A stretch of DNA of 64,000 nt from the NCBI RefSeq assembly GCF_964204865.1, contig NC_135264.1, positions 12,958,001-13,022,000 of the forward strand, written 5' to 3'. Positions within the stretch are counted from its first letter, which is position 1. Each line of letters begins with the position of its first letter. Source of the stretch: Styela clava (taxonomy: Eukaryota). The translations under genes and the position numbers were made by a program. The notes under the pieces were generated by a model. The model did not search any database, was not told the origin of the DNA, and worked only from the letters and a program-made list of their open reading frames with translations. Below, in pieces: positions 1 through 64,000 of this stretch.

Positions 1-11562: not shown

Positions 11563-14500
11563 ATGAACCGAACAAACGGAATTCATATTGCCATTGGCAT
11601 GGTATATCTGGCAACCCTGGTAAAGACTGAGCAATGCAAAATTCCTTCACCAGCCGTAGAAGATATAGATGTTGATAAGGTAATATATATTTGTGTGTTG
11701 CTGTTTTTATATTATGCGTAGAGATGCAGTATATTCGCAAAGTTTGAGCAAACGGATTACCACTAAGAACTTAATCTAATTTACATATGACTGGACGAAT
11801 ATGGGGATATAAGTTGCATGTCCGCAGAGTATGCAAGAGTCATTTAAATGTAGTGAGTAACGCCATGTAGAACACAATTTCATGGCAGCCGCACAAGTCG
11901 TGTTACGTCCAATAAACACTAGTAACTCGTTAAATTTCGTTTTCTATTAAACGCTTTTCGATTGGTCTAGAACAGGGTTGTCCAGCCTTTTTGGCCAAAG
12001 GGCCACATTTAGTTTACGAATGATTGCGCGGGCCACTTGACATGGTTGTTATGTTCTAGCTTTTACTACACCGACTACTGATTATTAATGAAAAAACAAA
12101 CAAAACCATCGCACCAAAATTATGAAAACAATGAAAATACGAAGATACAGTTAGGTCAAAAGTTTTTACCACACATAGATATTTTAATGCCAAGTATGAC
12201 ACCGCTTTTATCCAGTAAGTTTGTCAATATTTGGTGCGATGGACGATGCAACCATGCATACCTAATTTTTCATATGACTATCAGAAATTAGTGATCTTGC
12301 GGGTGATTTGACTTGGTTCGTCCGCAAAAAAACTTGCTCGTACAAATAACTGCTGTCAAATATTAAGGTCTTAAAAACTGCGTCATCTAGCATCACAGAA
12401 AAAAAAAAAAAAAAAAACAGATTGAAATACAAGGCAGACGATAAAAAAACTTCAAACATCTCTCTCCAGCAATAACGCTCACAAAGGGACATAAATAAGA
12501 AATAAGCTTTCGAGAGCTGGGTGGTACTTCTCGAGTGTTTTAATGACAAGAAATAATTTTCTCATTAGAGGTTTCAATAATGGCCCATATTTGTGAAAGG
12601 CATTGTGATTCGAATAAAACCGCGCGGGCCACTCAGAAACTTCGGCGGGCCACGGGTTGGACGACCTTGGTCTAGAATCTCTAGACCAGTGGTTTTTAAA
12701 CTGGGGGGGCGCGCTTCCCAAGGTGGGCGTGAGAAGATCTCAAGAGGGGGGGGGGGGTCGAAAGGTCACAAGATGCCCATTTGAAATTCTATGCGTTATG
12801 GATGTTTTCCCAAGCTTTGATTTCCTTGTTTATGCCGTAACAAAGGCCAATAAGCAATAATCAACAGTGGCGATCAATCAGTGCGATCGTTCAGATTAAT
12901 ATTCGAGCATGGCTGTAATGTAAACATTAGCTCGTTTTATTATTTTATTTTGAGTGGTAATTGTCAGTTTTCAGTTGTGTTTCCACACAAGGATTGTCAC
13001 AACTCATAACGAACTGCTTGACTAAAAAAACATTATTTTAACAGAGCTATTTCATACGCTGTAAATTGCAAGAAATGCAGAAATTTCCCAATTATGTCGG
13101 TCACTATCGAAACTAAGAATGAAAACAATTAATTGACACAATTTGCTTTTAGATTTATTGCCGTGGCGCTCAAACCATCTCAACTGAGTTGAAATATAAG
13201 ATAATAATTGTAAAACATTTTCAATTAAAAACATCCTCGACGTGATATAAGCACTTCTTGTCGGAGCTAATTGGAATTCTTTCATGTCGACTGTGATTTA
13301 TTGCCTCGCACATAAGTCTGTCTTCGATTACAATAAAAACTAATTGTAAAATGTTTTAAATCAAAACGTTGGCGGCGGCGCTAGAATGTCTGGGCGATAT
13401 TGGGTATTCTTGTGAACGCGAAAAACGATATTCGAAGTTCGCGATATTAGAATATTAAATTCGAATTGGCCATCCCTGCGTTCACATGCATAATAACTGT
13501 TAAAAATTGAAATTCTTTTCTCTTTGCTGAAAATGTACATACATTCATTTGCACCACTTTATAAACAGTATTTTCAACCTGGTGCTTACAAGATTGTAAG
13601 CACGTCAGGAGGTATTGTTAGTTATTCTTCAAGACGTTAGGCAAGCCAAGAAATCTGTGATCGTTGTGTATTTTCAACACATGTTTTTTTGCATAGCTGA
13701 ATAGCGATGATATAAACAGTTGATTGAAGTTTTACGTGTGTTATGTAAACGTTTTGGCAAAAAATACATTGAAACGTTTTCAGCGCCATCTCAAATCAAA
13801 GCCCATTACAAAAACAGTTGGCATTTTTTTTTTTCAGAACAAAAAGGGGGGCGCGAAGTTTGAAAGATTTTCAAAGGGGGCGCAGCTCCAAAAGTTTAAG
13901 AACCACTGCTCTAGACGAACCTTTTCTAAAATAAGGGAAACACTGTTTTTCTATTACCAAGTGACACGTCCAATCGGGGTTAGAGTGTCATCCAAACTCT
14001 AGAGCAGTGGTTTTCAAAATCGTCGTTATTTTTCTCTCTCCGCCTATTTTGAGAGCTTTTGTCCCTCACCGTGCATAGAAATTACTTTATTTGTTGAATC
14101 GTTGCTCAAGTATGCTTGGTTTGAAAAGCTAAAACAAGAAAATCAAAAGGTTGAAGACAAGATGTAACTTACAGACTCGTAAGCCGTCATCGTCATCGAG
14201 GTTTCTAAATCCCGTCAAGGCAGTCGTAATTCACGCGAACATGACCTCACGACTCCGCAAACCGATAGCAAGCTAATATAGAGCCGAACGTATAATCACC
14301 CGTATGGCTCACAGAATTTCATATTATAAAATTTTTGTTACTACGGCTAACTACTGCTACGATCGCAGGTAAACAAATTATATATAATAAATAGCATTAA
14401 ATGTGTATCAATCTAATTTCAGTTTCCAGGAACATGGTACCAAGGTCTTCGTACAAACGATCCAGTAATGTCTGAAGATGTACTATGTTCAAAATTACAA

Positions 14501-16055
14501 AACTTTACAAAAACGAAGGAAGGTTGGAAAATGGTGGTAACGGAATACCATAAAAAGTACATATTGTCTTGCATTATTATTATGTTCATCAATGCCACAA
14601 TCTACTATCCCTATAATTATCGTCAAAAGTTTAACGATTAAAAGAATTTTTGATATTATGTTTAAAACTGTCTTACGTAGTTGCAAGATATTAAATTTAA
14701 AGTTGTGATTTATACACAAACGACAATTTCTTCAGGTTTATGTATCAAAGAAAGATAAATACTAATATTTATCTTTTCTATTCCAGTTCTCCGCCTGGTG
14801 TTTTTCCAGAACGAAACATAAAACAGCGCAAAGGAGTTTACACCATAAACAAAAAAGATGGTAAGATCTGAGAAATATAAGCTCAGTTGTTTGAATTGTA
14901 ATGTTCATATCAATCATCATTGTGCATTGTTTATATAGATCTTGGACTCATCAATTCTCAAACTTTAAGTGCCGATGGAGGATTTAATGAAGCCGCTGCA
15001 GCAATAGGTAACATTTTAGCATACGATTCAAAGTAGAAAGGGATATTTTCAAGCTTGTCCGTGGGAATGGGAATCGTTTCATGGGATGGGATGGGACAGC
15101 ACATATTTGTATTTCCTATTGGAAACGAACTACCATATGGTTTTGGGGGAAATGTTGGTAAAATATTTCGTTATGGACTTTCAGTTCATATATTTGAGCA
15201 TAGCTCTCTTGTTAGTTATAAAGAACAAAATATATATTCAGCAATAACAATATACTTTTTGAAGAGGCTGATGGACACATGCATAATAGTTATGAATCTA
15301 AAGTTCACAAATTAAGCGTTTTTTGTTATTTTGCATGTCCCATCGTACATTAGTCCTATTTATTAGACGCTAAACCTAAATTTAACAATTTTTATTGAAT
15401 TGTATTCCAATTGGAATCCTTTGGAATGGGGAGGGACAGGCATAAATTACTATGGGATGGGACAAAAAAATATGTCCCATGGACAAGCCTAGATATGTTT
15501 AATAGGTGTAGAGATTTTCATCCCAAGTATTTTGAAGCATTTGAATTACGTAAGTTGTATCTAGTGTGTGCTGAACGAAGTCAAGGCAAAATGACACGGT
15601 ATCTGTGATATTTTGTTCTGTGTGCAATTTGACGCTAATTATTATTTTTTTTTTTCTGATTGAATTGAATCAAACGAATTTGAATGCTGTAAAGATGATG
15701 CGCTTCTCAGTAGAGAACTTCTTCAACTGAGCGATTATAAAAACTACTTTATCACAGCTTTTTGCAGTTTAACAGGTGAGCAAATTTTTATGTTTCAACT
15801 CAATCTTAAATAAATTGTCACAATAAATTCAGTACGAAATACTATATATTTATGGCTGTGTATCAGTATTTTTATCACTCACAATATAGTGGAATATATA
15901 TTTTTTTGTCTTATGTTTCAGGTGAATGGATTGTTTGGGCTCATTTTCCAACACCAAATCCCGATGTTCGTCAAGTCAGTAAAATGTGGAATACTTTGAT
16001 TGATTACCGAATCGCAGTCAAATTGTATCCCTGCAAGAACATCGATTGGAAATAA
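11563..16055 (+). CDS. Lipocalin-like gene type B, copy B2, 202 aa; exons 11563-11679, 14423-14556, 14787-14860, 14939-15007, 15695-15775, 15922-16055
   Basis: In-frame GT-AG splicing; canonical SCR1 DKFPGTWYQ and SDY motif; intron 1 enlarged by MITEs. Confidence 0.87.
11973..12669. mobile_element. hAT-Charlie-like non-autonomous element
   Basis: Ends CAGGGTTGTCCAGCC / GGTTGGACGACCTTG; perfect 8-bp TSD gtctagaa. Confidence 0.88.
12687..13908. mobile_element. hAT-Charlie-like non-autonomous element
   Basis: Ends CAGTGGTTTTTAAACT / AGTTTAAGAACCACTG; perfect 8-bp TSD ctctagac. Confidence 0.88.
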
Positions 16056-18336
16056 CACGTTTTAAAAACGATCTTGTCAAAAACTACGAACAAATAACAC
16101 AATTACTACACAATAGTGATTTCTCCATATTCTAGATCTAATTCAGCATTTGTGTATTGTGGCCATTTTCACAACACAACGCAAGTACTTCTTAGTCGGT
16201 GTGGCAAAGCTATTTTTGCATATGTTATTCCTAACCCCAACTGACTACGTCATCAAAAAATTACGACACAGTAACGTAATAAGGCCCTCCAAACTATACT
16301 AACTGTCACCCAAGACGCGCAGACGATCATCCGAAATTGAGCAAGCCATTTCTCTCGTTTTCTCGTCGTAACGATCTCGATATGAGAGAGATCGCTGGCG
16401 TTGGTGAGTTCGTCATCGTTGGCAAAAATACCACTTCGGGCGATTGTAGCTATACTTTGGCAATCTCTTCGACGTGATTGTGAGTTCGTAGTGACGTAAT
16501 CTTCGGATGACGGAGCAAGGTGGGGGTTAGGAATAACATATATATGCAAAAATGATTGTGACACGCCGAAGAGAAGTTTTTACGCCGTTTAGTGAACATG
16601 CGCCATATATTGTAATATTATTCAGTAATATATTCCATAATAAAAAAGTAATAAAGTCTTCCTAATTAAACAGCTTAAATACCTGCTTTAGACCTTTTTC
16701 CTTAATCAAGCGTAGCTGCAGATGTAGCCAGATAATTACTATGAAGTACCTTGAAGGAACGAAATACGATGTGTTCGACAAATCCTCTCGATGTTTTTGA
16801 TCGCATTTTCTGATCGCATCAATAACAGAGAGGTATTAATTTAAGGTCTTCAAAATTCCAGCAAGTTTCTAAAATCGTTTTGCGACTTTATTGCGAATTA
16901 CAATTTTGTCCAATTAAAGTCGTGTTAAGCGGTGTGCGTTGTATGCAACACTCCAGCAAGAACTTGGCACAACTTTGCGCGGTCGACGAAAGATGGAATG
17001 AGATAATTAAAATTGTTTTATAAACTTAAGATAATGTCATGATCAGCTTTAGATTCAACTCTTTTATGGCTAATTCAAAAAACATTAGGTTGAGAGTATT
17101 TCCTTCAATTAATTTGGAAAGGAACCCGATCACGCTTTGCCGCATAAGAAGTTGAAAGCAACAAGCGCCATACAACGGATTCATATTTTTCCAAAGTGTT
17201 TAATTTTATCAAACAGATAATACCTCTCACTATTTTGAGCAGCATGAGAAGAGACTTATAATTCTGATAGCAAGTTTTGATACAGAAAGTGTTTTTTGAC
17301 GTACCAGTCTTTACCAATCAAAACATAGCGCAGTTTATTGTTATATAGAATGAAGCATTGCTTTAAAGACGGTATAACTTCTATATATGGCCCACATGTT
17401 CAAAACTTAGGATTCCCATATTTTTGGGATCTCAGAGCGGGACGCCTCCAAAGACCATAGCTGTGATTTTTGCACCTTTGAATTTAATATTGGGGTCCTA
17501 CATTTAAAACCATCCCGACCGTCATCATTGGCCATATTGTAATCGAAAGTTCATGCGCTGTCTGTCTAAATACCGGTTTCAGTTCGAAAAATAGAAATAA
17601 ATTTAGGTTAACGTTAAGCACCCTTTTGGCGTACGGGGCTTACGCGTAACAAAATGTATATCAATTAGCCGTTAACAAAACAACGAAACAAACAAGACCA
17701 CGCACCCACCTTCAGTAAGAAGGCTAACGGTACGCTACACAGCAACAACAGTATCAAGAACATTCTAATAGGTATTGTTCGTGTATTGTGCTGACTGGTT
17801 GAACGCCAAAGTGGGACATTTGGCTGACCTGTCGGGACACCGGGACAAGACGTTGAAAAGCGGGACTGTCCCGCCTAAAGCGGGACGTATGGTAAGCCTA
17901 TCAAAACTATCATTTTTATCCAAAGCAATAAACCCAGGGGAGGTCGCTACGCTACCAGCGAGGGGAAATGTAAGTAAAGAATTTCAGCAGTAAAAAGTGG
18001 ATGTTCAATTATGAGTTCGTAGGTACTTAATGCTAATTTTAGGCTAGTGCAGTGCTCCGCAACCTTTTTTAACTTGCTGCACACTGATAAAACTTGCCAA
18101 ATTTGACTGCACACCACAACAAACGAAAAATACAAGTTGTAACTTTGTTTTATGTTCATATAACAATGAGAGATTGGTGGTTGTTTTAATTGAGCACAAT
18201 CGCTCTATATTAGAATCATTACGTGACGCGCAATCAATTTTGCAACACGATTCTAATTGTTGCATCATTGTTAACCTAATGCTGATTTGTAATTGTTACA
18301 GATATAAAAAGGAAATCGATGCTGGGGGAAACATCC

Positions 18337-18440
18337 ATGAGAAAAGGAACCTAACAATAATAATTTATATTGCATTCGGCATAGTATATCTGGCAACCCC
18401 GTTAAATGCTGACCAATGCAAAATTCCTCCACCTTTAGAA
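18337..18440 (+). pseudogene. Second dead duplicate of lipocalin-B exon 1
   Basis: IYIAFGIVYLATPLNADQCKIPPPLE is out of frame with ATG AGA AAA GGA ACC TAA. Confidence 0.75.
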
Positions 18441-21246
18441 TGTGTATGTGAACATTCATTCATTGAATACATTTTGTGTTCAATAATATTATCTGATTTT
18501 GAGCATAAAAATTTTCTTTATATATATTTTATTAGTTTACAACTAGATTAACTTAGCCTTGATTTGGTTAGGTGAAAAAAATGAAATTCATAAATATATC
18601 AATATCCCTTTCATTATATCACTTTCATTGTAGCTACCATAACAAAGTGATATTACTCTTTTTCCTGATCGTTTGTCTGTGTGATTATGTAAGATGTAAA
18701 ATTATCGTCTTGTCTTATGATTTGCCGCAAGTTGCATTGATGGAACAAACTACCTCACTTTTTGCGTGCTTTACTGATCACCGGCGACATCTGTCGTACA
18801 GACAATAAATCGTAATGGGTTTCTATTCTTACTAACGTAGTGTGGCTAACTTGCACATGTCAGGTAAAAAGGCTAAGATTTCTCGGAATCGATGGTGGTC
18901 TTTGCGTGTTTTTTGCCCAGACAACCTGGGGTTTAGAAAATTTGTGAAGTAATCGAGAACGCAGAATGGTAAGCCACGCCCTGGGAATCATGTTTTACTT
19001 TATTTATTTATGCATAACGGCCTCCGACATTAGGGGAGACGTAGGGTGGTTGGAAAGCGTGCTACCTATAGTGGATGTTATTTTAAATCTCGACCTACGT
19101 GGTTCTATGATAGGTTGGATTAACATAAAGGACTTTCCGCTGATGTTAGGGCTAGGTGACACGTTTTTGGTATCTTTACTTTCATCGTCGATCACATGGC
19201 TGCTACTATGGGATAGAGATTGTTTTCAAGATAGGGATAAAATGGGTATGGTCGAAGTCGGAAAACCATACCGCTATGTCGCGTTATACAACGCCGTTTC
19301 TCGGTGGTAAGGTTTATTTACGTTTCGTACGTTGTCGCAACTGGCCTTAAATAGCGAGTAGAGTACTGGTTGACGTCTCGTCACATCATGGATTCCTATA
19401 TTGATTACGAGCGTGGGCGACACTGGAATTGTATGTTTACGTCTGCCGTCAAAACATTGGGGTTTCCCTCAATATGTCATCTCATTTAGACATATTAGGG
19501 TTGTTTTGGTCTAGTTGTCGAAAGGGTAATGAACAAACTCAAGCCTCGTTTTATACATAGCGGTTAGATGCCTGATGTAGTTTTTTGTCGCCTAGTTTGT
19601 TAGGATATTAATAAAAATGTTATGTCTATTTCTCCACTCACCTCAGCAATCACTGAGCGTAGTCGTTTGCCTTCTTCCATTCTGACTAGAAACTACTGCA
19701 AAGTAATCTATAATCCGTTTATATCCAAGCAATTTCAGTCATCCATTGGGATTCCAATACAATCTTTTTTGAAACTCATCTTCCTCATATTATCTAAAAG
19801 TCTAGTCTTCTGGTGGCCCCAACTGCCTTCTATCTGAAAACTTGATTGATTGGATCAGCACTTGGTTCAAACGCGATTTTTTCCGACAGCGACAATCACG
19901 CCGCCACCAACATAATTGATTCATATGTACAATTCGTGTTCAATGATAATAAACACTAGACAAAAACCATTTATAGTTTATTGAAATACGGTACTGACAC
20001 ACCAACGGTACAGTAATGTCTCAAAAAATTTGACGCTCAAAATAACAAAATTTTACGAAAACGAAAGGATGGAAGCATCAATAGCGAACATTATAAAAAA
20101 GATATGTTGCCATGTATTGTAAATAAAATGGAGGTACGTCAATATTTGTGGCATGAGTAAACAAGGGAGCAATGCTCAAATATATGGACACGAAAGCTGA
20201 AACAAAGTTGTACGGGTATACAACATGTCACTGTAGGCAGGGGCTCCCAAAGTTGAATGACCGGGGCCAAAATTAGAAGTGGAAGGATGGATATTCACGG
20301 GCCGCATGCAATCCTAACAACGGTACGTATAATTAAGAAACAGGTATAATTGAAGTGTTACGAATATACACGTGCTTAAACTGTGTTAATGACGTAACAA
20401 TTGACGGTATCTAGAACGCAAAAAATAAAAACAAATGGTTAAACTATTTCACTTGAGTTCGGTGGATCATATTAAATTGTTACGCGGGCCGTATTTGGTC
20501 CGAGGTTTGGAAACCACTGCTGTAGACTATCGGTACCGCAGTCTTGACGACTCCCCAATTCCCCTTACCACTTGATCGTGAACACGGAACCGCCACAAGG
20601 TGCGCAATTTTTAATTTTGATGACGGCATCGCATCCAAAAAACGAATCTCATAGAGCCCACAAACATTTCTGAAATGAAAAAAGGAATGCCTTTCTTGTG
20701 AAAAATACAGTCTTCAAACCTTGGCAATCTTGAAGTAATTGGTCCAGATTTTAATTTTCTAAACAGCGGGGAAATGAAGAAAATTCTAGCAATAACTACA
20801 ACAACATAATAACAAAACGGTCCATATGTGTACATTTTGTGTCCAATAACCTCATCCAATTTTGAGTAAGCCTGAACCGTGAGAGACGTTTGACAACAAA
20901 CTTCAAACATTCATTATTCCCGTTTACTTGCAATCTTGTGTACAAGCTTGCTGAAATATTCGAATGCTATAACTATATTCTATCTATTATATCTAAGCGG
21001 TTGTACTCGCAATATTTCATTCGAAAATTTTCCATTCTCGGTCTAAACAAAACATGTCACGTACCAGACTATTTCATCATAGCTTTGTGTGTACTGTTTA
21101 CCCACGTAATGTTTCCAACAGAGAGTACGAGAGACAAAATATATTGATATAACGTTGTAGCAAATGCATTAGGCTTAAAGTGCAGATGCATGCGAAGAGA
21201 ATTCAAACTAGAAATAATATATATTGTAAGGCGAAAGAATAAGAAA

Positions 21247-23148
21247 ATGAACCGAACAAATGGAATTCATATTGCCATTGGCATAGTATATCTGGCAACC
21301 CTGGTAAAAGCTGAGCAATGCCAAATTCCCACACCAATAGAAGATATAGATGTTGATGAGGTAATATATATATGACTGTTTTTATAATATGAAGTAGTAA
21401 TGAACATGAGTGTACACTCGCGAATTTACAATAAGGCCAAAAGCCCAATAAAGAAGTCTAAAAGTCGAATCACCGGTGACGAACGACATTGAAAAAAATA
21501 ATTGGTCACCATCCTAATTTCAGTTTCCAAAAACGTGGTACCAAGGTCTTCATACAAACGATCCAGTAATGTCTGAAGATGTCCTATGTTCGAAATTACA
21601 GAACTTCACCAAGACGAAAGAAGGATGGAAAACGATGATAACGGAATATCATAAGAAGTATATATATATATATATTATTTTGCATTCTCATTATGTTCAT
21701 CAATATCTTAAAAAAAGTTCAACGATTCTGGGCATTTTTGATAGATTGTTTAAAACTGTCTCCCGTAGTTCCAAGAAATTAATTTTCAATTCAAAATTGC
21801 ACACAAGTAATATGAAAATTTTTTTCAGGTTCATGTATCAAAAAAGAGAAATAACAATTCCAATCTTTCCAATTCTAGTTCTCCGCCTCATGTTTTTCCA
21901 GCACGAAACATAAGACAGCGCAAAGGAGTTTACACCTTCGACAGAAAATATGGTAAGATTAGAGAAATATAGGCCCCTGTAGTTTGATTAGGGTAATGAC
22001 CATATCAATCATCATCGTGTATTGTTTATATAGATCTTGGAATATTCACTTCTCAAACTTTAAGTTCCGATGGAGGATTTAATGAAGCCGCTGCAGCAAT
22101 AGGTAACATTTTAGCATACGATTTAAAGTAGAAAGAGATATTTTCAAGCTTGTCCGTGGGAATGGGAATCGTTCCATGGATGGGATGGGACAGCACATAT
22201 TTGTATTTCCCATGGGACACGAAATACCACATGGTTTTGGGGGAAATGTTGGTAAAATATTTCGTTATGGACTTTTAGTTCATATATTTGAGCATAGCTC
22301 TCTTGTTAGTTATAAAGAGCAAAATATATATTCAGCATTAACAATATACTTTTTGAAGAGGCTGATGGACACATGCATAATAGTTATGAATCTAAAGTTC
22401 ACAAATTAAGCGTTTTTTGTTATTTTGCATGTCTCATCGTACATTAGTCCTATTTATTAGACGCTAAACCTAAATTTAACAATTTTTATTGAATTGTATT
22501 CCAATTGGAATCCTTTGGAATGGGGAAGGACAGGCATAAATTGCTATGGGATGCGACAAAAAAATATGTCCCATGGACAAGCCTAGATATGTTTAATAGG
22601 TGTAGAGATATTCATCCCAAGTATTTTGAAGCATTTGAATTACGTAAGTTGTATCTAGTGTGTGCTGAACGAAGTCAAGGCAAAATGACACGGTATCTGT
22701 GACATTTTGTTTTGTGTGCAATTTGACGCGAATTATTTTTTTTTTTTTCTAATTGAATTGAATCAAACGAATTTGAATGCTGTAAAGATGATGCGCTTCT
22801 CAGTAGAGAACTTCTTCAACTGAGCGATTATAAAAACTACTTTATCACAGCTTTTTGCAGTTTAACAGGTGAGCACATTTTTATGTTTCGACTCAATCTT
22901 AAATAAATTGTCACAATAAATTCAGTACGAAATACTATATATTTATGGCTGTGTATCAGTATTTTTATCACTCACAATATAGTGGAATATATATTTTTTT
23001 GTCTTATGTTTCAGGTGAATGGATTGTTTGGGCTCATTTTCCAACACCAAATCCCGATGTTCGTCAAGTCAGTAAAATGTGGAATACTTTGATTGATTAC
23101 CGAATCGCAGTCAAATTGTATCCCTGCAAGAACATCGATTGGAAATAA
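21247..23148 (+). CDS. Lipocalin-like gene type B, copy B3, 201 aa; exons 21247-21360, 21524-21657, 21879-21952, 22034-22102, 22788-22868, 23015-23148
   Basis: In-frame GT-AG splicing with the same exon sizes as B1 (114/134/74/69/81/134). Confidence 0.85.
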
Positions 23149-25475
23149 CACGTTTTAAAAACGATCTTGTCAAAAACTACGAACAAATAACACAATTACT
23201 ACACAATATTGATTTCTCCATATTCTAGATCTAATTCAGCATTTGTGTATTGTGGCCATTTTCACAACACAACGCAGGTACTTCTTAGTCGGTGTGGCAA
23301 AACTATTTTTGCATATGTTATTCCCAACTGACCACGTCATCAAAAAATTACGACACAGTAACGTAATAAGGCCCTCCAAACTATACTAACTGTCATCCAA
23401 GACGCGCAGACGATCATCCAAAATTGAGCAAGCCATTTCTCTCGTTTTCTCGTCGTAACGATCTCGATATGAGAAAGATCGCTGGCGTTATTGAGTTCGT
23501 TATCGTTGGCAAAAATGCCACTTCGGGCGATTGTAGCTATACTTTGGCAATCTTTTCGACGTGATTGTGAGTTCGTAGTGACGTAATCTTCGGATGACGG
23601 AGCAAGGTGGGGGTTAGGAATAACATATGCAAAAATGATTGTGACACGCCGAAGAGAAGTTTTTACGCCGTTTAGTGAACATGCGCCATATATTGTAATA
23701 TTATTCAGTAATATATTCCATAATAAAAAAGTAATAAAGTCTTCCTAATTAAACAGCCTAAATACCTGTTTTAGAACTTTTTCCTGAATCAAGCGTAGCT
23801 GCAGATGTAGCCAGATAATTAGCTTTAGATTCAACTCTTTTATGGCTAATTCGAAAAACATTAGGTTGAGAGTATTTCCTTCAATTAATTTGGAAAGGAA
23901 CCCGAACACGCTTTGTCGCAGGAGAAGTTGAAAGCTGCAAGCGTCATATCACGAAAGCATATTTTTTCATAGTGTTTAATTTTATCAAACAGATAATACC
24001 TCTCATTATTTTGGGCAGCATGAGAAGAGACTTATAATTCTAATAGCAAGTTTTAATACAGAAAGTGTTTTTGACGTACGAATCTTCGCACGTTCATTGT
24101 TATATAGAATAGAGCATTGCTTTAAAGACGGTATAACTGAAATACAGGTGATTCCTCACGATCTAACACAAAACGCAATTTGTGGGTATACTTCACACAC
24201 AACTTTAAATTAGAAATAAAAAGACAGTGAAATAAACTTTGACCCCACGTAAAATAAATAATTGAAAAACCTTTTCCAAGTCAATGGATTCTTATCACTG
24301 TCTACGTCAACTGTACTTAAAAACCTATGTCAATATTCGCCCAAAGGGTTTATTTTTATTATGAGGATATTACCGCCCTTCCTAGACATGACATAAGATC
24401 ACATGATACAGAACAATTAGTTTATATTCAATGTTTGCGTATGAAAGATAGAGAGTGCTTTTATATATTAAAAACTCGACAAAAACAATTTCTTCACCAT
24501 CTGTTCTGGAAGAAATTTTTGAATTCGTAGTAACGATGTGGAAGTAGCAAATATTGGTATTAAAGTTGGAGAAGAGGTGAAAATTCGAAGTGTAATATTA
24601 GAATAAATAGAAAACAATGTCAATTTAAATTTTTTATCATATATTGGAATATTTAATCGGACGCACAAGGTGTTTTTGTATTTTCAGCATATATTAACCA
24701 AATCTAATTGCTCTTTTCAATTTATTATCATAACGAACCAAAGTGCAATTGACCTATTCTGATTTGGTCTAGTCTAGACATCTTGAATATTTTATTTTCC
24801 GCGGAAAGACAAACGACAAAGAGGTCCGAACCTTACATAGTATGTAAATTAGTAAATATTATTTTTTAATTAAATTGAAAAACTTTCTGTGGAAATATAT
24901 TTTATAACATCATTTTGATATAAATATATAAATTCTTTCATGTATACTTATACTGCGATAAATATATACTTACAAAAAATATTTATCAGACTATCAAATC
25001 GATTAGATATAACAAGAAAATAATATTAATAAGAAAAGAAAAGTAAAAATAGAATATTAGTCTATATAGCCTACATAAGCTGAGAGAAAAGTTGAGACAT
25101 ACAAAAGCTCCTGAACGCAATACATAAAATAGTATGCACTGTTCAATTTAAACTAGAGAATATAGAATATAAATTATTTTTCTTATAAATAGAGGGATCA
25201 AAAATAAAAAAAACTCAAATGACTTTTAGTTTTGCAAGTTATTTGTGACACTTTGTTTATGACAAAGCCACGTGTTTAAACTATGAAATAACTGCGTGCT
25301 ACCGCCGAGCCGCAAAGCTTTTTAATAGAATTTTCACAGGCTTGTTTAGGTATTACAGAAAATGAGTTACTAGATTCACTAGAAGGTAAAAGGAAGTTGA
25401 GCATAGCTGACATATGAAGTGATGCACACACGGCAACGATGTTAATAAACATGAGGTTCAACAGTTGTATTTGAC

Positions 25476-25693
25476 GGTGACCGTACATTTGAACCCACAT
25501 ACATTTGAACTCATACATTTGCACCCGTATATCCGCGGGTTCAATCTATATGCGGGTGCTAAAATCCATGGGTTAGGGTTAGTCTGGTTTCAAATATATA
25601 TATAAATTCAATAGGTGCAATAGTATGCAGGTGCAATTATCGTGAGTTCAAATTACGGGTTCAAATGTACGTGGGTTCAAATGTAATGGAACC
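25476..25693. mobile_element. MULE-like MITE (same family as 6209-6410)
   Basis: GGTGACC...GGAACC with perfect 9-bp TSD gtatttgac. Confidence 0.88.
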
Positions 25694-26202
25694 GTATTTG
25701 ACAGTACCACGAGTAGCAATTTCAATAGAACGCGGTAAACTAATATTGTAAAAGCGGAAATCATTGAAAACTTACTGGAATTCCCAATATTACTATGTTA
25801 AAAATGTTATATATATCCGGTATACACGGTTCAATAGTGCCTTCAGTTCATAGCATTTCAATTGGTAAGAGTTGGGATATTTGGATGGCGTATACAACGT
25901 ATTTTGTTCAATTGCCAGTTCATAAAATTACTGAAAACTCGGATGACTGAAATTTATTTAGTTACCTCTTTAGTTATTTTTATGAAAGTAGACCGAGTTG
26001 AATGCAAACTCTACTAAAAAACTACGATAAGAAGCGTTCAACGATTATTGTAGGGTTTTGATCTATCAATTAATTACATTTAGTATACTTCATATAACCA
26101 TAGTCTATAAAATTCTAATATTGAAATATTTTATTTTTAAATTTGGGTTTAATTACTAGCATCAAGCTATCAAGTTCAACTTTAAAACCTTACGTGTTGA
26201 AG

Positions 26203-29200
26203 ATGTTGAGTACGTCTATTTTCATCCTGTGTTTCATGAGTGCAGTAACTGCAATTCCATGCAAAGATGTAAATCTTCAATCTGACGTAGATTATACTAA
26301 GGTAAGATCTTACTGTTTCCAGATAAATTTTGTGAAACAACATGCGTAGAAGCACAGCCGAAATTATTAAAATTAAATTGTATTTTGAAATTATATATTT
26401 TTTAAAGACTGATGGGACATCAAGCAAATTCCAACTAAAATTGATTGGGCTGAAATTGATAGAATTTTCCCAATTTTAATCCAATAATAAGAATTGCAGC
26501 ATATGTGAAAGTTTCTAGAATCTTTTGTACAAAGCCGCCGCCAACGCTTCAAATTTTCAACTCATTCCTAATGCTAGCCCTAACCCCAACTGGATAATTA
26601 CTAATTTCTTATGCCAAAACGTTGCGGGGTGGTGAATCCAATATCTATCTTAACTATCTTTATATTTATTATAATTTTTTATATTTGATAATTTGGTATT
26701 GAATTATTTTAAACTAAATTTCAAAAACCAAAATAGATATCATACAATTTACTATATATTTCTATAAAATCCTGTAGAAATATTGAGTATTCTATAACTC
26801 AGTTGTTCTCAAACGATGGGGTGTGTACCCCAAAGAGGGCGTAGATAATTTTTTGAGGGGACGTGAAACTGATTAAAAATATTTGTTGGATTCGATCTTT
26901 CCCGCCCTATTTGTTTAACTTTGCATTTATTCCATTACGTACGTTCCATTCACGTATTTTAACGTGATTTTACGTGATTTGTAGCTTATTGTTAGCTAGT
27001 TATTTTTGAGGTGGGGTGCGAGACTTGACAAATTCTAAAAAGAGGGCGCGTATTCAGGGGATTCGTACAAGAATAAGAATAATCAGACAATGAAATATAA
27101 ATTACATCAGCTAGGACTTTAGTTAATTGTTAAAATCGAAATTATTTAGAAAAAATTTACATTTAGGTCAAAGGTGAATGGTGGCAGGCTCGTCACAGTC
27201 ATGAATCTCGTTATAGCGAATTCAGTTGCTTCGATACAAGAATTTTTGGAGTCAACACGGAGCATAAATTATTTTACATGCAAGAAGTTGCTTCAGAGTA
27301 AGAACAAATCTAGAATACAATTCATTCTGTTAATCAATTGTCCAAATAGTTTTATTGTGACGAAACAATATTGGTGATCACCATTTGCAGACTGCTCACG
27401 AATTAATAGCGCACAAAGTTTTGCTTCAATCTGTGCTTGAGATATTTTTATAACATATATCATATTCGATTTCAAAATTCAAGACAGTTTACTTTAAATT
27501 GATGAAGAGGAAATGGGGACTCTCAAACAAAACCACAAAACAAGTGTGTTTAGGATAGGAAAGAAATTTACATATTTATCCCGGAGGAGAAGAAAGCTGA
27601 TAAGAGAGCTCAATCATATGACATACCACGGCCTCTCGTCCGGTTACCAGTCTATGTCGGATATGGGATTAGTTTGCCAGTTTCCTGATTTCGTTTTATA
27701 TGTGTTTAATATATCACGAATTTGTTAAAGATTATAATTTTAACAGAAAGTCAAATTAATGTATTTTGCAGTTCTACATAAATTTTATTTAATAATATTC
27801 CACCAAAGTTTGCAAAAATGTAGTGCCACTATATTGATCTAATTTAATATATAAGAATTTATAGTTCACGAGGGGTTATAATAATTTAAGACATCAAATC
27901 AACTAAAAGAAAAAAATATCGCCAAATCAAATGCCGCATTTGTATTTTTCTGAGAGATAATTATTTTTCAATTTCAAAATATGCATCTAAAATGCAAAAT
28001 TATATATCACGACCTTTCAATTCCTAAGTAAGTCTAAAGAACTCGATGCAATTTGTAATTAATAAATTTATAAATACTATACTGCGGAAAGCAAGTGACG
28101 TTAATGACCTTCATATTTCAGAACAAGGCCCAGAATTGGAACTGTTCAACTGTTATTAATGAGTACGATGTGCTGGGGATCATGTGTGTCAGAACGTGAG
28201 TATAGTTGTTTATGACACTGAATATTGAAATATTTCAATAAATCAAAATATATAGTAGTAATGTCACAACATAATAAGAAGCAAATGCGGTTCGTTGGTC
28301 TTCAGTGTTGACAGTAAATAAATATAAAATGACGTGAACCAAATAAAAATTGGCGAAATCGAACATTTTTTGCTTCCGGATTAGAATCGATTACTCGGAG
28401 TTTAAAATACCTGGCAGCGTTTTAGCACGGCCAATATTTGTATAATAATTTTTTTTGGATATTTGACAAATCTGAGTGGTCAAATAATATCCAATTTATT
28501 ATGGTTCTATGCGAATAAACGATTTGAAAGTTGAAAATCATAGAAAATCTTTCCTGCTCTAATTTCTTTCGCACTTCTTCAAAATATATCAGTTTAGAAA
28601 TTTAACAAAACAAAATACACACATTCTAGATATAAAGATATAAATACTCAAAACATTCTATTTTAATATCGTAAAAATCATAGCAAAGAAGAGCTACGTA
28701 TGCCAATAAATCACCATAAAGAGAGCCCAATGATAAATTGTTTCTGCCAAAAAATACAGACGGGTGACCTGTTCGTGATTCTACCAATCGTGCGTCTTAG
28801 AACGTTTATGATCAAATGGTCTTGGGATTTTAATGATTTATATCGTGATTCCTTGAAACGAACTGCTATGGATATTATTTAGTAAAAATATAAATGTAAA
28901 CCTAAAATCAAATTAATGGCCCCGGGCAACACGACCGTCTTCCAAGTCCTTTGCCAATTTGATTAAACCATCAAGATATGGGCTTTTAATGATTTATATT
29001 GTGATTCCTTGAAACGAACTGCTATGGATATTATTTTGTAAAAATATAAAAGTAAACCTAAAATCAAATTAATGGCCCCGGGCAGCACGATCGTCTTCCA
29101 AGTCCGTTGCCAATTTGATTAAACCATCAAGATATGGGCACTTACACGATTTTGCGTCAACTGTTTTATCGATAACGCGAATCTATGTTCTGAAATGGTA

Positions 29201-30875
29201 ATGTTATTTTTTGTTTAGATAAAATTTCACTATGACTTGTCATCTACTTCAATTATTGAAATGAAAATGTCAATCGTGTTGAACTTCGTGTTCATCGGCA
29301 ACCTTATGCACATATCTAGGTTTATTTATCGTACAGATCGATACAAAAAAGGTTTGAAGGGTTGAAACTCACATTCATAGACCATATACTCTTTATAGTA
29401 ACACGATTTCGATCAAATAAGACCTTGTTATGACATTTGACGGTGGTCATTTCTGGGTGCTGACTAATCTATCATCGCTTACTTGTACCGACACAGCTGG
29501 CATTGACGCGACATGTGAATTGAAAATGCCGTTGTTTATGGACATATTAAAAAATAGGTAATCTGTGCCAAACTAAAATATTTCAAATACTGCTGTAGCC
29601 CTTATCAATCAGATATTTTATAATTATTCTTAATATTTCTTATTCACGCTTGCTATAGATTCTTACATAAATTTCCATATTTTCTGACACTTTTTTATTT
29701 TTCATTCTCGTATAGCACAATGTTACCAGACATTTGAAATGACGAAGCTAATTTTATGATGGAGTTGTATAGGTTTAAATCCTACTTCACAACCCCAAAT
29801 ACAAAAGAAGATCGTTCGAACTAATAACTTAAAGTTGTTAGAACTTATTTTTGTTCGGGTATGGTTTGCGTTAACAAAGCACGCCCGCCAATAACTCTGT
29901 TTCAGAAAAAACAATTTTGAAAGCACTCAATATGGAGAACATAAAATTAATTTTTATCGGAGAGGATGAGGAAGTTTATTGATTTCTGTTCTCTTTTTCA
30001 GGTGAAGTGAATATCGAAGGACGTCTTGCCACCGATTACGACAACTATTTAATTATTTACCAATGCGATGAGAAGAGTTAGTACAATTTGTATATTAAAC
30101 TAGTATTTGTCAAGGTAGTTTTTGTTCACAAAGTAAATCTACGAAATGTTTTGTAAAATTGTTGTTGTTAAAAAAAATCGTCTTCGTATTTAAATAATGG
30201 GCGATCGATTTTAAACGTTCAGTACTTGAAGATGTAAAAGTTACCAAAATATTATAACTTTTAATCTAATTTATCCGAATTCTCCCAGTTCTATAAGACT
30301 CAATATTTCATCCTAAATTTTGCTATTTTAGGAGTTTATTGCTCCGCCACTTGTTATTCCGTAAGATTAGATATCTTTCAGATAAGCCCTGTGCTCAGCT
30401 GAGGTCTTACCGGTATCGATGCGAATTGCTGCGGTATTTGAACCTGATTTAAATCATTTGAAATACCAGATAACAAATTTATATGTAGATCGCATAGTCA
30501 TTTTAACTTCGTACTATATATATGAGCATTGACCTTTTGCTCTCTTTATTGTGAAATCGAATCAGAAATAACGATACCACTTTGGTTGCGATCTCACTTG
30601 CTTAACGTGATCTCAATCGTTTGGTCTGATGCAAAAATTCTCACGAATTCAATTCTTAACTAAAATCCCAGAGATTGCGTACCAAAGTAGCACAGGATTA
30701 ACTTTAGTCATGTTATTCAGATCAGGCTGTCATTGATCTTGAACTCAAAAAAGGTGTAGACGCTCTATCTGTAGAAAAGATAAATGAAGTGGACCAGATT
30801 GTCAAAAAGATTGGCGTGGACTATTGGAGTCTGGCTGAAAGAAACCGAGGAAATTGTCCAAGTCCAAAAAGATAA
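26203..30875 (+). CDS. Lipocalin/ApoD-like gene type A, copy A2, 177 aa; exons 26203-26301, 27167-27297, 28122-28195, 30002-30076, 30721-30875
   Basis: 534 nt in frame: signal peptide MLSTSIFILCFMSAVTA, DVDYTKVKGEWWQ (SCR1), LATDYDNYLIIYQC (SCR2), C-terminal NCPSPKR; colinear with A1. Confidence 0.9.
27553..27681. repeat. Interspersed repeat fragment, possibly a SINE body (second copy about 48580-48700)
   Basis: Shared TTTACATATTTATCC...GCTCAATCATATG...ACGGCCTCTCGTCCGGTTACCAGT...TATGGGATTA. Confidence 0.6.
28828..29139. repeat. Tandem duplication, 2 x 156 bp, in intron 3 of A2
   Basis: 28828-28983 and 28984-29139 differ at only a few positions. Confidence 0.9.
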
Positions 30876-31969
30876 ATTCTTTCTCAAATCCGTCCATGAC
30901 TACCCTGTTATCAAATTTTTGTATGTACGACGAAATTATGAACAAATATAATGCAAATTTTAGCCTTTGCATACCTAATTATTTCTCTTTGCGTAATAAT
31001 ACCTAATCAGTGTAATTACCAGTCTTCTAGCGTGCATCTTCAAAACAGAAGGTTATTAAGTAGATTTAGGAAAAATAATAAAATTTGACAGCTGTTTTCA
31101 AAAAATCATTGTTTTTTTTAATTCTGAATGCAACTAGAACTCCGTAAATATCTATTTACACGTTTGTCAGTATTAAATAGACAAACAGTACTCATTTAAG
31201 TTGATTCTCATTGAGTATTGGTAATATCAATTAGAAAGTTGCAAATTTTCAAAAATGTATCTTCAAACGATTATTTTCTTCGTAGTTAAGAGCATAAATT
31301 GTTGTCAAAATGTTTTATGATTAGCTTTACGTTGAATACCTTCCATATTCGTTGAAAAAATACATTTCTGATCAAATCAATACAAAAAAATGCCGAAAAG
31401 TCACTCCTAGAACTTATGTCCCGTCATTATTTCTAGTGTGTGTTGTAACTTTATAAATCTATTCTATGGAAATTTGTATATTAAAATCAAATACATTGAT
31501 CTCTGACATATTGTAGTAGCTTAGGTGTATATCATTTGCATGTCATCGTTTTAGTCATATTTGTTTTTTCGTAAACATAAAACACAAACAAAAATTTTCT
31601 GCTTTTTCGCCTAAATATCGCCTCATCGATATGCTTCAATAAAAATGTATGTTAATAAAAACCCCACAGAAAATTAAAAATTAAAGTTTCATAATGTCCA
31701 GTGTATGTGTATATGAGGTTTATTTAGAAAGTTAGGTGAGAAGTTCAATAGAAGGTCATTGCGGGTAGCAAAAATACGAGAATCCAATATCATAATGTAC
31801 AATTATTTATTATTCGATCAAAGCCCAAATGCCGTAGGCCTACACATATGTTGGGACTCATATGATACTAAAGGAATGTAGTCTACACAAAAATAAAAGA
31901 AACAAATTTCGAACCAAAGGAGCCATAAAAAAACTATAAATGAACTGGCATTTAAAAATTGAACATAAT

Positions 31970-33658
31970 TCAATCCTCTTTATTATTTTGTTCTGACAGG
32001 GCCGCGGAAGCTTTTTGACAAAATCCTCGAAACATCTGAACATTTAGCTCAAGTGGTTTTGCGTAACATTCTTCATAATAAGACAGTTTTTCCATTGTAT
32101 CCATCCACCTTTCCAAATTTGGGTAATTGTGCCAATCCTCAAAACCAGCCATCGACAATATACATGTAGCGTTGAGAGCAAAAAAATCTGCGATGGCATG
32201 AAAGTGAAAAATGTGTATGTTTACTTGAACCATACCCTTCGTCTTACTAGGAAAGAGTGATAAGAGTCGCAATTTTCGATGCAATATTTTTACTGGTTGA
32301 TAATTTTTAATTTAGAAAGAAGTCGTAACATTCAATTCTAAACTATTATCATTAGTTATGTATTAAAGCTGTAACAAACCCAGAAGAGTTAAATGCTCTC
32401 CCCAGAAGTATTCCGACGTCGAAAGAGATTCGTTCATCTCAGTCAGAATAGCTTTCACCCTCGGAAAAAGTTCGGCAAGAGGACCAGCAGCTTTGCCCAA
32501 ATACACCGCTTCCCCATTCTATATAATGTAAAAGAATGATTTTATAGAAAAACACTTCGCTATAGCAATTATTATGCATGCATCAAATTAATTTTCATCG
32601 GCTCTGTAGAAAGTTAACTGCAAAATATACGATTCGGATTTTATTTTATAATTCTTAATACAGTACAACGCTGTATATTAGTTCGAGATCGGAAGTATCT
32701 GAAGTGTAGAAACAGTCAGAAATTTTGAATTATAGTACGGTTGCGGATATCGAGCTTTTGTCTTGAAAAGATAAATTGTTAAAAATTACCATGTACTTCA
32801 AAACGGTGTTAACATTGTCACAATTTCGAAAAATTGCCATATTCATCTTTGCTACACTTTCCTCATCTATGGGATACAGTTTGTTCTTTTTGGTAACAGG
32901 CTCATATTTACTGCAGAGATACAGTGCGATAGCACGACTAGAAAAATAAAAATTGTCATTAATTTATAATGGATATCAAGTGCTACGCGGCAAACGCCTT
33001 TTCGTTTAAGAGAAACATCAAACATCGATAATACAAATGCGATATATTGGACACAATTTCAAAATTTTTGATTGCTCAAAAATTCCCATATATAGGACAC
33101 CATATTTGAAAGCTTTATAAACAAAAAATCAGTATTAAATGTACCGAATAGGTACAGTATTTTAAAAAAAACTGAAATGCTTAGGCAAAATTATAACAAT
33201 AATTGATTATTGGAAGATGCAATTGGAAATTAGTTTTATGGCTTCAACTGTAGTACTTACTATACATAAGTTATTGGTTCAAAAAGAAAAGGGATATTAA
33301 ACATTTTTACTTCTAATAATACTAGTAATGTTATCACTATTGATATTAAATTTATTGATATAATTTATCGTTTTATTATTTAACGCAGGAATAGATTGCT
33401 TGTATAGGTAACTATCTTTATTACAAGCTCTCTCAGTTTATTTTTTGATTAAAAATACCTTTCTGCCAACTTCAAGTTTCCGTCCACGATGGCTGGAACT
33501 TTTTTTAACGGGTTAATATCTCTATAAGATTCAGATTTTTGTTCTTCACGAAAGAGGTCAATCAAAGTCCTCTTGTAATCAATATTCAACTCATTTAAAA
33601 TCATCCACACCGATTGTGAAAACGGACTTTGCGGGTGATAATAGAATTCTAAAGTCAT
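31970..33658 (-). CDS. Cytosolic glutathione S-transferase, theta/delta-like, 234 aa; exons 33658-33459, 32937-32790, 32518-32380, 32187-31970
   Basis: 705 nt in frame: YYHPQSPFS (Ser-type G site), INPLKKVPAIVDG, LAESRAIALYL, LYP, GEHLTLLD N-cap box, YPNLERWM. Confidence 0.93.
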
Positions 33659-33730
33659 TTTACAGTCGATACCCAATCTTGAACCCAAATCGAAAGCAAA
33701 ATTTGTATATATAAGCAATTTGAAAGCTGC

Positions 33731-33737
33731 TTTTATA
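33731..33737 (-). promoter_or_regulatory. Candidate TATA box of the GST gene
   Basis: TATAAAA on the minus strand about 75 nt upstream of the ATG; AT-rich context lowers confidence. Confidence 0.3.
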
Positions 33738-34738
33738 AGATTTGGTAAAAAATGTTGACGTGTCCTTGTGTTGCACGCTCACAAGTTAATAGTTACATCA
33801 TTAATAGTCATACGTCATATTGAACGCGTGTCGAAGCAAAAATTTAGATTGGCACGAAGTTTGACATGCATGACGGAGTAATTTTGTGCCATATTCGTCG
33901 AAATTGCTGTATCACGCCACTCGTATGTGCGAAGTTCTTTATGTCACGTCTGTTTACGTCTACCTTATTGTATAACGCTTTATTCCGATAGCGCATTTTT
34001 TCAGGAATTTATTTTTACTTCACGAGTTGCAATCTTGCTTCCATTGCATGTGCAATTTTGTGTAAGTGTGTGACTTTTACCTAGCCCGACTGGTACCATG
34101 TATCCAGTTATGTTTGAAGCCTAAAAGTAGCATCTAAAAGTGCAAGGGTAAAATTTTTATATCAAAGATGTTTTTGACAGCATTCGTATTTATCATCTAC
34201 TAACACCGTACCGCAATTTTTCCAAATTGTGACCATTATAAAGTAGATAGTAATATTTAACAATTAATCATTACAAAAATAAAACCTGCAACCTCAATAT
34301 AATTTAGAGCGTCTGGTTGTTACCTTCTTTTAAAAATACTGGACCTGGTCGAATATTAACTTTATATTCGGAAGAATCGGAACCAGTTTATAATGTTGTA
34401 CTGTATTGAGTTACCTTACCCGCGGGCCACAACCCAGCCCACCAAGCCATTAAGTATGGCCCTTGTCCACACTCCCAGATTTTTTCCCATCAAGCATAAA
34501 ATCCTAATCCGACATTTTATGTTCAAAAGGCGGTCACTTAGGTGAAAATACCTAATGATTTTCGCTCTTGTCACTGCGTTAAAATTTTTGCCGTTTTGCC
34601 AGGTGTCTTTGTTATTTTGATTTGGAGAAATCATCTTTGTTTGCTTTGCGATTAACTTTTTTCAGACCCGTTGAATGGCAAATTTATGCATAACAATCTT
34701 TCTAGAAAATATACCTTTTTTCAATATTTGCGTTATAA

Positions 34739-34845
34739 AATAGAGAAGTCATTTATTCACGCAAAGCTACAGGTCCTCTTGTTTAACTTTTTCCGAGGGT
34801 GGAAGCTATTCCTACTGAGAAAATCATTTAACTCATCCGTGTTTG
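34739..34845 (+). pseudogene. Inverted, decayed copy of GST exon 3
   Basis: GCAAAGCTACAGGTCCTCTTGTTTAACTTTTTCCGAGGGTGGAAGCTATTCCTACTGAGA vs exon 3 GCAAAGCTGCTGGTCCTCTTGCCGAACTTTTTCCGAGGGTGAAAGCTATTCTGACTGAGA, with an in-frame stop and an internal deletion. Confidence 0.8.
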
Positions 34846-34915
34846 CTCTCTGATATTATCCTTTCCCGTTAAGGCGAGGGTTCTGATTTGAGCAAATGCT
34901 GTACGCAATATTTTT

Positions 34916-35110
34916 GGCGCTCCAGGAATGTGTGTGTATCAATATGGAGGTAACTAATATTGTTCGCCTACTTTACATCAAGTTGTGTAGAGGGACTGAA
35001 ACCTATGGTATATTACTTGGCTAACACAGACAGTCCCCGAACGCGTAATAGAGCTAAAAAAGAAAAATCGGAATGAAATTCTGGCCTAACCCTAACTTGG
35101 TACACACACA
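34916..35110. mobile_element. MITE family GGCGCTCCAGAAGTGTGTGTACCA...CCTAACCTGGTACACA
   Basis: Homologous copies at about 45879-46099 and 62962-63167, and a related fragment at about 105-170; inverted termini. Confidence 0.75.
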
Positions 35111-35986
35111 CAAATACTTTTCTTGCGGTTCCAACTGCAACAGAGCAACTATGTTAGCCTATATTAATTAGACACCTGTAAGAGCATAAAACAACCGAAT
35201 ACTTCAATGATACAATAAACCATGAAAAAATACAATACAAATAGAATCTCGTTAACAAACATCCAATATGTTTGACAATTGCAACGCGCATAAATACGCA
35301 TAGAAATACGGGAATCGAAGTCATACAGGCAATGAACTGCCAGCGTAGACTAGTTACAGAAACCTCAATAACTAGATTATTGGTCAAATAAACTATGGCA
35401 AGCTCGAAAACAGTTAACCTGTACTACAATTATTATTTTACAACTAAAATTACCCAGGTTTACAGCAATAGAACACTATAATAAAAATAATAACTTGACA
35501 CACAAGGACATTCCACACCCAGACACTGCCGGCAGTCTGACAAAACCAGCGAAAAAATGGGTTGCTTAACAGCACCTCCAGTGGTACGATGAATATGACT
35601 CCTACATAAATGAAACATTGATATAAACGTGGTCGTATCATTTGTCTCTTTTACGCCGGTAGTTCATCATTCCGTTACTTTTTACACTAATCTTGTATCA
35701 GCGTTGCAATTGTCGCTGCTTGAAGACATTTCTGGGTAAATAGTATACCATAATAAGTTTATTTATTTTCCGTAGTTGTTTTCTATATACTTGTTTTTAC
35801 AGTAAAAAATGAACGATTGACTCACTATCTTGACCTTGACTGATCAATAAACAAAAAGACATTCATGCAATGCATTTGAGTATTTTTTACAAATGTGTAT
35901 TACACGTCTAAAATTTGATATCCTTTGTAAACGCTGTAATAGGTTTCAAGAAGGTCACGAACCTAATGATTGTGTCCTCACGACGG

Positions 35987-36204
35987 TGTTGTGTCCCTGA
36001 CACTGACTAATGAACTATACAAGAATCCAACTTGATAGAAACATCAGTTTAATGAAAACAAACAATAACAACGCTTAGCAAGCAAACTTATAACAGCGTA
36101 CCGAATCACTAATGTCACATGAGGTTCTACAAGAATGATGCAATAGTAAACACTTAACGCCAGCTAGTGGAAACATAAAATATATAAAAAGTCAATACAC
36201 AACA
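35987..36204 (-). repeat. 3' LTR
   Basis: Identical by eye to 40326-40543; preceded on the element strand by PPT AGGAAGGAGGGAAGA (36205-36219). Confidence 0.96.
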
Positions 36205-36240
36205 TCTTCCCTCCTTCCTGAAAAGAAAAAATTTATTTTT

Positions 36241-39200
36241 TCAACCTAACTCATAGTCTTGTAGATACGATGGAAGTCTTCGGTTTCTAGAAGGATTTCG
36301 TCGTGCATTTCTTGGACTTTGTCTCAAATTAGCAATATCTTCATTATTAAATCCAAAAGTCTCCACATGAAAATCATTTTCGTTTTGAAAACTATGTTGA
36401 TAGGAACGTACAAGTCTTCTTGCATTCCATATTGAACCGTCTTCTAATTTATAAGTTGCAGGTCCAACTTTCCTTGTAATTTTGTGAGGATTCGACAAAC
36501 TTGATTTGAACTTGTGACCTCGAATTGGTCTTTTTATTCGAACCCAATCTCCGACTTCAAATATAGGTACTTTTGCATGTCTTTTATCATCAGTGTACAA
36601 TTTTGACTTTTGTTGACGAATTGCAATTTCTTTTTGCATTTTCGGAATATTAATATTTGTTTCAGTATTCGAAGGTTTAAGACATTCTAATGACAATCTC
36701 ATTTTCCTTCCAGTCATCAGTTCTGCTGGAGATTTTCCTGTTAAAGCATGAGGAGTAGCTCTGTAGTTTTGTAGAATTATTTGAATAGCTTTACCAACTG
36801 TCTTCCCTTCTCTCAAATGAGTTTTTAGTCCTTCCTTTAGAACTCTGTTAAATCTCTCTGTGATAGAGTTTGAAGTAGGATTGTACAAAGCACATAATTT
36901 CTGTTTTATGCCATGTTTTGCAAGAAAATGTTTAAACTCATAGGATACAAAAACAGAACCATTATCAGAGGTTATAGATTCAGGAATTCCCCATCTTGCA
37001 AATAATCCTTCTAATATGTTTATTAAATATGTGGATGTTACATTAGATGTCAAAGCAACTTCAGGCCATTTGGAATGTAGATCATTTATAACAACAGCAA
37101 ATCTATCTTTCACAGGTGCAATTTGCATTTCTCCAAATACATCAATTGAAATATCTTTCCAAGGCTCACTAGGCCATGGTATTGATTGAAGTGGTGGTTC
37201 GGCAGGTTTGATTGATTTCCCACTCATTGCACAAGGTTGACAATTGCGAACAAAATCTTCGATTTGTGCATTCAATCTCGGCCACCATACATTCTCTCTG
37301 CACCTTTGCTTCATCCTGACCATACCAGGATGTCCACTGTGTGCCATTTCTAGGACTCGTTTTCTCAATTGACTTGGAATTATAGCACGAGATCCTCTTG
37401 CAAGGCAAACATCATTCCAGACACTTAATTCATGTCTCAATTTATAAAATACAGCAACATCTGGTGAAATTGGAAAAGTCCACCCATTTTGTAAACATTT
37501 TACAACTTCTTGAAACACTGGGTCAATTTTAGACTCTTCTTCCAGGTCTTCTTTGGTAACCAAACCATCTAGGTTAATTTCAAAAATATCTGAATCATCT
37601 TTATTTTCAGATTCCTTTACATCATCTGGCACAAGTCTACTTAGCATATCAGCTACTTCATTTTTCGATCCACTTACATGTTCTACTTTGAAATTGTACT
37701 GGAGTAATCTATCGGTCCATCGGTAGATTCTCAATGGTCTGTGACCAGATCCACTTGTAGATAACAATGATTTCAAAGCTTCATGATCAGTACGAAGTAT
37801 AAAGTTTCTTCCATACAGATAAATATGCCAGTGTTCACATGCATAAATTGATGCAAGTGCTTCTCTTTCACAAGTTGAGTATTTTCTCTCTGTGTTACTC
37901 AAAGTTTTTGATGCAAATGCAACAGGTTTTTCATTACCTTGTCTGTCAATTTGTGACAATACAGCACCAACAGCATAACCAGAAGCATCTGTAGTTACAA
38001 TAGTTTGAGCATTTGGATTGAAATGAGCAAGTATAGGTGGTGATGCTATGCTTTCTTTTAGCTTATTGACAGCATTTGACTGTAAGTCAGTCCATTCCCA
38101 AGGAATATCTTTTCTTAAAAGTTTCCTCAATGGTTCAGCAACATTTGCATAATTTTGCACAAATTTCAAATAAAAGTTAGTAGTTGCAAGAAAAGATTGT
38201 AACTCTTTCTTATTTTTAGGCATGGGAATATTCAAAATAGATTCAACATTTGACTCAAGGGGTAATACACCAGAACCAGAAATTTTGTAACCAATAAAAT
38301 TAATACAATTTTTAGAAAATTGACACTTATCCACATTCAATGTTAAATTATACTCAGCAAGTTTTCTGAGAACTTTATCAAGCTTTTCATCATGGTCTGC
38401 TTGATTTATACCATGCACAATAACATCATCAATATTATTGACTGTGTTTTCACAATCTTTCAAAATCATGGACAGAATTTTTTGAAAACAAGAGGGCGCT
38501 GAACATAAACCATAAGGTATTCTTTTATACTGATATATAGAATCATGTGTTATAAAAGCAGTAAGATACCTTTTATCTTTAGCTAATGGCACTTGTTCAT
38601 AACTTCGACGCAAGTCAAGTTTCGAAAACACTGTAGAGCTATGAAATTTTGATGTGAGCTCTGTCATTGTAGGTAATGGATATTTATCAGGTATTATTGC
38701 CATATTTACTTGTCTGAGATCCACACATAAACGAATCTCATTACTTTTCTTAGGAACAATGACAATATTAGAAATCCATGGTGAAGTTTCAATTTTTTCA
38801 ATAACATCATTATCTTCAAGCCTTTTCAATTCTGCAGACACACTAGCACGAACTGAAAGTGGTAACCTTCTCAGTTTTTGAGATATTGGCTTGACTGTAT
38901 GATCAACCATGGGATCATGTTGGAATTTTGACACTTTACCTAAGCCAGTAAATACTTTAGCATACTTAGCACGAAAATCAATAGAATTCACAGTAGCACC
39001 ATTACATGTAACTTTAAAATTCAAACGATCAAACAAATCAACTCCCATAAGACTAACTCCCTTTTTAGTTACAAAAAATGAAAATACATCAATGGTCTCA
39101 TTTCCATACTGAATATTAGGTAAATCAATAACCCCAATACTTTCAATAGATGACCCTCCATATCCACACAATTTCTGGGTTGTGGGCTTAAGCTTATACT

Positions 39201-40200
39201 TTGAAAACAATTTTCTATACATGGTTTCATTCATTATTGAGATTTTGGCACCCAAATCAATTAAAAGCTTGGTTTCTATACCATCAATCATTAAAGAACA
39301 ATGTTTAAAAATACCATTAACAGAATCACTGTTATTTTTAACAGAAAATACATTTTGCACATCATCACTTTGTTTTTGTGATGGCAACACTTGTCTTGTA
39401 GTCTTTTGTTTCAAAGACCTACACATTTTCATGAAATGATTTCTTTTGCCACATGCATGACAAATACGATTTTTAGCAGGACAATTCCTACTATATGAAG
39501 CATGAGAATTTGATCCACAACAAGTACAATGTTGTTTAGCATATGATGAATTTGCTTTTTGATTTTTCCATTGATTGTGATATCTTTGCCTTTGAATTCC
39601 TTGAACAATAGGATTTTCTTCTTTTTTGAACTTTGGTTTTCCATTGAAATTGGTTTCTTTCTGAATACGATGTGATTCTTCATGAGCAGTTTCAATTTGA
39701 CAAGCCAGTTTTACTGCTTGATCCAAAGTCAGTGTATCAGGTTCCATGAGCAACCTTTCTCTAATTCTTGGTGAGATGGTGTGTTCGATTATTTGACCAC
39801 AGATCATATCATCTGACATATCCGCAAAATTACACTCTGACACTATTTCTCTTAGTGCAGCGACATATTCTATTATTGACTCACCATCATGCTGTTTTCT
39901 ATTCCAAAATAGATGTCTTTGCATTTTTACACTGTCTTTTTTACCAAACTGCTTTTCTAAAGCAGCAACTGCTTGTTCATAAGTATCTGTGTCTGATAAC
40001 GAAACAAATATTCTTTGGCCTTCAATGCCTAAACAATGCAGTAGAATTGCACGTTTTTTATCAGCAGATACATTTTCCTGATCAAGTCCAGTGGCTTTCA
40101 TATACGTTTCAAAGCTATTGTACCAACGTTTCCAAGGTACTTGTGGTTCACCTGGACTTTGCAAGAAACATTGCGGTGGTGGTAAATGTAATTCAGCCAT
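36241..40200 (-). CDS. Gag-Pol polyprotein, 1319 aa
   Basis: Twin zinc knuckles CTCCGSNSH...C / CHACGKRNHFMKMC, protease LIDLGA, RT (LCVDLR, KLDL, PYGL, NIDD), RNase H TDAS, integrase HSGH...CQPC / DVFG / SDNG / ERFNRVLK. Confidence 0.97.
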   Translation of the reverse strand: MAELHLPPPQCFLQSPGEPQVPWKRWYNSFETYMKATGLDQENVSADKKRAILLHCLGIEGQRIFVSLSDTDTYEQAVAALEKQFGKKDSVKMQRHLFWNRKQHDGESIIEYVAALREIVSECNFADMSDDMICGQIIEHTISPRIRERLLMEPDTLTLDQAVKLACQIETAHEESHRIQKETNFNGKPKFKKEENPIVQGIQRQRYHNQWKNQKANSSYAKQHCTCCGSNSHASYSRNCPAKNRICHACGKRNHFMKMCRSLKQKTTRQVLPSQKQSDDVQNVFSVKNNSDSVNGIFKHCSLMIDGIETKLLIDLGAKISIMNETMYRKLFSKYKLKPTTQKLCGYGGSSIESIGVIDLPNIQYGNETIDVFSFFVTKKGVSLMGVDLFDRLNFKVTCNGATVNSIDFRAKYAKVFTGLGKVSKFQHDPMVDHTVKPISQKLRRLPLSVRASVSAELKRLEDNDVIEKIETSPWISNIVIVPKKSNEIRLCVDLRQVNMAIIPDKYPLPTMTELTSKFHSSTVFSKLDLRRSYEQVPLAKDKRYLTAFITHDSIYQYKRIPYGLCSAPSCFQKILSMILKDCENTVNNIDDVIVHGINQADHDEKLDKVLRKLAEYNLTLNVDKCQFSKNCINFIGYKISGSGVLPLESNVESILNIPMPKNKKELQSFLATTNFYLKFVQNYANVAEPLRKLLRKDIPWEWTDLQSNAVNKLKESIASPPILAHFNPNAQTIVTTDASGYAVGAVLSQIDRQGNEKPVAFASKTLSNTERKYSTCEREALASIYACEHWHIYLYGRNFILRTDHEALKSLLSTSGSGHRPLRIYRWTDRLLQYNFKVEHVSGSKNEVADMLSRLVPDDVKESENKDDSDIFEINLDGLVTKEDLEEESKIDPVFQEVVKCLQNGWTFPISPDVAVFYKLRHELSVWNDVCLARGSRAIIPSQLRKRVLEMAHSGHPGMVRMKQRCRENVWWPRLNAQIEDFVRNCQPCAMSGKSIKPAEPPLQSIPWPSEPWKDISIDVFGEMQIAPVKDRFAVVINDLHSKWPEVALTSNVTSTYLINILEGLFARWGIPESITSDNGSVFVSYEFKHFLAKHGIKQKLCALYNPTSNSITERFNRVLKEGLKTHLREGKTVGKAIQIILQNYRATPHALTGKSPAELMTGRKMRLSLECLKPSNTETNINIPKMQKEIAIRQQKSKLYTDDKRHAKVPIFEVGDWVRIKRPIRGHKFKSSLSNPHKITRKVGPATYKLEDGSIWNARRLVRSYQHSFQNENDFHVETFGFNNEDIANLRQSPRNARRNPSRNRRLPSYLQDYELG

Positions 40201-40309
40201 TTATCACACTTTTCTTCTCTTCCGAAATATGACGTCACCAGTAGTCTACTACCGTAATTTGCCTGTTTTCACTATTTCGTATTTTCAACGACTCTTTTTA
40301 AAATCACCA

Positions 40310-40322
40310 ATCCTCGTCGCCA
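40310..40322 (-). other. Primer binding site TGGCGACGAGGAT
   Basis: 3 nt inside the 5' LTR; complementary to a tRNA 3' end ATCCTCGTCGCCA, which I recall as metazoan tRNA-Ser(GCU). Confidence 0.8.
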
Positions 40323-40325
40323 ATC

Positions 40326-40543
40326 TGTTGTGTCCCTGACACTGACTAATGAACTATACAAGAATCCAACTTGATAGAAACATCAGTTTAATGAAAACAA
40401 ACAATAACAACGCTTAGCAAGCAAACTTATAACAGCGTACCGAATCACTAATGTCACATGAGGTTCTACAAGAATGATGCAATAGTAAACACTTAACGCC
40501 AGCTAGTGGAAACATAAAATATATAAAAAGTCAATACACAACA
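40326..40543 (-). repeat. 5' LTR
   Basis: 218 bp, TG...CA, followed by TSD gacgg at 40544-40548. Confidence 0.96.
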
Positions 40544-43174
40544 GACGGCTGACCGCAATCGTCAGTCGCAAATTTTTCCGCAATTGTGCTTCAATCAAGG
40601 AACTGCTATCTATATGTGGGTAATCGTATATCAGCAATTGAATCACTGTACCATATTCTTTGAAAAACCCAACCATTTAGGATAATAGTTTCGCATCCCA
40701 TTTTTCGTTTTTCCAAAGTTTTGATACTGTTTTTTGTGCATATATACTGTTTAGTTATCGTAGTTTGAAAATCCAGAAAGAAGTAAATAAAAATATGAAG
40801 AATATGAAGTAAATATGAGCCGAAAAAATGTTTCGAACTTTTTAGTGGAAACTACGTTTAGTTGTTTTTTAATCAAAGAAAAGAGTGCGTTTGTTTTGTT
40901 TGATTTTTTTGTCAATAGCACTAGAGTTCGGACTACCACGTCAAAATATACAGCAAAAAAAAATGTATGATAAAAGTTAAAACAACAGCGAAAAGTTACT
41001 TTGTTCATCTAATCATTGAGAGAATACTAACACAATTGGACTATAAAAACGTTTTTAAATTTCAAAAGGAGAAATGATTAAATACCAATAAGCAATCAAT
41101 AGGTTGAATAAAACGAGTTGTAATGAAATATTCCCAAAACAATATTTGAATTGAAAACATAACAATTGAAAACGCAATAAATTACGCGCCCTTGAGTGCG
41201 TGCATATACAAATCCCAAAACCTGGTCACGTGATTTCGAAACCGATTTAAGTTTTGCGTTGGTTAATGTAACAACAAATGTAACAAACTCTTAGCGAATT
41301 TCAATTCTGGGCAAAAATGAAGTAATTATTATCGTTGTCGTGAAATAATTGTTGTGATTCAGGGAGAATGAACACCAACTAAAAGTGTTTACGGCCTTAA
41401 TAACACGTCACGCTGATAAAAACAATCAGGAATTTTAGCAAAAAGCAATCGCACGCGGTATTTGCGACTTTTTCAGTTTTCCAAAAATTTGAAAGGAGGG
41501 GGATGATCGACTGCACACACTTATCTACGCCGATTTTGGGTACAGATTTCAGCCTCTCGTCGATTGCAGTTGAATATTGCATGTTTTTTCAATGGATTTG
41601 TTCATTTGTTATTTTTTATTCAATTGTAGAATGTTTGTCGCACTACGAAAATAAATATCTGAATATGGCTCAAATCGCTTGTCATGCCATGAGAAATTCT
41701 CTCGCGTGCCACAATTGGCACGCGTGCCATGGGTTGCCGACCCCTGGTATAGTAGAATGCATATGTAAGTTTGAAATAATTTCTAGAAATCGTCTTTGAA
41801 AAAAAATTGAAAGCTTTGTTTTACTTATTCAAAATACTTCAGTGTTAAACTTTATGTGGTGTTGGGCGCAGGCAAGCATTATTTGAATTTGATTCTAATA
41901 AAACAAAATTGCCAAAAACTGTAGATTAGACCAAGACTGTCGAATCGGAAGTCAGACAAATTTTCACTGGAGTACTCTCGGAAAAGTCAAAATTCCGAAT
42001 TCTTCGGAATCGGAGTTTTAAAATTTTAACTTTCACCAAGGGTTCTGAATGATCTATAAAGGAAAGCTTGTATGCCCCAGGTATTTCTTAATGAAATTTG
42101 ATTCATATGGAGCTGGAAATATTTTTACAACCAGGTGTCTAACCAACGTTTTTTCAACCAGAACTCGGGAACTCTATTGTAAATTTTCCGCGTCGCCACA
42201 GCATCCGAACAAACTTTAGTCTGGACGACAACATATCGCTTTCTCTGATGATGCTGTGTTCTACCAAATAACATGATCAAAAGTCTTCGTTTCTATAAAC
42301 CCGTATATAGAAAAACTACATACAGTATGTAGAGAAAATTATAGTAAATTTTATTTGTTAAATAAAACTCCAGTATTCGGTAAGATTCAACAAATTTATG
42401 ACGCAAAGAAAACGAAAAGTCTACCACGTTGCAATGCATCTTTGTCGGTTGTACCCCATCCGAATAGAGCGTATTCAGGTTAAGTCAGCCGTTTGGTTAA
42501 ATTAGGGTTCAGTTTCTCGAATTTCCTAACAGAATGTCAGTGTTATAGTATTTTCATGCCATTTAATCCAACAAGTCGAATTAATGAAAAATCCGACCGT
42601 TTTCAAAATAAAATTTTTAAGCAAGCTTGTAAAACGATATGTATCCAATTTGTTTTTAATTATATAGGCCAGTGTGCGAGAAATCACTCTTAACCAAAGT
42701 ATAGAGATGAATCCAGAACTTCTAAACATGCAATTCCCGTATGCGTAATTAGTTTTTTCACAATCACATATATACAATATGATATAGTACGTATGGTTGG
42801 CAAAAAAGTGTTTTTAAATTAAAACTCACATTACTATTTTGATTTGTTAGTGAAAACAAGAAAATAAATAATTATTGAATAAGTATGATGGCAATTACTG
42901 AAGTCTTGAGAGAAATTGAAAAGTGAAATTATTCATCATATTTTGTCTAAAATATGCCTAGTTAGGAATCCAAAAATAATTTCAATATGAGTTAGCAAGG
43001 TATTTATAACAAGACGCTATTTACAAATTTACAAATTAAAAAAAATACTCAAAATATTTCCTACTATTTAGCTATGTTATGAATTATACAATAAAGATGA
43101 TAAAATAAAGATATTGCAACTAATTAAACACCAAATATGAATTAATGCTGGATTGATTGGAGAATTTCCTTTTG

Positions 43175-46100
43175 TTATGCCTTTTCAGCGTAGAAAAACC
43201 CCCACTTTTGATCTCCTTTACCACATCGTCGTAATTTATCGTTCCAACCAGTTTTAATCGAGTCAAAATCTTCAACGGAAAATTTCTAAAAATACAATTT
43301 ACGTGTGTGGAAAAGTTTATAGGTTAATGGTGACTACTCATCGAACACAAAATATAGAGCATTACTCTACTGATCATAGTAGAACATGCAGGTATAACGA
43401 TACATTTATGGAATATTGGATTATATAAGCTGAATCTTATTTAGACTATTCTTTCACGATTGGATATTTAAAATTGAATAAATATGTTACCTTTGCAAAA
43501 TCGCCTTTTTTCCTGTCGAAAAGTTGCAACTCTTTTTGTAGAATGGACACAAACATATCAGTCTTATCAACCGCTTTGACATTCGTGAAGCCAGCGTTTT
43601 GAAGTTCCTATAAAAATCAAATATTTTGAGTAGTAATATGTAAACGACAATTAAAATGAAGAAGTTCATGACATACGTACCTGGCCGTATTGATCGACCG
43701 TCAGTAAGAAATATCCTCGCTGTGCAACGTAATCTTTGAATTCTTGAGAATGTTTATCATGCGGGCCACATACATAATCAGTTATCAATACTTTGCCTCC
43801 TGGTTTCAACCATTTCTGTGAAAGACATGATTGAATTGTAAATTACAATTCATGTACAGGTCTAAAGCATGGAGATGGCGCAATTATAAGAGGTGTCTAT
43901 AGTCCACACCCTCGCTTGGAATAAGGCGTATTAAAACACTCAGATACTTAAATGAGGCTGGGCATTTCGAACCAAATCGAATAGTAAATTATTAGAACAG
44001 ACGCCATTTTGTTTTTGTATTCGTCCGCCGGAGGTCGAATGAATCCCTCAAATTTTTTTCTTGACGCCATATTTTTAAAATGCAATTCTGACATATGACT
44101 CTTTTCTTCCATAGTTGAGTTATTGGTGAACCGTGTTTTCATTGTGTGTAAACGCTCAGCCAACTACCTTAGTGATGGATTCCATATTTTTAGGAATTCA
44201 TGTGCCTGGAGAACCCATCACAATAAATATTCACATACAATTAATATCAAGATTCATTTTGAAAAAATATTCGATCCGATTCTGAAATCATCAGGTATTT
44301 AAAAATGCGCAGACTCATTTGTAATCAAACAAACGATAAGTTCACCCATCATTTTATATAATTTTAACGTGTGGATCCAGGACTCGAACCTGACAGTTCG
44401 TCCCACAGAATACAAGAATTTTGCATACGAAAAATTGAGATAGATTTTAAAGCATTAGAGAAACCGTATACCATTTTAGGTGGGCTGAAAAATTGTTAAT
44501 TTGAATTTATAACGAGATAAATAGTATTCAGTTCAATCCTATAGATTATAGAAGATAGGAAGCTAATGAGACAGTCTAATTTGATAGCAAGAATTGGCCT
44601 CAAAATAGCCAACAAGAATGATGGTCACTCATAATCGCTAGAATTAAATGACCGACGAAGCCGTAACGCGAACAATTCTGCAACGACATTTAGTCAGTAA
44701 CCGCACATATTTAATTATAGATAAAAACTGATAATCTTTGACAACGTACGTCGTACACGTGGCAAAACAAGAAAATAGGACACCAAATAACTACTGAACC
44801 AATTTTGAAGACTAGTGCAAACAAATAGGAAAGATTAAATGGCGCCTATTGAATCAATTTTACCAAATTTCGTTCATCCAAAAATGTGAGATAGCGGCGA
44901 ATGGGCGAGCATGCGATATTTGTCGATCATAATATCTAAACGTAAAATGGCCGCCTTGCCACAATCGTCGATAATTGTGAAGTACAATACTAACAATGCG
45001 GTTTGTATCAAGCTGGTGACAAATTAGCCTCGTAATCTTTTTGTATATTCTGTTTACAGATGTTACATAACATTTAACAACGCCGCTCCATATTACAGGA
45101 AAAGCAAACATTGCGTAATTGTTTATACGGCCTATATTGTTATCTCCAGCTGTTTTACCGCAAAATACACATCCGACGACGTTGGTACAATAAAAATATG
45201 GGGCAGGAAGGATGGGTAGCTTGTACATAAGCGCTACCAACCACGCCATTTTGGCATAGATACTTTTATAAATAAATTATAATAGAGGCCCTCTCGTTAT
45301 CGGGACCTAATAGTACTTAATGCACTAAGTGTAATAAATTCGGTAGGCAATGCCGGACCGGCAAGATTTCAGCCCTTACAAAATAGTAGCTTATTACTTA
45401 TATATATATATATTGTATCGCTTGGACAGGGTCCTGTTCGGAGCGAGAAGCTTGGTTAAACTCCGTAGAAAAAAATGTACTTACATAAAAATTCGCGAAC
45501 AGTTGATCTTTGTGCTTGATATGCAGAATTGTATCGCGACTGTATATCACATCGAATGCGTCTTCAGGATATTGTATCTTAGTCGCATCTGCCACTTCGA
45601 AGTATACCTTAATAATAATACAATGATTATTACATTATTCAAGAATAAAATATAAAATATTTGTAACAGAAAACACCATTACACATACTTTTGGAATTTG
45701 ATATTCCCTCTGACGTTCAATCGCGATTCCGATCATGTTCGATGATAAATCGATGCCAATGACTTCAGCCCCAAATTCCTGTAAGAAAATATGTAAGCTT
45801 TTAGTTGATAGCACAATACTCGTGTTTTTGCTATAAATGCTTAATTGTCTTTGAATAAACTGTAACAGCAAACTTTTGGGCGCTCCAGAAGTGTGTGTAC
45901 CAATATGGAGGTAATTGATTTTGTTCGCCTACTTTACATCAAGTTGTGTGAAGGGAAGAAACCCGATGGTCAGGGGGTATATTCACTTGACTAGCACATA
46001 CAGTGCCCAAACTCGTAAATCGTAATAGAACTGGAATGATGAAAATCGGAATAAAATTATGCCCTAACCCCAACCTGGTACACACACGCCAGGAGTCACA

Positions 46101-49100
46101 AGGACTTTCAAGAAATCGTGTCGGCACCTATGTGATATGAAACTTGATCCAGGTTTACACGAACAGAAAGCGAAAGGACGCGAACAGAGAGCGACTCGCT
46201 GGTAGTAAATTCCAACACAAATATACGTCACCTACCGATGGCTAGAAAAGCCTCTTTGGAGCGAGGTAATAATTTCTGTAAATAAAGCATCTGAGTAAAC
46301 AATTTTACCCTGCCCATGTGGAAAGCACTCCCTCCGATTCCGCATCCCACATCCAACACCTTCTGGCCTTTCGTCAGTCCCAATGAGCCACAGAATTCCT
46401 GTATGAACAACAGTATTTTAATTAATCATCTAGTCTTCCTCGTGCGAAGTTTATTAATCCCAGCAGACTCACGAAACGATTCCCTAAAATGATATTTACA
46501 CAAACCTGGGTAGTCGAGTGTCCTCCTGTACTGATATAGTCTCGTCCAAATATTTCTTCATAACGCAAAATTCCATTCAAACTGTATTGCTTCTGATCAA
46601 GGAATATTTGGAACGTTTCATATCCATGATATTCCGCTGAGTCCCGTTCGGCCGGTTCCATCAGCCAGCAGATTTGGTTGTGGTTATTTTTCATCTAATA
46701 GTAATTAAAAAGTACATTTCTAGCCTAATGTTCTACCAGTATGCTGAGGTGACCGTACATTTGAACCCATGTACATTTAAACCCATGCGTATATCCACGG
46801 GTTCAATCTATATGCGGGTGCTAAAACCCATGGGTTAGGGTTAGTATGGGTTTAACTATCCGTGAAACAAAAAAAATTCCATAGGTGCAATAGCATACAG
46901 GTGCAATTGTCATGGGTTCAAATGTGCGTGGGTTCAAATGTAATGGAACCGTATGCTGAAGTCTTACTTTCATACTGTAATTCTAGGTACGACTACAAGC
47001 CATATTCGAAAAGGGTTGCTAAACGGTGAGCACAAAAGTTACCATTGTTTTCTTTCAATATACTAAAAAAGCAGAGCCCAAAATGTACAAATAAAAGCAA
47101 GGTAAATCGCTCAAGCGTGGTACAAGGTATTCATCAAAATATTTTGCTTCGGTATCATGTAATTTGCTTATAAACCTGCCAGATATAAAAAAAAAAAAAA
47201 AAAAAGTACCATGATATAAGTCTCAACCGATTTTGACGTAACCAGATCAAATCCGTAAGCTTTTCCATTTTTGCTCTTATTCGTTACGGAACTGACGAGA
47301 TTGGTGTATTCATTTGGACTGCGGTAGATCGTAGGATTGAATGACCGTTCTTTGTTACCTGTGAGTGTATAATGGTCAGTAGATAAGATACAACAACCGT
47401 CAGTGGACATTCCGAAATGAGTTGCATGATGATTTTCTAGATCGGATATGAGACGAATCGCTGGTAAAAAAATTAGTATTTGTATTGTATCTACGGAATT
47501 CACGTATGGTAAAGTTTGTTGTAATTTCAGTTCAGGACTTAGGATGTAAGCGGAATCATTGGAATCATATTTGAACGCACCCAAGCGAAAGGATTTTCGT
47601 AGTACTTTACTGTAATATTACAAATTCTAGTTCTCCTTGTTTAATGCAAGATTCAGACCAATTTGAAAGCTGGCGAATCGGACTGTTTCCGACCCTGTTC
47701 TCATTGATTAGCCTCAAATCAGCAACTCATTCGTTATTTTTCTTGATAAATTAAGTGTCTGCCAAAAAAATAAATTGCATGTGCCAACCTGATTGTTGGT
47801 AACAAGATTCACGGAAAAATAGTCGTCCAGTAGGTTTCAACCATTTTAACATTTTATCAATAAGTATTCTGATGTCATTGTCACCGAGATACATCAACAA
47901 CCAGTTCGAAAATATCAAATCCAAGCTGTAAAGAATAAATATTAAATCTGAAATAGGATTCATTTGTTTAAACTATTTTAGATATTACGTTGCGTTATCC
48001 CTCAAGCGAATTCTACTTATGAAAGGTCCCGAAAATTTGAAGGCTTTAATTTGGTGTTCGAAAGACGATGCCCCGAGTGCTCTGTGTTGCATCTACATAA
48101 GGTCCCGTTATATGGCATCTGAACAAGTTACACATATGTTCAAACATGTTTTGTATATAGCAAACGTCTTCAATACCATACCTGTTTTCTTCAAATTCAA
48201 GTTCTAAAACATTTTTGCACAAAAATGTAACGTTTTTGTTGTGGCCGTTCACTTCTTGATTCTTCTTAACAAAGTTATCCATGAAATCAACGGCGACTAC
48301 TGATTTGACTTTTTTCGACAATATTGATGTAAATCGTCTGCAATGAAATTCGTATTAACCTTGTCAAATCAAAAATATAACCTCCTGCAACCTCTTTATC
48401 CATACATACGACACATCGGGCTATAAGACGAAACGGATTTAAAGCCGGTACCGGTTGTGAGTGTGGTCAATAAAGAAGTATCTGATCCTTAATTTGAGGG
48501 CACCAGCTTATAAGGCTCAGGATCAATTTTTGAGGAGAAAAGAGATTCAAAGTGCGCATTATAGTCCGCAAAAAGGGGAATAGGATTTACATATTTATCC
48601 GGGGGAGAGGAAGGCCGCCAAGACGGCTCAATCATATGGCGAACTACGGCCTCTCGTCCGGTTACCAGTTCATGTCGGGTATGGGATTACTTAGCCAGTT
48701 ACTTAAGTTTCTCTGACTGTCAGAACCCACTCTAAGCGAAAAAAAGTATTAATCACCCCACAAACTATAATCATACCCAATTCCGGCTCCGAGTTCTAGT
48801 ACATCTTTCCCTTCGTAATCCGGTAAATACTTGATTATTTCATCGATTTCAATATCACTTATTTCTGCTGCTTGCGTGTCTAACATCATCTCTGTGACGT
48901 CACCATTTTGTGAATGTTGTTTCCAGAATTTTGTCATCTGCGTCCGCGTTTCTATACGGAAAGAGAATGAAATATAAGATAAAAAAGTTTAATATACTTG
49001 TATCGAATGTATTACTGATGCAAATACACATTATGTCTCGCTGGAATATTAAAGAACTCTGACGAATAAACTGGTGGAGAAACGAATGTGAAAATGAATT

Positions 49101-49586
49101 TTCCAATCTACATTTCCGAAAGATTGGAATTGTGCTATAGTGGAATCGTCATAATTCGCAGTTACGCAGATATTTTTTCGGCACCGACGAACATTCATTT
49201 ATTTTACAATTTTACCTGGAAAAATATCTTCAGATAAGGTAATACAGCAATCAATAACCTAAACGGTTCATTGAATTTCTTGAATACCAGTACAAACCAA
49301 TCAATATTTATCGAACTACATTTGACAATGACTATCATTCAAAAACCAATACAACGTACCAAAAATGCACATTTTAGCGTAATTTTGAAGTATTTTCTGC
49401 AAAAACAAAACTATATGCCTATCAGACGCTAAAGACTGCTTTGTGTCTCAAAAGCAAAAACCAATAAAGATTTCAACGTTCACAAAAGACGTTTAAAATT
49501 TAGGTGACTCCAGCAAATTTCATCTCACCTCCGTTTGTTTCAGAATGCACTCCATTTGTTGTTGTTGTTACTTGAGTAGTTGCCAT
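43175..49586 (-). CDS. pmt: Phosphoethanolamine N-methyltransferase, two-domain (plant/vertebrate type), 509 aa; exons 49586-49529, 48951-48777, 48337-48182, 47925-47789, 47358-47210, 46694-46506, 46398-46309, 45778-45689, 45607-45485, 43815-43681, 43607-43491, 43285-43175
   Basis: 1530 nt in frame. Domain 1: [39 protein letters not shown]. Domain 2: [10 protein letters not shown]...[47 protein letters not shown]. Confidence 0.95.
46748..46950. mobile_element. MULE-like MITE (same family as 6209-6410)
   Basis: Perfect 9-bp TSD gtatgctga; same internal sequence. Confidence 0.88.
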
Positions 49587-51724
49587 GCTAATAATTTTCC
49601 ACGGAATTTTTCCAAGAATAGCTACACGTTATAAAATGCTTCTCGAGTACGAGTAAAGCTACGACTTTGGCACTTCTTTCGTTTGCTCTTTGGGAGCATG
49701 TGCCACACTACCACTCCAAAACAAAAAAGAAAGGGATGCAGTCTAAATGTAGAAAAAAGGAATATATTATACAACGTTAGAAAGTTAGACTTCGACATCA
49801 AAAAATTGAAATGCGCCGCTATGGAAATGGATTATTTAATTGCGCTAGCTTGATTAAAAGTGTTTATACCTTGAGGGAATAATACCAAGCACGACAAGCT
49901 TCGCTGTTTATAAGGTTATCATAATTATGATCCATTTATTTCGTGGGGTCGAGTGTTAATAGCGGGCTACATATACAAACTTCGTTTAAAAATGTCTTTA
50001 CTGTGCCCTATGGCATGTCAATGTTGATAAAAGTACATGCCACATTCTCTATCGATATTTTTTGGAAACTGTCACAATTTCTTCTGTAACTGGCAACTTC
50101 CATTTGCCTTTGTCCTGTTGATCTGATATTGTTAACCTGGAATCAATCTATCGACACTCGAATAATACACAGCGATTGTTGAGCGTAATAAATCGATTTC
50201 TCTCTACTATGAGACACTGCAGGACTGCGCTATGTCATTGTCAAACACTGGGGTTCTGCATACTAACAATGACGTTGATGTGTAAAATTTAACATTTGCG
50301 TATCGTATTCTGACAGTTTTCTACGTTGGAGGCTAACAAATATACCGTAATTTCTGTTTGTGGGAAGATAACTGCTTACTTACTGATGCTGTTATTCATT
50401 TTCTAAAATCTAGACGACTATTGGACAATAACAAAACCTCTTTAACGCGACAGACTTGTTTTCAATCTTTTAGAATCTGCGGAAATTTGACACATTGCTG
50501 GTATGTAATTGGAACAAAATTTTATCCGATAAATTAAGTTTTTTTTTAAATTATTTCCTATGTGCGCTATGTATACATGAAGTCTGTTTCTACGCTGTAT
50601 GTAATATATCGTTACACACTGTACTCATAATGACATATCTAAAACTGAATCCAATTGGTCTTGTACGTTTAAGTTGAAGGCGGTACTTAACTCGTGTAAT
50701 ATTGCATCATTGTAATTACAGAAATTCATCGTGATTCTAACACCTCTAGCTATTTTACCTTCAAACAATAATTATTCTAAGTATAAAAGTGAAACATGAT
50801 AAATGTGTTATTGTGCCTATTCCTTTCGTCTGCGACGTAGAAAATCCCAGAACTTTAGTCATCCCCATGAGGCGTTTCGGTTTTAGCTGAGTCATTAGTC
50901 GTGACGCTATGAAAATTTAATAACAAAGCCAGCGTTCGCGCCCATAGGGTTATAGCTTTAAAGTGACACTCTGCTTCAGAGACTTTAAAGTGTATTCGTA
51001 CGCGGCTACAGTACACCACAACAATACAAATGTACAGGTGATTAAAAATGCAAATTCTACTATTGTTGCTATGCATCAATGCGCTCACGCAGTATGCTCA
51101 GAACGATAGTGTGATGAAATGAATCATTTATTATTTCCGCTTTGACGCTTCCGGGTTATGTTATTCTCTTCGGACAAATGAAAATGAGTTGTATAGTGTG
51201 ATGTTCTGGCTTACTGTACTCACATTTCTTTATAAAAGCAATATATTAGTGAAAAATTAGCTCTATGTCGTGAGTAATTTACACGGAAATTCGAGTCGTA
51301 CCAGACATGACTCTGCCAATTGGTTTAAGGATAGTCTCTCATCACTAACTTTGTTTGATTACCAACGGTCCTTATATACTCAAGACGAGTAGAAAAAAAA
51401 CGTGAGTCATCCTTCTAACGTGTTGTCATACTTTATCAACTATGCAGTATCTAAACATATCTTGCTCAACATATATTTGCTCTCCTTGAAATGAGTACCT
51501 ACCTACTCATCTCAAACGAGGTTCCAAAATGTAGATAGCTCTCGATCTCAAATCATTCTGGTACTTTTCCATGCCACGACATTACTGCACAAAACGAGAG
51601 AGCCTTTGTAATGCGTGGACGACCACCGCAGAATTTTTACGAACACGTAATTCGTTAAATACCTCATAAAATACTTAGGAGAATCAGGTCGATACGTTCG
51701 GACACGTATAACACTGAATACTGG

Positions 51725-52153
51725 TATTATCGGTATCGGTATCGGTATTGGTCACTTTGTCGGCATCTATAATTGTATGGGTATCGGTATCTGATAAAAT
51801 AGACCGATATTTCCGAATTAATGCAAATTCAAAATATATACTATGCAATTAATTCGAGTAGTATTTTAATGAACACTTCGTAGGGAGTCTAGCGACACAC
51901 CATTCGCGCAGTTGAGTCACAAATACGGATTTGAAGTTTCGCGCGTCCGCTTGCTCTGAGATATATGTTTTCCTAGTTGAAAAAATGCTCGCGTTGCGTA
52001 CTGTTTGCAGACAAATATTTTATTCCGACTGCTCGGTACATTCAGAACATGGTACATACATTGATTAAATTGCATACTATCGGAATATAAGCAATTTAAA
52101 TATCGGTATTAGCTCCTTTTCGTCGGTATCGGTATGATATCGGTACATCTCTA
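51725..52153. mobile_element. Partial hAT-like MITE with ATCGGT subterminal repeats
   Basis: (ATCGGT)n clusters at both ends; right end ATCGGTACATCTCTA; left TIR not found. Confidence 0.5.
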
Positions 52154-53858
52154 GTTTACACCTTGATAAAATATTCATTCAAAATTGTTTTTCATCTCGA
52201 ATGCTACATTTCGTACAGTAGCTATGTATGCTACTAAAAATGCAACACGAAATTATTGTGTTGATTGCAACTTTAGTTAGTTTTGGCGCCCTTCCAATGC
52301 CACGTGGCAATGGAAAGTTGATGCAACATCAAAAGTCACGCCACTCCGAGGCAAGTGATTTGACGTCACTCAGCATATAGTTTACTAAAGAGCAAAGTGT
52401 CACTTTGTGACACAAGCATTAATTGATTATAGACTACACTAATTATGCCATAGCATAAAAAATTATCGAGTTATGGACTTTTGCATTGGCAATGACGAAT
52501 ATATCTTTTGAAATATCACAATACAATGATCAATTAATTGGTTCCAATATTTGCACTTAAACCTTAGATGGAAGGAAAGGAGCACTATAAATGTATTTAT
52601 TGGCTTTGTTGTGGATTTCAAAATAATTACCATATTTTAGACGAAACTGAATCTAATATAGCAAATACGCTTTTTGTATCTGGATCATTATTGGTTGTTC
52701 CTGACGGTAAGGTAATTGCTTATTTTGTTATACTATAAAATATTTTTGAATTCCTAGACACATTTCATAAAAATATTATATATATTTTTTATGACACGGC
52801 CATAAATTACAATATCGAATATGAGTCGTCTATTAAAACACACATCAAAGTATTGTTAGTCCATGCCTAGCTTGGAAAGCTATTTCTAACTAGATAATTT
52901 GATTTCAAGTCTTGTAGTAATTGCAATGTTTAGTATTGGATGGCTTTTCACGACAAACTTTCCAAGTATATATTTAATGGATAGTTATTCGCAGTTTACC
53001 ATCAAAATGGAAAAAACTAGAACCGATATTACCACACTTTCTCAAATACTTTTACTCTTGAGTAAAATTAAAAAAGAAATTTCATGATGTCATGCAATGT
53101 TGTTTGCGACATATTATCGATTGAAATCTTGTGATCGGTCACCACTATTGGACATGAAAAATTTGTTTGAAGTTTGAAAAACAGCATAAATTTGTTGACA
53201 GAACAACAAAAATACTCGTGTATTCTTAATACAGTCAGGACAATCAGATTTTAGGACAATTGTATTTTTCGCATCTTAATAAGCTGTCATCCAAATTAGC
53301 CATACTGACTGAAAATGAATAGAAACTCCAAAAGCAAATGAAAGATACATTCGCCACAATTGCTGATGCATTGCATATTTATGGTGATTTTGCAGAGTGG
53401 AGCTGTACAACTTCATCACACAATTTCGTAGTAATAATACAGATAAGTATTCGTTAGACCTTTCATTGGATGTCTCTGTTTGTTTTGACTGAGGCGCAAT
53501 AAATATTCTGGGTAGATATCAATTATTACTTTCTTGTCTTTTCGTGAACCGTTGCTGTGTTTACGGAATATTATACCATATATCACGCGTTCACCTCGTG
53601 TCCCTACCAGTAATTTTCCACGTTCTATAATACAACTACCTATTACACAACTTGCATTGGTGTTGTAATATTTTCTACTATATTGCATAATTGTTATCAG
53701 CGGACTTTAGTCATCACTTTATTCTTTGCCAACGTGTTTTCAGTAAAATGATAAATTAGAAACATAGAATGCACGATATCATCGTTGCTAAATGCTATAC
53801 GTTCATATAAGTGTACGTCCATGTAATATATGCAATGCCAATCTAATAAGCTAGAGTG

Positions 53859-54167
53859 CCTGGTATGGGCAAACTACGGCCCGCGGGCCAAATTCAGCCC
53901 GTTGGGTAATTCAATCTGGTCCGCCTGATGCTACCACAACCAAACTAAAACCAAATTTGGATGTTTTAGATAAGAATAGCTCAAGGAGTTTGTTGGGATT
54001 GCGATTAAATTTGGTTTTGACACGAGGCATATTGTTTTCCATTTTTGCTTTTGTAACACTGTAAATATTGTTCATAAAATGTAATTTTTTATGTCACACC
54101 TACATGGCCCGTCAGTTTAGGCGGGCATAAATTTTGGCCCTCGAACCGAAAACCTTGCCCACCCTTG
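53859..54167. mobile_element. hAT-Charlie-like MITE
   Basis: TGGGCAAACTACGGCCCGCGGGCC...TTGCCCACCCTTG; TSD ctagagtg/ctagaatg. Confidence 0.75.
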
Positions 54168-55224
54168 CTAGAATGTTATCATAACATCATATGAAAATTC
54201 TGGCTGTTTGGCGGATCTTCAATATTCATTTATGATAAAACAATATCAAATTTAATGTTTAATTTTTGCATTTTCATTTCGTCATATTTACAAAAATGGC
54301 TCTACAGAATGAGGTAAATAAAATAAAAAAGACAATATGCAAAAAATTTATAAGATAATTAGATCTCATACTAGTGGGCTAGATAATTAACTTAATAACC
54401 GTATCTTGTCAGAACAAAACACATTTCTGGTGTGAACCTCAGGGGTTCTCAAACTGGGGCACACGTACCCCCAGTGTTGCATTCCGACTTTTCAAGGAGT
54501 ACTTTACATCAACTTTAGGGATATTTGTTCCATAATTTACAATCTACCTTAAAATATTTGCAGCCCCTAATGTTAATAATATGAATACTTGAGTTTAGGA
54601 ACTCCTTGGAAAGATATTTTCACCTCAGCTTTTGCTACAACTACAGTAACTACCAAATCTACTTTCGCAGTTCACGTGACTTATTTAGTCCAATCACAGA
54701 ACGCAAAACAAAACAGCTGATTGATCGCTCGAAGTTACGAAATCTCGGAAGCAAATACCGCCAATACACAGATAATAGCTGATACCACCTAAACATGATA
54801 TTTGTTGGCTTGTTGCTAAAAAACATATGATTATTACATATGATAAAAACATATGATTATTACATATGATTGGCTGTCGCTTTTGTATAAGCGTGGATTG
54901 CATTCATATCAATAACTTTGTGTGCTTTGATTATTACGAATCACGCAGATTTTCATATTGAATCAAAATAATTATTTTTAAAGTTCTTAAGAAATGTAGA
55001 AATGATAGGTTGCCTAGCAATAGAAAAAAAGTTGAACTTAGCAGTCGAAATCATGAGCAATTCTTGAGGTTATACACCAGCAACTGAAAGTTGTCTAAGC
55101 GATACCAATAAACATGAAATTCGGGAAATCCTGACCTAGATTAGAAATTAAAATGCGATTGGGAAACACTTTGATAGTAGGAAAAAATAAACTGAAGAAT
55201 TGGCAATAAAACAACAAAAGCATT

Positions 55225-58200
55225 TCATTCGTTTTCTACTTTTATTCCGTGATCTGCTGGAGCTCCATTGTCGCGTTCAGTCGACTTCAACAACCAAAAT
55301 ATTTGGTTTGAATTATTCTTCATCTAAACAAGAGAACAATGCTCAAATATACGGACACGAAAGCCAGTACGCAGTAGTATCAAATCTTTCACAGTGTCGG
55401 TAATCTGACCACCAGATCGCTGAAATGTGATCACGAAAGCTCGGGACGGTGAGCAATTCTTAATTTTGATGACGTCATCACACACACTTCGAATTGAAAA
55501 ACGAGTCCTAGGGAGCCCACAGAAATTTTTAAAATAAATAATAATAGCCATCAACAAACAACAACAAGCTTTAACCACTGAAAATTTCAAATCAATTATT
55601 CGTGTAGTTAAAGAGTAAGGCGATTATTTCACAACAACATTATATATAACAAACGATTTATAGGTCCATTTCGTGTCCAATAAAGCATTAATTAACTTTT
55701 TGGTCATTTTTGGTTAACTATCCTGTATATTAAAGGTAATAGAAATGAATATTTGTTTGAAGTACGTAATTAAATTATCACCAATGTCATAATTAATTTT
55801 TATTAATTAATTAATTTTTCCGCCGTAATGCTGGCTGGTACAGCGAGGCAACAGTAACATTTTTGAATTTTGCAATCAGTACAAACTGAAGCATAACATG
55901 CTATATTGTCTTACTTTGAACATTGTGGTGGGTCGGTCTAACCACGTTACAATTGAATGTTTAGGATATCGGATATTAATTTAGCTCTCTAGGCTCAACG
56001 CGGGGTTGTGTAAACTTAAAAGTAGTGTTTACTAAACTCGAATGAGTTTGGTTTTAGAATCCTGTTCACCAGCAAGTATATATACAAGATAAAGTGTTAC
56101 CCACCTTTTGTGGCGGCCTATAAGTCTTACAGACTTCTCAACAAAAATTAAGAAAAACGTTTGTCATATAATATTATTTGCTATCACCTGAATGTACGTT
56201 TTGATTGAACCTGTCACGACCAATTCAAAACTGATTTGTCTTCCATCCTTATTTGTATGAACGATTTCACTAGTAATTTTTGCATATTCGTCGGGTGTAC
56301 GGTATATTGTAGGATTAAATTGCCGAAGTAGGTTACCTGAATATAAAAGTTCTTTCTGCCAAAAATACACGATGGAACTTACATACAAAAGGAACACATT
56401 GCTGACAATGATAAATATTAGATTGTTGATGAACGAAGACTATCGCACAAGAAACAAGAGAGCTACGCCCAAATATATGGACACGTCTGTTCGCAGTACA
56501 GTACGGTTTACCGTACCGTCAGATCACAGTCTACAAATATATTCACACCAAGCGAAGCAGTACAGCAGGACACAAAATGGCGTCCGAGGTCCGCAGAACG
56601 TTTAATGACGTCATAGCAAACAAAAACAAATCTCACAGAGCTAACAGAAATATTTAAAATGAATATTTTAAATGATGGAGGCAAATAATAACAATAACAA
56701 CATAATATTGAAACGATCGTTACGTCCACTAAACGTGTCCAATAAACTGCAAATGCCACAATGACTATGAAATATTACCTAAACATTCACTTCATTAGAC
56801 TCAATCATACGAAAAAGAACAACAAAGTTTCAAAATAAAATACAGGATGCCATGATAACTATGGAATATAGGACATTTACTTATTGAAGTCAATCATACA
56901 AAGTAAGCTCAACATCAAATTCGAAATAAACCACGAGATGCCACAGTGATTATGACGTATTAGATGGCTCAACAGCGACATCTGTAAACAGGATATGCCT
57001 CAATGACAACGAAGAATGAATGATATGGTATAGTTAAATTTTCAAACAGGACATGGGTCCTTATTCATAAAATATATTTCAAACTGACCTGACTGTTTAT
57101 AGCAAGATTCACGGTAAAATAAACGTCCAGTAGGCCTCAGCCATTTTAACATATTATGGAAAAGTATGCTGACTTCATGGTCATCAAGATACATCAATAA
57201 CCAGTTGGAAAATATCAAATCCAAGCTGAAAAAATATTAATTTAATAATTAAATGGCTGAATTGGATAATATAACATTAGGAATTTGTTAACAACGAAGG
57301 CCAAGACGAAGTAGAATGTCATTTAATTGATACGATCACGATCAGTATTCGCATTATAATTTTGCTTTTTTTGAACTGAGCATTCTTTCTAATTCACTAC
57401 ATTCTTCACAGAAAAATAGCACCAAAAATCAATTTTCGTTAGAAGAAGAACGTTACTTTACACCGAAAAATTTTTGGCCATCAAAAGCCCATTTTTGCAA
57501 CTCACAGATTACCTGTTAGTTTCTAACTCTAGCTCAAGAACATTTTTGCACACAAATTGAATATTCTTGTTATGACCGTTTGTTTCCTTATTTTTGTCGA
57601 TAAAATTCCTCATGAAGTCGACAGCAATGACAGATTTTGCTTTTTCTGCCAATTTTGTCGTGTATCGCCTGTAAAATTAATCACGTGTATCTATCACAAT
57701 TTATTCATACCGTGTTTCCACGAAACCCACCCCTAAGACATAGTCTAAAATTTGAAAATTATTTCAATATAAGCCCACACCTTAAAATATGACCTAGTCA
57801 ATAACGCTAATTTTTTTTTGACCTAGTCGATAGCAAGAAATCTTTCCTGGACGTTTTAAATGATTGATAAATAATCTATGTTTTGCAGTTATTTTGAATA
57901 AAAACGTGTTATTTATAAGTAAATGGATATCGGTTTTCATATTTCGTACATTTGAAAATATCGAAATTCTTTACTTCGTAATTTTATATTTAATAAATGA
58001 AAATATAAAACATCCCCCCGAATATTAGCCCTAGTGTTATTTTTCGGAAGAAAATTGAAATAAGACCCAGTCTTATTTTCGGGGAAACACGCCCATCGTT
58101 TAACTGGGAGATATCAATCCCAATGGTCCGCCATGAGAGCCGTAAAAACACTATAAACACGGCATACTATACTACTAATATATACTATCATTTAGCAGAA

Positions 58201-59430
58201 GTCTAGCAGGTGATCTTCTTAAAATCTTGCCTTTAGAAGCAAAGACAAATTGCTTAAAAATAAGGTTGTGTCATCATCTGGGGCCTAAAACTCGAAGGCC
58301 TTGTTTACTGACCAGGTTATTCCGGGCACCGCTTCTGATAAAAAGTTCATTACACAATTTTCTACAAATAAAAATGACAAAAGTAAAAATAGGGGATTAG
58401 ACAAACAGCGTCAACACTCTCTCCCCAGTTCTCAATCATGAACGCTGTTCGTAGGTTTAAATTCTGACAGTGATAATTGTGTGCAAGTTGAGGATGCACT
58501 TTTTGTTTACGAATGGCGGTTCGTACTACCACAGGCCTATGGGTTTTTCCTCAATTGTTATATAGTTTTGTGTTATGCAAATTAATGTGGATATTGAGCG
58601 AGGGTCACTGTTTTTTTTCGTATATTTAAACGGTTTTTTACCCTTTTCGCTCCGTGCGTAATAATCATGAAAATAATGTCTTACCCGATTCCAGCTCCAA
58701 GTTCAAGAACATCTTTTTCCTTATAATCAGGCAAATAATTCATAATTTCTTTTATCTCAATATCACTTATTTCAGCACCTTTTGAATCTAACAGCATCTC
58801 AGTGACATCGCCATTTTGAGAATGTTTTTCCCAATATGTATTCATTTTGTGGCGACACTGTGACATATCGTATTTTTTAAGTATATATTTATATTCTTTT
58901 GTTACAAGAAAAAAATATGTGAGCAAATTTATAACTAATAGAAAACATGGAAATCATGTAAGATATACATCACCAAAAGTACACGGTTTTTTTATTATTA
59001 TAAAAATTAACAATATTCATTAAAGTTGACGTTTCAACGTTAATTGACGTAGATGTAAGTTTTAAATATATATTGTCAGTGTTTCTACCGTTGTTGTACT
59101 CGTAACATCGTTTATGTATAGCAAATATTTGCAAATTCAACAGAGTTCAGGAAGACTGAAAATCCACTCGATTGTACAAAACTTCCTCATAGCCTCTGTG
59201 TAATGGATGATTTAGCTGACTTGGGTCAAATAATGGAAGGCTACGTTGTTGTCTACGTTGCCTATGATAAGCAAATGAGCCTTTCTGCTGCGCAATATAC
59301 ATAATCCTTGCTATTTGATATGAATAAAGTTATAATGTACTGAATTTTGACATTTATACAATAATCAGTAATTTATTTTTTCACCAATACAGAACGTGCG
59401 AAATTGATTTAACTGCTCTTTAGTTGCCAT
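55225..59430 (-). CDS. Single-domain PMT paralog (N-terminal methyltransferase domain only), 240-265 aa; exons 59430-59385 (tentative), 58895 (or ATG at 58866)-58685, 57668-57513, 57225-57089, 56336-56188, 55323-55225
   Basis: Internal exon sizes 156/137/149 and phases equal those of the full gene; all motifs intact; last exon [32 protein letters not shown]. The first exon is uncertain (begins ATG GCA ACT like the full gene). Confidence 0.85.
55326..55530. mobile_element. AAACAAG-family repeat abutting the last splice acceptor of the short PMT (another copy about 56452-56660)
   Basis: AAACAAGAGAACAATGCTCAAATATACGGACACGAAAGC matches 5388 onward. Confidence 0.65.
57710..58091. mobile_element. 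pogo/Tigger-like (Tc1-mariner) MITE
   Basis: TA|CCGTGTTTCCACGAAA ... TTTTCGGGGAAACACG ends with TAAGACC subrepeats; right TSD lost. Confidence 0.65.
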
Positions 59431-60734
59431 GGCCACATCCTGCACGCATAATATGACCAGAGATCAATCCTCAAATACATGGCATACACAAAAGTCGACT
59501 GTCAAAACCGGTATAGTAAGTCTGTGCTGCGCTGAGCACCGACTTTGTAGAAAGTTCGAAGGAAAATCGTGACGGAAACACAAGGGGGTGAAAAAGTGTG
59601 GCTAGGACTCGAGGCAAATTCGAAAAAAGTGTATATAAACACAACAGCTGTTTTATATTATTATATATATATATATATTATAAATGATGCTATTGGCCGA
59701 GAACGAATACTTAAATGTGACATTAATTTGTGTAACGTTTTGATATAATATATATAGCTCAGTCAATCACCAAAAATAGACTTCACCGAGACGCTGCCAT
59801 TTGATCAGTCTTGTGTGCAAACTGCAGAAAATTTGTTCCACGCCAGCCGCAAATTCCCGTTTGTTTTTCAGTCTATTGAACTCGGCATTTATATCATCTT
59901 TGCCGAAACAACAAGGAAAATACTCATATTTTATTGCAATCACGCTGCTTTCTTCTATCGGAACTGACTGCCAAAGCTACAGGTTTTCTTTTCATAAAAC
60001 AAATTGATGTTTACTAGTCAAGATCTACCGATTGCGGACGACTCATTCGTGTAAGAATATACGACTATCTTATGAATTGGCCTGAATGTCGACCATCGCA
60101 ATACTAATAACATTGTAATCGGAAATTAGTATTTGTGCATAATGGGACATTCAAGATAATTCGATGACCTTCAGTTCAGATTCCCGAGTAAAGGTTAAAA
60201 CGAGTTAATGAAATTACAAACATATTCTTTTTTATTACATATTATGACGTTTTCGCACAATTAGTATTTCGGAGATGTGATCTTTCTTGCAATTGCTGGA
60301 TACGAAATGGAGCTATGGATCGTTTTGTTATTGTCATAATGTTGTTGTTGGTATCTTTTTTATTGTCTCTCCTCGCCTTCTTTTTAACTACTAGATCAAT
60401 TGCTTCGAAACTGTCATTGGTTAAAGATTGTTGTTGTCTCCAGAATCTATTACTTTTATTTATTTCAAAAATTTATCTGGGCTCTATGGGATTCGTTTTT
60501 CACCCAGAAGTTTAGTGTGACGACGGTGTGTTTAGTGTGCATCAGAATTAAAAATGACGTGTAGTGGTTATCATCATCGCCACAGGGCCTGGGACAGCTC
60601 GGGTCTAGTACCGGTACTGGTAATTTACATTAACTGTCTTGTTTTCTAAAAAGTTATCGGGGGGGGGGGGGGGGGGGATAAAACAATTTTTGGGGGTAAA
60701 ACAATTTCCGTGGCCGAAACACTGAAAAATCGTT

Positions 60735-60964
60735 GGATCTTTTGTACAAAGCCCCGCCACTAATGCAAAAATGGGAGATTTGAGGGAAAAACGCCACTAA
60801 TAACAAATTAGGGATTACACAGTTAGGGTTAGAGTTGGGGTTAGGAATGATTTAAAAATTTGAATTTTCAGCGCAATCTGCATTCTTTACCCGAACCCTA
60901 ATTTTCTTACTTTGGGCGTTGGGTGGGGTTATTTGTTTTTTGGGAGCGTTGTACAAAAGATTCC
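60735..60964. mobile_element. TIR MITE (partial relative at about 26517-26640)
   Basis: GGATCTTTTGTACAA...TTGTACAAAAGATTCC flanked by direct repeat aatcgtt. Confidence 0.7.
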
Positions 60965-61591
60965 AATCGTTTCACATAGCAACCAATCAAATTTTAAATG
61001 CCCTTCGAGGCTTCAAATTCGGCCTAATAAAGTTGGAAAAATTCGATAAATATTTTATATAAAATTCTTCCATTTAGCGAGACTCCAATCACTCATTATT
61101 TCCTCCAATTATACTTAATCATGTTGTTAAACGTGAATAACAAATTAATACTAACCTCGTTTTAATATATTTTACAAAAAAGTAAGTCATGGCTTGAAGA
61201 TTAATATATCACAAAAAATTAAAATCTTTAGTCTTATGAATCTATCTTGGATCATGGTTATTCATACATAGTCCAAAGAAGATACAGGTGAAAGGATGTG
61301 GCAATAATAACAGTGTTAGGCACTTGGCACAGTGAATGGCAGGTACGGTAAACGGAAATCGGTGGACATAAATTCTCAAAAATTTTTGTCGCCGACTCGA
61401 CAAGAACTGCTTCAATCTGGAATAAACCGGTATTTTCCGGTGTTCTGTATATGAACGTATTTTTTCAGGGTCAAATCAAGGTTGGTGTTACCCTTCCTTC
61501 AAAAATTCCCAATTAACCAAGTCTAATAAATACGATATTGAGATAAAACCATAGTAAAAATGTATATTCCACCAAATTATGTCAAAGAGGA

Positions 61592-63513
61592 TTATGTGGT
61601 TCCAGAAGCCAATGATGCGACATAGTCTCGATCCAGCTTATATCTTGTGGCAACCTGAAATCTTGACACCAAGTCTGTCATGAGTTTAGGCCTTGGATTT
61701 CTCTGGTGCATGTGTCGTGGTACATGTTGAGGCAGATTCAAAGATTTTGTGGCGTCTTTGGAACTTCGTGGCACCTGACGCCTGATCGCTCGTGATGTAT
61801 ATGGAACTGGCGCCTGTGCCACCCATCGGTGAATAGTTGAAGCTGAATTCTTCCTTTCGCCAAAAATACGATAAATTTTCGTTCCCATAGCTTGTTTATC
61901 GCCTTTTGCATCCAATATTTTTTCGTTGTTGATACCGCTATTCATTTCAACAACAGGGGTTTGATTGTACCGGTGGTCTTCATGTGCGTATGAAAAACTG
62001 ACATTATTCAAAGACTCTCTGTCGGCGTTTGCAGAAGGTTTAGGTACACGAGGAAGGTTTTCCAATGCAACCTGAATGAATAAATAGACTTTCAAAGAAA
62101 ACAAAAGACCAATGCTCATAACGGCGAGGGTGAAATTGTGATAAATGTCATATGACAGGAGTTTTTATTGTGTCATTTGTGTGAATAACGTGAATTATGA
62201 AAACGGCAAAATATTCGTGTGAAACTCACAATAAATAATTAAGCAAAAATAAAAATCATAGCTATTTATCCACTTTCAAGTACTAAAAATTTAAAATTGA
62301 TTGGTCTTTCAGTTTCGAAAAAAACTTTACCTGTGCAAGGAAAGCATCCCTTTGTTCGACAACTTCAAGATGTTTATTCTTTTGATGTTTCTTTTCACGT
62401 TGACGTTCTTTTAATTCTTGAAGTTTAGCCTTTCTTTCTTGTGAATGCTTTCTTTTTGCTTCCAAGTATGCTTCTAAATATTGTGCGTATCGATCAATAT
62501 CTTCCGTAAATTGCGTCAAAGATGACGTTTTACGATCTTCCGTTACGTATCGTGCGTCATTGTTATTCTTGTTGTGAGCGTCAAAGTTTTCGTTTAAACT
62601 TTGATTTTCTCTGGCAACTTGTTCATGATATAGCGCCACCTGATGGGCAATGTAATTACGCAAAACTTTCTCATTTGGAGTATTCGGCGTGACGCTGTGT
62701 TGTGTCAGGCGATCTTTTACAAAAGCTGTATAAGCCCCAGATTCTACTTCTCGGTGACGGGATGCTTCGCTTGAGATAACCGGCTGTGAATAGCTAACTC
62801 TTTCTGATGCTTGCACCATTCGGTTGCGTCTTTCCTGTTGTTTATTGACGCCCTTATTTGAAGATGCGATTGCTTTTCCATACTTCGACCTAGGCAGGGT
62901 TGGAATTAGATTATAAATGGGAATTTTAGAATATATATAGGAAACACTAATGCAAAATTCAGCGCTCCAGAAGTATGTGTAACAATATAGAGGTAACTAA
63001 TTTTGTTCGCCTACTTAACATCTAGGTTGTGTAAAGAGACTGGAACCTATGGGCAAGAGGATGTTCATTTTGTTAACACAGACAGTCCCCAAACCCATAA
63101 TAGAACTAAAATAGGGGTAATTAAAATAAAATTATGGCCTAACCTGGTACACATACTACGGGAGTACACAAATTTCAACACAACCACCCCAAGATAATAA
63201 TAAATACTATATATCGTAACCTGATTATTGGAACGGACATCGTTTGATTGAGATGTTTATATTGTGCATCTTCTGAACGCTTGCTTGCTGACTTGAATAG
63301 TTGGAGGGTATGCGAGGCGGCTGGCTCGTTAGAATCATCCCAGGCCGGTGTGAGATAATGAACGTCCGCTTCATTGGTAGGCACTCGAGTTTCGTTAAGC
63401 TGTTTTTCGTAAGTGTAATATCGCTCTAATGTCGAGTCAAAATAATCTCCATACAAGCCGTGAATTATCCGCTTGATTTCATGCAGTGACGGTTTTGAAA
63501 ATTTAGACCCTCC
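61592..63513 (-). CDS. 3' exons of an unidentified protein with a charged coiled-coil segment; exons 63513-63221, 62889-62331, 62071-61592; 5' part beyond or unresolved
   Basis: Three long open exons splice in frame (phases 2 and 0), about 440 aa; EAKRKHSQERKAKLQELKERQREKK segment; no family recognised. Confidence 0.75.
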
Positions 63514-64000
63514 CTGAAAAATGATATAATCTTTTTAAGAACGATTGCTGTTTCCGAAAATTGTACAGAAAATGTAAGCATTGCGCTATAACATTAAAAA
63601 TCTGATAATGTATATGTCTTCTCTACTGTGGGTATTTGACAAATGAGTTCCGTGCGCTCTAAGTAGGGCTGGACATTTCGAATTGAAAAGTAATTTATTC
63701 GAATCAGTTCAGACAAGAATTTCCAAGTATTTGTGATTTGATTCGAAAAAAAGAGATATTCGATTCAATTCTGGAATCATTAGATATTCAAAAAGTCCTA
63801 AGACTTAATTTGATGTGGCCCACTTGAATTGTACACTGCACAGCAACCCCAAATTAAATATTATAAATTAATACACTGAACGTTTGCTTATCTGTATTCT
63901 CTTGCTACACATTACGTGTTTAGTGACACGATAGGTTTAAAAAACCCATTTTTGTCTTCTTGAATTATATCATTTTATTAAATAAAGTTTCATCAGCGGC

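What the first reader, a model, noticed from the sequence alone, without database searches (positions are those of the whole stretch)
55225..59430. Stand-alone N-terminal-domain PMT: an old, conserved half-gene next to the full enzyme
Seen: the paralog keeps exon sizes, phases and motifs ([43 protein letters not shown]) with no stop or frameshift, while silent sites are heavily changed and introns do not align. Its last exon follows the full gene to ERD...HG in the linker, then stops 7 codons later. I found no domain-2 remnants in 49.6-55.2 kb. Known: domain 1 of two-domain PMTs does the first methylation; nematode PMT-1 keeps a vestigial second domain; Plasmodium's single-domain PMT resembles domain 2. 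Inference: a domain-1-only enzyme under purifying selection, an architecture I do not know to be described. It could boost the first step, produce monomethyl product, or act on a new substrate.
Basis: partly seen in the sequence, partly recalled or inferred. Interest (0 to 1): 0.78.

Follow-up and report, generated by a model that had tools for sequence, protein, structure and literature searches.

The report
Expressed half-size methyltransferase gene copy
Next to a normal two-domain gene for making phosphocholine, this animal genome (probably a sea squirt) keeps an old, transcribed, well-conserved copy that encodes only the first of the two enzyme domains, a natural form I did not find described.

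Summary
On the minus strand lie a full 11-exon, 485-aa two-domain phosphoethanolamine N-methyltransferase (F, 48937-43175) and, 6.3 kb upstream, a 5-exon, 233-aa paralog (P, 58845-55225).

- **Structure:** exons 1-4 have the same sizes (161/156/137/149 nt) and phases. Introns do not align. No domain-2 remnant lies between the genes. The genome holds no other copy.
- **Extent:** P covers the whole first methyltransferase domain (MT1) and the linker. It stops where MT2 would begin.
- **Expression:** spliced contigs from three RNA-like runs (two studies) join P's exons at the predicted junctions. They run colinear through the stop into a 3' UTR. None joins F.
- **Selection:** pairwise dN/dS is about 0.11 with saturated synonymous sites. 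A hand count against four solved homologs gives 9 P-derived and 11 F-derived changes. The open frame is far longer than chance allows.

My best reading is a stand-alone MT1 enzyme that makes phosphomonomethylethanolamine. Activity is inferred, not shown.

Not testable here: orthologs in other species, the whole-protein fold and database models. Look-ups in the scan's earlier notes found none on this gene pair. I class it as a new variant of a known kind, of moderate interest.

The parts
58685..58845 (-). P exon 1 (coding part, 161 nt): start codon, N-terminal substrate-lid residues (W5, M17, L18) and SAM motif I (LELGAGIG)
   Evidence: Identity to F exon 1 is 39 of 53 aa. It aligns to residues 13-64 of Arabidopsis PMT chains 5wp5 and 5wp4. 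Contigs X1 rec 7 and X2 rec 12 splice it to exon 2. An in-frame ATG 21 nt upstream (58866) could add 7 residues.
58846..58898 (-). P 5' UTR, minimum extent seen
   Evidence: Contig X4 rec 19 covers 58698-58898 and X1 rec 7 reaches 58876. The true 5' end is not mapped.
57513..57668 (-). P exon 2 (156 nt): post-I motif (VIAVDF) and motif II region
   Evidence: Identity to F is 34 of 51 aa. Pfam Methyltransf_25 E 3.3e-4 and Methyltransf_11 E 9.8e-4, both below the curated cut-offs, as expected for a single exon. It aligns to 5wp5 residues 66-113. It is spliced to exons 1 and 3 in X2 rec 12 and to exon 3 in X4 rec 16.
57089..57225 (-). P exon 3 (137 nt): [12 protein letters not shown] and motif III ([16 protein letters not shown])
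   Evidence: Identity to F is 34 of 45 aa. The match to 5wp5 residues 120-164 has E 4.6e-18. Lowest synonymous difference of the four exons (pS 0.43).
56188..56336 (-). P exon 4 (149 nt): FNPTIYR and the C-terminal strands of MT1
   Evidence: Identity to F is 22 of 49 aa. It has the same gapless register as F exon 4 against 4krg residues 181-223. It is spliced to exon 5 in X2 rec 9.
55225..55323 (-). P exon 5 (99 nt with stop): last MT1 element (NQIFWLL), linker, six novel residues, TGA
   Evidence: tblastn with F exon 5 matches P residues 1-19 (63% identity, E 5.8e-5). F exon 5 residues 2-12 align to Arabidopsis 216-226, and residues 27 onward are the start of MT2. Four listed polymorphisms here are all non-synonymous, and there is an in-frame 3-nt insertion allele.
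55037..55224 (-). P 3' UTR, colinear with the genome (minimum extent). Low-depth contigs continue to about 54485.
   Evidence: Contigs X1 rec 3 (55037-55325), X2 rec 9 (55072-55323 joined to 56188-56262) and X4 rec 13 (55165-55323). Further contigs lie at 54485-54824 (X1) and 54868-55013 (X2). Depth is zero at 54100-54293 in the three RNA-like runs. The only AATAAA in 54300-55300 lies at 55246-55241, inside the coding sequence. The 3' end is not mapped.
43175..48937 (-). F, the full two-domain PMT gene. 11 exons: 48937-48777, 48337-48182, 47925-47789, 47358-47210, 46694-46506, 46398-46309, 45778-45689, 45607-45485, 43815-43681, 43607-43491, 43285-43175.
   Evidence: 485 aa. Exons 1-4 match MT1 and exons 5-11 match MT2 of solved PMTs. 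It is the only copy of domain 2 in the genome.
46506..46694 (-). F exon 5, the undivided exon that holds the end of MT1, the linker and the start of MT2. The duplication breakpoint of P falls inside its counterpart.
   Evidence: Residues 2-12 are the end of MT1, 13-26 are a variable linker (Arabidopsis is 5 residues shorter), and 27-62 are MT2. Plasmodium single-domain chains begin to align at their residues 4-13 and 30, by chain.

Best explanation
P is a real, transcribed gene. It arose by an old tandem duplication of the 5' half of the neighbouring PMT gene, with the downstream breakpoint inside exon 5, in the inter-domain linker. It encodes a 233-aa protein: the complete first methyltransferase domain (MT1) plus the linker and a short unconstrained tail. 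Selection has kept it about as strictly as MT1 of the full gene. Most likely it works alone as a SAM-dependent enzyme that adds the first methyl group to phosphoethanolamine. The product, phosphomonomethylethanolamine, would then be finished by MT2 of the full enzyme, so P adds capacity, or separate regulation, at the committing step.

Shown: structure, splicing, colinear 3' end, constraint, domain boundary.
Inferred: catalysis and substrate.
For: STRUCTURE: identical exon sizes and phases, and canonical splice sites.

COPY NUMBER: there are only two MT1 copies and one MT2 copy in the 377-Mb genome, so the spliced contigs cannot come from a retrocopy.

TRANSCRIPTION: contigs join exons 1-2-3 (X2 rec 12), 1-2 (X1 rec 7), 2-3 (X4 rec 16) and 4-5 (X2 rec 9) at the predicted junctions. 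Unique intron stretches have zero depth in the three RNA-like runs. Contigs run through the stop to 55037, 55072 and 55165.

CONSTRAINT:
- pS 0.705, pN 0.194, dN/dS about 0.107 over exons 1-4.
- Differences by codon position are 50, 30 and 96, each of 201.
- Random placement of the 176 substitutions leaves the frame open in 10 of 20000 trials.
- 9 P-derived versus 11 F-derived residues among 69 differing sites, counted by hand.
- Listed polymorphisms in exons 1-3 are 2 synonymous and 2 conservative (R/K, D/E). The 4 in the tail are all non-synonymous.

DOMAIN: every exon matches the MT1 part of Arabidopsis PMT1/2 and nematode PMT1 best. P ends where MT2 begins. Three of the four HcPMT1 pocket residues named in PMC10269165 (Discussion passage) are kept: W, M, W.

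PRECEDENT FOR ACTIVITY WITHOUT MT2:
- Spinach PEAMT lacking the C-terminal domain does only the first methylation, and wheat PEAMT keeps activity without it (PMC12473159, Discussion passage).
- Nematode PMT1 forms of 341, 350 and 372 aa are active on phosphoethanolamine (PMC10269165 section 5 and a passage of section 6; PMC4805780 passages).
Against: No assay and no protein evidence exist.

Contig depth is low (2-6), and the runs are labelled 'RNA?' by guess. Their RNA nature rests on the spliced contigs themselves.

Pairwise dN/dS averages both lineages. The relative-rate count uses distant outgroups, only 20 informative sites, and was made by hand.

No ortholog could be sought, so the age rests on saturated synonymous sites and unalignable introns alone.

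PMC12473159 (Introduction passage) cites the Arabidopsis structure paper for the view that both domains must be intact for catalysis. I could not read that paper.

The fourth pocket residue (HcPMT1 Met27) is Leu in P but Met in F and in all four solved chains.

Both P and F have Ile where all four solved MT1 chains have His (NPTHYR). I do not know the role of that His.
Confidence: 0.6

Rival explanations
1. P is a functional stand-alone MT1 protein whose job has shifted. It may methylate another amine, release the monomethyl product for a use of its own, or bind and regulate the full enzyme without catalysis.
For: The pocket residue equivalent to HcPMT1 Met27 is Leu in P only (PMC10269165 Discussion passage). 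Exon 4, which carries part of the substrate side of the domain, is the most diverged (22 of 49 identical, pN 0.36). Long retention beside an intact full gene suggests a non-redundant role.
Against: Met to Leu is conservative. Change is symmetric between P and F (9 versus 11), so P shows no burst of change. SAM motifs and three of four pocket residues are kept. The simplest expectation from truncated plant enzymes is ordinary first-step activity (PMC12473159 passage).
Confidence: 0.22
2. P is an alternative 5' half. Transcripts from P's promoter splice from exon 4 or 5 into the MT2 exons of F, giving a full-length chimeric enzyme. The short form would be a by-product.
For: Same strand, 6.3 kb apart. 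P exon 4 ends in phase 0, like F exon 4, so a join to F exon 5 would stay in frame. Contigs drop rare variants, and I could lay only 54100-59900.
Against: In 3 of 3 RNA-like runs the contig at exon 5 continues colinear past the stop. The exon 4 to exon 5 join of P is laid on both sides in X2 rec 9. No listed joint or contig leaves P for sequence outside it, though 256 loose ends and 17 joints were not shown. Depth falls to zero at 54100-54293. F has its own start codon and first four exons.
Confidence: 0.08
3. P is a transcribed relic, a partial duplicate without function that has simply not yet decayed.
For: Low contig depth. The C-terminal tail is polymorphic, with four non-synonymous variants and an indel. 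No orthologs were examined.
Against: Synonymous sites are saturated and introns unalignable, yet there is no stop or frameshift in 702 nt (10 of 20000 random trials stay open). dN/dS is about 0.107. P is no more derived than F (9 versus 11). All splice sites are intact and used.
Confidence: 0.08

Closest known systems
Plant-type di-domain phosphoethanolamine N-methyltransferase (PEAMT/NMT; Arabidopsis PMT1 and PMT2, PDB 5wp4 and 5wp5, 491 aa)
   Same: Each P exon has its best solved match in residues 13-226 of these chains, the MT1 half. SAM motifs I, post-I and III are present. The neighbour F has the full di-domain layout.
   Different: P has no MT2 at all. It ends in the linker. P has Leu for the second Met of the MMLD motif. 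P and F both have Ile for His in NPTHYR.
Nematode PMT-1 (Haemonchus contortus HcPMT1, PDB 4krg, 466-aa chain; 6wlf, 446 aa)
   Same: An enzyme whose only active domain is MT1 and which does only the first methylation (PMC10269165 and PMC4805780, passages). P exons align to its MT1. Shorter forms of 341-372 aa are still active (PMC10269165 section 5 and a passage of section 6; PMC4805780 section 3.1).
   Different: Nematode PMT-1 keeps 100-250 residues after MT1. No passage I read uses that word. P keeps about 20 residues. In nematodes MT2 sits in a separate PMT-2 gene. Here it sits in a full di-domain gene next door.
Engineered N-terminal half of spinach PEAMT
   Same: MT1 without MT2. It is reported to catalyse only phosphoethanolamine to phosphomonomethylethanolamine (PMC12473159, Discussion passage citing the original work, which I did not read).
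   Different: A laboratory truncation, not a natural gene.
Plasmodium single-domain PMT (PDB 3uj6, 4mwz, 4iv0; 258-284-aa chains)
   Same: A natural one-domain PMT of similar size.
   Different: It corresponds to MT2, not MT1. These chains align to F exon 5 from residue 29-31 onward. They match P exon 3 only weakly (E 0.005-0.26, against 4.6e-18 for Arabidopsis MT1). It does all three methylations (PMC4357015 abstract).

Membership tests
PMT/PEAMT, MT1 (N-terminal) domain | Class I SAM-dependent methyltransferase motifs I, post-I, II and III | tested here: met
   [14 protein letters not shown] and [15 protein letters not shown] are aligned with the same motifs of 5wp4, 5wp5, 4krg and 6wlf. Pfam Methyltransf_25/11 hits on exons 2 and 3 fall below the curated cut-offs because single exons were scanned.
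PMT/PEAMT, MT1 (N-terminal) domain | Closer to MT1 than to MT2 of di-domain PMTs | tested here: met
   P exon 3 scores 51.6 bits against Arabidopsis residues 120-164 (MT1) and 13.0 bits against 350-388 (MT2) of the same chain. Exons 1 and 2 match residues 13-64 and 66-113.
PMT/PEAMT, MT1 (N-terminal) domain | Residues that narrow the phosphobase pocket in HcPMT1 (Trp14, Met26, Met27, Trp123; PMC10269165 Discussion passage) | tested here: inconclusive
   P has W, M, L, W. F and all four solved chains have W, M, M, W. Three of four are kept, and the fourth is a conservative change.
PMT/PEAMT, MT1 (N-terminal) domain | [quoted passage not shown] | not testable with these tools
   Needs a recombinant enzyme assay.
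Di-domain (plant-type) PMT architecture | A second, C-terminal methyltransferase domain (MT2) in the same polypeptide | tested here: not met
   P stops six codons after the linker's HG. There are no MT2 remnants in 49000-55225. Transcript contigs are colinear through the stop. P is therefore not filed under this architecture. F is.
Nematode PMT-1 type | Active MT1 followed by a long C-terminal region (solved chains of 446-466 aa) | tested here: not met
   P has 233 aa, with about 20 residues after the last MT1 element.
Plasmodium-type single-domain PMT | The single domain is homologous to MT2 | tested here: not met
   Plasmodium chains match P exon 3 at E 0.005-0.26 only, and align to the MT2 part of F.

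The most novel reading that the evidence does not exclude
A chordate relative has kept a free-standing MT1 enzyme for a very long time because it does something the di-domain enzyme cannot. It may make phosphomonomethylethanolamine as an end product, for monomethyl lipids or signalling. Or, with its altered pocket (Met to Leu), it may methylate a different phospho-amine. That would be a natural split of the three-step pathway, arrived at independently of nematodes.
Probability: 0.2. Interest if true: 0.65.

Novelty: new variant of a known kind. Interest (0 to 1): 0.45.

Why it matters
PMT is the plant, nematode and Plasmodium route to phosphocholine, and it is a drug target because mammals lack it. 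Its presence in a close relative of vertebrates is barely studied. My searches for PMT together with Ciona or ascidian found no relevant paper.

A natural MT1-only enzyme would show that the first, committing methylation can be run and regulated as a separate protein without any second domain. It would be a ready-made minimal MT1 for structural and kinetic work. It is also a clean example of a partial gene duplicate that survived as a single-domain enzyme.

If it turns out to be only an extra dose of first-step activity, it is an ordinary duplicate of modest interest.

Tried and rejected
LED NOWHERE

- **, collected (search of protein representatives, P exon 4):** 2 proteins at E up to 0.001 among 1.84 billion. 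Both are unrelated repeat-like matches (3084 aa with 13 stretches; 691 aa with 7). No PMT appeared, not even a self match. Exon 4 was too short and too diverged a query. This used the only job.
- ** (protein-atlas search, P exon 1):** only unnamed short clusters. Useless for a 53-aa piece.
- ** (search for homologous proteins, open frame around F exon 4):** 1 candidate, none scored.
- ** (search for homologous proteins, open frame around P exon 1):** 1 of 1 candidates scored. P0003 is 76 aa, 52% identical, from an ENA metagenome contig. It is an exon-1-like frame of some other organism that ends at the same GAGIG boundary. It says nothing about orthologs of P.
- ** (literature):** badly framed. 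Generic terms satisfied min_terms, so they gave nothing usable.
- the three structure and review papers by Lee and Jez (2013, 2014, 2017) are not held. MT1 residue roles therefore come only from one passage of PMC10269165.

CONSIDERED AND REJECTED

- **Assembly gap:** no N in the window. DNA and RNA contigs agree with the assembly at the truncation point.
- **Processed retrocopy as the source of the spliced contigs:** there are only two exon-3 copies in the genome, and both have introns.
- **Operon with F:** 6.3 kb between the genes and zero depth at 54100-54293.
- **A donor at AAA|GTAGAA inside the tail:** contigs read straight through it.

NOT DONE, BY RULE

I never joined the exons. So there was no whole-protein homology search, no exact look-up of the gene model, no fold prediction and no codon-model run on a joined alignment. 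Counts were summed per exon instead.

I asked for no supplementary files. Figure 1 of PMC10269165 (alignment with marked binding residues) is not held and might name more MT1 residues.

The species name (Styela, from earlier notes s1-822886 and s1-822895) was not tested.
Full report
ANATOMY

Both genes lie on the minus strand.

The full gene F has 11 exons from 48937 to 43175 and encodes 485 aa. Exons 1-4 and the first 12 residues of exon 5 make the first methyltransferase domain (MT1). Residues 13-26 of exon 5 are a linker. The rest makes MT2.

The paralog P lies 6.3 kb upstream. Its five exons are 58845-58685, 57668-57513, 57225-57089, 56336-56188 and 55323-55225. They encode 233 aa, or 240 if an in-frame ATG at 58866 is used. 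Exons 1-4 have identical sizes (161, 156, 137, 149 nt) and phases in both genes. All P introns are GT..AG. The window has no N.

CHECK OF THE OBSERVATION

- Amino-acid identity per exon is 39 of 53, 34 of 51, 34 of 45 and 22 of 49.
- Exon 5 keeps 12 of 32 without gaps.
- By tblastn, only the first 19 residues of exon 5 match (63%, E 5.8e-5).
- blastn between the two regions aligns exons only. The introns share nothing.
- tblastn of every F exon against the window finds no domain-2 remnant in 49000-55225. The best hits for exons 6-11 have E of 0.9 or worse and are out of order.
- In the whole 377-Mb assembly an exon-3 query finds 2 places, both in this window.
- A domain-2 exon (exon 9) and F exon 5 each find 1 place.

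So there is no third copy, no displaced 3' half and no retrocopy.

EXPRESSION

One search for sequencing runs gave five runs with 9-14% of the words of the 5-kb stretch, which is what exons alone would give. It also gave four DNA runs with 77-81%.

I laid three of the first kind (X1 and X2 from one study, X4 from another) and one DNA run (X6) on 54100-59900.

**Exon joins seen:**
- 1-2-3 in X2 record 12 (58684-58828, 57513-57667, 57087-57225).
- 1-2 in X1 record 7.
- 2-3 in X4 record 16.
- 4-5 in X2 record 9 (56188-56262 joined to 55072-55323).

All joins are at the predicted junctions.

**Intron depth.** Unique intron stretches (55846-56039, 58174-58561, 58950-59337) have zero depth in the three runs, while the DNA run covers them at about 47. 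This is why I take the three runs for RNA, although the tool only guesses so.

**The 3' end.** In all three runs the contig over exon 5 goes on colinear through the stop codon, to 55037, 55072 and 55165. Low-depth contigs continue to about 54485, and depth is zero at 54100-54293. No listed contig or joint links P to sequence outside it. However, 17 joints and 256 loose ends were not shown, and contigs drop rare forms. Contig depth is low (2-6). Contigs cannot give levels or ends.

SELECTION

**Pairwise dN/dS.** Over exons 1-4, with whole codons only and counts summed per exon, pS is 0.705 and pN is 0.194. This gives dS about 2.1 (saturated), dN 0.22 and dN/dS about 0.107.

**Codon positions.** Differences fall 50, 30 and 96 on codon positions 1, 2 and 3, each of 201.

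**Open frame.** If the 176 observed substitutions are scattered at random over F's exons, a mean of 6.8 in-frame stops arise. Only 10 of 20000 trials stay open. P has none, and no frameshift.

**Relative rate.** A pairwise ratio averages both lineages, so I compared each paralog with four solved homologs. These are Arabidopsis PMT1 and PMT2 (5wp4, 5wp5) and two nematode PMT1 chains (4krg, 6wlf), using the alignments printed.
- The rule: a site counts as derived in one paralog if the other paralog's residue stands in at least two outgroup chains and its own in none.
- Of 69 differing sites, 9 are P-derived and 11 are F-derived.
- This was counted by hand. Exon 4 had three outgroups.
- P has therefore changed no faster than MT1 of the full enzyme.

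**Polymorphism.** The variants listed and translated fit this picture. In exons 1-3 there are two synonymous and two conservative changes. In the tail there are four non-synonymous changes, plus an in-frame 3-nt insertion in X1 and X2. Thirteen further differences were not shown.

WHERE THE PROTEIN ENDS

F exon 5 against the solved structures:
- Residues 2-12 align with Arabidopsis 216-226, directly after the stretch matched by exon 4.
- Residues 13-26 are a gap-prone linker.
- From residue 27-31 the exon aligns with MT2 of nematode PMT-2 and with the very N-termini of the single-domain Plasmodium enzymes.

P keeps the first element (NQIFWLL) and a linker ending in HG. It then has six unrelated residues and a stop. 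P is thus all of MT1 and none of MT2. The duplication breakpoint lay inside an exon, not at an exon border.

FUNCTION, INFERRED

**Domain identity.** The P exons that give clear matches find their best solved match in the MT1 half of di-domain PMTs. Exon 3 scores 51.6 bits on MT1 against 13.0 on MT2 of the same chain.

**Pocket residues.** A Discussion passage of PMC10269165 names four residues that narrow the HcPMT1 pocket so that only the first methylation is favoured: Trp14, Met26, Met27 and Trp123. By the printed alignments P has W, M, L, W. F and all four solved chains have W, M, M, W.

**Precedent without MT2:**
- Passages of PMC8353235 and PMC10269165 state that MT1 does the first methylation.
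- A Discussion passage of PMC12473159 reports that spinach PEAMT without its C-terminal domain does only the first step.
- The same passage reports that wheat PEAMT keeps activity without that domain.
- PMC10269165 (section 5, read whole, and a passage of section 6) and PMC4805780 (passages) report active nematode PMT1 forms of 341, 372 and 350 aa.

From these I infer that P alone methylates phosphoethanolamine once.

**Against this.** An Introduction passage of PMC12473159 says that integrity of both domains is critical, citing a paper I could not read. Both ascidian copies carry Ile for the His of NPTHYR that all four solved chains have.

RIVALS

- **Shifted or regulatory function.** Supported by the Leu in the pocket and by exon 4 being the most diverged.
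- **Alternative 5' half spliced to F.** In frame and on the same strand, but not seen in any contig.
- **Transcribed relic.** Contradicted by the open frame, the ratio and the symmetric change.

NOVELTY AND LIMITS

In the held library, searches for PMT with Ciona (4 papers held all terms, none on this topic by listing) and with ascidian (5 papers, none relevant) found nothing on a tunicate PMT. Searches showed no natural MT1-only form. The library lacks most subscription journals.

I could not look for orthologs or for an existing gene model. Exons were searched apart, and the joined step was left out. The length window of the protein search excludes full-length kin of exon-sized queries.

Earlier notes of this scan call the genome Styela (clava). 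I did not test that.

VERDICT

This is a real, expressed, long-conserved gene for a free-standing first domain of PMT. It is a new variant of a known enzyme kind, with a plausible but untested first-step function.

Noticed in passing
window 56301-56321 (P) and 47323-47343 (F), minus strand: Both paralogs read FNPTIYR, where all four solved MT1 chains (5wp5, 5wp4 by homology, 4krg, 6wlf) read NPTHYR. A conserved His next to the Tyr-Arg is Ile in this lineage. Its role is unknown to me.
   Followed up: partly
window 57089-57225 versus 47789-47925: Exon 3 has much lower synonymous difference than the other exons (pS 0.43 against 0.75-0.80). The DNA match runs 11 nt into the upstream intron. This could be an old gene conversion or extra constraint on this exon.
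   Followed up: no
window 55458-55651, 56428-56815, 57786-58173: Three stretches inside P's introns are very high-copy repeats. Summed contig depth is 29000-186000 in the DNA run against about 47 beside them. They are also abundant in the RNA-like runs.
   Followed up: no
window 55244-55248: Runs X1 and X2 carry an in-frame 3-nt insertion in P's C-terminal tail, which adds one codon without disturbing the stop. X4 and the DNA run X6 do not.
   Followed up: partly
window 36241-40200, minus strand: One uninterrupted 1319-aa open frame lies 3 kb downstream of F. By eye it carries zinc-knuckle, protease-like, reverse-transcriptase-like and integrase-like stretches, so it looks like an LTR-retrotransposon gag-pol. 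Observed only.
   Followed up: no
window about 8200-23300: Chance tblastn hits recur with a period of about 7.1-7.5 kb (for example 8240/15701/22794 and 8656/16156/23249). This points to a tandem array of large units, probably the 'B paralogs' of note s1-814266.
   Followed up: no
P0003 (76 aa, ENA metagenome contig): An exon-1-like open frame of another organism ends at the same ..LELGAGIG boundary as exon 1 here. The exon 1 border of PMT therefore seems shared beyond this genome. It has Leu where P, F and the solved chains have the first pocket Trp.
   Followed up: no
window 59338-59531: There is low RNA-like depth in X1 and X4, about 500 nt upstream of P's start codon, over a stretch that is also raised in the DNA run. 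It could be an upstream non-coding exon or an expressed repeat.
   Followed up: no
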